Part shown: positions 1-64,000 of the stretch, piece by piece
How positions within the stretch are numbered: position 1 is the stretch's first letter
How the letters are laid out: each line of letters begins with the position of its first letter
Origin: Raillietiella orientalis
Taxonomy: Eukaryota
Direction of reading: 5' to 3'
DNA length: 64,000 bases
Assembly: GCA_036172245.1 (NCBI GenBank)
Contig: JAYWIR010000024.1
Span: 124,001 to 188,000, forward strand
Notes under the pieces: model-generated
What the model saw: the letters and a program-made list of their open reading frames with translations, nothing else
What the model was told of the DNA's origin: nothing
Databases searched by the model: none
Position numbers and translations under genes: made by a program

Positions 1-963
1 ATCCCCACATGGAGGATCGACCCCGAGAACTGGGAGTGCATCGCGAGTTTCGAGTCCCATTCGCAGGATGGCGCTGGTTGGCCCACGGACTTCGGGTGCG
101 GCGGCATTGGTTGACACCCGGTCACACCGGAGCATTTATTTAGAAAATAAGCATCCACGTCTGTGATACTGCCACGTGACTTATGGATACGAAAAAGAAC
201 CTTCAGGGATCTGGCACGCAGACCAGCAGGGTTCGCCTCGGCAGCACAGGGGAGGGGGAGACAAACAAAAAGAAAAAAAATGAAGTCCATAACTGGGGCA
301 GGGGGGGGGGAGGTTCGGCAAGGGATCACTGTGTGCTGGAGGGCGCCCTCTGCATCCTTCTAATAATGCCTGCAAGTTCCTGTTTTATGGTTCCCAGAAG
401 GGGCCATCTTGACGCTGTCCTCATGAAGAGGACAGCAGAATAGATGGCGTCCCTGTCGGGAGTATGATGGGTCCCGCCGCGTAGGCAGCAAAGTGCTGCT
501 AGGGATGAGGCCGGCAGAGGGAGTCACACAGGAAGAGGTGCTTTACAACGTCTCTGGCGTTGCCACCGGGGGTTCCAAGGATTGCGGCAAAGCGTCCCCG
601 AAGGGGTCGGAGGTCAGCACAGTCCCCTAGGAGGTTCTGGAATGATTCCCGCTCCCCGCACCTTGCACAGTTTGGGTCCACACCCCTCAGTGTCCACAGA
701 TGCCGGCGGGCGTTACACGGGAGGCCCCAGTGCAGCAGCATCAATGCCGACTCCTGCCACTCTAAGGGGAAGGTGCGGAGGCACTGGTGCAAACCGGATG
801 CCTCCGTTGACCGGTCTGGATTGTAAGTTGACCCTCCGGGTTCCTTCCAAGAATCAAGGAGCCAGTTCCCGTCAGGGTTTTCCTCCCAAGCGTAAGAGGT
901 AAGGACTCCTTCCTCCGGAGTTTCCTGGATTCATAGGGCTTTGGGGTTGCCCCCTCCTAACTT
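1..963 (+). mobile_element. SINE-like host repeat, copy 1 (1-94 and 789-963; head lies outside the window), interrupted by element A copy 1
   Basis: 1-94 aligns with the reverse complement of ~49195-49285, and 789-963 with the reverse complement of ~48023-48495 (lacking ~290 bp present in copy 2). Both copies end at the same point (CCTAACTT). Confidence 0.55.
112..771 (-). mobile_element. Element A copy 1: short L1/Tx1-like LINE 3' fragment (ORF2 C-terminal zinc finger + 3'UTR)
   Basis: Minus-strand translation LEWQESALMLLHWGLPCNARRHLW...CARCGERESFQNLLGDC (zf-RVT-like), T-rich 3'UTR, terminal AATAAA+hairpin at 115-140. Flanking direct repeats GGTGCGGCGGCATTGGT (95-111) and GGTGCGGAGGCACTGGT (772-788). 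Confidence 0.85.
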
Positions 964-1882
964 CAAAAGTTCTGCGCAACTGCACCCTCGGATGGAATAG
1001 ACACCGACGTGAAAACCGACGACTGCTCGAAGTGGATTTCTCTCTCTCTCTCTTTTTTTTTAATCTCAAGCATGATCCCTTCGTCTACTGCAGCTCCGTT
1101 CAGAGAATTCTGCCAGGTTATACACGGACGCACGCGCGATCTTGTTTGCAGTTCCTCATTCGGAAAATTTCGGCGCAGCTTCCCAAATATGACTGAATTT
1201 TTCAAAGAGGCTACTCCTCTGCGGGAATTATTCCATGCTCTGAAAATTACCAGGTGCTTTTCGAGCGCTTAGGAAGTCAGCATTTACTTTCTCTAATCGT
1301 CCTCGCGGTCCGCATTATGACCTCACATTTGAAATTTTGTCATGCACTGGACAGAGTCCATGTACCATCCGATGTAGGATGGTAATTCCAAGGTTCCAAT
1401 ACACCAGTTTACTACAATGGATGAGATTTACCTGCTTCTGTATGTATTCGTAGGAAATGGGTTCGTGGGTATTGAAAATTTCGGTTCCATCTTTTGAAAA
1501 TCCAGTACATGGAACATCAATGAGGGTGCACTGATTCTTAAGGAAGGTGCGTCGATTGATCCCTGATCATCTCCGCACCTTTGTTGCAGCTTTAGAAACA
1601 TCCCGGAGAATTTCTAGGAAATTTACCGACGCAGCACTGAGCGTGAGTGCCGATTATGCGAACGCACAGCAGCACGGAGTAATTACCGACGGCAGCGAAT
1701 TTTTGATTCTGCACACGATTTGACCGTTGAAGTTTCCAGGAGTTACGGGTTGACGGAGTTATCAGTATTGGAAGGCAAAGGGTTTTGCCGCTTTTGCTTC
1801 CCAGACACCTGTTTCCACCAGGACTTGCATTTCAGAACGAATCTTTCGATCCGAGGTCACGACCTCCTCGGAATTCGGAGGT

Positions 1883-3206
1883 TGCCACCCGGGTACGCCG
1901 GGACGTTTATCAAAACTTTCTTTTACGTGGTATAAGGCCCCACTAACGGCCAACACAACACCGGTCCTGCCGGGACGCCGGGACGCAGCCCGGCGTGACT
2001 CTCCTCGGCAGTGGAAGGGGATGGGAGAGAAAACAAAAAGAAAAATAAAAACATAAGGAAAACAAAAAGAGTTTGGAAGGGTGGGAAGGAATCACAGACC
2101 ACCGAGAGGAGGGTCCATCCTTTGCAGGATGCCCTCGAGGTCTTTCTGCATACTACCCAGCTAGGGCCATCAGGAAGCACACAGCATACGGGATGACGTC
2201 CCTCACGTTGTGGTGTTCGTCCTTGGCCTCACTCCAAGTCGCCACGATGCCAAGGATGCAGCAAAGTGCTGTCGGGACTGCGGCTGGCTGCAGGACGTCC
2301 CGCACGAAGAGAAGCCGGAAAACGTCTCTGGGGAGGCTGCCAACCGGTATCCCCAGGGTAGTCCCAAAACGTTCCCAGAGGGGTCGGAGGGCAGCACAGT
2401 CAGCTATCAGGTGGGGGAGGGATTCCCGCTCCCCGCACCTGGCACATTCAGGCTTTACTTTCCCCCGCGTCCAGTGGAAGCGACGCGCGTTGCAGGGTAG
2501 TCCCCAATGCAACAGGAGAAGCGCTGTCTCTTGCCACTTCAGGGGGAGAAACCTGGATCCATTCAAGATTGGGGACCACTTCAGTTCATCCGTCGGGATT
2601 CCGAGCAGCTTGCCCCATCTTGTTAGTCCTCGCGGCTGGACACTCGTAGCCGTGGCGTCCACCAGCTGTCCCATGGTCCAGCCGCTGATCAACGTCTGTC
2701 GTCCTGTGATGCGGCAGGAGACTTGCCACTTCGGCGTCCGGGTGCTGTGAAGCGCCCTCCTCAGAAAGGGCAGCGCCTTAGCCTGGCAGGTCGTCTCTGC
2801 CCACGTGCTCTTAGTGGGACACTCTAGTATGTGCCGCAGGGTGCGGCCGCGTATTTACATCTCGTGGCTTCTCTGGTTGATTACCGCCCACGTGCCAATG
2901 GTCTCCTACAACCAGGCGGAGGAATTGGCGGGGCTGCAAACCATCCAGCCGTTTTCCTTAGCCAGGGTGGCCATGCGTCCAAGGAGAAGGCCGCATCTTC
3001 GGATCTTCCAGCCAAAGCACAAGATAAGACGCGAGTCCTTGCGTCCTAGAGACACGGTTGGCGAGGAGGCGGGCCGGAACGCACCAAGGGGTGCTCCACA
3101 ACTTCGCTGCGATGGCCATGGTGCGCCATCGCAGCTGTATTTCCATCCGCTCCAGCGTCAAGAGGCTGAGACCGCTGTCCCGACGCGGAGCTCATAACAT
3201 CTTCAG
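1883..3206 (-). mobile_element. Element B: 5'-truncated L1/Tx1-like LINE (post-RT region, zinc finger, 3'UTR)
   Basis: Exact 14-bp TSD CGGAATTCGGAGGT at 1869-1882 and 3207-3220. ORF 2153-2692 contains WGLPCNARRFHW...CARCGERESLPHLIADC. RDSGLSLLTL near 3160-3185 resembles the post-RT GGLG motif. Ends with GATAAA+hairpin (1886-1911). Confidence 0.9.
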
Positions 3207-6094
3207 CGGAATTCGGAGGTGAAAGAGTAGCACGTTCAATCTTAAACAGTGAAATCGTGCTTTCAGCCCAAATACTTAACTTGGGAATGATAGGGCACTC
3301 CGCTGCTCTTCGCATCCGAAATGGACGGATGGAGTTTTGACTACACAACACTGTGTTCAGTGTTGCTCTGCTGCGAGATTATCACCAGCGTGTGAACTTG
3401 CCTTGTGGCATTCTTTGCTCGTGGCACGACGCGAGGATTCTCAAAGTGTCCTGTGTGAATGCCGGTGGGTAACAGTGGCAAACTTCCCACATTAAACTCA
3501 TGAAGATAAACGAATTTCACTGACCCTTGTAACGAGCCGCATATTCTCCCGACATGGAACTTCTTCGCGAAGTCGTGTAGCACCATAATCATGAAGGTGC
3601 AAAAGTGCAGCAGGTACCGAGGGTGCTGACGGCGTTCTTGTATTCCCGATTCGTGAATTCAACATGCCCTGCACACACGCTTGTCAACAACCACCGCACC
3701 TTTAAAGCTGTCGTACCTTTTCGAGCACGATTTGGGACCGTCCTGTCACTCGATTCTTAGTACTTTGCCTTTTCCTGCTGTTTCCCACGTTCATGTCGAC
3801 CGATCCGCAGGCAGTGACCCGAGTCATCCCTAATCCGTTGAGTTGCACGCGTAGAGCATCTGCTCTTACTCGGGAAATTCGCATCCGAGGTCTTCGAAGA
3901 ATAATCTGCCAACTCTCAATACGAACGGCGGGATGTCTGCCTTACTGAGAATTTGTCTTCTCTTTTTGGCTTTTTGCCGAGACCCGGTTTGAAACGGAGG
4001 CGTGCTGCCCCAAGTGTCGCTTATCACCTCAGGCCGGGCATGGCTTCCTGAAAAGCAATCTCGTCACGCTCGGGGGACGTTCAGAGAGGTCAGCAGATGT
4101 CCGGTTTATCAGTCTGGACACTGTCTGCTCACACGATCCGGTCTTTCGGCACTCGGCAAGTAGTAGTCCTGGAGCCTGGAGCAGAGTCTGCTTGGGTCCA
4201 TCAGCGAAAGCCCTCGAGTGCTCGATCGAAATCCTCATCATCGCCTCGTCCAGAGCTCCAGACCGGCGAAGCCAACCTACCGTCGATGCCTACTTGATAC
4301 AGGAAGATATACTCGGATGCGCCTCGTTTCCGGCCAGAACAGCAGGAATGTTCTGTCGGTCATTTTGGAGCTAGCAAATGCAACAATCCAAGTCAATCTG
4401 TCTCTTTGAGCTCTGGAGATTCACTCTCACCATAATTATGACACAGAAACGGTCTTTGGCGGTCGTTCCTCCTCCTCTATTCTTCGCTGTGCTCAAGTTG
4501 CTTGGCGGGCAGTCTACAAAAGGGTTCGTTTCTGTAACCCCGAGGAAGACGTGCCTGCCATGTAACAGGTCCCGGCATTCTTCTTACGGCTTTGAGTTTT
4601 ACGAGTTCTGGTACCACCATCCGTACAGAGTGGAAGAGAGTCAATCTTCCGTGAGGATTCGTCTGGTCAAGACCACGGTTCCTCAACAGCCTTCTTGGAT
4701 AGTCAAAGAATCAGCAAATCGGGAACGGAAATCAATGTTGCTTTGCCAACTTCCTCTCAAGAGCTTCGTCGCTGCACTCCTCCTCCCTTTCCCTCCAGAG
4801 TTCACGAAAGAGGTGTGACGTTGGAAAGCGGACCTCACCGTCGTGACTCAAGCTTCGACAGCTGGAGGAATGTTTATCGCCCTTCTTAATATTTGATTGG
4901 AACTCTAAGGATTTGCGCCAATTTTTTTTTTATTTATTTATGGATGAACTGCGAACATATTGCGGAAGCCCTGCCGATATCAGACCGCATTTGCTTGTCA
5001 TCCAATGTGGGCGTTCAACAAATGGCTCTTGAAATCTCGCTAATGAGGCACATTCTTTTGCTTATCTCGAGAAAGACTCCACCCTCCTCTCGTCCGTACG
5101 CATCCTTCGTTTCGAACGTGTCATTTTCCCATCTTCTGAGAAATGCACGTTCGAAATGCAAATACGGAAATCTGAGTGAACCGAAAAACGTAAAGAGGGG
5201 CGTCATGCGTTTTCCGAACAGCGATGAACAAATATACGATGGAAGAAGGAAAAAATCACCTACTGAACTTTAATACTACCAGTCTTGAGAAATCGGTATT
5301 GTAGATCCCTTCGCTTATTATGAGTAGAGGTTCTGAAACCTCATGCTATTAAGTGACGTCGTTGCAATACCTATCTGGGAAGAGTCTGAGAATCTCCATA
5401 TGTGGACCATTCTAAAAATAACCGAATTAACTTTCCATCTTTTGAAAGTGTATCACGTCTGCTCATCTAAGGGCACATCAGTATTGCCAGTATCACTCGG
5501 TACGCTGCACAATTACAGCCTTGCGCACGGGCAGTATCATAGGCGAGGAAGGCGACTGAGCCGTGATTATTGCTAGTTGAAAACATTACAGCAAGCATCT
5601 CAAATTGCGCGTTTACATATCACGGCTGGTGTTAACCAGCTAGAAAGAAAATTTCAAACGAAATTACCAGTTATTATGATTATATCATTAGCATAGAAAT
5701 GCAACTGGCAATTTCCTTTGAAATTATATCCATCATTATTCTATACATCAGCATTATTATGATTTCACATTTACATTTGTCTATGTCATTGTGATTGCTA
5801 TCTTCACCATCGTTTATTATTTTGGCGTTTTCGTTTCCGTTATCATTATTGCAAAATGGCCAGATTTTTTTCGAAATGCAAGGACTTCAGATTTCCACAT
5901 GAAACGCAGCTATCTCGTTTCAGGAGGAAGGCGTGGAGTCGATGACAAGCTGTCAAGGTTACCGGAGGTCGAAATCTTCAGAGCGGATAGCGGGAACACG
6001 CAGAGTCCACAGTGGCTATTACGATTCCAGAACCATTTTGAAAGAACTTTCCGCTAACATGTTTTTCGTCGTGACGCGTGTGCCTTACCTGTAG

Positions 6095-6265
6095 ACGGAT
6101 CTGCTTCATCGTGAGATACCTTGCCACTCCGGTCTATGTACCGGCCGTGGCAAGTTCTGAGCGCGTGGGGCAAACCAAGTGTTTCACCACACTAGAACAT
6201 TTGTGTGCACTTTTATTGTTATTATTTTTGATAATAAATGTCCCGGCAAATCCGGGTGAAAAAAG
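6095..6265 (+). mobile_element. Short LINE 3'-end-only insertion (structured 3'UTR + AATAAA hairpin)
   Basis: Nested stem 6120-6154, GTGG/CCAC hairpin 6165-6190, AATAAATGTCCCGGCAAATCCGGGTG at 6233-6258 then A6. Possible TSD CCTGTAG (6088-6094 / 6266-6272). Confidence 0.6.
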
Positions 6266-6368
6266 CCTGTAGGCTGGGATTTCGTGTGCACGCGAAAGAA
6301 TTCATCGAATTCATCGGGCTGGAAAGTCGGAAGGAGTTTTGAGTCTTCGCGTTGCGGTCAACCGGAGG

Positions 6369-6411
6369 GCAAGAAAGTTACCCAAGAGGTAATTTTGGGT
6401 AACTTTCTTGC
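6369..6411. repeat. Perfect 17-bp inverted repeat with 9-nt loop
   Basis: GCAAGAAAGTTACCCAA (6369-6385) and TTGGGTAACTTTCTTGC (6395-6411). Confidence 0.9.
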
Positions 6412-6906
6412 AAGGTGCACAACAAAATGGGGTGAATAACTGAATGATCGTCGAAACAGAAGCGAACGCAGAGACAGTATCTCCATCACTCGGAGATTCA
6501 TGAGGTATCATCGATGACGGTCTTAGACATTGGTTCCATCTTCAGATGATTTGAGACTACTATCACGGGAATGTGAAATTTGATCCAGCACGCCTCCATT
6601 TGGACGAAATTGGATATTCCCCTCTCCCCTCACCCCGAGGGACCTTGTTATGGGGCATCACGAGAAATCACTCAAATAATTCGTTTTCTGACCGACTTTC
6701 CCGCACACCACGATCATCTGCAGCTCGCTCAGCGTTTTTTCCTTCCGTGCTGGTTTCCTGATTATCTGGATTTCACGCGGATCGCTCTTGAGTAGCCTTT
6801 TGAAGACCATCCAATCCTGGATTTCGCTGCCTGAGATGGTGAGGAATCAAAGAGTAGATGCCTCCTTTTTGCTCGCAGCTTCCAGCCCAGGCAGTCAAAG
6901 ATTGCT

Positions 6907-7084
6907 GTTTTTTTTTTTTTGTCCCCCCTTACCCCTGCTGCCGTGGTGGACCGTACAGGTCTGCGAACCGGTGACCCGGCAGGCTCCAGGTTGTTTCTTC
7001 GGGCGTGGCTGGATCGCTGGTCCAGCCACAGCGCGTTTTTAAAGTTTGTTTTTTAAATAAACGCCTCGGCGACCCGGGTGAAAA
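6907..7084 (+). mobile_element. 178-bp LINE 3'UTR-only insertion related to elements A/B
   Basis: Exact 12-bp TSD TCAAAGATTGCT (6895-6906 / 7085-7096). T tract, CTGCCG...CGGCAG stem, terminal AATAAACGCCTCGGCGACCCGGGTG + A4. Confidence 0.85.
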
Positions 7085-10000
7085 TCAAAGATTGCTCGGT
7101 GCCCGCTTGCATCTTTAGGTCTTGACCTTCACTTCCTACGCTGACAAAGTCAGAGCGAAAAATTCCTTTTCTAAGCCTCCGACTTTTCCGTCGAGGGACA
7201 GTCGATGAAGATGTAGTATGCACAAAAGTCTCATTCGCGACCCTCTATCCTTTCTTCCGGTAGGCTGTGCCAACTGGAACCAGTATCTGGAACAAACGAC
7301 GCCTGGACAGGCAAAGTTCACTTCCACTGTGCATCAGTGAGTTTTTGTGGCTGGTCAAGACGGACGCCTCGATCCTTGGCTCTAATTTCGAGACAGCACG
7401 AGGAAGCGTCGAAGGAACAAGACGGGCAGACGCACAGGAACCGCTCCTCTCGGGAGGCTGAGATATCTCGTCCATTGTTACTGGATGTTGATCTCGATGT
7501 CCGTCCACCTTTCATCTTCCCTCCTTGGCTTTGCTTGCTTGCGCGTCCAGCTCTCGGTCGAGTTGGAAGCACACCCGCGTTTTGACGTGCTCTTCGCTCG
7601 TTGCTATGGGAAACGAGCGTCCCGTTCACGAATTTATGGACGTTGCGGCTTTGTCGGTCGGCCCGTGAAACGCATGGCTCGCCTGCTTTCCCCCCGTGCT
7701 CTTCCTTTTTCCTCTTTCGGTGATTCCGGGCTAAAGCACTTGAATTGCCGTTTCCTGGCAGTTCAAGTGCTGCAGTTTCACTTGACGCGGACTGACGCGA
7801 GGAACCTCTCGGAGACGCCCTGCAGAGAATGAAAAATCAGTCTTCAAAAAACTCTGATACTTCGCGCAGCAATGGAGACGTCTCACGTTGCCAAGCTCGC
7901 ACATCCCCCTCCCCCCCTCCCTTCCCTACCGCACAACAATGGAAATCTCCTGACAGTTTCGATAGGAGCGGTCGGATCCATTGTTGCACACCCATTGTTG
8001 TCGCTACTCAGGAAGCTGAGCAACCGGAATCCGCGCCGCAAGGGAAAGGCCTTCGGAAAAAACGCCTGGGCCACAGGAGATTTGACCGCAAACCGCGATG
8101 CGGCCAGGCGGGCGAATTCGCGTCCCCACTGCGTCCTAGCCCCCCGAGTACTTTCGATCGAATGGGCAAACATGGGATAGCAGGGTTGGGCTGCTTTCCG
8201 CTTTCCTCTTGCAGCGGCGGCGGCCTATGCCGGCCTTTGCTCTTTTCGTCCGGACCGAGCGAAACGTCAGGAGGTCACTGGTTCGTGAAATGCGGGGGAT
8301 CGATGCACCTCGAGAAAGAACCAGACATTTGCGTTTTCCTGATGACATTAGATTTGTCTGGAGCTTATCGCACCATCTGCATTTACCACACGCATCACGT
8401 TGATAATCATTTATAAAAACGAGGGACACGCCCAAAAAATGCATGTTAGTTCAGTGAGCTCTAAGGAAAGTGAGCTTTCTTTCCGGAGGAGGGTTCGTTT
8501 TCCAGGTAAACCCTGCGTTTGACCGAGCCCACTTGTTCTCACACTGTATTCACTCTCGATACCTCGCTCTCGTAAAGATCAGCCTGTGGCTTCCGTTATG
8601 CCTTTCTAAAGTGTGTCAGTGAATCACGTTAAGGCATGGAAGCCCAAACCTTGTTGCCGTTCTCTCGTTAGATTACCGCTTCGGGAGGCAGTGGTGACCC
8701 TCGGAGCACCGGGTCTCGCGTCTTGCACTGCTCCACACTTGCTGAAAACCGCTCTTGGGGGAAAACGAGCAGAGATTCTTTCTTTTTTTTCCAATTGAAC
8801 GGGATCGCAGCGTGCAGAAGTGGCCGTCTGCCTCCTCCTATGTGTTGTCCATGCACTGGGCATAAGAATGCCGGACGAAGAGTGCGTAGAAGGACCCAGA
8901 ATGCCTGTAGCAGGAGAACCTATAGCAGGAAAAGCGAAGGTTCGGATTCCGTCAGCGTGGTCTTCTGCAAGACAAGAGGAGGAGGAGGAAGGGAAAGCGA
9001 CTGCTCTTGCGGGCACGCGCCTTTCGCCTTAGTTCTTTCGCTGCTTTCTTAGCTGTATCCAAGAGGAATCCGGAGACCCACGACGGTGCCTTTCCTTGCC
9101 CGCCTTGCTTCCTCACGGCTGCTGACGTTCGGCAGTGCCAGGATCTGTACGAAGCCTCCTTTCGTTCATTCTGTGGATTCTGAGCCACCTTCTTCCTTAT
9201 CCTCTCTAAGGAGGGGGAGGGGGGCGGCAAGTCTGTCGCAAGCATGTTCAGAAACCTGGCTCGTTCCATTCGTCCACCCGCGTTGGCGACCTGGAGTTAC
9301 CTCACGGGACAGCTAGCGTAGGGGGGGCGCGAATACCCGTGAAGCGGGCCGACACCGAGAGATGAACCGAGAGTTTACGGTCCACCCCGCTAGATGAGGC
9401 TGAGGCTGCGGGTGTGCACTGTTTAGACGGATGCCCCGTTGACTGTAGCAGTCAGGGACTGGGAGTGGGCCCTTCGGCGAACCCACCTCACGAGTGGTCC
9501 TTGGGTGCGTGATGTAGTGAGGCCTTATGAGACCCCATGTAGGGTTGTTGCAGGGCCACTATGGGGTGGACGACCGCTCTTGCTTACTTAGCGTACCTCT
9601 CCCCCCCCTCTCAAGGTCACCTCAGCGGCGTGCTTCTTTCGCCTCCCTTCTTCCTTCCCAAGCTGAAGACACGCGTCCTTGTCTCCCCCCCCCCCCCCCC
9701 AACGCACCTAGAGAACTTGAAGCTGCGAGATGCACGCGGCGGCGCCCGGAGGGAAAAAAACTTTTCGCCCTCCTCCCCGCAGCCACCTTCGGGAAATTTC
9801 TCGTCCTTCGAGCGGAATCGAAGTCTCTGGCTGCCTCCGAGAACCCCTCAGGCACTCGTAGTGGTTTTTCCATTGAGCCCTCTTCCCCCAGGCGGCATAA
9901 AACTTGCTGGAGGCGCGCGCTGCACCCGCTTCGCTGGCGCCTGAGCGGGGTGCCTGCTGCTCGAGACTCCTGGCACCCCGAAATAAAAGGGATGAAGTCC

Positions 10001-11532
10001 GAAGATACCGGGAGAAGAGGCGACCCTCGCAGACCGATGGAGAACTCCGAGAAATTCCCACTCAATGCTCCTGCGCGGGTCGCAGGGCTGCCAAGTCCAT
10101 GCACCGATGAGGGGCTCCGATATCGCGAAGCTGAGGAAAGCAGAAGCGAGGGAGGGCAGGACGAGGAGCGATAGGGATGGAATGATCCCCCATTGTTGCT
10201 GATTTCCCCTAGTCGGGGAAATGTTATATATCGGGGAATAATGTCACTATCGCTACTCCTGTCAGTAATATTTGTATCACTACCGTTATTAGTAGCATCA
10301 TTCGCACCACTATTGATAGCGGCATGAATGCCATAACTACTATTAAATGCATTGTTAGCATCGTCTCACTAATACTGTTGGAACACTTGTTTCTGTCTTC
10401 GTGTCAATACTATTGAAAGCAATGTTAGTCTACGTGTTGATACTGTCGAGAACATTGTTAGCATTGCACTTTAAAGAGTTGAATGTCAGCTACACAAAGA
10501 GTGGTGCAGCAGAAAGGGGGGGTAAGGGGCGAGATCAAAGCCTTTCCCGTAGAAGACATGTCTTCCGGCACTACTTGGCTCGCAGCACTTCCACCTCCGA
10601 CGGGAGCGACAGATCTTCGTAGCTTCGAGGTTCAGCACAACTCATGCGAAGCTTGCGTCACGGATCTACTCCAACAGGCGGAAGACCTGAAAGACAAACT
10701 GTCCTCCTCCCCTTACCCTTCTAGTGGACTCGGTAGCTGCTGCGCGGTGCTCGGCCCAACGTGTGTGCTTCCATCAGCCAACGGCTCGCCTTCGTATCTC
10801 CCCCTCCTTGGAAGGGAAGGGGGGGAGGGGGAAGGAACGCCCTCCTCTTTAGGACAGTGCGATCGTGTGGCACCCTGCTGCTCCCTGATGCAACGCGGAG
10901 GGACAGAGCGCTTCCCTGAATGACCCTCTTCAGTCAGTGGCAATCTGTCGTCAGCGAACAAAGAGGGGCACCTGGCGGCGGCGACCTTGCTCTCCGACAC
11001 GTGGTCGGAAGTGGTGAGCTGAATGCGGTGACGTCACAGGCAAGCCGATAAACGGATAACCTCCGATAGCGCTGCCACAGCAGCCTGCCGGCGGCATGAG
11101 AACACACACGGTTAGCGAAGAGCGGTCAGAAGCCCCGCGCAGGACAAAAATGCGCTCACTTCCGGGCACGAGGAAGGCCCTCAGCGGTCCCCAGAACGGA
11201 CTCTCCTCAGTGCAAATGACCTGGAATGGAAGTCTCCTTAGCTCGAGATCACATGAACTGCTTTTTACGGTGGCGCCATCTTGGCAGCGTTCGCGAAATC
11301 TGAGACGGACGATGAGGCCGTTCTCACCTGATTAGCTGTGGCGTCCCGCGAAAAAGGGTGGGGGAGGAGGAGGAACGGCAGCTCTGCTCGGTGCTCCCAT
11401 CGCTCAAAGGTCGGGTCGCTTCTCCCTGTTGCACGTCCTCCTTCCACCCGCTCGCCTTCCTCCCGTGCCCCAAGAGCTGCATTTCACGCATCCCTTGCCT
11501 TTCCAGACGCTGCCAAAACGACTCCAGCAAGG

Positions 11533-14500
11533 ATGCTGCGCTCCTGCTGCACCACCTGCTACATCTTCGTTGCTTGCCTCGTTGGAGCTCACGCTGGACT
11601 GGAGCGGGCAGACAACCCGCCCATCATACTGAGTACTGAGTTTCACCCCTTCGTCTACAGGCCGCACGCGCGCGCACTGCGACGGCGGCCGCGACAAAAA
11701 CGGTGCCGTCGACGAAGCTGACGGCAGCCGGCTCCCTTCCTTCCTCGCTGGAGCCCGACCCCAGGTGGTCTTTCGGTCTGACGGCAATGAAACGAATGCG
11801 CGCCGAGTCGCGCGCTCCAAGCGACCACTGCTTGAAACACCCGCGCGCTTTCGCCGGGGACGTTTCTCTGCGCGTGTGCAAAGCTCACAGGGGAGTTCCG
11901 CATCCCATGGAATCCACACCGGGCGGGTTTCGCACCCACAGCGCAGTCACGCTGTCCCGAGGAAGGAGTAAAAGGGAGAGGAGGGGTAAGGAAATGGAGA
12001 TTTGGTGGTGGCATGCAGGAAGGGTCACCGTATCTCATATGCCCCCCCCCCTCCCGGAGGGTTCGCGAGCTCGACGAGGACGATTCCATCCCTGGTCTGC
12101 TGGGCCGTTTCTCCGCCTCTTGCAGCAACGAGGTTGCCGAAGCAACGGCCTCGCGGCTACGCTGCCCTCCTGCTTGCACGTGACTCGGCTCTGCAAACGT
12201 AGAGCAGCCATGGGGGCGCGGAGGGCCTTCTTGGGAGGCCCTCCGCGCTCGTTGCGGAGTCAGTTGGCTCCTTCCTGTAGAAGTCCAGGGTCCCCTTTTT
12301 GCGGCCCAGCGCGGGAAGAGAGCAGTCGCGTGCACCGCCTACCATCCGACGGAGGAGCGCGGAACCGTCGACACGCCCAGAAACGGTGGTAGCAGAGGAT
12401 GTCCAAGGAGCCCCGCCCGCCGATGAGCCGCTTCCCTTCGCACGGATGCTCGGAGTCGGCCCGCTGACTCCGCGACCACCCACCAAGGAGTTTCCGCCCC
12501 CACAGAGCCGCGCCTGCCCCTGCAACTGCCGCGCACGGTTCCGAACCGGCCTCCGAGTGCTCCGAGTTCGCGCTTCCCGAGCTCGGGCGGAAGTGCCTCC
12601 TGCAAGTGTGCGCCCAACCTGCCATGCGTAAACGTTCTGTGCGCGTGTGGGCGGACTGACAGGTCGTGGCGCGTCCAGGCTGCGCGGTGAGCGCCGGCAC
12701 TGCCGCCCCTCGCGCGATTCGGACGTGACGTCGTTGTAACCGGTTCACGGTGAATACGAACGGGCACCGAGAAAATTTCGGGAACACGTGCTTAGAGAAA
12801 CATACGAGCGAGGGAAAAAAAGTCCCTCCGGGATTTCCGTGCTCGGTTCCGGCCGCAAACCTGTCGCCGCCTTCGGCGGCGCTGCCGTATCCTGGCGCGC
12901 AGCGTCGGGCGGGTTTCTCCGGGCAGCGACAAGCGGCAGTTGCAGGGGCAGCACTGCCATCTGCCGTTGTCCCTGACACTACGATGTGGCTGAAGGGGGG
13001 TTGCACCTCTGCAGATTCGCACGTTCGACCGCTGCACGCATGCGAGCTGGGGCCACAACCCAGTACCCCCGTCCCACCGTGCTCCGCGAGGGGTCGCGCC
13101 ACTGATGGCCTGCGGTCGCCCCGAGAGATGCCGAGAGCTCCTCAGCACCCTCTCTGCGCGGACCCTTAGTCTTCGGGTGTCCCGAGCTCTGTTTGCAGCC
13201 GACGGCCGCTCGCCCCACGGGGGCCGCCACTGCGCGTGCGCCGCCTGCTCAACTCTGGTGCGGACGCGGACGAGCGCCCCCTTCCCGCATTCATTCCCGG
13301 AGGAAGATTTCGCGCCCACCGTGCGCCCCCCTTACGTTTGCGTTTTCTCGTACTAAGTGTACGTTCGCGCGAAAGCAGTCGAGTCTCTCCAGGGTGGACC
13401 CGGTGCTGGCGATCAGTTTGACCGTCGAGAGGTTTCTTTTCCGTTGTCCGTTCGCATTTCGGCGTCGGCGCAACGCGCATTCCCCTTCTGGCATGATCGT
13501 GAATTCTCGGACGAAGGTCTGCCGGGCAGCAGCGCTATTTTTTAAATTCTCGAGAGTTTCCCGAGAGACGGGCTTGGAGGTTAACGCTCCTTGCATGGAG
13601 CCGATGGCTACGTCACATGAGATCGCAGCCATGGCGTTTGCCCACTCTTTCGCAACGAGAAATCGAAGCTTCCCTCAAGGTCGCGCCAGCAAGCAGACGA
13701 ACCTGGGGAGGGGCAAAAAAGTGCAATCTGTCGGCAACGACTTATCAGCGACTTGTACAGTTCGCCAGTACCGAATGTAATCATCCGGGCCGGGGTATGT
13801 ACAAGCGGAATGTTTCATCGCCGTTGATAGCTCAGTGATGATGCCGCAGGCATCAGTGGAAAGCGGGTGAAGGAATAGGGGAAACGATAGAGGTGGTGGG
13901 CGGACTCGAGCCTATTATTTACGCGCACGAAGCCCTGTAGGAGGACCTTTGCAGCAGCAGCAAAGCACTTCCGCAAGAAAATCCAGAAAGAATTCCCTTT
14001 TTTTTCCTTTCTACCGTTTTCGATCGATCCGGATGACGCGCCCCAGCATTGTTGAAAAAATTGGCGCCGATCGCGGCACCCGTGCTGCCAGCTGCCGAGG
14101 GAGCTTCGAAGCGCGGAAAGGAGGGTCCGCGCCGCCCTTCGCATGATGGGGCAGCGCGGACCCGCCCTGTCCTCCGGCGAATGAGGTCTCGCCCACGCAA
14201 AGTCGTCGCCCCCGAGGGGCGAGCGGCCGTCTGCTCGCGGGTGCCGTCGGCTGCAAACAGAGCTCGGGACACCCGAAGACTAAGGGTCCGCGCAGAGAGG
14301 GTGCTGAGGAGCTCTCGGCATCTCTCGGAGCGACCGCAGGTCATCAGTGGCGCGACCCCTCGCGCAGCACGGTGGGGCGGGGGTACTGGGTTGTGGCCCC
14401 AGCTCGCATGCGTGCAGCGGTCGAGCGTGCGAACCTTCAGAGGTGTTACCCCCTTCAGCCACATCGCAGTGTCAGAGACGGCGGCTGATGACGGAAAACC

Positions 14501-17500
14501 GGAAGCGTCTGGCAGTCGTGTTTCGGATGCCCTTCGACCCCGAGAGATGCCTTCCGTCCGGATGCTGTGAGGAGGCCGTGGGAAACCCCTGGCACCCGCG
14601 CTGCACGCGGCTCGTACGTTTTGTAAGGCGGACGTAGCGTCTCCTTTGGGATGTTTTCGGATAAACTGGTTGCTAAGGTTTCATTTGGAACCTCAGCAAC
14701 CAGTTGTTGTTCGGATGGGTTGGCTGTTTCGGAATGACCACGTTTCTGAGTTTGAGGATTGCTTTTAGTGGGGTGATTTAGGGTGGGAATTAATTTTGGA
14801 TTGGGATAGTAAGTCGAATTGGTGGCAGCACCAAACTCTTTGTTCTTCCTCTTTTGTGAAAGAAAAATACAGTCGTTTTCCTGCTTCGTTTGTTCACTGT
14901 TGCGGCTCCAGCCCTGACAGCTCGAGCGACCAACTCGAAACTCCTTCGTCATATCGTTTAAGCAGCAATAGCAGTAGCAGTAATAATAACAGCAGCAATA
15001 ATAATAAAAGTAACCGTAGTAATGGTAAGAGTAATATGCAAATTTGATCCGCCTTCAGCTGTTCAGAAACATTAAGGAAACGTGCGGCAAGTCACGACCG
15101 GCTTTGCGTTGCCATGAAAGCGGCGCACTGACTCTCACTGACCGCGGGTTCGGATGAGAGGCAGTCCAGCCGCAGACAGGATTCTTGATCCCTGCGCGCC
15201 ATTAGGGACGGCAGGAGGACGATGCGACCTCGGAGACGGGTGGAAGGCGAGCGCGCAGAGGTCACCGCGAAGAAACGACCGGTACGTTTCTCAGAGACCG
15301 CAGAGAAGAAAGGAGGGGAGAGAGTAGAGAGGTCGGGGAGACCATGGAAGCGCGGGCGTGGGAAGACGGACACCGCCAGCGGTTCGCCTCCAGAGGAACA
15401 GGCAACGCCATCCAGGGGTAGGTCCAGAAAACGACCGAATCCACCGGGGAATGAAACCCACGAGGAGAACGGCAGGCAGCCCCGCCGCCATCCGGACGAA
15501 GGACTTTTCCGCCCGACGCTTCCATCACCCTTCCGGTTTCGCCTCGGAGGGCTTTTCTAAACCGAGGCCCCGCATGCGTGACGTGCGCTCGCCAGTGACA
15601 CGAGAGCGGTCGATCGGGCCACATGCTGTTTCAGGGCAGCCCGAAACCTTCCCCATCGCATGCGCACCCACCCACCTTTGCTCCTCGAAAAACTCCGGTG
15701 AAGTCGACGTGTCGGGATCAGTGGACGGTTTTCGCCAAGAGGGAAGCCAGGACTGACGCGCGCATTGATGCCCAAACCATGGCAACAGCACGCCCATTGC
15801 CGTTGCTTCCTTCCGATTCCCTCCCGCCGATCCGACGCTTGGAAACGCAGAGGCTCCAGAACACGACCCAGGGCGGCAAACCGTCCGGAGGAGCCACTTC
15901 TTCGCGCGCCGGTGGTCCTCGCAGCGGGGACGGCTGCGATCGCGCTAGGTTGGTCGGTCTGCTTTGCTGGAGCAGGGCCGTGGGTTGGTCACGACCGTGG
16001 CGCTTCGGAGCGACGGGGCTGTGCGAGCAGAAGGAGGAGGCGGTGACGTGACTCGCTCGACCCTGGGACGCAGCTCCCCCCGAGTTCTATCCAGGGTGTG
16101 GCGGGAACGAGAGCAGGAAATCGCACGGTTATGGCCCTGGGGCGTCCCGGGGTCATAACGATAGACGCCGGATCGGCAGAGGGCATGGTAGGTCGCTCGG
16201 CGTCCCTCGCACACCTCCCGCTTTGCTGAGAGGTCGCGCGCCAGGGTGCATAATGAGTTCTGCGACTCCGTTGGCTGGATGATGGTATCTTGAGGGAGGG
16301 CTGCTCCTCATGAGGCGGAAAGTGTGGTTCGTTCCATGGTCATTGCAGCAGGCGACTGTGGCAGGAAGGGTGCAGTGACGTGTGGGTGCTGCTGGTTTGA
16401 GTAGTTGAGGGCCCGTCCTTCCTACTGCCGTCCACCGTACTGGCGGTCTTGAGGGGCTTCAAGGAAGTCGGAAAGGCGCCTTGATTTCGTCGCGACGCGA
16501 GGTGTCGTGTCCTCTGTGGCTTACAACTGCTTCTTGTCCGTAGAGTGCCTGCCCGTAGAGTCCCAGTCGGCTGTGGCTCGTAGAGACGGGAAAGAAGGAG
16601 CACCTGTGTGGCCAAACGACGTTCTGTACTTGTGGTGGTTCCTTGCTCGTCGTGAAGATAGCAGCGATGTCGACGAGACTGCTGGGTGTTATTGAGGGGC
16701 GATGTCCGTCAAAATCCCGAACGATCATAAAAAACAAATGCATATGTTTATTAGATATATTAACATGTATATTACAGATCAATGTACAGGCTAATATATA
16801 TTCTAACGATTATAAAATATGCATGTACGTGCCTTTTGTGTATATTGATATACACATTTATACATAGACTAATATGCAAATTTATTTTAACACAATTACT
16901 AGATATTAATGTATATAATTAACACATATATTAAAGATTAAAAAATATATGTGCTTATTATATATATTAATGTATGTGTATTTATACATATAACAAGTAT
17001 GTATTAAATGAATATATGCCCATATCAAATTACAAAGATATATAGTCACAATGAGAATTAAAATCCCGAAAACAGAATGCGTCGTTTCCTGAGGAAGTTT
17101 CTTTGGTTTAGCGTTGGGAATGGCAGGAAAAGGAAATACCAAATTTCTTATTTGTTTTTTTAATTTGGCCTCTTTTTTTCCCGCTATTTTTCATTGGCAC
17201 CATCGGTGTTTGTTTTTGAAAATTAGATATACATTTAACCATACATGTTCAATTGACATTATATATCTAAAGATTATAATACATTTTATTAATATTATAT
17301 ATATACTATGTTTACATGAATGTGAAGTGGGTACATGAATCTATACATTGATGTATACATAAATTTACATTTTAATATACATAATAAGCAAATGTATTAT
17401 TTTGTATGATCGTTCGGGATTTCAATGTTGAGGATTTTGACCCACACTCGTCTTTAGTGGTGGGAAGAAGGGGTTAAGCGGGGTTTCTTGTAGCCCTTCG

Positions 17501-20500
17501 GGCCAGTCACAGAGCCAATTGCAAACGGCGGTCGTTGCCGATTGACCTCCGTTGCCAAGAATCGTGCCCGGAGCGAGGTTCCGCAGGTGGTTGGCAACGG
17601 TCTGAAACAGGGACGGAATTCCATGCTTATGGATGTTGGCATGTGTTTCTTCTGGGCTGCCACAGCGACAAGGACGGCCGTAGCGTCCTCTCCTATCACC
17701 TGGGTGCACCTGCACCTTTGGAAAAGAGGACGATTTTTCCAGGCCAAGGGCGAGACCGGCGTACACCGCTGAAAGCGGCAGCAGCATACGAAAATGAGAG
17801 GATGCCAGTCGATTCCCGCAAGGCGGGTGGTTACGAGTCCCACGCACCGGCACGTCCCTTCTCCACGGCGAGTTTGACCTCATTCTGCTGCAAACCGATG
17901 ATGGTCTCTAAGCCTTTCTTTTTAAAGTCAAGAAGAGTCACTTTGCAGCGGCAGCACAGCTCATGGCGAAAGTCACCGGTGCCAATCGTACGCTCACGTA
18001 GCAGCAAATCAGTTTCGTACACGCATAGCTGTGTAAGACAAGACAGGAGTATAGACTGGATAAGGGAAGACAAGACGGTGCTTAAAGTGGCTGCTGCTGA
18101 AAGGGAGAGGCCAGAAGGAAGGACATCCCATTTTGGCGTTGCCCGTTCCGGTTATTAGTCGAATGTCGGCTTCGATGTTTCTGTTTAAGGATCGTCCTCC
18201 TCGAAAACCATCACCCACAACTCTTGGAGCTCCCATTTTTTTTCATGTTCTCAGAGCCCAAGAACCACTAATTACCAGGAAAGACAGGAAGTCTTCGGCA
18301 TCGATTCAGTCCGTACATTTGGCACGTCGCGAGGCGTTTGCTGAGAACAGCCTCGAGAAGACACAACGGGACGGGCCACTGCTATTCTCCTTCCCAGCTT
18401 TTCAACGAGAGCTTCCGTGAAGTCCGCAATGAGCCGCGAGGGGCACGCACTTCCCCGTGGTTTCGAACAGCAGCACGCGTGCTGCCCATCGAGCAGCGCT
18501 TTAGGAAAAAGCGGTCCAAGAACGGCTGTGCCCTGAGAGCTGGAAATTCCTCGACCGCATGCGGACCGGCGCAGCAGGACGGCAGTGTCGTCCGTGGTCC
18601 AGCACACGTCTAGTGGGCACCCCCTCCCCCCTCGGAGCACGGGTTTCCCACGGAACACTGCGAGATCAGCGAGCAGAATCCGTGTGCTTGCCCGTCACCG
18701 ACCGCCAAGCACGGTGCTGAAACTTCCTCCAAAGAGGAAGAGCAACGCCACTCCGGACGTTTAGATCCGGCATCCAGCCGCCGAGCGAGAGCAACCAGTT
18801 TTGGGAAACGTCCACCCTTCCTCCTCCCTAAGTCTCGATTCCGCTACCACGGAAGCGACCCCTTGTCCGCATGTGACCTTGGAACGGAAGCCTTGCAGGA
18901 GTTCCTCTCCTAAATTGCCGTGAGAGGCGCCTCTCCGGACTACCGGGATCTAAGGGCACGCAGGTCGGCGGTAGCGTGGAGACTCTGATCCGCCGAGGAG
19001 TCACGCAGCCGCGCAGCGCGCGCGCTCCGTGTCCGGCAGGCGTGCGGGGTGCAACGCGTGCACGCCGGAAAGTGGAACCGTCCGAACACGCTTTCGTTCC
19101 CCGTTTTCCTTCCCTTCCTTTTTTTTCCTATTACGGGGTCATGTAAGCAAAGCGCTAGCGGAGCTCGAGAAAAACGTTGGGAGTCGGTTTCCCTTGGTAA
19201 CGGGTCTCGGTTGGAGTTCTCGTGCGGGGGTGAGAGCCTCGAACCAGCCACGCAAAGAACGGAAAGAAGTTCGTTGGGCGGTCGGCACCTGCAGACTCGG
19301 ACACGATGATTCCCGAACACCGACGGCCGCAGGGAGGTTCGTCTTCCACGTGCCTGCAAAGATGTTTCGCCTCTGGCCCGATGGTGTCTGTCCGTCCGCC
19401 CTGATCGCAACTCGGTTGCGGCGTCGCTCAGCGCGGCCATCCTCCGCTCGCTAGCGGCGCTTTCGCCACGGCAACGGCGACGAGGGTGACGCAACAATAG
19501 GCTCGAAGGGGTATTCGTGCGCGGAACACACACCAGGACCAACAGTGCGATGGAAGGAGGTGGGAGGGAAAGCCAATCGCCATCTCCGTGGCGATTTCGT
19601 CACGGAGATGCGCTTCCGGGAAATACGCCCGCGAGGGGGAGGGAGGGGGCGCCTTCTGCTTTCAAGCGTTTCGGAAATCAGCTGCAAAACCCGCAGGCTT
19701 GGCGCGGCCTCTGCCAAATCCTCCCTTGGACTTCACGCGGCGTATCCCACGCCATGTTGCCGAATCGCGCCTTTTCCGCGCGTCTTGCAGAGAGACTCGT
19801 TCGGCTCTGAGGACCGCGCGTTCAGGCCGGGCCTTTCCCTACGTGCTGCCACCACAAGCGCTCGTCACAAAGGGAGGCAAACAAGAGTCGGGGTGGGGGA
19901 GGAAGGTCCGAAATCATCTCTTGCGGAAATCACCCCCGTCCAACAGCTTCGTCCATTGTTCTTTTCCTTCGAGGATAGTTCCTGGAGACGGAGGCTCCCG
20001 ACTGAGCTTGCTGCTGAAGGAGAAAAAATCCCAGCACTGGTACTGCGAGAAAAACACCAAAGGCTACGAGGAGCTGTGGATCAGTCTGATAAACTTGCTC
20101 CCGTTCACCAGTGTCAACTGCTTCGTAAGTAGCGCTTGCCACCACCCACCCAACCCTTACCCCCCTGTGAGTGACTCCCCACTGGTTCCTCCGGTGGAGA
20201 ATAGCAGTGCTTGCCGGAAAATTCGAATGAAATATAAGGAACGTGTCTCGTGGTAGCAGTCGACGACCATCTTGTGTCGAGCTTTCAGGAGGCGGTCTGC
20301 GTTGTTTGTCTCCCGTCGCAGCAAAGCCGTTGTCGATAGAGCGTGTGGTCAGGCTCAAAAAGAACGCCAAACTCACGGTCGCCGCAGAGATGCTCGCTGT
20401 ACTCGGCGTGCGGAAGGCAGATGGAACAGGAGGTGCGATGACCACCAGGCAGTCGTGCTCGAGAGAGATTCCTCAAGCATCAACGAGACAACAAAGGTCT

Positions 20501-23500
20501 CTTTGATGGAGGCTCTCCTGTGGTGGAAAGAGACGTACTACGCGCCGAGTCTTACCCGTGTTTCTGAGGTCCGACGTGGCTGACCCCAGGGAGGAGCAGG
20601 CGTTTTGAGTAGGCGGGAACGGGGTCGCACTCCAAACTGCGCCGCCTCGGTTGTGCTCACGCATGCCCATGAGGGCCGGTCACTTACAGCGGGCACAGTT
20701 GTTCCTCATCCGGACTCATCGTCCGGTCGGCTTTGCGAGGTGACGAGGTTTCTCGTGGAAAGTTCTACATAACATTATTGCAAACTTGTCCTGTGGCTGG
20801 CCTGGAGCCTTCCAGCTCACGGCATCCTAATTCCTTCCGAGAATGTGTAGTTTCCGGTCTCCGGATCCTTCCGGAAAAATGTCTTTTTGTGGACACACAA
20901 CGTATCCTCCAGCAAAGACTTGGGAAATTCAGGCTCCCAAAGGATACCTTGGTTTGGGAACTTTCTATTTTCACTTGTTTAGAGCCGATACGAGCGCTAT
21001 CTCTGAATCTGCCGAGAAACTGCACGCTAGAAGCTCCAGCGACGTTTTCCATCTTCGGCTGCACGGCTCGGGCCAGTCGGGCGCAGGGGTGGATCCGGGA
21101 GAGCAAAATGCGGGTGCCTCCTTCTCTCGACCTCCGACAGCGGCAGCTGGGCTAGAAGTCACTGCAGTTCTTTTCGTGAAAAACGAGTGCCCCTGCAGGC
21201 GATTTTCTCGACATCTCGACAGTGGCCAGGAACGAGGTCGTTCTGCCGGACTTATGAGACCTCCTCACCATCTGCACTGCGGCTGAAGAACCTACCTTGC
21301 GGAAGGCACTGGCCGCGCACTAGAGCTCGCGACGAATGCATTCCGGAAGATTCGGCAACCCCTCCACGTGCAAGCCGCTCCTCCTCACCACCCTCATCGC
21401 CATCATCCTTTCCTCCACACCACTGCCAAACGCCATCGTCACCGCTATCACCACCACCACCAACTTAATCATTACACATCCTTAGCACCACACCACTCTC
21501 ATCGTTACACATCTCTACCACTACCGCCACCATGACCACCACCACCACCCTCATCGTCACCGTCACCAGGATCCTCACCATAAGAACTTCGCGCCATCAT
21601 TACTTTCGTCACCGTCACCACCTCTTGCTATTCCACCGCTCGAGGACTCGTCTTTGCTTTCCTGCCGTGCGCGGGGCCGCGCTGGCAGCTCTGCTGGGGA
21701 CTCGAGAGGGTTTGGAACTTCCGAAGGGCTCTGCCGCAGTAGTCGCCGGCGCGCTTTGAGATAGGGGAGTGGAGCAGCGCAGCATGACGCCACCTCCCCG
21801 GAGTGCACACCGCGGCCCGCAGCGAGTGGGGAGTGCGCACGGGTGGAACGCGGCACGGGGTGCGTGGGTGCATGAGGCAGAGATCCCTCCGAAGAGCACT
21901 GGGAAACTCGCACGCACACGAGGGCGGGGGGAGTGGTTGGGGATTCACTGCGCTTCCGTCCTTCGCCGTCAAAAGGAGAGATCTCGAAGCCCCAGCATCC
22001 CCTGCAGGGAGCATCCTTGAGGAGAAATGCCGAGAAAGAGGGAAGGGGAGGGGAGAGAGCCGAGATGCTGTTCGGATCCTACAGCCCGGGGCTACCCCCG
22101 CTGGGGGGAGGGGACACCCACCTCCAAACCCTTCCGCCGCGACTGGCGCGGCGAGGCACGAAGCCGCAGTCGTGCGATCCGTTCCCTGCTGCCGCCCCTG
22201 AGGTGCGGGGGCAAGCAGCGAGGGGAGCGGAACGGAGGAAGGTCAGGATCGCAAAGAGAAGGAGCGGGAAGCGCTCCGAACCGAAGCCGCGACTTGTGGT
22301 CCACCACAGCCGGGACGTTCACTGGACGCACCTGCTAAGACACCCCCCAAAACGACAGAGCGCACACCTGCAGAAGACCACCAACCTGGTCACGGCGGAG
22401 GCGACGACACTTGCGGCCTGAGGAGGGAAAGGCTGCGGATTCGAATCCGGCCTGCCGAACAGCCCTCCGCGTCAGAGCTCTGTGTCAGCAAGAATGTCTG
22501 CAGGGAAAAATCTCTCCGTGGACGTCACCCTGGAGAGGACGCAGTTTCCCTAAAACCTGGTTTTCATGATGGCTTCCTCTCTGTCCCCGTCTAGAGCAAC
22601 GAATGAGAAGGCTCGCGCTCTTCCGACAGCGCCACGCGTGCACCTCGCCTCTCCCCTCCTTCACCTTCCTGCCCTTTCGCTCCCAGATCGAAAACATTCG
22701 GCTGGAGTTCGACAACGAGACCAACACCACGTCGTCTAGTCCCGGAATCTACGTCAGAACCTTCGGGTTCGGGGACACCGACTCGGTGGAATACCTGGAC
22801 ACGATTCACTTTTCGTGGGCGGAATACATGTGGATCATCGTGCAGTTCTTCGTGGACCTGGGATACGAGCGGGGTCGAAGCATCTTAGCCGCTCCGTACG
22901 ACTTCCGCAAGGCCCCCAGTGAGCGCCTCTTCGGCGTCCTTGCCGTGCCTCATGCGCTGACTTCGATCCCTCGTGACCTTTCTCTTCAGATGAGCTGCAG
23001 GAGTACTACAGCGACCTGAAGGAGCTGGTGGAGGCGGCAAGCGCCGCCAACGGGGGCCGCAAGGTGGTGCTCGTGTCGCACAGCCTAGGTGCACCCGTGA
23101 CGCTCTTCTTCCTGCACAGCATGACGCAGGCCTGGAAGGACGACCATATCCACTCCTGGGTCACTCTGTCCGGTGCCTTCGGCGGTAGCATCAAGTCGAT
23201 CAAGGTCATGCACTGTGGTAGGCCGGGACGGAGGGGGTCCCGCACGGCATGCACCTGTCTATCCTCCCAGGGGACAACATGGGCATCTTCTTCCTCTCCC
23301 AGTGGACCATGAGGGACTTCGAGAAGTCCTTCCCCAGCGTAGCCTTCCTACTGCCTTCCGAGAGGGTGTGGGACGACGAGCAGGTCATCATCTCCAACGA
23401 CGAGCGCAACTACACGGTCCGCGATCTCGAGGACTACTTCCGGTAGGCTCTTCGCTACTATCCGCCGTCCCCTTGCCCACAGTGCCGTCCGCGGGCGCGA

Positions 23501-23944
23501 CCCGCAGCGACATCGGCTACAGCGAAGGGTGGAAGCTGAGGTGGGCGACGAAGGACCTGCTGGGCGACTACGAGGACCCCGGTGTGGAGGTGGTCTGCTT
23601 GCACGGCGTCGGAGTGGACACTCCCGAGAGGTGAGATGCGGCGCCGCGCGTTTCCCCGTCGTCCTCGCCAGCGGGCGCCCAGGCTGCTCTTCAAGGGCAA
23701 GAAGTGGGTGTCATCGGCCCCGGACGTGGAGACCGGCGACGGGGACGGGACGGTGAACCTCCGCAGCCTGGAGTTGTGCAAGCGGTGGAAGCTCACCTCG
23801 TCCAAGATCGTCTACCACGAGATGTTCCCGGGAGTCACGCACCAGAACATCCTGGAAGACCCGATCGTGCTCTCCAGGCTTGCGGAACTCTTGCTGGGTA
23901 CCACCGCTGGGAGGCACGCGGCGTCGACGGTCCAGAGGGAATAA
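11533..23944 (+). CDS. PLA2G15: Group XV (lysosomal) phospholipase A2 / LCAT-family lipase, paralogue 1, 7 exons, 420 aa
   Basis: Exons 11533-11632, 19979-20124, 22687-22918, 22990-23217, 23271-23442, 23508-23630, 23683-23944; all GT-AG, phases consistent, 1263 nt. Signal-peptide-like start, PIILIPGDGG oxyanion motif, YC...NCF disulfide pair, APYDFRKAP, SHSLG nucleophile, GDGDGTVNLRSL (Asp), GVTHQNIL (His). Exon 1 linkage across the 8.3-kb intron is inferred from phase, motif completion and paralogue 2. Confidence 0.9.
12956..14492. repeat. Long inverted repeat (arms ~12956-13206 and ~14243-14492, ~1 kb spacer) in intron 1
   Basis: Arms are reverse complements with roughly 90% or more identity by eye. 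The ORF track gives near-identical translations on opposite strands (13105+ versus 13919-). No TSD found. Confidence 0.9.
16712..17422. mobile_element. AT-rich MITE-like element with 18-bp terminal inverted repeats
   Basis: AAATCCCGAACGATCATA (16712-16729) and TATGATCGTTCGGGATTT (17405-17422) bound a sharply AT-rich non-coding block. CA flanks both ends; internal partial copy AAATCCCGAA near 17061. Confidence 0.7.
21380..21620. repeat. Degenerate (CAC/CAT)n trinucleotide tract
   Basis: Runs of CACCACCAT/CATCGTCAC. Similar tracts occur at ~24430-24530 (GTG strand), ~28340-28480 and ~29800-29980. Confidence 0.7.
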
Positions 23945-26618
23945 AGCGGCAGAGACTTGTCTTTTTTCCCTTCCCCCTTGCGCGTGGCCTCCGGGCTTGG
24001 CGACATGGGGAGTTCCGTTCCTTTTCCACCGCCCCAGGAGGGCTCTCAGCCCCGAGCACGCCTTCAGCGACTAAGGGAAGCACGCGGACTGCGGAGATGC
24101 AGTGGTCTCCAGATGCGACGGGCCTCGACGGCTGCGCTGCGGATTCCCGCACTTTCCTTCGCCCGCCTCCGGTCTTCCGGAGCCGCTGCGAAGTTCGCGA
24201 AGAGGGACAAACTCGGGGTTCTCCAGGGTCAACGGGCCCCGCCGGTTGGATGCACGATGGCTCGCTCATCCTTCGCCCTGGAGCACCAAGTCAGGCTGAA
24301 GCTTCCTCAAGCGAACCCTAGGTTCGACGACTCGGAACCGCGGAAGGCTCCGGTGGAGTAAGCTCAGAACCTGGACCCTGAGGTAAGAATGCTCGATCGA
24401 AAGCAGGGAAGAGCAATGGGAGCGGCAGAGGAGAGGACGCTAGTGGAGGTGGTACTGGCGACGGCGGTGATGGTGGAGATCATAGGGATGAAGACAGAGA
24501 TGATGACGACCACTACCACGAGGAGGAGGATGAAAAAAGAGCAAGGAGGACAAGGTAACCTCTCCTGGATCGGCGACGGGCATTCCGCCCACCCACGAGT
24601 GCGGCTGGAGTGGGAACCCTGCGGGAGGCTGCAAAGGGTCCAGGAAGCTGATGCCTTGCGGACCCACTGCCAGAGCAGAAGGGATCCGTTTGGAGCAGGC
24701 AGAAGAGATTTCTCTTCCCGTGTGGCAGCCGCAGGACAGCGGTGCAAGAGAAATCAAGTCCCGTCGAAGCAGCGGGATTCCAGGAACGCATCGCGCGAAA
24801 AGGGTGGTGCTGCAGCGCTCCCGGTGACTGAGGCACTAACGAGGAGGAGACAACTCGTTCGGCGTTCTGGTGAGAGGCCAGCTGGCTACGACACCTGAGG
24901 TCCGTTTAGCGTTCTGGAGGACGCCGCACTGTGCAGGACGTTACGCAGGAAAAGACGCCAACGCAGGGCGCGGAGCAAATTTGAAAATTTCGATGTCGGC
25001 GGGGAGGTGGAAGGCAGGCCGTGGGTCAGTTGTGTGGGAGGCTGTGGAGAGATTCTCTTTCAGGTCATGCCGATGGTTTGGCCCTGCTAGAGTACCCCGA
25101 GTCAGGTCCAGACTCCCAGCATGCCAGAGGAGCAAAACCGGACTCCCGGCATGCCATCTCCCCACTTTGTCTCCTCCACAGCCCCGAGGGGGTCACCACG
25201 GGTTCATGGAGTCGGGATTGTGGCCCCAGGGATTCCCAATGCCTGCAGCTATCTAGGAAGACCTTCTGAGGGCAAGCCTGTGCCAATCCGAGACAACCGA
25301 GCAGTTAGCATACTGGGCTGCAGTCTTCCCCCTTAGCAACGGGGATGTACCTTTTCCCCAGCTCTTTCCATCACCAGGAGCCTGATGGTGGCGCACGTGA
25401 CCGAAGGGTGGACCGGGCCTCACACCAAACCTGTCTTCGCCAAATCATCAAGGCGTTTATTGAATGTTCCAAGACCCCGCTCGAAGGGACGTCTTTCAAT
25501 CTACCGAGACGTCGCCAGGGGCACCGGTCTGAAGCCGCCAACACCTGCCGATCGTCGCGAAGACCTCTGTAGATATCCTCGGATGACAGCAATTCGTTTG
25601 CCGAGTCCGGTCAAGAAGAATGGCAAAAGATGATTAAAGAATAGGCTGGGAAGACGTGATGTACTCCTGCCGCAAGAAATGGCCCCGAGTTTGCTTTCGA
25701 GTGGGCTGAATTTCCAGCAGAGCTCACGTTTGTTACTCGCATGGGTAATCTCTAACAACGCGGTAGTCATGCGGACAGGGAAAAAGACACCTTCCTTCAT
25801 CGGAAAGAGCGCATAATAAGGAAAGATCAAAACGCGTGCACGCGGACGTATACACACGCATACATCCCACGCAGGCAAACACTCCCAGATAAATACAAAT
25901 GTGTGTGCATTTGCGGAAGGCACCTTGCCGCTTGCAGGGTGGCCACAAGCAACCATTTTGGTGCCTGGGCGGATCCAGGGCGGCAGACGCAGAACGTCAC
26001 ATTCCAGTCGTGGGTGTTGAGATCCTCAATGTCTTCCGAACCCTTCTAAATTTTGCGCAGCAACCGCTCAAAGAGGGAAACGCGTTGTCCAGCCGATCGG
26101 GGAACCTTCTCGAAGTGAAGTTTCTAAAAATAATCGCGATGGCGGGAAGCCGGGAGCCCTCGCGATTGGTTGATGCGAATGACGTACGCGACTCGCTCAG
26201 GCCTGCGAGCTGACGCGTGTTATCGATCCGTGTTGCTGTCTAATTGCGGAGTGTTCCGAGCCCCGGTGCGGGGACCACACGCCGTCTGTTGCTACACGGG
26301 TGCGCGCCACAAACCACGCAGTTCCGTTCTTGCTGACTGTATCATGGTACTGACGAAATGGTTGCTATTCGTCGTTATCGCCATGCCGATGTGTTGAAAC
26401 GCTGTGCGAATAATTTGGGGCACCTTGGAACCGACTGCGCCGGTCCGGATGTCGAAAAGAACGCTCGTGAGTGGGGGGGGGATCCCGCCTGGTCATCCCA
26501 CAGTTGCAGGAAGGAGTTTCTCCTCCCCCGGTCGCCAGCAGAGCTCCGGACTCGTTCTTGCCCAGCGCCATCTCCCGGAGTTCAGCGGAAAGATCGCGGC
26601 TTTTATTGTCCGGCGCTG

Positions 26619-26649
<31 letters not shown>

Positions 26650-29114
26650 GTGTTCCACCGGTCCAAGGTCACCCGACTCTGCCTTCGCACCTCCGAGGGA
26701 CTCCCGGCCGCCGCCGCGAGTGCGCTCTCGTCGCGTGCTGCACGAGACGATCGCCGGCGCCGAGAAGCGGATCCCCGGAGCACACGACAGGGTCGCCAGC
26801 CGACCGGCGAAAAGGGGCGCCGGCGTTCTCTTTCGGTCCGTTCGTTGCCAAGGAGCACCCATCCGACACTCTGCCAGGGCTGGCCCCCGCAGCGCCGATA
26901 AACGGATGGGAAGAAAGGGGAGCGGGAGGATCCCCGACCGGAAGGAGAGAGCAAGGAAGCAAGGAAACGACAGGCACGCGCGCCCTCGGCAAGTTGGCGC
27001 CTCGTCAGTCGAGGAGGAGACGACGCCTGCTCGGGTCTTCGCCTTGCGGAGTGAACGCTCGCCTCGTCCGGAGCTGCTCGTCGGGGGACCTTGGCAAGAA
27101 CCACCCTCCGAGGACGTCCGTGGTGGTTTCTCCGATCCATGCGGGGTTTCTTTCGAGGGTTCGTCCCTCCTCGCCTCTCGCCCGGCGGTGGTTGGTCTTT
27201 CTGCGGACTTCTCGTCGCGTGCCTGGAAGACATGCGGGTTTTTGACGCGCGGGGGTCCGCCGGCCGTACCGCAGACGACGACACGCAGCTCCTCGGCAGG
27301 CGAAAGCGAGAAGTCCATGGGAGCCCGGCGGTTTTGTTTCTGTTGTCTGCTTCCTCCCCCTTCTCCTCAGTGCCGTCGCCATGGTGCTATTGGCCTTGGT
27401 GGTAACGATGGTGGCGCTCTGTTGACGACGCTGACGCGGGGGGGGTGACTGAGGGAGCGGAAATTCCGTCGGGCGACGCAGCCCTTGTTATCGGAGGGTG
27501 GGGAAACGGGCAGGGGCTGCTGCTGTTTCCCACGAGGGCACTGCGCTGGCGGCAGCGTGCGACCGCGGCTCCCTGGCGGACGGGCGCCGCAATAAAAGCC
27601 AAGCCGGAAGGACCGTCCGCTCGCGCGGTGGCTTTTACGGGCTGAAGAACAGCGGCGTTCCTCCGGAACGTCTCCAGCCAGAGGTCTCCTCGCCCTCGGA
27701 CGGCCCGGGGTGGCGCTCAAGGTACGAACCCCCTCTCCCCCCACTCCCCACTCTTGCTGCGCGCCGCCGCTGGCGGCTGGCCGCTTCTCCCCGCGTATTG
27801 CCCGGAGCGCGTGAGGGGTCGCAGGCGGAAAGCACGTGTCGCCAGGGGGCGCAGGAAAGGAGACGACGGTTTTCTTTCCTGGCGAAGGGCGACGGTCTTC
27901 CGTCACCGTTCCGCCTCCCGGAGAGCCCCGCGGGACTCCCCTGGCTCTAGGCGCGTGAGCGGCTCCTCCGCAGGAGTCGAGGCTGCTTATCTCGCCGAAA
28001 TGTCTATGGCTACCGCCGCGTCCCCTCGCTCCTCCTACCCCGCGGGAAGAGCAAGGGCGGAAGGGTCCTCTCCCGACAACTGCTGGAGAGCTCCTCGGGC
28101 TGCGCGGATGCTGGGAGGGGCACCCGTGGCGACCATAGGGAGATGGCTGCCTGCGAGAGGTTTCCAGCTTGCCAGTTCCCCCCACCGCACGCGAGCGGCG
28201 TGCCCATCGTCGGGGTGGGCAGATCTCCTCGGCAGCCACCCATCTAACCTCCTCTCCAACCTCTCTCTGTCACGGAGGGTTGGTCGCCGGGGCAACGCAC
28301 AGCGAGTCGCGACGATTCCATGCAGTCACGGATTCCCAAGCCTCGCCTTCGCCACCACGACTACCGCTCCCATCACAATCATCGTGAGCGCTATCGTCGC
28401 CACCACGACTGTCGCCTCCGCCGCTCCTTTCGCCATGGCTACCGCCATCACCATGAGCGCTGTTGTGCTCAGCGCCATCACCCCCTTTTTCTTCCTACGC
28501 GTGGTTCCCGGTTCGCTTCTCGTCCGACCGGCAGGCCTGGAGAGGTTGCGGTGGGCAACCGTAAGGAAGAAAGGAGCGAGGAAAACTCCGGTTTCCAAAT
28601 TCCCTGCCCTTTCTCCCTCCGCGTTTCCCGTGGCAACGAGCCGCGCGTTTACGGCCCAAGGCAGGACGGTTGTCTCTCTTTGTTGCTGTTTCCCGTCTTC
28701 GGGGCAAGAGAACCAGTCAGGTGCCGCCACCATTATGGTAGGACGCGCGCAGGGAGCGCCGCTACTGCTACCCGGCGCCGTCCGCGGGCGGTTCACGAAC
28801 CCGCGCGTCACCTCCCCCCCCCCGTGCCTCCGTTTCCGGGAAATCATCCCCGCAGGGAGAAGGGGGGAGGGGGTTGGACCTGGAGTTGCTCTCCGGTTCG
28901 GTTCCCCGGCTGCGGGGGAGGAAAGGCGGCCGGACGCTTCCGGGAAGGAGAAGCGGAAGCCCTGCCTTCCGGAAACCCCCAAGGGCTTGGCGCCCGAGCG
29001 CGCCTCCGCGGTCCGATTCTCTCCTCTCCCTCCGTCCTTCCCGAAAAGACCGGTTCTGTGTTTCCAGGTAACCGAAGAGGAAGACTTAAAGAGAGGAAGA
29101 AGCCTCCCCCGAGC

Positions 29115-32100
29115 ATGCGGCATCACCACCTCATCTGCTGGCTGCTGTGCCTCCTAGCTACCCACACGGAGAGGACGCAGGGCCTGCGGCCGATCGTGCT
29201 AAGTAATGCAGGCGGTGCAAACGCCCACCTGCGTCTTCTTCTCGTGTTGCTTGCCCTCATCCCCCCCCTCTCCTCTCTTTATCTATCTTTTTTATTTTTC
29301 AATTCCCTCCCCCCCTTCCCGGCGTTTCCCCAGAGCGTGCGCTCAGGAGTTGGTGGGTTCCTTGACTCCATCAAGCTGCCTCCGCGCGCCCTCTCGCCGT
29401 CCACCGCCAGAGCGCCGAGTCGGCGCCACCACGAGGGTGGGGGCGGGTCGGCCTCTCGTCGCTCCGGCATTCTCTCCAATCCACACCCCCGCCTGCGCCG
29501 CCCGCGCACGGCTACGCGTGCGCGCTTCGCCCCGTGGCCTCCGCGTCCAACCTTTCCGCAGCGATTCCTCCCGGGATGAACCTGGAGGGAAACCTTGACT
29601 GCTGGAACGGAAAGGTGGAAGCGACCTCGGCTCAGGAAGCCGACATCCCCGACCTGAGGTACCACGCCGCGATCGCCCGCTTCCCCGCGCTGGCGCGAGG
29701 CACAGGCGCTCTCGTCTCGGTCCGCGAGGAAGGACGAACCGAGGCGCAACGCTCTCGAGCGACTGTGGACCAAGTTGAACACCACTGTCGCCCCCAACTC
29801 CGTGTCACCATGAGTACCGCCACCACCATTGCCACTGCTGTCACCATGGCCACCGCCACCCTTCCCACTGTATCAACATCGCCAAGAGCACAATCACCTC
29901 TACTACCATACCAAAGAGCACACTATAGCCTCCACCGTCGTCGCCACGAACACCGCCATCACCATGACTATCTCCACCATGACAGGATGGAGGGCTGGGG
30001 CGTGAAAATCGGAGACGTGGCCATGCAGCGTTCGGACCGGGGTTCGTCCGGATGTCGCGAAGGAGAGATGAGGAGGGGACGGGGCGGGAACAGACGCAGG
30101 CGAGAGGAATTCGGCAAGTGGGCGACGAAGGGGGGACAGCGAGTCCCGGGGACGCCCGTTCGGGAAGGACGCTCGGAAGGCACGACGCTGGCAGTCACGG
30201 GCGGCGCGGTCCCGGAGCAGGGGAGCGCCGACGTCTCGTGCAACCGGAGAGTCGGTGAGGGCAAGATGGGGGCTCATGCCGCCCAAGGGAACCGGGTAGC
30301 AACCTCCGCCTTCCTAGAGGCGGACTGGCCATGTGGTCTGAAAGAGAGGCCAGCGCCTCGGAAGTCGCCCGTCCACCCGCTCCCTGACTGACGGCTGGAC
30401 GCCCCCCTTCCGCTGGAGCGACCCTGAGAAGAGCCAACCGATCCGCTCGAGGAGGTCGAGCAGAGACGACGATCCGCCCTTCTCTCGCCGGAGGCCTCCG
30501 GCAGCCGAGCGGCGTTCCATGGCGAACGCCTTTCGCCTGCAGCAACACCCCTCGCTGCGCCTCCTCCTTCCGGGAATGCCAAGAGCAGCCCCCGTCACGC
30601 CGACGTGACCAAACCTTAGCTCACCTGACCCGACCTCACACCAGGGAAAAACGCACCCGCCCAAACGGACGAGCCACATTTGTCACCGAAGTCAACCTGA
30701 CCCCAGACAAACTCACCCTGCTCCCGCCATCCTCCCCTTACGCTACCCCATCGCCCTGCTGCCCTCCCATCACCCTGATCCCCGCCACGCTTCCTCGCGT
30801 TGCCCTGCCCAGGCTGCCCGGTCTCTCGTTTTGTTGCCGGCTGGCGCGCGGACGTTTTCCCAGCGCTTCCTTTCGCCTTGACCTTTGACATCCCCATCTC
30901 TTCCCTCTCCCGTCTCCGTTTTCCGCCGGTCCCCGTTCAGTCCTCCCGCCCACAGGGGAGGAAGCGCTCCCCGCGGGCTCGCGATCCAGGTGGCGCCTGA
31001 CAAGGGAGAGGGGGTCGTCTTCCTCCTTCCTGGCACCCCTTCTCAAACTCTCGATGCACAACCGCGTCCGCAGCCCCGACGTGGTCCGCCTCGGGGCCGA
31101 CCCGCTTCTGGTGCAGCAGCGGCGGGCAAGTCGTCCGGCCGACTGCCGTGCCCCCCCGCTGGCCAGAGGCACCCCGCCGCAACCGCCCCACGGGAGTGGA
31201 GATCCCGCGCGTGAAGAGTGGGGGGAAGAGGAAGAGCACTGGTAGAGCAGCAACTTCCGGGCTGGACCTCAAGAGAGGGTGGAGAGGGACGTGGCACTTC
31301 ACGCTGCCGGTGTGGCATGGCGTGGTTGGTATAGTATGGTGTGCTAACGTATGGCACAATGTGGTAGGTACGGTGGGGAATGGCGAGGTAAGGTGTGGTT
31401 GATACGACATGGTATGGTATGGCATGGTGCGAAGAGGCAAGATACGGTACGGCAGCGTATGGTGTGGTGTGTCATAGTGGGGTGTAGTATGATTTGGTAT
31501 AATGTAGTAGGGATGGTATGGTGTGGCGCGATGTGGCAACGTATGGTACAGCAGGGCATGCTGTGGCATGGTACGGTATGAGGCGTAGCATTGGTATGGT
31601 ATGATGTTTGGCATGGTATGGTATGATTCTGTGTTGAATGGTATGGTACGGTGTGACATGGTATGGCATGAGATGGCGTGGCATCGTGTGGTGCCACTGT
31701 GTGGCGCCTTGCTGGCATGGCATGGAATGACGTGGTGCGGTAAGATATGGCATAATGTAGTAGCTGTGGCATGGCACGGCGTGATGTGTCAAAGCACGGT
31801 ACGTCGGGGCAAGGTGGTCGCGGAAGGATTGCCAGTTGCGAGGAGGCTGATGGAAGGTAAGGTAGCGAAAGGCGGCCGAGTCCACGCGGTCTGCGATCGA
31901 CAGTGCAGTGGGTGATTCGTGAGCAGCGCCGGTGATTCAAAGCGTGGGGGTCGAAGTGGAGGGTCGCGAGGCACTACCGGTAACCCTGCTGAAGGAGGCG
32001 TTGAGGGTTCCGCCGGGCCTGTTTGCCGGCTGCAGGAGTCGACCGAGAGGGAAGGGTCCAATAACTTGATGCTCCTCGCGTTCTGTAGGATCAGCGACGT

Positions 32101-35100
32101 ACAGCGGGTTGGACGCTTCCAGAGCCGGCCAGATCACGTGGAGTGTGGCGTGGCCCATGGGTCGGACCCCCCACCATGCTCTGCGGCGTTTCTCTTTCTC
32201 GAAAGGGCGGCCAGAACTGGCGTTGTGGCACACCATGTAGGGTGAGAACTCCTCCCGTTCGAGGTTGGCTCGGAGGGGACTGCTGCTCTACTCCGACCTA
32301 TCGCCAGTGGGTCCTAGGTGCACAGGCATCAACCACCTTGTTGCAACAAGCGACGGGAGGCGGTCGCTCGCGTCTTTCACTCGGCTGGAGGGAAGCCAGC
32401 GGTCGGCCATGCTCCTGCTGCTACAGCGGGCCGAGTTTCCATGGATTCGCGCGCCTTGAAAGGGATCTCCTGCTTGGAAGAGCTTCAAGGGCTCTCACGC
32501 GAGCATCAGGGGCAATGGCGAAAGTCGTGCGATTGCAGTCCCACGGGAGCAAGCGAAGAATGTATTGCGATTGCAACATGGTTGACGTTGAGGAACTGCC
32601 TGCAGTGAAAGGGAGGTCATCTGCTGACAGTGAGGAAGGCGGACGCGACGATTAGTGACGTCACTGTCATACAATGCCACGCTTTCTCATATGGTGTCAT
32701 GCCACACCATGTCGCATGCTAGCACATCATACCATGTCACACCACACAACACAACACCATGCCACACCATTTCTTATATCGTACTATGCCACACTGCGCC
32801 ACACCACACGACATCGTGCCACACCATGTCACATCACACCATATCATACGATGTCACACCACACTATGCCATGCCATGCCATCTCGTACCGTGCCATGCC
32901 ACAGCACATCGTAAGAACGACTCATTGGAATGCATGCACAGAAGAACACTGGAACAGGGATGGATTTCTCGCTGCTGCTGTTCGAAAGACTCCGCGAGCA
33001 CGCTGACCACTGGCAGACGGAACGTCGCCCTTGCTCGAGCACGGAGCTGCGCGGTGAAGACTTTCCTTTGCCGACGTGAATAGCCGTGCGGTAGCAGAGG
33101 CGGACTTGTCAAAGAACGGGCAGGCAGCCGACTTGAAGAACCTTTTGGGGATGGCGGGAAAGAAGGAACCGGATGCTCAGTCGTTGGTGGTGGGCACCGA
33201 GCCCGCCTTCCTCTCACGGCGCGGGCCGAGCGCTCGCGCCCGCAGCGGCATTTTTTTTTCGGATGCAGAATCGAAGGGTCCCCGAAGAACCCGCCAGCCC
33301 GGAAAAACTCGCGGCGCGAACAGCTCAGGAGAAGCGCTCTTGGGACTGGAAAAGATGACCGGAAGCATCCCTCTTCCACGTCCTGCACGTCTCAACTTTC
33401 ATTATGCCTCATAGAAGGGTCTTTGGCTTGGTGCTGTTCTGAGCAAAATCTTCTCGAACGGTCCGGGCTACGCTGCTCGACTGTGGCGGTTCAAAAAGGA
33501 AGCTGTGGGGTGGCTTGGCTGACGTCATCGGGTTTGCGGGTTGTTTTGACGATTCTTCTCTTCCTGCCCTCAGTCCCTGGAGTTGGAGGCAATCAGCTAC
33601 AAGTGCAGCTGAGCCACAAAGCGTCCCAACACTGCTACTGCCAGAAGAACACCAAAGGCTACGAGGATTTATGGCTCAGTTTCGAAAATCTGCTTCCGGG
33701 CACCAGCGTCAACTGCTTCGTGAGTAGAACGACGATGCTTGCCTGCCGAGAAACTGCCGTCTGCGATCCTCTGCACCAGCCGAAGGCAGCTTTTGCGTTG
33801 CCAGGAGACCGCGGGCTGGAGCGTTTCGCGAACGCCGGCAATGCGGACGCTTGCGAAGCATCAGATGACCGCTCTCCGTCTCCCCTTACGTCATTTTCAT
33901 TAACCAATAACGATGCAGGCTTTCGAGTTCACGCGGTTGCAGTTATTTTTGGAGACTCTTCTCGAATGTTCCCGAAGGCGGTGGTATTGAACGCTTCTCG
34001 CTCAAACAGGTTCCTATGCAACACGAGGAAGTGTTACCAGACAAAAATGCGAAAATTCCTCCACCGCATTATTGGAACGCGATGTTTCGCGGTCTGCCAC
34101 ATGTGGATCCTTCCACTGTGGTCGGGGATTGCCTGCTGCCATCTCATAAAGGACGAGATCCCTCGAGGCTATTCATTGTCCAGATATTCACCTACGAAGT
34201 ATTACAGTACAGATATAAATTACTTTCTGCGAAATTGAAATGAGCGAAATCTGTGATCATCGACATAAATTGGTCGTCTGCAGCGTCTGTATCTGTACAT
34301 ACTTATGTTTCTTGTATCGGAATGAATATATGTACGTTTGCATGCGTGTATGTATGTGTTTTTTCGTATTAATTGATGCTTACGGTACAGAATGGTACTT
34401 ATGACTGCCTGTAGCGAACGCTGTGCACCGTTTTAACGATGATAAAAGACTTTTCTTCGTACGTCGCACATGTACAACAAACGCGTGCTGTACTAAGAAT
34501 CGGTTTCCGAATGCAGAATCTTGTGCAGGAAGGAAATGATCCCCTAACCTGCGCGGGGCCAATTCAGGCTGGCGTGGGTACCAAAACGGACGCGGACTGG
34601 CCGCAGTCGGTCGGGCATGTGGCCGTCGCGCCGTCTGACTGAGGCATCAGAACCGATCGCTCGGGTCGAAGCAACGGCTCGAAGACACAGAAGTGCCGTT
34701 GAGAAGGGTGGCGTGTCGCCTCCCTCGCGCCGGCGCAAGGCGAGCGTCGGGGGGAAAAGCTGGATCCGTCGGCACCGCTTCGCCGAACCGTTAGCCACCT
34801 GCCACGTGACGCAACCGGGCCGGACGCCGGAAGATTTCCTCCGGTCCGCCCGCGGGTGCACCCTAGGACCGAGGTTCCCACGCTGTGGATGGCGCCGGGA
34901 CGAGAGGAGTAGACGACGAGACTCTTCCCCCTTTCTTACAGATCGCCTGCGGAAGACCAAGACGCGCGCGCCCGAACGGGGCGTGGCGTTCCGGACTGTG
35001 CGCGTCAGCCTCGCGGCGCGCGCCGACTCCCCCGTGGAGCCCGGGAATCCAACGGTCGAGCAGGAAGCGCCTTCGAAATATAAACAAAGGGAAGCGACGA

Positions 35101-38100
35101 ACGCGGCGGCGGCGGCGGGCACGAGTTCCCGGGACCGTCGGAGCGGCGGTAGCGGTGGAAACGAGCGTTGGGTATCTGGGACGACCCTCGGACGATTGGG
35201 TTTCACCCTCGCTCGCTCTCAGGAGAGCGGAACATCCGCACCCGAGAGGCCTCTCGTCGACGTCTCCCGCCGGCAGCCCTCCGCCGGCGCGGAGCACCGC
35301 CGCCGCGATCCCTGACGCGTCCTGACGGCGGGCGAGACACGGAAGGAGCGCATCTCGCTTCACCCACCCCGCCTCATGCGCGAACGAGCGCCTGGCAAAC
35401 ACGCCAGCCGAAGGGGGAGGAGGAGGAGGAGTCGAGACGTCCTCCCCCTCACTCCGCCCCTCCGTTTCTTAGCCAGAGCCGCCGAGTTCCGATCGTGCGG
35501 CGGCGACGTCTGAAGGCGGATTTTCTTCTCACATCAGCACCGTAAAATACGGGGATGAGATGAAACCGGATCGCTTCTTGAGAGAGGACCCTCTAACGGA
35601 ACAGCTCCGCTTCCTCGCACGCACCTTGCGCCGTACGGGTCACTCGAGCGCGCCTCCTTACGACCCTCCCTCCCTTATTCTTCTTCCTCCTCCTCCTTCC
35701 TTTCCCTTCCTCCTCCCTCCCTTCCCTTCTTCATGCTCCTCCTCCCATCCTCCCTTATTCTTCCTCCCCTCTTTCCTTCTCCCCCCCCCCCCCCCCCCAT
35801 CATCGTGGTCATCGTCGTCACCGTCATCCCTTTTTCCCCCTCCTCGTCGTTGTCTTTCCCTCGCTCTCCTCCGGCTGTCGGTCCGGAGATTCCCTCAGCC
35901 TGGCCTTCCCTCCCGCCGGGTGAGTTCACGTCGAAGGCGAGCGACCAAGCGGAGGGCCGGCGGCGCCCCGCAGGTCTCGCCGACTGCCAACAGCCCGTCC
36001 GAATGTCAGCTTCCCCCGCTGGCCGCGCGTGCCGGCTCTGCCTTCGTCGCGCCCACGACAGCCGGCGCGCTCCTCGGGGAGGTCCGTGGGGATCCCCGAA
36101 GCGCAGGGGTCGGCCCTGGAGCCTTCCGGGACGGGGGCGTTCCCGGACCCGTGGTGGACCGAGTTGACGACCTCGCCGGTCGCTCGCGGAAAGGCCGGAG
36201 AGGCTCCCCTCTGCCTCTTCCGCCTCTGGCTGAGCCGCCTGCCCATCTCTCCAGCCTCTGCCCGGGTTTCCCCCTTTCCGGGGACCCTCGGGGAATTACC
36301 GGGACGCCCCCACGTCGCCGACGCGCCCCAGCGGCGCTCCGCACCCCTCCGCTCGCCACTCCACCTTCCAGCTGCCTTCCGCGCCCAGGGCCGTCGCTGG
36401 GGAGCGTTAGGGGAGCCCCTTTGACCCTTCCACGCACACACGCACGCAGACGCGATCGTCGCTTCGTCCCTTCTCTGCTTGTCTCTCCGAAAGGAGCACG
36501 GGGGCGTAGAGCTCAGGATGAGCTGAAAGGGATCAGCTGCAGGCAGGCCGGAGGACCTCGCTTGGGTGCTGAAGGCGCGCGGGAAAGGAAAGAAGGGGTG
36601 CGAATAGGAAAAAAAAGAAGAAAAAAACAAGCGCTCTCCCTCTCGCACTCGGGAAGCCACCCGGGAATCGGTCAGCCAGGTTACCCTAGCGCCGAGACCC
36701 CGATAACCAGAGTCCAGCAGACGGCAGTCCATCTGGAAATTCCAACGCGGATCAGCTCAGCAAGGCGATGATAGCAAGAGGAGGAAGGGAGGGGGGATGA
36801 GAAGGAAGAATGCAAGAAAGGAAGGAGGGAGGTGTATGCACTATGATAATTTCATATACATTATGTATATAAGACTATCACAGTGCTGATACCAGTTTCA
36901 CGATGCTCAGCACGATGGCGTCCTCGATGCAGGACCCCAGAAAGCGTGGATCGATTTTCTCTTCGGGGATGGGGGGAAAGGGAAGACGCAGAGGGAGAGA
37001 GAATGAAAAAAAGAGGCTAATAACGACACCTTCAACTGGAGGAGCGTCGCGAAAGTGACGCCAGCGCGAACGGTCCAAGTGCTCGTGATCCCAGAAGCAA
37101 GGAGTAGCAACTAGCAAGAAGGAACATATCTGCACCCCAGAAAGGTAAACGGCCAAAAACGGTACACTTGCGCGACTTTGCATGCCACTCTCGGAAGCAG
37201 ATGCGAGATGAGGCGAGTTCTCTTGCTCTCTGGAGGGAGCAACGGTCAGACGGACTGCGAAAGACTCTCTCGGTCCGGGCACAGAACTTGCGAACCGGAG
37301 CTGAACGCGCGCTGCCCGTTCAAGAGGAGTGCATTTCGAGCGTCACGTTCGGAAACAACCGCACAGTACTTCCGATGAAGCCCGCCGCTTGATCTCCGAG
37401 TACAGGATGATCGATGCGGCTGCTGGCTGTCGTCTGTCGCTCCAGAACGTCGACATTCTGTTGCTTTCGCTTCAGGGAAAGCTGGCTGGGCATGCAGGGG
37501 GAGCAGAACGCACACGAGCTCGAAGTCGCTAGACCGCTGCTTTCCGTTCCCTGTGAATGCACCGATTATTCATAGGGATCTCCGTAGATCTGTGTGTCCT
37601 ACCGCTTTGTGGGGAAACCGCAATCAAAAGTTCGCACCCGGTTTCCCTAGGAACGGAAAACCCAAAACAGCTGAATAAGGGGAAGAGGGAGAGGGTGGGA
37701 AAAGTCGAACAATCCAACCAACAGCCGAACAAAGACGCCGCGAAGTTAACAATTGCGAGACAGCGCTTAACAATGCGAGAAGAAGCCTAACAAGACGAGA
37801 CGCTATCCAACAATGCTAGCAATGGGTCGAACAATGACGTCTCGAAACTTCGAGCTTTCACACTCTTCTAGGCTTATTTCCGCTCGCGAAAGCAGGTTTT
37901 TTCTCGTCTAGAACTAAAGGGCTGCAGATGTGTCTTCGGCGCGCCGTTGATTCGACTGTCTGCGCCTTTCCCATTTTTATTCTCTACTCGAACTAGTGAG
38001 AGAAAAAAAAAAAAGGAAAAAAAAAAAAACCTCGTGCTGAAAATCTCGTGCTTTTCCTGCGAAGCATTTCGCCCGGAGGCGCTTCCTGTTTTGAGCGGAG

Positions 38101-40703
38101 AAATGGATGTGCACACGAAGCCTCGAGATCCCGCTCGTCGGCTCCCCCACGTCCACACCTTTCTCTTGCCCTTTCCGGCCGCTTGCTGTTCTTCGGTTCC
38201 TGAGGAGCATCGGGAGAAGTGAGAGGTGGATTTTCCGTCGAGTTGACTCGCACAGGCAGCGGGGCTGCGCCTCCGGGGTCTCACATCTCCCTTCTTTCCT
38301 CCTCAAGAAAACTCCAGAGTTCCCGATGAGGAAAGATGGAGTGGGAAAGGGGAGGATTCCTTGCAAACTTTCCACCTCCCCGGAACCGAGAAACAGGAGT
38401 CATTCTCTGCCTCTTCCCCTTTCCTGACCACTTTTCCTGGCCTCTTGCTTACTGTGCTCTCCCCCTGCCACCTGGGCCAGACCGAGAACATGCAGCTCGT
38501 CTTCGACAGCGGGACTGGCACGACGTCATCGCCTCCAGGAATCGACGTCGCCGTCCCGGGCTTCGGGGTGACCGAGACCATCGAGTTCTTGGACACTGTC
38601 CACTTCTCGCCCACAAAGTACTTCAGCAGCATTGTGGACCACTTGAAGGGCTTGGGCTACGTTCCCGGCCTCGACCTACATGGCGCGCCCTTCGACTTCC
38701 GGAAGGCCCCCAGTAAGTCTTGCTTTGAAGGGTCCTCCTACTTCCACCACCGGACTCTTAGAAAGGGGAGGAGGCATCCGGGAAAGGGGGAGGAAGAAAC
38801 GGCACCGTGGCGCACGAGAAGGGCGACTCGGCTTCCTCTCTTCCGGGAAGAGGGGTTTGGCGGTGGCCGAGGCGAGCGTAACTGCAGCCCGACGCACCCT
38901 CTTCCGCCCCTCAGAAGAGCAGGCGAAGGGCGCGCTGGGGGTCCGGGGCAGGGGTCACTCGTCTGAGAGTGGCCAGGGGAAGGAAAAGAAGGGGATCGAG
39001 GCGACGACTTCCTCTTCTCTTCCTCCTCCTCCTGTTCCCTTCTGCTCCTTTTTCTTTCACCGGAGGTTGCCGTGACGAGATGCCAGGACAAAGTGCCCTC
39101 CCTGCTCCTTCTCCTCGCGGGGAGTGGGAGGATCCTCCCTAGGAGAGAAGAGGGAGAGACGTTTTGAGGGAATTATCCGCTTCCGCGTAGGCCCTTTTTT
39201 GGGGCCCACGGGAAGTGCGGCGGGGAGAGGCCGGGTGGGTGAAAGGGGAACGGCACGAGAGGGTGGGTGGGTGGAAGGATCACGGTCACGTGAGAACGAG
39301 TTGGGTGGGGCTGGAAGCTACGAAATGGTGTGTGTGGGGAGGGTGGAAATGAGGGTTGCAGTGAGACGACCGGATGCGGGCCACGTCCCACGGGCACCCA
39401 GTTCGCTGCCAGTCCATGTGGCGAAGTGGGGAAGGGGAGCTGGGGCAGCGGTAGGATGAAGGGCCTGCCCTGACGCGTTGCCCAGGGTGTGATGTGACGA
39501 CTCTTCTCAGCGCTTCCCTTCCCGACCCTTAGAAGCACCCAGAAGGGAGGAGCGGTCCCAGTCAAGAGCCGCGGGGAGTAGACGAAGACCGGTTTCCATC
39601 CTTCCCCTCCTGCACAACCCAACCCCCCGGACGACTCCGCCGAGGTGCTGCCAGACGCCAACGAGGGGCGTTTGCGAGTCTCCGGGGCGTCACTCGAATT
39701 CAACCCCATCCGCATCCACCATGGCGAGGCGCGGAACGTTCGCGTCCATGCGACTCCCACTGACCTCGAGTCCTGACCTTTCCCCTTCAGATGAGCTGCA
39801 GCAGTACTACAGCGACCTGAAGGAGCTGGTGGAGGCGGCAAGCGCCGCCAACGGGGGCCGCAAGGTGGTGCTCGTGTCGCACAGCCTAGGTGCACCCGTG
39901 ACGCTCTTCTTCCTGCACAGCATGACGCAGGCCTGGAAGGACGACCACATCCACTCCTGGGTCACGCTGGCCGGCGCCTTCGGCGGTAGCATCAAGTCGA
40001 TCAAGGTCATGCACTGTGGTAGGCCGGGACGGAGGGGGTCCCGCACGGCGTGCACCTGTCTGCCCTCCCAGGGGACAACATGGGCATCTTCTTCCTCTCC
40101 CAGTGGATCATGAGGGACTTCGAGAAGTCCTTCCCCAGCGTAGCCTTCCTACTGCCTTCCGAGAGGGTGTGGGACGACGAGCAGGTCATCATCTCCAACG
40201 ACGAGCGCAACTACACGGTCCGCGACCTCGAGGACTACTTCCGGTAGGCTCTTCGCTACTATCCGCCGTCCCCTTGCCCACAGTGCCGTCCGCGGGCGCG
40301 ACCCGCAGCGACATCGGCTACAGCGAAGGGTGGAAGCTGAGGTGGGCGACGAAGGACCTGCTGGGCGACTACGAGGACCCCGGTGTGGAGGTGGTCTGCT
40401 TGCACGGCGTCGGAGTGGACACGCCCGAGAGGTGAGATGCGGCGCCGCGCGTTTCCCCGTCGTCCTCGCCAGCGGGCGCCCAGGCTGCTCTTCAAGGGCA
40501 AGAAGTGGGTGTCATCGGCCCCGGACCTGGAGACCGGCGATGGGGACGGGACGGTGAACCTTCGCAGCCTGGAGTTGTGCAAGCGGTGGCAGCTCACCTC
40601 GTCCAAGAACGTCATCCACGAGGCGTTCCCCGGTTTGAATCACATGAAGATCCTGCACGACGCCCGCATCCTGGAGAGGGTGGAGCAGGTGGCGAAAGGG
40701 TGA
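29115..40703 (+). CDS. PLA2G15: Group XV phospholipase A2 / LCAT-family lipase, paralogue 2, 7 exons, 402 aa
   Basis: Exons 29115-29202, 33574-33719, 38481-38712, 39791-40018, 40072-40243, 40309-40431, 40484-40703; 1209 nt. Internal exon sizes (146, 232, 228, 172, 123) equal paralogue 1. Motifs PIVLIPGVGGNQL, APFDFRKAP, SHSLG, GDGDGTVNLRSL, GLNHMKIL. Confidence 0.9.
31310..31790 (+). repeat. Degenerate pentamer array (ATGGY/GTGGY)n
   Basis: 5-nt periodic ATGGT/ATGGC/GTGGT units, e.g. GGTATGGTATGGCATGGTGC. Confidence 0.85.
32670..32905 (-). repeat. Degenerate pentamer array, reverse complement of the 31310-31790 array
   Basis: CCATG/CCACA/CCATA units, e.g. ACTATGCCATGCCATGCC. Confidence 0.85.
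35665..35830. repeat. Polypyrimidine (CT-rich) low-complexity tract
   Basis: Nearly pure C/T run with CCT repeats. A similar tract lies at ~58920-59060. Confidence 0.8.
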
Positions 40704-41124
40704 TTTCCGGCGCGGGATGGAGGCGACCCCGTCTCGGGAGGGAACCCGAGAGTCTCCTCCTCACCCTCCTCCTCCTTCGGCTTCCTGTGCTCCCCCCCTG
40801 TTGCGGCGCGGAATACACCAAGTGTCGGTGTGGAAGAACGGCGCTCAGGAGTCGTTGATTCTATGTACGAGGGACGCGGGGGGGGGGACATCGCTGGAGA
40901 GGGAGGCGTCATCCCAAAAGGGCTCTCAGGTGTTCTAGGAGTTCCCCTCCCAGAGTCTGCGGCGGAGGATCTCCCGAAGAGATGTGAAGGCAGCTCCCGA
41001 CCGTGAGATCTCATTCGGACGCGGCGGCAAGGACCTGGTCTGGCCCTCGACCAGGATGGGAAATTCAACGGTCGTTTCGGAATTCGATGCCACTCGGAGG
41101 CCATCCGCAGAGGCATCAAACCGT

Positions 41125-41390
41125 GAGAGAGGTAGGAAGAAGAAAGGAAGGAAGAGAAGAGGAAGAGAAGAAACAGAGAGAAGGGGGGAGGAAGAGGAGA
41201 AAGAAGGGGAGGAAGGAAGGAAGGGAAGAGGAGGAAAGGAGAAAGAGGGAAAAGGGAGGGGAAGAAAAAGAACGGGAAGAATGGAGAAGGAGGGCGAAGG
41301 GGAGGAGAAAGAGGAGGGATAAGGAGAGAGAAGGAAGAAGGGTGGAGGAAAAAGGAAGTGGAAGAAGCGAGGAGGAAGGGTGAAGGTGGA
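41125..41390. repeat. Polypurine (GA-rich) low-complexity tract
   Basis: ~260 nt of almost only G/A (GGAA, GAA, GAG units). Confidence 0.85.
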
Positions 41391-42659
41391 AAGCCAACCC
41401 TAATGATCCTGGAAGGTCATCAACGGGGAACGATCGAAAGCTCCAATCACCGAAATCATTGTTTGCCGTTTTCCTCTTCGTTTCGGCTTCCCTGTGGATT
41501 CGCCATTTGTTTTTGTGTTTTTGCCTTTTTTGTTCTCCTCTTGGAGCATCCAGGAAACGCAAGCCGAAGTGAGGAATTCTCGAGTGCGAATTCGGAGTTT
41601 CCTCGCAGAGTTCCTCCGCATCCTGGAATCTCGCCACAGAATGGACGGCCGGTCCCCCCCCTGATTGTCTTTGAGAGCATCATCCGTGTGCTCCTCTTAG
41701 CTGCTAATAAATTCGGTTCTTCTCACCGCCTCGTGCTCTGCGTCAGAGTTGGTCTCCGCGGAAACACGGGAGCATCCGTTCGACCCCGGATGGTGGTGGC
41801 TGCCATCGTGATGCAGGCGCGCACAAACACACGAATCCGCCGCATCCGCGCAGATACGGGCTCGCTCTTATCGTAAGCCAAGGAGAAGGAGGGGATTTCC
41901 ATTATTTCGGAAAGCGAACGGGGATGGCAGCTTTTCGGCAGCCAAAACTGCGCTTCGCCGAAGAGCTTCGAAACACCTGAAAACCTGAGGGAACCACGTC
42001 GCTCCGTATCACTGGGAACAGCATCCGCTTTCATCTTGATCGCGGGATCGAAGAATTTTAAGCAGGCCGCATTGTTGGCATGCATCTTGATGAGCAGGGT
42101 GTGGTGTCTGGTATCGGAAGCCTATCAGGGGCGCTCCGCCATCTGCTTTCTCGAAACAGATAAGTCACCGTGTCTCTCGAGCTGTGCAAACATCACTTAA
42201 GAAGATAATCGCCGTGCTTTCCCCGAAATGCAGCAACTCATCCGTCGATCTCCCTCCAGTTTCCCGATTTTCCCGGATGAGGAACGGTTGCGAAATCGAG
42301 CTGCGAAGGAACAGGTTTTTCTGGAATGGGAGCAGGACGCAGGCAGCACACTGTACACCGACACGCAGGAAAGGCATTTTTGTTCTCGCGTGTTCCAAAA
42401 TACGCCAAAGTGATGAGGAGAAAGGCGATAGATTCGGGCTCGCTTCTATCCGCACTTTTTTTTTTCCCCTCCTCCATTTCTATTTCCTTCCATTCTTTTA
42501 TCGCTTCGTCGAGATGCAAAAGTGTCAACGGATCGGTTCTCATAGCAACAGATGCCACGCAGGCGGCTTCCAATGCATCCCGTCCCGATGTGCATTTGTG
42601 CATAACACGAGAGCGTACAAATATACATGTAGTAAGGAGAACGTTTGGGAAGCAGGTAA

Positions 42660-43230
42660 TCCACAGTATGTATACATGACTGTAGGTTATGTATATATTA
42701 GCAGAATGTCCACATCCATATGTATATACATATCAGTTCTGCTGATTTTCATTTCACGCTACGTATGTGTACACACATATAGATATCGATTTTGCAACTT
42801 ACAGTATATCTCGATAGGTATATGCATATATCGATTCTGCTGATATTTACAACCTTCACCCTACTGTGTATATGTAAGCTACAGTATATCTACATAACAT
42901 ACAGTATATTTCTATATGTTACCTACATTATATATATTTATGTATATAATCTTCAGTATATTTTTGTATATATAATACTGCAGGTTATATATATATATAT
43001 AACAACCTACACTATATATGTATAAGCTACAGTATATATATATATATAATTTACAGCATATTTCTATATATATAACACAGAATATTTCTGTGTATAACCT
43101 ACGGTATAACTCGATGTATAAATACATATATTGATTCTGCTGATATATATAACCTACAGCATATTTCTATATGTATAACATACAATACAATACCCATATA
43201 TATATCGATTCTACTGATTTTAATTCAATG
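42660..43230. repeat. AT-rich degenerate minisatellite
   Basis: Recurrent TATCGATTCTGCTGAT and AACCTACAGTATATTTCTATAT units. Confidence 0.75.
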
Positions 43231-45084
43231 CTTTCCCTTCGAAAAATTCATTTCATCTGCCAATTCGCTGAACCAAAGAAGTTCATGCTCTCAAAAGCAA
43301 AATATGCAGATGTGGAATCATTTCTCAAAGATGAAAGGTGTTCTCAGGGTAAAAAGAAAAAAAAAAAAAAAATACCCACAACATCTTGAAAGATTATGAT
43401 GCAACGAAAAGCTTGCAGGACGTGATACTTAATGGTTCATAATTCCGCAATATGTTTTAATACAGGCCCCAATTAGGCACATGATGTCAGGATGCTGAGC
43501 ATGTGCGATTCTGTGGGTTCCCGTCGGCTGTTGGCAACCCTCGCGTATCTGTATGTACCAAAATTTCATCTCCTTTTTTTTCGTTTTTTTTTTTTTTCCT
43601 TTCCAAAGAATCTCTGATGGTCTTCGGCGAAATCGTTTCTTCATCATACTCCCGTCTGATCACGATTCCCTTGAGGTAACAGGAGAATGACCCACAAAGA
43701 AATTAAATCCTTAGTTTTCCCAGTCAGCCGCAAGTTTATGCACCGTTTCTCCTTGCTACCAGGCTGTTGTTCGCAAGGAGGCATTGGGGGGGGGGGGGGA
43801 GAGAGAGAGAAAACAACAACAACACTCTGAAAATATGTAGGAAGAGCCTCCAGAGCAGTTGTGCAGCTGGAAAAAGATCAGAGCAAAGTTTGGGCTCTTG
43901 TACATACCTGACCGCACACACACACACAAGATATACCTATGTGCTTACGTACAGTGGGTGTCAAAGATTCAAAGGTCACGAATCCATGCGATTTGGCGTA
44001 AGATTTTGGTCTGCATTTCGTTCACTTCTGGGTTTTGGAAAACGAATCACGTTTTCTGTGCGTGCGTTTCTCATCCCAGGGCAATTTTGAGAAATTGTGT
44101 AATCTCGAAACGCTCTTCTTCTGAGCGGCCCGGCGGACGGTTCTCGACTCGGGCGAGTGGTCATTTGGGTGGCCGTAGGGCGTTGCGTGGGGACGCGACC
44201 ATCGGAAGTCGCCTACTGGGCGAGAAACGCGCGCGACCATCACCGCCACCGCCGCCACCCTGACCGGGCTGGCATCGACGCTGCAGGCGTGGAAGCTGCA
44301 CATCTTTCCGGTACCTGTTGCCCGGCACTCTACCGCCATGCAGCCGTTCGGAGCTGCCTCTCTCGAAATGAAATCGCATCCACGCTCCCGTCACAAAGAG
44401 ACACGGGTTGTGTTCGGCCACACGAGGCGGTGTTTTCTCTCCTTCTTCTTCCTGGTCTTCCCCCCCCCCCGCCTCCTCACTCCCTTCGCCTCCTCCTCCT
44501 CCTCCTCCTCCTCCTTTCTCACACATGCAATACGTGGACGCCCAAGCCTTTCCGAAAGCGGTGGGGACTGCAAGGAGGCAAAACAAGCAGCCCAGCGTGA
44601 GCAGCAAACACACACAGTTGCACCGTGCACGTGCACCGACACGAATTGCACTTTGCGCGGGTGTGTGTGTGTGTGTGGGATGTGTGTTTGTGTGTGTGTG
44701 CAGCAGCGTTATTTTCGTTGTCTGCACGGAATCAGCACTGCGTCTTTTATTACCTACCATTCACGCATCTCCCAGCATCCGAGCCCGTGTTCCGTGTTCA
44801 TCAAGTGTTGGTGGTGCAGTCGCGGAAAAGTGTCGGTGTGTGTTTTATGCCTGACGGGGAAAAAAATAAAGTTTTCCGGCAGTGCAAATCGCTGTTTTCG
44901 GCTGGCAAAAACAGCCTATCGGTACAGCTCCGGGGACGAATTTGCATTTTTGATTTGAATTTGTTCCTCGTAATTACGCTGATGCCAAAACCTTGGCAGT
45001 GCAGTTAATGAATTTGCCGAATTCAAACTTTTCAGTTCCGAAACATTCTGACACGGTAGTGTTTTTTTCCCTCGAACAGTGGTC

Positions 45085-46440
<1,356 letters not shown>

Positions 46441-48022
46441 CTGACTTCTTACCTTGTGTCTGATCTCGCTGTCTAATGCATGAAACCTCTTATTGAGACT
46501 GTGCTTGCTTGAGTCTTTGAACATTTATAGCTACAGTCATAGATTTATCTACTTTGAAGTGAAAATATTTTCGTTTACAAGTGTTATGAGATAAATGCAT
46601 TGTGTCTTCATGGTCAGTTATTGCAGTACATTGTGGATACAAGTGGAATATCTCAAAAGTGCACTGCTATATCTACAGGCCACTTGGTGTATCGTACAAA
46701 AAAATATCCATTCATTTGCTGCATATCCAACGAAATCAGGTTCTCCGTACATCATTTATTGTTGAGGGGATATGCTTCTGTAAATTGTACAATGGTTTAA
46801 TGTGGTTTTAGATTCAGTTTGTGTGTATTAAAAATAAAGTAGCAGAAAATCAAAGCTTTAGACCTAGAAAATAATAAAGTGCTATTGGTATTAATGGAAA
46901 TAAGCATCTAATAAATCGTTATGCAAAGCAGCGATCATAAAAGATGGGTTCTCAGTAGCTAAAGGTTTACAACAGGCTTCATCCTCACATGAAAGATGAA
47001 CTTGGAGCAATTCAGGAAGCAAAGAATACTTGACGCCCAATGTTGATTTTGCAGGTTAGATGCCATGCAGTTGAGATAGGAGGCAAATTCTCATCTGTGG
47101 CAGGTGGAGATTCCCAAGCGAAAAATCTGCTGTCGAAGCACACGACAACCCTGGACAAACATTCGCCAATTTTTCTCATTTTTGCATTCGCTAGTCGCTT
47201 CTCCTGCGATGTCTGTCACTCCTCCCTTTGTAGAATTGCTGTACGTGACTTGAGATCCGGTTTGTCTTGTGTCTCTCGGCTGCAGACGTTTGGATAACTG
47301 TGCCTTTCCCGCAGTGGATTTCAATACGCTTTCGTGCTGAGCAGAACTGTGGGAAACGGGCATCAGAAGGGGATTGGCGCCGCCCAAACCCTTTTGTGCT
47401 CGGGGCTGTTCAGCCCGAGCGTTTCAGTTACAGCTGCACAAGAAGCATCGAGTTCAGTTCTTTGCTGTGAATTCCAGAACCATTCCGACCTATCGCAGCA
47501 CTTGTCTTTCGGTCCCCAGCGGGATAGCCGACCAACGATGCACCCTGATTTTCAGGCTTGTTAGAGCTTTCTCGGCGGCTGATGTACGAATAGTAAAGCA
47601 TGCGGGCGACTTCCCTCATGTCTTCGCCGCTTTAGCAGAGAAACGAGAATGCTAACAACACACGAACAGTGAGGTGATAATGCTTTTCCAGGAAATATGA
47701 CGAGCCGCATGTACTCTGCTCGAATACGTGCATTTTCCAAAACGCAGGGGTTTTTAAAGAAACAAAAAAAAATCAAACCTTCACAGGGACGAGCTCAGAG
47801 AAAGAAAGAGTCGTGTGGAAAAAAAAGGCATAGCGCACTAAGATTGCTACCTACGAGAAATTAACTCGTAAAAGGCTGCATCTTGAAAGCATCACAGGGT
47901 GAGCGCCGTTGGCTGAAACTGTCACGAATTTTTCCGGGCCAAATTAAACGTAGCATCCTGTCTTCCTCGTGGTTTACTTTCAGAACCATCTGCCTACTAA
48001 GGAAGTTCAATGGGATTTCTTC

Positions 48023-49337
48023 AAGTTAGGGGGTGATCCCGGGAGGGGACCACCCTATGAATCCAGGAAGGACTCTGGAGGAAGGAGTTCGTTCTTCTCA
48101 CGCTTGGGAGGGGAACCCCCTTCCTTATTCTCTCCGGAGACACCCCTCCGGTTTGTGGCAGCCGCTCCATTCTTTCGTTTCTCCTCCGAAGGGAACCCGG
48201 AAAAGATACTCTCTTGGAATTTCTTCTCCGGAGGAAACCCGCACGGGAACCGCTCCTTGTTTCCTCCTCTGAAGAGAACCCCAAAGGGACGCTTCTGAAT
48301 TTGCTCTGAAGGGTCGCTCCCCCCGCTTCACATTCTGGAGAGACATCTATCCACCAACTCCATGGTACGAGATGGGAGGATCACCCCACTTGCACAACCA
48401 GAAGGAAACCCCGAAAGGTTCCTTGATTCCTGGAAGGACCCCAGAGGGTCAACTTCCAATCCTGGACACTCATAGTAGGCATCCGGTTTTCGGCTTCCAC
48501 CAATGCCGCACCCTCCCCTTAAAGTGGCTGGAGTCGGCGTTGATGCTGTTGCAGTGGGACCTCCCATTCAGCACCCGCTGGCATCTGTGGACACAGGGTG
48601 TGGGGATCCAAACTGTGCGAGGTGCGGGGAGCGAGAATCTCTGCCGCACCTCCTAGTGGACTGTGTTGCCCTCCTCCCCCTTTGGGGATGCTTTGCCGCG
48701 ACCCTTGGAACCCCCGGCGTCAACACCAGAGACGTTCTGAAGAGCCTCTTCCTGCGCGGCGCCCTCACTCCGGCCTCATCCCTAGCAGCACTTTGCTGCC
48801 TACGCGGCGGGACCCATCATACTCCCGACAGGGACGCCATCTATTCTGCTGTCCTCTTCATGAGGACAGCGTCAAGATGGCCTCATCTGGGAACCATAAA
48901 ACAGGAACTTGCCAGCATTATTACAAGGGTGCGGAGGGCGCCCTCCAGCACACAGTGATCCCTTGCCGAACCCCCCTCTGCCCCAGTTTTGGACTTCATT
49001 TATTTTCTTTTTGTTTGTCTCCCCTTCCCCTGTGCTGCCGAGGCGAACCCTGCTGGTCTGCGTGCCAGATCCCTGAAGGTTCCTTCTCGTAGTTGTAAGT
49101 AATGTGGCAGTATCAAATGCCCTGCCGCAGACGTGGATGTTTATTTTCTAAATAAATGCTCCGGCGTGACCGGGTGTCCACCAGTGCCGCACCCGAAGTC
49201 CGTGGGCCAACCAGGGTCATCTTGCAGTGGGAACTCGAAGCAGCGATGCACCCATCCGTCTCGTCGACCTTTCCCCTGGTGGGATTCGAGCTCGCAAGGC
49301 TCGGTGCCACGTGCGGGAGACCGGCAGCCACACGGCC
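48023..49337 (-). mobile_element. SINE-like host repeat, copy 2 (tRNA-like head at 49337), interrupted by element A copy 2
   Basis: Minus strand begins GGCCGTG-TGGCTGCCGGT (A-box-like at tRNA position 8), with GAGCTCGAATCCCAC (degenerate B box/T arm) at ~49279-49293. Homologous to window positions 1-94 and 789-963. Confidence 0.5.
48514..49176 (+). mobile_element. Element A copy 2: short L1/Tx1-like LINE 3' fragment
   Basis: CARCGERESLPHLLVDC zinc finger, frameshifted upstream. 18-bp TSD TCCACCA(A/G)TGCCGCACCC at 48496-48513 and 49177-49194. Terminal AATAAA hairpin 49151-49176. Inverted homologue of 112-771. Confidence 0.88.
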
Positions 49338-52329
49338 GCCGGCGCGGACGGTTTGCTAAATTCCAAGGAAGCTGTAGAATCATAAATGCGCTGAATGATG
49401 GCATAGATGGGCAGTCGTTTAAACCAATAGTCTGCCCTATAAGTTTTGCTTATTTAATCGAAGCTTCCGTCTTAACCTGGACTTTTAAGCGATTTTGCAA
49501 CCAGTCAGATTTTACGTCCCGGCATTTATTTCAAGAGCAGGTGTAAGAAACTGTGAAGAATGAGGTCATATGGGGTGGATGGCAGAGGATTCATTCTTAC
49601 AGGCTAGATATTTCTGACGGTGGAAACTACGAAGCAATTCAGTTGCAAGTTATTGAAGATCGATACGGATCTCCTTCAGCAAATTTTGCGAGATGAATTG
49701 CTTACACGACTGATGGAATTTTGTGCACAGCAAGGGCGTTTGGTTCAAACGGTGGTATGGGTATAGGAACTGCACGCGATGCAGAATTCTTTGAAAACCG
49801 TGCACTTCGTGAATGGGAACACTGGGCAAAAACGGACGCCATAAACTGCCAACATTAGAAATCACTTGCTATTCTTGCATGATTGCTACGCCAAAGTAAA
49901 CGAACAACAACGAAAAAAAAAAGAACGCTTTTTTGAATCGGTCGCATGTGTGGTGGTGAACTTTGGATCAAGCCAAAGAAACTCGGTAGTCAAAGGAAGC
50001 TGAGCACTGCGAGAACCAGAAGCTTCGACTGGAACCAAAGGTGGAGGTGCACGACGGTCTGAAGTGTTGCACGCAGGCTTCTTCCTCGTGTGGTCCTTCC
50101 ATGGCGCGGAACACACCACTTTCATCCTGGGAGAAATGGCGACGTCTCTCGTGGCAAAGTGTGCTCGTGGCAAAATCTTCCTAACCGTCCAAGTAGACGA
50201 AAGTTTCACAGAAAGGATCTACTGGAACTTTTCAATAGAAAATGAAGACAACGAGCTTTTGTTATTCTGAACTCTGTACGACGGCATGTTTTATTATATA
50301 GAAAGGAAAGCCCTCAAGGTAGCAGTTTTACACTTTCAGAAGGCCACGACGCGGAGGCTTGAAAGACAATGTAAAGTATCTGGCTGAGTGGCAGACTTAT
50401 TCCAGGTTTATAGAAATGAAACCACCTCAGTTTCTATGGAAAGCTCCCATCAAGAGCATGCATCTTGCTGTAGTTAAAAGGTTCTGAATTCCCATTGGTA
50501 CTCTTACGCTACTTTTTTTTTGGGTAACAGGCAGGGAAGCATGAGATGAAAACTGCCACTCCGAGCAAGAATGCATTTGCAGAGAACAGTTTGGGAACCG
50601 CTGCCATGGTACGTTTCCGAGTATCCTCAGGCAGTTGCTTCGTCGTAGCGCTAGAATCAGCTCGCAGGAAATCAATCTAGAAACGGCGAAGTCCCTCTTG
50701 CTTTGGAAATGTCATCCGAGCGGTTCTCGAACAGGAGCTCGACATCTGAACCACCTCTCTAATCTTTGGCTTTCTCCTGGCTTTATCAGTTCGACTATTA
50801 TTGCGAAAATGGTGAGGGCGTGCAAAAGCACAGCAACACCGCGTGAAAGTCTCCAAGAGAGGAGCACAACTGCGCGTTTCCAAGCGACTCACTGATGGAG
50901 CCCAGGAATGCTCCTTGCCATTCCTCGAAGTCAGAAACGGTGGAAGCGGCCATTTTCTGGAAACGCCGGCAAGGGGCGACCCTTTTCCCGATCGATCCAA
51001 AGATGGGAAAAGCGGCGCTGGGACGGCAGTCACAACGGATAAGGAAGCATCGCAAATAACATAATTTGTTGCATATAGGGTCCATTCCAGGAAGACATCT
51101 GGAGAGATTAGGCAAGTGGACAAGGAGGAAAGAAGTGTGCGTAGCAAAATCAGTATAAACGGTTTTTGTTTGCTCTTGGACAGCGCGAAGAATAGGAAGG
51201 AAAAAAAAAAAAATAATGCTGATTTGACGCGACTTATTCCCCATAAAAAAAATTCTTAAACGTGCACAGCTCTGATATATATGTATTTTTTTTCCGGTGT
51301 GTATGCGTGCGTTACAAAGCGAGAAAGTTCCAAGCACCCATAGAATTTCCTATACAAAGAAGGTACAATCGACCGCATGGATATCTGCGAAATGGTAAAA
51401 TAAATCGGGAATACTGAAGTCCGTACACATCGACACGTGAGGATCAGGTCAGGAGTCACTAGCACGAAAGGTGGGAGCGTGCAACCCACCAGCTACGCGC
51501 CCCAAATGCACGGCTTCCACGTCCACTGCTCACGCTGTTCGATGCGGACGCGAGTAGGGCGCAACGAGAACTTCCGTTTCCGGCACAGCTGTTCTGCTTG
51601 TGTTTGGATTTGCTCTTCGTGTACTGAACGCACTGTGCTGTCCATTAAATTCGGATCCGCGAACGGAAACGAGCGGGGCTATATAGTCTCCTTCGTCTCT
51701 GCACATCCAGTTTTCTTTACCGACCTCCGGTGCATTAGAACTGCTCTTACGATCCACACCGAAGGATGGGTACACAAGCGAACCGCCCATCTATCTGACA
51801 TTTGCATCAGCCCGTTTTTGTGATAACATTTAGAAAAATGGGGGTCGTGGGGAGTACGTACGCATGGAAGGAAGCGTGCGCTTTTGTACGAAATGAGTTC
51901 CCTTCGAATCCTCTTGGCTCCTTCAAAATGCTTAAGGAGGATAGGAGTTTTCCGTGTGTGTGTGTGTGTTTAATTTGATCTGACCACTCCGTTTTTGTGC
52001 GGGCCCAGTCACTGCCGTTTTTCCAGCACGGGACCCAGACTCCTCGACGACCCCATCTTTCGTGGGTGCGGATCCGAGGATAGGGACTGCCCCACTTCCT
52101 CGGGTCGCACATCCACCTCAAACTCGTGATCAAAACGAGCAAGGCGAGTACACCAAAAGGGTGTACACAGAATGTGTCTGCAGCTCCAGTTAAGAAGTGG
52201 GGCATGGAACTTCCTTTCCTCTCCCTCAAGTTTAGGTCCGTAAGCAAAAGTGAGAAAAGTACATGGCGAAGAAAACCGAAAGGCGCCCACGCCATGCCAG
52301 AAAGCAAAGTAAAAATGGAGTTTGATTTA

Positions 52330-53260
52330 TATAATTAGCTTAATAATATATATTAATCTGTTAACGCTAGTATATGCAATAACCATATATCTTCATTTGT
52401 TATACTCTCTATAACGTGTGTTACCTTATGTACAAAATTATATTAAAATATGTAAACAACATAATATTCATTTTTATACTCTTTATAATGCATATTACGC
52501 TATATACAAATATATAGACCTTAATACATATAATGAACGTATTGCTGATTATATTAAAATACACAACAAACATATGTATTTATTTTTTATATTCTTTATA
52601 ATGTATATTAATCTATATATTTATATATAGATTATTGCAAATTATTTCAAAATATGTATGCTCATAAATACTAATAAATACATATTTAAAATGAATTTGT
52701 ATATATATATATATGAACAATATACGAACATATTTATATTTTATATTTTGTATATTTATCTATGTATTTTAAAATACAAATATCAACATATATAATAAAC
52801 GCATGTATTGATTTTTAAGATCTTTCGGGATTTGATCGTTTGATAAATATAATTCGATATTTATGCATCATTCAATGCATATTTATTCTACATTAATATA
52901 TAAATATATATCTTTAATCTTACAATCTTTATAATGTATATTAATCTGTATACAAATATATGTATTTATATATAATAGCATATTATAAGTTATATTTAAA
53001 ATACCTATGTTCATAAATATTTATAAATATATTTGTTAAAATAATGTAATTATTAATTGATAAATATAATTCGATATGATCACTAAATACCAATAAATGT
53101 ATTTGCTAAAATGAATGCGCATAATAATCCACATATACATATCTGCATATAATGTACATACATATTTATTTTCTGAATCTTTATAATATATATTAATTTA
53201 TGTATTAATATGCATAATAAACACACGTATTCATTTCTAGGATGTTTCAGATTTTTAATC
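52330..53260. repeat. AT-rich degenerate repeat block related to the 16712-17422 element
   Basis: TCTTTATAATGTATATTAATCT-like unit near 52480, 52594, 52927 and 53178. TTCGGGATTT (TIR-like) at ~52824. Confidence 0.65.
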
Positions 53261-53264
53261 CACA

Positions 53265-55040
53265 CCGGTAAAAGTGCACGTGTTAAATGCGCTCATGGAG
53301 GCATGCGGGAACACGGGATTTCGCCATAGAGGGCCCCATTTTTTGAGGGGGAAGGCATAGGGCAAGATGCTTTCCAGCTTACTTCATGGCTTCCAATCGA
53401 CCAACTCGTGAATTAAGGGAAAGAGAAATCTCCCCCGACAGCAGTGGCTGGACTCTTGCGGCAAGAATCCCTAAGACTCATCCCTAATCTCCGCGTGAGC
53501 AATAAACACGATCAAGGACATGCATGACGAGCTGGTAGCACTGCTCAAGAGGGCCATCTTGAAACACAGAGTGGTTCTGGGGGGTCCGCCTCCAGAAGAG
53601 TTCCGGCGCTGGAGGTTCATGCAGCCACGAAGCGTCACGACGGGCTGGTGAATAAGATCAGGAGGATGGCGGCAGGCCGATGGGAGCAGCGCGTCCCCAG
53701 TCAGCTCATCCCAGAGTCCGTAAGCCAGAAAGGCATCGGTGTGACCCAAGGTACCCTGCGAGGAATGTAGCCACGTGTTCACCTGCCCGACGCTGAGCCG
53801 GGACTGGGCCAAGCTGAAGGAGGTGACAGGCCTGCAGAGGATGGACAAGACGGAGATCCTGGCAGGGATGTTTGAAGGGAACGGCAACGTTCCCCGATAC
53901 AACCCAACGGTCCGCATCACCATCGCCCTCTTTATCACGAGCATCGTGATGAGAAGGACAAAAATGCGGACCGGAATAAACAGTATGCCAGCTGTGGAAA
54001 TCCTCAGAGGATCAGTGAAAAGGGAAATTGGGATCAGAAGCTGTGGACGCATCCCCACTTTGACGTACTGTCACATCCTGCGAAGGATTCAGGAACATTG
54101 TCAAGTGAGTGAATTCCCCACGCAAACTCAGTGACTGGATGCCCCAAGACCAACTCCGAAAGTGAAAAAGAGTGACAACCAGTGACACTGACCAACGCAT
54201 GTATGCATGAATGAAAGTAGGAAATAAATTCACCCCACTGCAAGTCGGACTGGGAAAAGAGAAATGCAGCCACATGGGCCATATGCCGGCGACGACCTGC
54301 ACAACACCCAAGAGCTGCCATTGGTGACCTGAGAGACGACTGCCGGCGCTTCATCGCGTGGATGGAATTCCAGGACCACGCCCTTCCGTACCGGCCCCAG
54401 CTCGGACCAACGTCACCCCGGTCAGAGAAGTCTGGTAGATCATGCAACACCGCCGGTGGCGCAGCGCGGAGCGACTGAGCTCATTCCTAGCCATCCGCCT
54501 ACGTCCCCCTCGGAAGAGAACAACGCTACGCCCGCATCCACTGCAGGAGGAGGAGATCGATGGGCTGGAGCGCTCCAACGCCAGCCTGAGGGACGAGGCC
54601 CAGAAAGAATAAGCCCTGCAGCAGACTCCTCCAATGAGGAAAACGTCCGCGCATATTTCTCAGACGACGACTGGACCTGAGCCGGTCAGACCAGGGCCAG
54701 GGGCGGCACGCACGAGGGGAGGTGGGAGAACCGCAGGGCGTTCAAGATACCCCTGCGAAAAGAGGAGAGGAAGGTCCCAGAAACACAAACATCCCCACAG
54801 GCACCAGGTGGTACAGTTCCTGTCGTTGCTGCAGACAGGAACGACGCTGTGCTTGTCCCTTGGAGCGAAGAACGAACGAAAGCGGAGCTCGGTGGTGTTT
54901 CTATGGCGACGCTGCATTGTTAGTTTGTTCGATCGATTTGCTGTCTAAAGTGCGTTCATCCCACCGCGAGTCGTTTGTCCTACTGACCCCTGCACATTCG
55001 TTTTTTTGTAAAATAAACACCCCGGTGCACCTGGGTGCAA
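53265..55040 (+). mobile_element. Host H1: degraded Tx1-like ORF1 (zinc knuckle) followed directly by 3'UTR; candidate HAL1-like ORF1-only element, interrupted by C1
   Basis: Rejoined across the C1 TSD: VKVHVLNALME...FPAYFMASNR...KCSHMGHMPATTC...KSCHW (broken CCHC knuckles), low-complexity tail to TGA at 54680, then AATAAA hairpin at 55012-55037. No RT is visible. Confidence 0.45.
53430..54255 (+). mobile_element. Element C1: 5'-truncated L1/Tx1-like LINE 3' end
   Basis: 10-bp TSD AAAGAGAAAT (53420-53429 / 54256-54265). ORF ...HVFTCP...EILAGMFEGNGNVPRYNPTVRITIALFITSIV is homologous to C2. Ends AATAAATTCACCCCAC...GGACTGGGA. Confidence 0.8.
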
Positions 55041-55099
55041 AGAGCGAGTCTCCCCCTCCCCCTCCCCCTTAAAAAAAGGAAAGTGTGAATAGTTTTTTT

Positions 55100-55273
55100 T
55101 AAAAAAAAAAAAATAATTGTTTATTTTTTCCCGCTCCCCTCCGTGGTGTTGTGAACCTCCTGGTCGACCTCTCCCTTTTTGGATTGCCGGACTTGCTGGG
55201 ACGTGAAGTCCTACTGACTCCTGTATGTTTATTTTTTTTGCAAAATAAACGTCTAGGCGCATCCAGGTGAAAA
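55100..55273 (+). mobile_element. Short 3'-end fragment related to the H1 3' end
   Basis: Shares GTCCTACTGACYCCTGYA, a T tract and AATAAAC with 54977-55018. Terminal motif at 55244-55269, then AAAA. Confidence 0.6.
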
Positions 55274-55689
55274 CTCGAGTCGGATCCGGGGGAAAGTACG
55301 AAGCGAAGTTCGAGTAGTCACAGTCGACCTTCGCATCGCTAAAAAGCCAGGGGCGCATTGAAAGGCCTGCTAGAAAGAGAGGTAGGCATACGAGGCAGGG
55401 TGCCAGTCTGAACCATCCGCTACACCCTGCTAAAGATCCAACAAGGCGTGCAACAAATGACACCTTCAGCGAGTGACAAGGACAGAGTGCTTTGCGGTGC
55501 TATCCGACCCACCCTTGTCTTCCCTTCGCTCCCTCCTCCCTTTGTCTCTCCACCTCCGAAGAACCCCCTCCTTCCATACCGCAAGACAAATCTTTGCCCC
55601 GTGGAAAAGGACATGGATAAAACAAAAACGACAAAGGACAATGCTAGGAGTGGTTTAAGGAAATTTCTTTACACTTTGGTTCTTTGAAT

Positions 55690-58390
55690 TGTGTTTGAGT
55701 GCATGAAACGAAAATTAATCCACCTCACTGCAATGAGGACAAGGGGAAAGTCATCACACTCAATGTGACCTGCACCTTCGAAAAGCCAGCCAAGGTCTTT
55801 GGAAGACGCCAGGAAGTGCAAGCAGAGCGATCACTGTGCCCTGGACATCCACCTCTGTGCCTGTCCGAAGACGAGGTCCCACATAGGCGAGCCGGCCCCA
55901 CTCTGGGGAGAAATTGCTCTCCGGCAATGTCCATCGCCATCGCCCGATGTCTTCTGAAGGTAACGGATAGTTCACCGCCAGCAGCGCCCCAGCCGTGCCA
56001 TACGATAAGATGACACCGAAGAAAATGTCCGAGAAAACCCGTTCAAGACGGCGGAGACCTCAGGCAGTGAGTGAAACCATCCGGATGCTGCTGCGCATTC
56101 CCTGCTTGCTTAGCAAAAACACAACCGAGGACGAACTCCTAGAAAAGCAAGCATCAGAGTTTCCCCAAGTCCCACTAGGGGTGGGGTGAATTTATTTTCT
56201 TTTACATTCATACTACAATTTCATTCATACAAGTTACACAGGAAAACTTCACTACACTTCACGAGTATTCTCTTGAAGTCTATTTCTTTGGGTCTCTGAA
56301 AGTTCACTGCACTTTTTCACCTGGGCATCGTTTGAGCCCAGATGCTGCCTTCAATCCTTTTCAGGATGTGACGGTATTTCCAGGCCTGCACTCTTCCACA
56401 GTTCCTGACTCCTTCTGGAAAAGCCCTTTAAGGATGTCCATCGAATATACGGCAGTCCTGGTGGTCTTCATCTTTCACCACCGCACAAGAATGGCGGTGA
56501 TGAAGAGGGCGATGGTCACTCTTACCATTGGGTTATAGCATGGAACAGTTCCATTTCCTTGGAACATCCCTGCCAAGACCTCCATGGTCGAGGCATTTGC
56601 AGCCCGATGACCCTTTTCAGGGTATATCACTCGGTTTGCAATGTGGGGCAGATCAAAACATGCCGTCTTGTATCGATGCCACCACATGTCTGCAGATTTC
56701 TTCTTCCCTTTTGCCCGTGAAAAACTTCATTCTGGATCCACTCAGGATGCCAACATGGTAAAACATAAGGAGGTTATCTTGAGCGTCCGGTGGTAGGTCA
56801 CTCCTCCAGGGCGCCGTTCCAATCGCTAGTGGATTAAATCCACTGCTGGCGTGGCGGTCGGCGGCTTCTTGGAGGGCACTGGTGTCTTTTTCTTCGACTA
56901 TTAGTCGGCGAACATTGATCTTGGTTACCCTGGACCACGCGAAGTCGGTATGGTTTTTCCACACTAAGTGGGTCCTATGGGTGAAACTGCCAGAGATGCT
57001 TTGGATGTAACGGAGCACCCTGGAATGGTGTAGGTATCATTGCCGTCTCCATGTCTCAGTGGCTTTCAAAGTAACTCTGGACCGCTGGCGTATCCAGCTC
57101 CTCGTGTCATCCTGCACGGGGAGCATCTACGGGATAACCAGGATGGATTCCTCCTGCCAGAGTTCTTTGCTTTTAGGGATGATCTTGATTTGTTCTTTCC
57201 TTATTAGTTGCTGTTTTCTCCGCCATGCTGGGTCAGTGGTGGACCATTCGCCCAATCTGCCGAGCAGCGCAGTCATCAGGCCTCTCGAGTTGTTCACCAA
57301 CAGCGAGTACGCCCTGTGCGCTGCGTACGGTCAGTCGTCCCAGTTGGAAGACATGTCCAGGATTTGTCGCACCTCCATGATGTCCACGGCGTGTGCAGGA
57401 GACTTCATCCCGGTCCCATCTTCTTCCTTAGGGCGACATAGTGGTTTGAGGCGTACTCTCGGTCGGTATCCTCCCCAAAGGGTCTTTCTCTGAAGCTTTT
57501 CCACCTCTCTCTTGGTATCTTTCAACATTCTGTAGAAGGCTGCTCCAAAGAGTATCTTTGGAAGGAGTACTCCATTCCAAAGATTAGCCCTCTTCTTCAT
57601 GTTAAAGTCCGAACTGGTATACTTCGCTCCTTCTGCTGCTGCTTTCCCCAGGATTTCTTTCCACAGTAATTGGGATGCTGGTGCTTCGCCAATGTGGACA
57701 CCCAGGTACTAAATTCGATCCACCGTACGGAATCCTTCCCTCGTGAGTGTAGAGAGGTCCAGGATTCCGACGGGCAGAAGCTGGCTTTTTGGGGCATTGA
57801 TTCTTAAGCCCATTCCTTGTTCCATTAGCTCCACCACATGCAGAAACCCTCGCTGATCTCTCCTCTTTTAGGAAGAAGAGAAGACCATCTGCGTAGGCTA
57901 GATGGGTGAAGAGCAAGCATCAGAGAGGGACCGTAAATGCGGAGCGCGCCAAGAAGAGGAACAGGGCCAGGCTTCTTGGCTGAGCCTGATCAGGCCACGT
58001 CAGCAAGTATTGACCGAGGGAACGGAGGAAGTGAGCAGACAGGATCCAACGACTGCAGGCGAGGCCAGGGGCAGAGCAAGAACGTCCTGACGGGCTGCCA
58101 GCCCAGCCCACGAACTCTTGATGTCCCCTCGAGCTGCGAGGAAGTGCTGGAAGCGAGCCGTCGAACCAGCAGAGGCTGGAGATGTGCTGACGACCAGCCT
58201 GTCCAATAGGGCGCTGCTACGCGGGGAAAAAAAATATCCTGGGGCATATACGCTGGGAGCGTCGGATAGGTGACCTCCTGTGGTGAAGGGGACCCTCCAG
58301 CACCACACAATCTTTTCTTTGTTTTCACCTCTTTTTTTCTCCTTTTTTTCAACACCTCCGTAACGAAGAAAGCGTGAAGGATAGGAAGAT
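55690..58390 (+). mobile_element. Host H2: degraded retroelement (ORF1-like knuckle, T-rich 3' tract), interrupted by C2
   Basis: RKCKQSDHCALD knuckle-like remnant near 55810. Reading frame is continuous across the C2 TSD (ELLEKQASE|RDRKCGARQEEE). CCCTCCAGCAC + T tract at ~58293-58350 resembles the end of element A. Confidence 0.4.
56160..57911 (-). mobile_element. Element C2: 5'-truncated L1/Tx1-like LINE from the RT active-site motif to the 3' end, degenerate
   Basis: Exact 14-bp TSD AGCAAGCATCAGAG (56146-56159 / 57912-57925). HLAYADG (YADD remnant), KRANLWNGVLLPKILF...LWGG...LCRPKEEDGTG, EVLAGMFQGNGTVPCYNP. Several frameshifts; same 3' end as C1. Confidence 0.9.
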
Positions 58391-60564
58391 AGTAGAAGCC
58401 TGATTCCGCACATTCCACGATGATGGATGGTACTCGTGGTCCTTAGAGGAGCAGAGTTGCGGGGGCAGCATACGCCCGTGCTTCCGGGATTTGCTGTGTC
58501 GTCGCTGCTGCTCGAATTTCCAGTCTCTTTTTGGGTTTGTAGCAATACGGGCCAACTCAAGACGCGAAGTAGTGTGTCGAAGGCTTCCGTCCTCCTTTCA
58601 AGGGTCACTCCTCTTCATCTGGACGCATGATGGAGGCCTTCGGACCCAAGAAAACGGGTTCCGTCGACAGTAGCCACAGGGCACAACTGCAACGAGTCGA
58701 GGACCTTCAGTCTTTTCGAAGCTACGCCGAAAGGGACCACTCTAGCAGGGACTCCAGCACCATCCTTTTTGAAGATCACAAGATCACCGCCATCTGGAGG
58801 CACCAAAGGAGGAAATTTCCATCATCCTCAAGAAGGTGCAAAGGACGCCTGCGCCCTCTTGAGCACATGATGAAATCCTTCGCTCAACCTCCACATGTAA
58901 AGACGTTCATTTATTTATTTTTATCTCCTCCTCCCTCCTCCTCCTCCCTTTTTTTCCTCTTCCTTCTTTGTTCCTCCTCCTTTTCTTCCTTCCCTTTCCT
59001 TTCTTTCTCCACCTTTTCTTCTTTTCCTCTTACTCCTCCTCTTCCCTCTCCATCCTCCCACCTTTTCCGAAGCAGCAGACCTCGCTGTGCGACCTGGTGC
59101 ATAGGAGGGACAGTCTCCTGGGCAGAAACGAGCGCGGAAGAATCCAGAATCCCAGTGCGGGTGAGGGTGGCTTCCCTTGCAGACTTTCTTTCGCGAGCGC
59201 TCCTGCTTGCTCATGATGGAGATGACAGAAGGCTTCACAGCGGCTCTGATCCGACAGGACAAGGGTCGTAAAGGGTGCTTTTCTGAGTCGTTGTCCTGGC
59301 CTCGTGGACGCGTATGGGGGAAGCTGCTCTTTGCTGGAGGGGGCAAAGAGGGTGAGATATAGCATGGTCCCTCACAATGTCGTCCGTTCTCTTTCCCTTC
59401 GTCCTCCTCCCAAGGAGCTCTGCGAGGAGCTGACCCTGGAAGACTCCGCGAAACCCGAGTCACTCACCTTCGGGGCGGCGAGAGAGCGAGTCAACCGCTC
59501 TCCGCCTCAGGAAGGTCATGGGTCCTCGGACGGCTTGCCAAGTGAAGACTCTCCAAAGGAGGAAGAAGCGATCTGCTGCCGGACGCGCGGAGGACTTCGT
59601 CAAGCCAGAAAACACGCGAGAGCTCAGGATGGTAGTTTCCAGCACGTTCGCACGCCCCCTTCCAGGGTCGCAGTGGCACCCGCGGTTCGGAGCGAAAGCG
59701 GATGCGCAAGCTCTCGCGATGCGAACGACAACCGCGGAACGGCTGCGACAGCTCCAGGAGTGACTGATGATTCCGCAAAGGGATGATCCGGCCAGATCTT
59801 CTGCATCTGCGATGCGCATCCAATCAGGGTCTCCACCACACAGGTTCCTCTTTGTCTGCAGCTCTGGGATGATTCGGTCCCGGAGAATCCGCCTGGAACG
59901 TGCGATACTGCGCTGCGCGTCCTCCCCGCAATCGGCTCCACAAAGACGCGCAAAGGAAGGGAACGTAGCTGAGCTGAAACTGAGCTACATGGAAAGAGGA
60001 CACGAGCGCGGCATCCAGCATAGTGGCGCTGTGCTCGCGTTTCGATTCTGGTGCAGCTGCTCCTCCTGGGTTACCCGCTTTCTCCACGACGCACGCCCAG
60101 GTTCTTGTCCGGCGACACGAACACTCGCCGCCTTCCTTCCGGGTCCCGGCGATCTCCTTCCGGATGTCTGCGGCGCCCGCACCCTTCACTCCCGCTGTGG
60201 TTTTCGCCTCAGATTCCTCTTTAAGCGAGGGACCCAGCCCCGAACGAGATGCGGCCTGCAGGGGTGAACACCAACTGCAAAGTCGGTGCTCCATCCACAG
60301 ATCAGTAGGGCTGGAGCCACGAAGGCAAACCAGGATGAGGTGCAGTTTCGAGAAAAAGGTCGGCAAAATGGAGGAAGAAAAAACAGAAAGCGCTCTTGCA
60401 GGGGGTGAACACGAACGACACGTTGTCTTCAGCAGCCACCCCCTTCTCGTACAGCAAGAAGTTACCTTTCGCAGCCTGATGAGACCAGGGGTACACATAG
60501 GAGAGGAGAGCAAGAAAACCCTTTATTTTCTCGAGGCATTTGAAAGCAGGGACGACACAAGCGT

Positions 60565-63536
<2,972 letters not shown>

Positions 63537-64000
63537 CTGTTGGCTTTCACACAAACTCAGTCATAGAATTGCACGACAACACCAGGATCTGTTGACTTCA
63601 AGGTACCGCCTTGAAACCACACGGTTTCGAATTCCTCTGGCATGTACTGCCCTTTTGGCTCCCTACGGTGGGCTCCCAGTCCTCGTGTGCGAGACGGATC
63701 TCTGACTCGTCGCTGCGAGCAGAGCTTCCCAGACGAAGTCGATTTTGCAATTCCTCCTGCCAACAGCTCACTGCATCCGGCCACCCCGAAGTATCCTGTG
63801 GCTGTGATCGACTGAAGTTTTTTCTTTTTCGATTTTTTTTCCCCTTTTGCTGCAAGTGGGCGAGTTTCTGGTTTTTCGATTCTTTCACCAGATTGCACTC
63901 CATGTTTCAGGGAACGCTTGTCTTTCGTGAGGACCTTCCACGGATAAAAATCTTTCGAATATCCGGTGATCCCGGGAAAAACACCTCGGATCTTTACTGA

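Follow-up and report, generated by a model that had tools for sequence, protein, structure and literature searches.

A 3′ fragment of an L1-like LINE at the homologous position of two diverged repeat copies in Raillietiella orientalis: a single insertion followed by duplication as the favored account

In a stretch of 64,000 nucleotides from Raillietiella orientalis (contig JAYWIR010000024.1, positions 124,001 to 188,000; hereafter, the window), the same LINE fragment, which we call A, sits within two diverged copies of one repeat, which lie in inverted orientation ~48 kb apart. The initial annotation interpreted this arrangement as two independent, site-specific insertions of a non-autonomous element that targets a SINE, and offered spread of the composite as one unit as an alternative. 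It is this alternative that fits more of the window data. With moderate confidence, we favor a single insertion event; the filled unit would then have been duplicated, and its two copies partially homogenized at a later time.

The alignment of window positions 1–1100 with the reverse complement of 48000–49400 consists of one block with 724/847 identities (E=0) and a second block with 56/66 identities. The inserts, A1 (112..771, minus strand, 660 bp) and A2 (48513..49179, plus strand, with the start at 48513 or 48514), are 87.4% identical across 672 columns. The initial claim that they have the same two ends is confirmed, both 5′ ends falling on the identical LINE nucleotide, and the alignment of the two related flanks places them at the homologous host position, as had been proposed. 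For the 3′ end of A2, previously set at 49176, the better placement is 49179; the boundary is ambiguous by 3 nt because TCC is present on both sides.

The copy 1 flank 3′ of the insert, on the host “head” side (1..94, plus strand), is truncated by the window start, and differs from the reverse complement of 49195–49290 by 12 mismatches at 85 aligned sites and seven gap openings; nhmmer pairs positions 4–103 with 49283–49185. The head side of copy 2 spans 49194..49345 (minus strand). On the 5′ side, the host “body” of copy 1 (789..975, plus strand) differs from copy 2 at 16/81 and 16/93 aligned sites, and homology between the copies stops near 975. The body of copy 2 (48020..48498, minus strand) contains ~300 bp (about 48119–48416) that are missing from copy 1; TRF finds no tandem array in this body. 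Beside the 300-bp block, the hosts differ by a 7-nt indel next to the insertion site, immediately 5′ of the nick. The repeated unit is thus bounded on one side only, near 975 and 48020, respectively; on the other side copy 1 runs into the window edge, and homology may extend past the window start.

A1 is a 5′-truncated 3′ fragment of an L1-like LINE with a broken ORF2 frame. A2 is the same fragment with the ORF2 C-terminus in an open frame (48479–48955, stop at 48956–48958), followed by the 3′ UTR and a terminal hairpin; in total, A comprises the last ~147 codons of ORF2 and ~220 nt of the 3′ UTR. A CCHC knuckle, C-x2-C-x7-H-x4-C, is found in A1, A2, and a longer relative in the window, element B, and a terminal CCGG-loop-CCGG hairpin of five pairs is kept in A, B, and a third element, C, with poly(A) absent. 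Covariation support for this hairpin was considered and rejected, as none of the five pairs covary.

The only Pfam match is zf-RVT (PF13966), which stays below the curated cut-off of 27.5 bits for both A2 (E=0.079, 14.1 bits) and B (E=0.01, 16.9 bits). An exhaustive HMMER search with the 233-aa frame of B yields 12 proteins at E≤0.001, 11 of which have zf-RVT at E≤0.01. The best match (E=1.6e-6) is P0001, a LINE relative of 87 aa, which shares 41 of 81 residues with the ORF2 C-terminus of A2; the matching region takes in the segment encoded by the invariant hairpin block described below. Another relative of B’s ORF, P0011 (1253 aa), combines Exo_endo_phos, RVT_1, and zf-RVT, and 23 of the 30 nearest Atlas clusters are zf-RVT. 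Based on the motif, the sub-threshold zf-RVT matches, and the relatives, both A and B have the ORF2 C-terminal zinc-binding domain of the L1 superfamily. Judging from these sequence features, A is a 3′ fragment of an APE-type LINE of the L1 superfamily (L1/Tx1-like). With their broken frames and absence of coding constraint, the elements in the window are dead relics.

Further searches indicate a LINE family nearly without relatives in public protein data, the best match reaching ~50% identity across about 57–81 residues. Word-indexed protein searches with the ORFs of B and A2 and with P0001 return nothing at E≤0.001, a PDB sequence search with the ORF of B gives no match at E≤10, and no loci related to P0001 were confirmed in genome contigs or viral contigs. 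In metagenome contigs, exact 24-mer searches gave zero occurrences for both the 3′ end of A and the invariant block. Neither RVT_1 nor Exo_endo_phos was found among the 236 stop-to-stop frames of at least 110 aa in the window, where all copies are 5′-truncated and hence uninformative about an autonomous element. The Tx1 origin given in the initial annotation is putative.

The target-site duplications provide the strongest argument for the initial interpretation. In copy 1, both duplications, read directly in the element sense, are 17 nt long and differ at two positions: ACCAGTGCCTCCGCACC at the 5′ end of A1 (772..788) and ACCAATGCCGCCGCACC at its 3′ end (95..111). In copy 2, they are 14 nt long and differ at one position: ACCAATGCCGCACC on the 5′ side (48499..48512) and ACCAGTGCCGCACC on the 3′ side (49180..49193). 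Direct reading bears out that 3 extra nucleotides are present in both duplications of copy 1 and absent from both duplications of copy 2. This co-variation is the sole real argument for independent insertions: a single insertion requires that a short GCC repeat changed by 3 nt twice, in parallel, within one lineage, whereas independence requires one pre-existing host polymorphism. From the observed indel density, we estimate that it favors independence ~10- to 15-fold, a figure that does not come from a computed test and is insufficient against the other data. The mismatches between duplications (3/31 positions) suit a young insertion as well as an old one, being compatible with any age from about 4% to 18% divergence.

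The same position of the duplications is A/G in both copies (99 and 776; 48503 and 49184) in the opposite configuration: copy 1 has G on the 5′ side and A on the 3′ side, and copy 2 has A on the 5′ side and G on the 3′ side. Two mutations at one duplication site are required under either model, and neither accounts for this pattern; the position may be a hypermutable site.

Comparison of the divergence of the insert and the flanks gives, at first glance, a younger insert, with 66/650 substitutions in the whole insert vs. 44/259 in the flanks (p=0.0066) and four vs. 12 gap openings (p=0.0002). However, the insert is a mosaic. The first 255 bp of A differ at 46/255 sites (18.0%), as do the flanks at 44/259 (17.0%; Fisher p=0.82), and the remainder of A differs at 21/395 sites (~5%; p=3e-7). 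The best change-point is position 255, within the insert, and 0/2000 permutations match either statistic. Since the flanks and the 5′ part of the insert are equally diverged, there is no divergence step at the 5′ junction; a step inside the insert is what a common history of flanks and insert predicts, if followed by homogenization of, or constraint on, the 3′ part. For this reason, we rejected older flanks as a proof of independence: a low-divergence block, which begins within the insert, dominates the whole-insert figure. More generally, such mosaic divergence calls for caution, because the identity of a whole insert compared with that of its flanks can falsely suggest a younger, independent insertion.

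The low-divergence block of A2 (48770..49082, plus strand; copy 1 counterpart about 203–515) has 11 substitutions in its 313 bp relative to A1, and its stretch of 113 bp at 48770–48882 has zero differences between A1 and A2. As RNA, this invariant block folds more stably than any of 200 shuffled sequences (z=-5.15; opposite strand, z=-3.88). RNA-structure selection on an active element could be an alternative to gene conversion in explaining it. A perfect 9-bp hairpin, GCTGTCCTC-TTCAT-GAGGACAGC, is located within the block at 48848–48870 (413–435 in copy 1), nested in a longer stem. The bases of the hairpin also code for part of the protein (…FMRTASRWPHLG), and P0001 conserves this part. In element B, 14 nt are missing at this position, and there is no such hairpin.

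Two other explanations of the mosaic were rejected. It is not a CpG artifact, as the non-CpG sites still show 14.2% vs. 5.3%. Nor does it reflect coding constraint on master copies, since the differences between A1 and A2 are spread evenly over codon positions (16/18/18; 18 synonymous, 34 non-synonymous), and the part in which A1 and A2 are most diverged is the best conserved one between A and B. The codon pattern is that of neutral decay rather than divergence of coding masters. The first 30 host bases past the 3′ duplication (49185–49214) contain no substitution, which at 17% divergence has P=0.004, in a post hoc comparison.

The relatives of A in the window are found at other sites. Element B (1883..3206, minus strand) is a 1324-bp 5′-truncated copy of a sister subfamily, flanked by a 14-nt duplication, ACCTCCGAATTCCG (1869–1882 and 3207–3220), and element C (6907..7084, plus strand), 178 bp from the 3′ terminus of a more distantly related subfamily, is flanked by a 12-nt duplication, TCAAAGATTGCT (6895–6906 and 7085–7096). 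A weak fourth fragment of the LINE family, D (about 58744–58935, plus strand; nhmmer E about 1e-7), adjoins a CT-rich low-complexity tract. Since B and C occupy unrelated sites with their own duplications and have differing 5′ ends, the wider family inserts dispersedly. Thus, the unrelated sites and variable 5′ ends that the initial annotation set against targeting are seen in the sister subfamilies, but not for A itself: in the window, 2/2 A copies are at the homologous site, and B and C are elsewhere.

The targets of A and B have a common bottom-strand context, GGT^GNAA; the motif GGTGNAA occurs 51 times in the window, which points to a short nick preference rather than a unique address. The initial annotation also saw in both A copies the same internal shortening relative to B. 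A gap of 24 columns is indeed common to both, but A also has 14 nt that are absent from B, and the homologous part of B (1884–2546) is of approximately the same length as A. As far as these sequences show, A is merely a shorter 5′-truncated copy relative to B. The 3′ parts of A and B are about 41% different, compared to 30–33% elsewhere, the 5′ part being the best conserved.

The host repeat had been described as tRNA-headed and SINE-like. For the tRNA head we found no support: ARAGORN predicts no tRNAs in the window, and none in either head even at thresholds of 90, 80, and 70%, and Rfam gives no tRNA match in 47900–49500 at E≤10. The head side of copy 2 has only a B-box-like motif, an 11-mer, near 49270–49285. 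The end of the host (…CTAACTTGAAGAAA, near 48020) is unlike the 3′ ends of A, B, and C (…CCGGGTGTCA and similar), so that a SINE 3′ tail common with a partner LINE was not found among these three, the sole LINEs compared.

No further host copies are detected in the window by nhmmer at E≤1, and its self-BLAST yields only eight repeat pairs. Both host copies are filled, hence empty hosts number 0/2. Other ACCRRTGCC sites were considered as empty hosts and rejected, the four extra 9-mers being in unrelated contexts. An imperfect direct repeat (10/13) flanks copy 2 at 47996–48008 and 49361–49373; the estimated chance expectation is ~0.2. A multicopy SINE-like host is thus a proposal drawn from two filled copies, and its SINE identity is putative.

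Several other features were observed in the window. Two LCAT-family (PF02450) genes, at 22570–24000 and 38247–40700 (plus strand), are arranged in tandem about 16.8 kb apart, and share an 860-bp segment with 97.3% identity (22971–23829 vs. 39771–40630), which reflects either recent duplication or gene conversion in the region. A GC-rich stretch contains an inverted repeat of about 249 bp with 94% identity (12958–13206 and 14243–14490), its arms being about 1 kb apart. The frame at 46109–46441 (plus strand) matches the C-terminal part of the Ras family (PF00071, E=6.6e-13); it lies about 1.6 kb from copy 2 and probably represents an exon of a small GTPase gene.

Under the favored account, a 5′-truncated L1-like LINE, APE-type and with a stringent 3′ end without poly(A), would have inserted once by target-primed reverse transcription, with a bottom-strand nick at 5′-GGT^G-3′ and a second nick 14–17 nt away yielding the duplication. 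The flanks, both duplications, and the insert would then have been copied as one piece, inverted, to a place ~48 kb away, either through movement of the host repeat together with its insert or through a DNA-level duplication. Both copies would have decayed neutrally to ~17–18% divergence with many indels, including the 300-bp flank difference, and the 3′ ~400 bp of the insert would have been homogenized later, most likely by gene conversion between the copies or from a third member of the family. The 3-nt difference would result from two parallel slippage events in the short GCC repeat.

Directly observed are the build of the copies with their duplications, the mosaic divergence, and the location of B and C at unrelated sites; the order of events, gene conversion, and parallel slippage are what we infer from these observations. 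The identical 5′ truncation and site need no added assumption, as they are automatic for a single insertion, and we count the LCAT-like pair (97.3% identity across 860 bp) as supporting regional context. On the other hand, the two parallel 3-nt events have an estimated probability of a few percent, inferred from the indel density, the lower divergence of the whole insert demands an added homogenization event, and homology stops at about 975 and about 48020, as it would at the end of a discrete element; the imperfect direct repeat around copy 2 counts on the same side. As for the route of copying, the host-sense strand carries a TTTT run inside the insert in both copies, which speaks against a pol III SINE transcript as the vehicle of the filled unit.

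Independent insertion at the same site, in which a fixed-length non-coding LINE derivative would have been mobilized in trans into two hosts already differing by 3 nt, appears less probable. It would explain directly why the 3-nt state co-varies in both duplications and why their sequence end-point is the same despite lengths of 14 vs. 17 nt, and it is consistent with the lower divergence and far fewer indels of the whole insert, the structural differences between the hosts (the 300-bp block and the 7-nt indel beside the site), and the duplication mismatches, which suit a young or an old insertion. Tx1-clade LINEs and their dependent SINEs are also documented to prefer particular transposon families (PMC4494074). 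However, the 5′ 256 bp of A are as diverged as the flanks, with the change-point off the insert boundary; to accommodate this, the 3′ ~400 nt might be the part recognized by reverse transcriptase, with the 5′ 256 nt drifting in the master copies, a tentative proposal. The strong structure of the invariant block and the terminal hairpin kept across A, B, and C agree with it, but between A and B it is the 3′ part that is less conserved (about 41% vs. 30–33% different).

In addition, the window contains neither empty hosts (0/2) nor A copies outside this site, B and C are inserted elsewhere, the 7-nt indel separates the hosts right beside the nick, on its 5′ side, neither a promoter nor anything else that would fix the 5′ end is apparent, and the host is unproven as a SINE. 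A more specific version, in which A, derived from an undescribed L1/Tx1-like LINE, non-coding, and fixed at ~660 nt, would home to one site of a SINE-like repeat, with both nicks set by sequence rather than distance and an invariant, strongly structured 3′ RNA domain recognized, seems to us slightly less probable still. With nicks so set, the duplication length (14 vs. 17 nt) would follow the 3-nt polymorphism of the target.

Far less likely is homology-driven spread between pre-existing hosts, with endonuclease specificity not involved. The conceivable routes, all of which we regard as improbable, are the ectopic gene conversion of an empty host by a filled one, or a read-through transcript with host flanks that is reverse-transcribed and anneals to another host; for the latter, the same paper considers co-transcription of target-specific elements with their targets (PMC4494074), but such read-through transcripts are hypothetical here. 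Both junctions are identical, the 30 bases at 49185–49214 are free of substitutions (P=0.004, post hoc), and the mosaic itself is what exchange of, or constraint on, a part of the insert would produce. Nevertheless, a filled donor would bring its own duplications, leaving the 3-nt co-variation unexplained, and a divergence of 18% marks the 5′ part of A as old, so the insert was not transferred as a whole in recent times. The variant that limits cDNA-mediated or ectopic conversion to the 3′ ~400 bp, with a younger family member as the donor, is likewise improbable.

What the finding means depends on the reading. On the likelier one, that of a single insertion with subsequent duplication, this is routine genome decay, in which the surroundings of a dead, nested LINE fragment were copied together with it. 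If the inserts were independent, a SINE-like repeat would be added to the known targets of site-preferring LINEs, and target choice could be studied with a compact, non-autonomous element whose RNA domain is defined. Homing, if true, would mean that a derivative of a LINE parasitizes a SINE, in an organism whose relatives are nearly absent from public data.

In many respects, A, B, and C resemble ordinary 5′-truncated insertions of the L1 superfamily nested in a repeat that was later duplicated: the duplications are 12–17 nt long, the truncation is variable (A, 660 bp; B, 1324 bp; C, 178 bp), ORF2 ends with the C-terminal CCHC (zf-RVT-type) domain, and the copies decay neutrally after insertion. 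The nick site of mammalian L1 is A/T-rich, in contrast to the GGT^GNAA context seen here. Unlike ordinary L1 insertions, the copies have no poly(A), and end with a short hairpin followed by GTGTCA, GTGTCC, or GTGGCA; the co-varying 3-nt difference in both duplications of two copies is also unlike them.

The site preference of Tx1-clade LINEs and their dependent SINEs for transposons is already described. According to Kojima (2015; PMC4494074), Tx1L targets the Tx1D piggyBac, and Tx1-Mar, together with dependent SINEU families, targets Mariner-N4_AMi; in crocodilians, a non-autonomous partner and an autonomous element have a common target. For SINEU-3, 77 of 88 truncated copies are flanked by the Mariner element, independence thus being shown from many copies, and membership of the Tx1 clade is assigned by RT phylogeny using RTclass1 (PMC4494074). 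Likeness to these target-specific LINEs would consist in the recurrence of a LINE-derived element at a single position within another mobile element. The present case differs from them in that there are only two known insertions, identically truncated, whose flanks have diverged as much as a part of the insert, the sister elements B and C are located elsewhere, and the RT domain is absent from the copies in the window.

Follow-up and report, generated by a model that had tools for sequence, protein, structure and literature searches.

The closest described counterparts of the elements analysed here are LINEs that end in a conserved 3' structure and LINEs that insert into other repeats. The zebrafish elements ZfL2-1 and ZfL2-2 carry a short 3' stem-loop across diverged families, with a common stem and a family-specific loop, and the accessible part of the same account describes the L2 ORF2 as recognizing the stem generally and the loop specifically (PMC4176376). 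Within the L1 clade, a monocot lineage (LINE1-1_ZM) keeps a 3' hairpin and L1-1_CR of Chlamydomonas shares its 3' end with a SINE; a conserved 3'-terminal sequence is found in both (PMC3472496). Tx1 families are APE-RT LINEs that prefer sites in repeats, and their targets, as given in the accessible text, include DNA transposons, LTR elements and snRNA genes; Tx1 inserts in Tx1D, Tx1-Mar in Mariner-N4_AMi, Keno in U2, and Tx1-8_Crp and Tx1-4_AMi each have their preference among LTR elements (PMC4494074). Nesting of LINE copies in LINE copies is described for Zepp of Coccomyxa, whose nested copies, in the part of the report available, make up a single cluster on each chromosome (PMC3446292).

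In the genome of Raillietiella orientalis about 1,900 copies of one L1-like family group stop exactly 4 bases past a short conserved hairpin and have no poly(A). Such a fixed hairpin end in place of poly(A) is unusual among L1-like elements and common in other LINE groups. The conservation of the 3'-terminal sequence (motif 1) across diverged families is that of stringent-type LINEs, whereas the 3' poly(A) tail of mammalian-type L1 is missing. L2 elements, which end in short tandem repeats, belong to another clade; in the elements described here AATAAA abuts the stem and the end is a fixed NN-AA. In the monocot L1 lineage the stem covaries and the loop is conserved, which is the reverse of motif 1, and L1-1_CR ends in poly(A), which motif-1 LINEs lack; both have SINE partners (PMC3472496), whereas no SINE partner or passenger with a motif tail was found among the 212 motif sites that we examined.

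The targets differ as well. Here they are the ORFs of sister LINEs and a repeat with a tRNA-like head, kinds of target that the accessible text on Tx1 does not name (PMC4494074). Unlike Zepp, several families here hit other families, each at its distinct site, many copies are dispersed and motif-bearing copies are spread all along contig C1. The principle, both of a 3' stem-loop and of Tx1 elements that target transposable elements, is already known, and it is the variant in an L1/Tx1-type lineage that is new. The part of the literature that we searched yielded no account of this terminus or of LINE families that target the ORFs of their sisters.

Motif sites in the window

We analysed a stretch of 64,000 nt (the window). 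A pattern search placed seven motif sites at the coordinates and on the strands given by a first-pass annotation (Table 1), and there is no extra match in the window even when up to 2 substitutions are allowed. The motif gave no match in 200 simulations of the window (local second-order Markov).

Table 1. Sites carrying motif 1 or motif 2, and the target repeat of family C, by position in the window
Feature	Coordinates	Strand	Motif and tail	TSD and other evidence
5'-truncated L1/Tx1-type LINE, family C	111..771	-	motif 115-140; tail TCAA 111-114	TSD 15/17 matching; ORF2 C-terminus match at 783-532, 42% identity to P0001 (tblastn); duplicate of the 48514-49180 insertion
5'-truncated LINE, family B	1882..3206	-	motif 1886-1911 with GATAAA; tail GCAA	exact 14-nt TSD at 1869-1882 and 3207-3220
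3' fragment of another motif-ended LINE family	6122..6262 (5' limit approximate)	+	motif 6233-6258; tail AAAA	aligns to L129, L063 and L010, all with ORF2 matches upstream
5'-truncated LINE 3' UTR, 174 nt	6907..7084	+	motif 7056-7080 (4-nt loop variant); tail AAAA	exact 12-nt TSD at 6895-6906 and 7085-7096
Dispersed repeat with tRNA-like head, split by family C LINE	48017..49350	-		second copy at 1-939 (+)
5'-truncated LINE, family C	48514..49180	+	motif 49151-49176; tail TCCA	TSD 48496-48513 / 49177-49194, 17/18; antisense at family C preferred site
LINE, second lineage	53430..54256	+	motif 2 (AATAAA-TTCA-hairpin) 54223-54254	candidate 10-nt TSD 53420-53429
Motif plus tail	55012..55041	+	tail CAAA	motif pattern search
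Decayed LINE 3' end	55192..55273	+	motif 55244-55269; tail AAAA	aligns to L081 and L082; L082 has ORF2 upstream
LINE, second lineage	56160..57907	-	motif 2 at 56163-56196	18-nt TSD with 1 mismatch, 57908-57925; RT/thumb about 28% identical to P0001

The seven sites had been taken for seven different insertions, and this has to be corrected. The alignment of positions 36-863 with 49251-48417 (85%) crosses both junctions, and the insertions at 115 and 49151 have an identical 5' truncation point (the same ORF2 base) and an identical target site. They are a single insertion that was duplicated together with its flanks, so the window holds at most six independent events. A TSD fixes the end of the element at four of the seven sites (115, 1886, 7056 and 49151); at 6233, 55012 and 55244 a TSD was sought and none was found. 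ORF2 C-terminal homology lies directly upstream of three of the window sites. A Pfam search of the short decayed frames of the window found no LINE domain, and the elements were therefore assigned by tblastn to P0001, the ORF2 protein of a full-length copy.

Some of the motif-bearing copies had also been thought to be non-autonomous passengers. The copy at 7056 is instead a truncated LINE 3' UTR, and the family members to which the copies at 6233 and 55244 align have an ORF2 upstream. Judged by sequence, the short motif-bearing copies are 5'-truncated LINEs.

The exact terminus and the LINEs that carry it

The terminus reads AATAAA-YRY-CCCGG-CNNNN-CCGGG-TG-NN-AA and is followed at once by the TSD; its layout is AATAAA, a 5-bp stem with a 5-nt loop, TG, NN and AA, with the loop and NN specific to each family. 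Two checks that the first-pass annotation had suggested both came out in its favour. In the genome-wide pattern search (210 Mb, 491 contigs) the AATAAA form gave 1,894 exact matches (959 + 935) and the reversed control none. Additionally, of 83 usable sites 27 have a TSD scoring at least 11 directly after the motif, compared with between 1 and 6 when seven control offsets were used (p = 6e-5 against the highest control). The offset of the TSD among these 27 sites was 4 (13 sites), 3 (5), 0 (4), 6 (3), 7 (1) or 8 (1), and in three of the four cases with offset 0 a single target holds two stacked elements. When copies were selected by their RT, the offset was 4 in 11 of the 12 that have a TSD. 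The element had been said to stop 0-4 nt after the hairpin without a long poly(A). An end close to the motif is borne out, but the loose range gives way to a fixed +4, as NNAA follows the motif in 1,580 of the 1,894 matches. The absence of a long poly(A) also stands, since NN plus six A follows in one match only.

The target lacks AA in front of the nick in every one of the 43 cases whose TSD starts at +5, which shows that the terminal AA belongs to the element; derivation of the AA from the target was accordingly rejected (0/43). A general microhomology between tail and target was likewise rejected, as it is seen for family C only. The apparent 0-nt end at 49151 arises because the family C tail (TCAA, as at 115) resembles the four target bases before the nick. 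A scan of metagenomes with a stricter pattern yielded nine loci, none with a significant ORF2 match, and these were treated as chance.

The full-length copy (L068) has a 1,203-aa ORF2 (P0001) behind an ORF1 of about 700 aa. P0001 contains the Pfam domains Exo_endo_phos (5.9e-16) and RVT_1 (1.2e-22), that is, an APE endonuclease and then the RT. A separate ORF1 with CCHC zinc knuckles is the type I criterion in the accessible part of PMC5203782, and CX2CX4HX4C (CCHC) knuckles were read by eye in the ORF1 of four related families. The elements are 61-5,900 nt long and often 5'-truncated, and their TSDs vary in length (11-17 nt in 38 of 43 copies).

In fetched DNA a sense ORF2 match ends within 520 nt upstream of 172 of 212 unique motif sites, and 31 further sites align to such 3' UTRs, which links 203 of the 212 to LINEs; these sites are a sample from about 1,900 or more, and some of the ORF2 matches may belong to a host copy. 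The remaining nine, left unassigned, include window sites 6233, 55012 and 55244. Starting from the RT, we took 40 copies out of 134 RT matches (20 at 95-99% and 20 at 76-82% identity). The motif, with up to 3 substitutions, is at the expected distance in 37 of them, and in the other three further insertions interrupt the element. As the RT query was itself taken from a copy with the motif, this demonstrates near-universality no further than within the lineage.

Sharing of the motif by diverged families, as originally claimed, is supported by the RT cores of motif-bearing families, which are mostly 62-81% identical in comparison with a reference copy, and by the sequence just upstream of the motif, which falls into 68 clusters among the 212 sites. 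A quick tree, made without a named Tx1 reference and including two rows that nesting may have made chimeric, groups the 17 motif-bearing rows in a single long-branched clade (SH-aLRT 100). The best database homologs of ORF2 are 21-33% identical and there is no named Tx1 reference among them. All elements of the tree that have motif 1 fall in this clade, so the sharing of motif 1 is by descent. The motif forms the 3' end of a single radiation of L1/Tx1-type LINEs, with placement in the Tx1 clade tentative. Dozens of RT copies are 90-99% identical to an intact ORF2; the motif-bearing lineage is young and high-copy.

The 3' UTRs of many loci and families also have in common a conserved GC-rich block (window 6925-6985), which precedes the motif by about 100-170 nt and gives 55 alignments of at least 48 nt. 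It is possibly a further structured element.

The predicted hairpin and its probable reading

RNAfold predicts the hairpin at six of the seven window sites (-7.7 to -10.3 kcal/mol), and the copy at 55244 barely folds (-1.2 kcal/mol). The label of terminator given to it in the first-pass annotation is a misnomer, as there is no U-run after the hairpin. Across copies AATAAA is near-invariant. Each stem column is at least 89% one base and changes mostly by transitions, loop columns 17-19 vary freely, and the variable columns coincide exactly with the predicted loop. The 14 family consensuses shown keep one stem, except for one two-member cluster with a mismatch; in family G the outer C7-G26 pair is broken. 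Compensatory changes in the stem, one of the points on which the annotation was to be judged, did not appear: there is none in the 14 family consensuses, and among the matches listed, read by eye, a compensating T21 is present in 6 of 63 G13>A copies and 8 of 100 canonical copies, which is background (Fisher p = 0.78). The G13>A pattern fits decay after insertion. G13 lies in a CpG and, besides the expected A, is replaced by T unusually often in decayed copies (30 of 100 among the matches listed, by eye). Folding often predicts a further, variable hairpin that precedes AATAAA by 20-50 nt (22 of 68 clusters reach z < -2, compared with 9 of 68 flank controls, p = 0.013).

A second LINE lineage, with two copies in the window, ends in motif 2, which has the layout of motif 1 and a different hairpin sequence. 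Motif 2 has 103 matches genome-wide and none in the control. At one pair the bases alternate between C-G, G-C and U-A, and pairing is kept in 20 of 21 aligned copies, more than in any of 500 shuffles or any slid control; the alignment consists of 19 of 20 fetched loci and the two window copies, with L191 excluded because of its decay. Most of this covariation reflects a single inherited difference between two subfamilies. By analogy, the motif-2 hairpin lends indirect support to the folding of motif 1, for which the terminal hairpin is plausible but unproven as a real RNA fold.

Taken together, the data suggest, with a probability that we would put at roughly 0.7, that the motif is a conserved 3'-terminal cis signal that works like the stem-loop of stringent LINEs, presumably by binding ORF2p. 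The RNA would fold into a 5-bp hairpin, ORF2p would bind this hairpin, and target-primed reverse transcription would start at a measured point, 4 nt past TG. Because of this measured start, any poly(A) or read-through RNA beyond +4 would be left uncopied. AATAAA, together with the U-rich tract that precedes it, would act as a poly(A) signal, with cleavage about 22-24 nt downstream and therefore at about the same point. The choice of target would be a separate step at the level of DNA, set by the endonuclease of each family.

The near-invariant AATAAA and the U-rich tract before it would also be expected if the motif were a 3'-processing signal only, in which AATAAA and the hairpin set the cleavage site, and ORF2p, incapable of priming far into poly(A), copied the first one or two A's with no recognition of a hairpin. 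Cleavage and polyadenylation usually take place about 22-24 nt past AATAAA, which is the distance from AATAAA to the end of these elements. However, priming on poly(A) predicts A tails of variable length, and a run of six A is found just once in the 1,894 matches. Poly(A) sites, moreover, can do without a constant 20-nt sequence separating the signal from the cleavage point. We consider it quite unlikely that processing alone explains the motif. We would give much the same low weight to the idea that a protein reads the conserved 20-mer by its primary sequence, either on RNA or on DNA/cDNA, with its palindrome being incidental. Stem bases that are invariant and do not covary are consistent with such reading, but the positions free to vary are exactly those of the predicted loop, and the second lineage has another sequence with the same layout and one covarying pair. 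Although motif-1 elements form one clade, it is highly improbable that the motif is functionless and shared by recent descent, since the 26-mer was kept through a turnover of the flanking 3' UTR (68 clusters among 212 sites), or that it marks where a DNA transposon, Helitron or Penelope-type element ends, since upstream there is an APE-RT ORF2, 5' truncation and TSD length are variable, and Rfam finds no ribozyme in the window.

A base-exact terminus free of poly(A), in a young lineage of high copy number, allows a direct test of how an L1-type ORF2p chooses its template and start point.

Target sites and cross-targeting

Several families have fixed insertion spots, which lie within one another or within one additional repeat. 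Family C uses one site in the dispersed repeat with a tRNA-like head (17 of 25 copies, with at least eight different truncation lengths), and the target repeat is found downstream at 20 of 30 loci with a TCAA tail. Other fixed sites are within ORF2 of sister families. Family A inserts at about codon 79 (antisense, 17 of 51), family B at codon 503 in the RT (antisense, 10 of 38, and about 40 of 100 among the genome matches listed, by eye), family E at codon 71 (antisense, 5 of 8) and family D at codon 170 (sense, 4 of 6). The fixed insertion codons in sister ORF2s are about 71, 79, 109, 170 and 503 (L059, L067, L125-L142, L193-L232 and others). The translation of the family G target resembles sister ORF1s by eye, so the ORF1 of sister families is probably a further fixed target. 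LINEs also stack head-to-tail at the regenerated target.

In the accessible part of PMC4494074, an element counts as target-specific when more than 20% of its flanks are in one repeat. Families A, B, C and E exceed this value at one site each, in a sample that is not random: it is enriched for young copies in LINE-dense contigs, and dispersed family A copies are mostly off-target.

Composite duplication as the sole cause of the shared targets was rejected. The hosts are less alike than the inserts (0.83 compared with 0.91 for family A, 0.76 compared with 0.92 for family B), the copies differ in length and in TSD, and each TSD matches its host's own variant. The on-target insertions are therefore repeated events, although some near-identical on-target pairs are duplicates, and for family B independence rests on four TSD-resolved copies. 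The targets of families A, D and E match other families better (17-20 of 20) than their own (12-16 of 20). Off-target sites of family A share with the on-target site a G at -6 and a C at -4 (9 of 12 each, three hot-spot sites having been dropped; p = 7e-4). These shared bases are upstream of the nick, which favours recognition of DNA by the endonuclease over pairing of read-through RNA.

With their own target sites, the families offer endonucleases matched to targets, in which the evolution of specificity can be studied. It is possible, though in our view doubtful, that these families make up an animal guild of L1-type LINEs in which one shared 30-nt RNA handle replaces poly(A) priming and fixes with single-base precision where reverse transcription begins, and in which each endonuclease has evolved its own long address in the ORF1, endonuclease or RT coding sequence of a sister. 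Such elements would be hyperparasites that disable their competitors, they could mobilize each other in trans, and they would form a natural panel of site-specific, tail-free integrases on a common RNA module.

The repeat targeted by family C is abundant and several hundred bases long, and the motif was not seen in the parts of it that were read. Its head is called tRNA-like on the basis of A/B-box-like segments read by eye at about 49270-49345, as ARAGORN at a relaxed score gave only noise on this repeat. Rfam found U4 snRNA alone in the window, as a match of 58.8 bits at 5517-5663 (+) with a degenerate 3' part. It is probably a pseudogene, and the repeat map has no LINE adjoining it. Exons of a Ras-family GTPase (Pfam Ras) are present at about 45990-46441 (+), and the coordinates 38247-40113 (+) and 22957-23860 belong to LCAT-family exons and a 0.9-kb stretch that is duplicated 16.8 kb upstream with 95.7% identity. 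Finally, there are 250-nt inverted repeats at 12958-13206 and 14243-14490, 94% identical and about 1 kb apart, which look like a TIR or foldback element.

Follow-up and report, generated by a model that had tools for sequence, protein, structure and literature searches.

Stem-loops near the 3' end are known from several groups of retrotransposons. The L2-clade elements UnaL2, ZfL2-1, and ZfL2-2, which are of the stringent type, carry a stem-loop near the 3' end with a variable stem and a near-fixed loop, and in ZfL2 the region of ORF2 between EN and RT binds the tail stem-loop (PMC4176376, PMC1636434). The tail described here has the same kind of stem and loop; unlike these elements, it belongs to the L1 superfamily, combines three hairpins with AAUAAA, and lacks a terminal tandem repeat.

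The L1 clade is mostly taken to recognize poly(A), and the stringent exceptions found in print are plant and algal elements (PMC3472496). Monocot 1a elements (LINE1-1_ZM with ZmSINE2/3) and Chlamydomonas L1-1_CR resemble the present tail in being L1-clade members whose conserved 3' hairpin shows compensatory changes and keeps its loop, and differ in having one hairpin, a UCU loop, and mostly a poly(A) end, a comparison made through quoted motifs (PMC3472496, PMC3747384). The 3' UTR of avian and turtle R2 elements is also a multipart fold of divergent sequence (pseudoknot, hinge, and stem); it is bound by the RT protein, and its 3' stem lies a few bases from the priming site (PMC11601368). R2 is an element with a restriction-like endonuclease, and its pseudoknot was shown by cryo-EM and compensatory mutants (PMC11601368), whereas the pseudoknot proposed for the present tail shows no covariation. 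Tx1L, Keno, and Tx1-Mar are similar to the present lineage in being AP-endonuclease LINEs with subfamily-specific targets in repeats, transposons, and snRNA genes (PMC4494074). A literature search found no description of how the 3' tails of Tx1 elements are structured.

Tails of an L1-superfamily LINE lineage

The window is the whole stretch of Raillietiella orientalis DNA that was analyzed, 64,000 nucleotides in length. The initial annotation described a multistem RNA structure in LINE 3' UTRs at four sites. The sequences that it quoted are present where it placed them, and the assignment to LINE 3' UTRs holds, with all four sites in one lineage and on the sense strand of the LINE. A common terminal motif, ATAAA-YG-YCYCGG-N(4-6)-CCGGGTG, follows each of these sites, as well as a fifth at 115-226, at a distance of 75-110 bases. 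The copies and their parts, with hairpins designated H1 to H3 and the outer stem P1, are as follows.

1884..3206, minus strand: subfamily B copy, a 5'-truncated LINE with the end of ORF2 and the 3' UTR (tblastn, ORF2 3215-2189)
1978..1993, minus strand: inner hairpin H1 of B, 5-bp stem, loop CUGCGU at 1988-1983 (folding and covariation)
1967..2011, minus strand: outer stem P1 of B around H1, CUGCCG at 2011-2006 with CGGCAG at 1972-1967 (folds; conserved, compensatory change about nil)
1927..1943, minus strand: second hairpin H2 of B, short form GUGG...CCAC (folding; weak in subfamily B)
1886..1911, minus strand: hexamer of B like a poly(A) signal (GATAAA here) and terminal hairpin H3, CCCGG/CCGGG, which is the element end
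6129..6144, plus strand: H1 of a subfamily D copy, loop CUAUGU (CUACGU in the majority of the family)
6120..6128, plus strand: inverted repeat of 6147-6154, private to the D copy and not family sequence (1 of 16 anchored D copies; alignment)
6165..6190, plus strand: H2 of D, long form GUGG...CCAC
6233..6264, plus strand: AAUAAA, terminal hairpin H3, and six A of D
6907..7084, plus strand: subfamily C copy, 178 bases, 3' UTR alone (40 genomic matches)
6938-6943 with 6977-6982, 6956-6971, 7005-7029, and 7056-7080, plus strand: P1, H1, H2, and AAUAAA with H3 of C
48514..49176, plus strand: subfamily A copy including the end of ORF2 (tblastn)
49035-49040, 49053-49068, 49104-49129, and 49151-49176, plus strand: P1 5' arm, H1, H2, and AAUAAA with H3 of A
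115..774, minus strand: second subfamily A copy, absent from the initial annotation, with H1 at 211-226 and H3 at 115-139

Target-site duplications bound the B copy (15 bp, 1869-1883 and 3207-3221), the C copy (12 bp, 6895-6906 and 7085-7096), and the A copy at 48514 (18 bp, 48496-48513 and 49177-49194). Local folding z-scores at the four noted sites are modest (-1.1, -2.9, -2.4, and -1.8). An A-G mismatch in the inner stem at 6938 and the weak outer stem at 49035 represent decay of single copies.

Elsewhere in the window, terminal motifs without a recognizable H1 occur at 55013-55037 and 55245-55269, the second of which looks by eye like the subfamily without the H1 3' arm, and an ORF2 fragment of the LINE lineage, 32% identical, lies on the minus strand at 57406-57831. 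A Ras-like GTPase gene with very short introns was recognized by eye at 45650-46440. A match to U4 snRNA at 5517-5663 exceeds the Rfam gathering score, is good over the first ~75 positions, and is diverged thereafter; it is probably a truncated pseudogene.

Exact copies of the terminal motif number 2,015 in the 210-Mb assembly, compared with 0 for a reversed control. The four window copies have 45, 45, 40, and 40 genome matches. All 45 for the B copy stop at a common end point; matches for B, C, and D stop a few bases past the terminal motif, and most for A continue into a common flank. According to Pfam, ORF1 of near-full-length copies (L173, L175, and L176) has a CCHC motif, and their ORF2 contains AP endonuclease, RT, and zf-RVT domains; the zf-CCHC and zf-RVT scores fall below curated cut-offs. 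Among solved structures, the RT is nearest to human L1 ORF2p (phmmer E 8.6e-28 to 5.8e-27, as against a best R2 value of 2.7e-13). Candidate target-site duplications of 10-22 bp were found for 46 copies whose 5' ends lie 47-5631 bases from the tail, a sample that favors long copies and in which some candidates may be chance matches or tandem units; three window copies are among those with checked duplications. Based on the terminal motif, the upstream ORF2 end, the ORF domains, the affinity of the RT, the duplications, and the variable 5' ends, each of the four sites is the 3' tail of a 5'-truncated LINE from an abundant lineage of the L1 superfamily. The lineage is Tx1-like in that its subfamilies favor particular targets.

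The best named protein matches come from tick, fish, frog, and thrips at ~30% identity, and one protein that is 72% identical to the lineage exists without DNA context. Outside this genome, the tail motif had 0 matches in metagenome contigs, and a protein scan returned only relatives of 25-38%. Within the genome, the best identity of the ORF2 C terminus to a subfamily C query is 58-61% for A, 57% for B, 44-45% for D, 42% for E, and 35-41% for F, with a minimum of 31%. Retention of the tail across C termini of 31-61% identity to this query implies that it is old. A check for partner SINEs found ORF2 upstream in most clusters with enough flank, and no multicopy noncoding head.

Hairpins of the tail

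The sample covers 286 loci, with 259 distinct tails that fall into 82 clusters, and the choice of queries inflates the largest of these (46, 32, 31, 18, and 16 tails). On the sense strand, the order of parts is a U-rich and C-rich tract, an optional P1, H1, a variable H2, an A/U-rich spacer, AAUAAA, and H3, followed by a few A residues at most and then the target-site duplication. An anchor for H1 was located in 201 of the 259 tails; the 58 without it were left out and 3 mis-anchored tails were dropped, leaving 198. Alignment A1 holds 36 hand-chosen class-I representatives, and alignment A2 holds the 26 best hairpins, centered by script. A parsimony tree was built from the tail minus H1 (~130 columns), in which internal branches represent active lineages and terminal branches mostly represent decay after insertion.

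The inner stem with a six-nucleotide loop, as initially annotated, covaries between subfamilies, and is a 5-bp helix with a C-U-R-Y-G-N loop. Depending on the subfamily, its closing pair is U-A, C-G, or G-C, the next pair is G-C or A-U, and the two outer pairs are C-G or U-A. The H1 helix is the sole prediction of RNAalifold for the 36 representatives, with double changes in 5 of 6 pairs; 91% of its cells are paired, and its double-change cells correspond to 9 of 500 whole-structure shuffles, which is weak alone. On internal branches of the tree of 198 tails, 21 changes in the five pairs preserved pairing and 6 disrupted it, and 8 of 8 double changes were compensatory, compared with 49 preserving and 78 disrupting changes on terminal branches (p=2e-4). 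Controls with a slid register had no significant excess of kept pairing. Cluster majorities are paired in 208 of 235 cells, as opposed to 192.4 after shuffling (0 of 5000 shuffles), and of 88 terminal motifs sampled in genome order, 61 are preceded by H1, compared with 54 of 2000 random windows.

Changes in H1 that create G-U outnumber those that create A-C by 11:1 on internal branches, and the two are near balance on terminal branches (37:34). In the tail outside H1, the corresponding ratio on internal branches is 189:144, so a general strand bias explains part only of the excess, and the remainder indicates selection on the sense RNA strand. H1 is a real RNA structure under selection as sense-strand RNA. 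Alternately, the stems might be by-products at the DNA level, in which CCGG-rich quasi-palindromes are homogenized by template switching and CpG decay mimics wobble, with no function as RNA. The D copy at 6120 does carry a private inverted repeat of this type, many single-sided changes are C-to-T in CpG, and C-to-T exceeds G-to-A over the whole tail. However, this origin is very improbable given that G-U-making changes are enriched on internal branches only and beyond the tail background, that the position and loop are kept across lineages 31-61% identical in protein, and that H2 stays in position although its stems differ completely.

The H1 loop probably adopts a pseudo-triloop fold, by analogy with described hexaloops, in which C1 and G5 pair and N6 is free. 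Position 6 changed on five internal branches and positions 1, 2, and 5 on none, although the constancy of C1 and U2 is partly built in, as the H1 anchor weights both. Position 2 is U in 192 of the 198 tails and A in 2. Because C1 and G5 are both nearly invariant, the pair shows no covariation. The pseudo-triloops of HBV epsilon (CUGUGC), the iron-responsive element (IRE, CAGUGN), and HIV TAR are likewise hexaloops in which positions 1 and 5 are C and G and the sixth base is free, and epsilon is a binding site for a reverse transcriptase (PMC1636360). This is a resemblance of motif to unrelated elements.

Thermodynamic folding of whole tails does not single out H1, which is seldom in the predicted dominant fold: its median pairing probability is 0.02, with values >0.5 in 25% of the 198 copies (37% for the antisense strand). 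Forcing H1 costs 0-13 kcal/mol in the 17 copies shown, as the CCGG arms of H1, P1, and H3 are able to exchange partners. In cluster 19 (6 of 259 tails) the 3' arm of H1 is missing, yet the subfamily multiplied, and within B a sub-lineage, comprising 9 of the 45 anchored copies from the haplotypes listed, has a U-C mismatch at the closing pair.

The outer stem is conserved as the initial annotation proposed, but its covariation was not borne out, as none of its 6 pairs has a double change on an internal branch in 126 tails. The pairs of CUGCCG/CGGCAG are 80-94% paired in these class-I tails, and the inner end shows a single A-U/U-A exchange, between B and C. In subfamily D the register is shifted and includes wobbles, in E the stem is mostly broken, and F-type tails are without it. 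P1 is an accessory stem in most, not all, subfamilies. The outer stem CTTGCCAC/GTGGCAAG assigned to the 6120 site is not a variant of the family, because only one of the 16 anchored D copies, the one in the window, has its 5' arm; at this position the other anchored D copies have GGACCTCG-like sequence. The inverted repeat is private to this copy and probably derived from a template-switch event.

The downstream GTGG...CCRC hairpin is kept with altered stems, as had been noted. In most large subfamilies, an H2 of 8-13 bp is situated between H1 and AAUAAA, and it holds its position with stems that are wholly different. It beats 20 shuffles in 50-81% of copies of A, C, D, E, and F, and in 2% of copies of B, which has the short form. 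Double changes occur in 10 of 10 pairs of the 26 chosen hairpins, a test that is partly circular because the hairpins were picked and centered as best.

The most constant part of the tail was overlooked in the initial annotation, and consists of AAUAAA and the terminal CCCGG/CCGGG hairpin, where the near-invariance of H3 and its position after AAUAAA in all subfamilies are imposed by the search motif. The element ends ~20-25 bases 3' of AAUAAA, and each subfamily has its own 5-8 bases after H3, which overlap the target-site duplication. In 259 of 259 tails, the run of A past the element end is <=7, and there is no poly(A). Conservation of AAUAAA suggests that the RNA may carry a poly(A) tail that is skipped. 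In young sister families, which lack H1, AAUAAA and a CCCCA/UGGGG hairpin are followed by a terminal 3-4 A.

Pseudoknot, ribozyme, and switch models

The suggestion that the internal bulge pairs just downstream to form a pseudoknot gained no support from covariation. In A and D the bulge could form four pairs (G-R-R-Y with G-Y-Y-C), and the majority sequences of B and C each have an A-C mismatch. Over clusters, 96 of 140 cells are paired, compared with a shuffled mean of 100.2, and the full set of four pairs is present in 9 of 35 clusters. On internal branches, single-sided changes kept pairing 15 times versus 6, and double changes were none. The initial view of a structured cis element in LINE 3' UTRs is supported, with compensatory changes in H1 and H2, conservation with almost no such change in P1, and no covariation in the pseudoknot.

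P1, H1, and the bulge pairing could in principle form a compact self-cleaving pseudoknot, either HDV-like or an unknown ribozyme. The HDV ribozyme has P1.1, P4, and J4/2, with a catalytic C, between P1 and the 3' strand of P2. The nested layout of the tail outlines that of HDV, and the single-sided changes above favor pairing. Against this model, the pairing strand follows P1 directly and leaves no space for P4 or J4/2, P1 is missing in F-type tails and broken in E, and the pairing itself lacks internal double changes, is no better than shuffled among clusters, and is mismatched in the majorities of B and C. Moreover, a cut at P1 would sever the tail from the ORFs, and 0 of 46 candidate 5' ends lie at the start of P1, in a sample that favors long copies. 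Retrotransposon ribozymes have been described at 5' ends (PMC6765202, PMC8501958). A search of the tails with Rfam covariance models gave no ribozyme matches at E up to 10, which agrees with the initial annotation that hammerhead, twister, and HDV do not match. Rfam matches numbered 20 in the whole window, none on LINE tails, and 5 weak ones in 20 tail loci, none a ribozyme. Self-cleavage is very improbable.

A switch between H1 and H3, by loop-loop kissing or by strand exchange that gates access to the 3' end, is very unlikely. The UGCG of H1 complements the H3 loop (CGCA, CGUA, or CGUG) in F, B, and A, and whole-tail folds of B and F pair H1 with H3. However, all four kissing pairs are present in 16 of 47 clusters and fail in C, D, and E, a G-to-A change in the D loop is uncompensated, and changed arms of H1 compensate each other while H3 is unchanged.

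Three other candidates were rejected. ENE triple-helix elements have a U-rich internal loop between two helices, and the loop that separates P1 from H1 is instead rich in purines and C. The IRE carries a bulged C five pairs below the loop; in the tails position -6 is mostly G or A, loop position 2 is the U described above (192 of 198) in contrast to CAGUGN, and there is no Rfam match. The pyrimidine tract was rejected by eye as a splice acceptor, because there is no AG there in subfamily C.

Recognition of the tail and choice of target

The tail is probably a recognition signal of the stringent type for the reverse transcriptase of the element itself, by analogy with the systems above. The insertions carry TPRT footprints. 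The ORF2 protein would bind the tail by reading the H1 loop as a sequence-specific handle and H2 and H3 by shape, and the bound tail would set the 3' end of the RNA at the nicked target. The few subfamily-specific bases just below H3 might then prime reverse transcription through short pairing with the target, so that tail recognition would replace the poly(A) recognition of mammalian L1.

The hairpins might instead act mainly in forming the 3' end of the LINE RNA or in stabilizing that RNA, by presenting AAUAAA, fixing the cleavage site, or shielding a tail-less end, or might bind ORF1p or a host protein, and not be read by the RT. AAUAAA directly precedes H3 in all subfamilies, where the search imposes it, and in young sister families, the end lies ~20-25 bases past AAUAAA, and H3 is more widespread than H1. 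We consider these roles unlikely, since H1 sits 70-150 bases 5' of AAUAAA with a loop nearly fixed as in a protein-read handle, and with poly(A) lacking from 259 of 259 insertions, the template would have to be selected in some other way. A more elaborate version of recognition by the RT is a poly(A)-independent module of three hairpins in an animal-type L1/Tx1 lineage, in which the RT reads an epsilon-like pseudo-triloop, a wobble-rich pseudoknot or H1-H3 exchange gates the 3' end, and the terminal bases of each subfamily pair with its own target. This version is doubtful as a whole; if it is true, dozens of subfamilies that diverged in target choice would have a handle in common.

Target samples for subfamilies A and C come from DNA searches and are possibly enriched. 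In subfamily A, 23 of 32 copies have one common flank (window 48496-49337 and 36-114; L031-L060). The copies at this flank have target-site duplications and differ in length (638, 666, 708, 877, 908, 1153, 2037, and 179 bases), which points to repeated insertion at one repeat site and not to one duplicated insertion. A tRNA-like target was rejected, as ARAGORN found no tRNA in 12 loci. In subfamily C, 16 of 31 copies are antisense in codons for the D-L-x-K-A-F-D RT motif of sister LINEs (L062-L085, L171-L175).

Several related families were also observed. L151-L153 (G000:C71:68500-98499) contain young Tx1-like elements that have long open ORFs and follow one another head to tail at ~5.2-5.7 kb spacing, and the 3' part of U4 snRNA is found between units, its likeness to the U4 match in the window being judged by eye; the literature search gave no report of U4-targeting elements. 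Young snRNA-associated Tx1-like families, collected by RT search, have no H1. A related young family is twice followed by what we take, by eye, to be U1-snRNA-like sequence (L165, G000:C189:1-10000). Copies of another young family invariably stop ahead of an identical 12-base sequence, which is the start either of a further copy of the family or of some other conserved sequence (L155, L159-L164, L166, L169-L176). In L167 and L168 (G000:C81 and C30), a further non-LTR element forms arrays, and its long ORFs do not resemble those of the L1 type.

The motif matches no Rfam family, and an incomplete literature search returned no description of it, so it seems undescribed, as first proposed, whereas the kind of element is known, namely a 3' stem-loop read by a LINE ORF2 protein. 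Because that principle is already established, the gain is an example and not a mechanism. A deeply conserved, tail-less, multihairpin 3' end in Tx1-like elements would be informative on when stringent recognition was lost, and its dozens of natural variants are ready-made compensatory mutants. Target-specific LINEs with a compact template handle (~130 bases) are also of interest for site-specific gene insertion.
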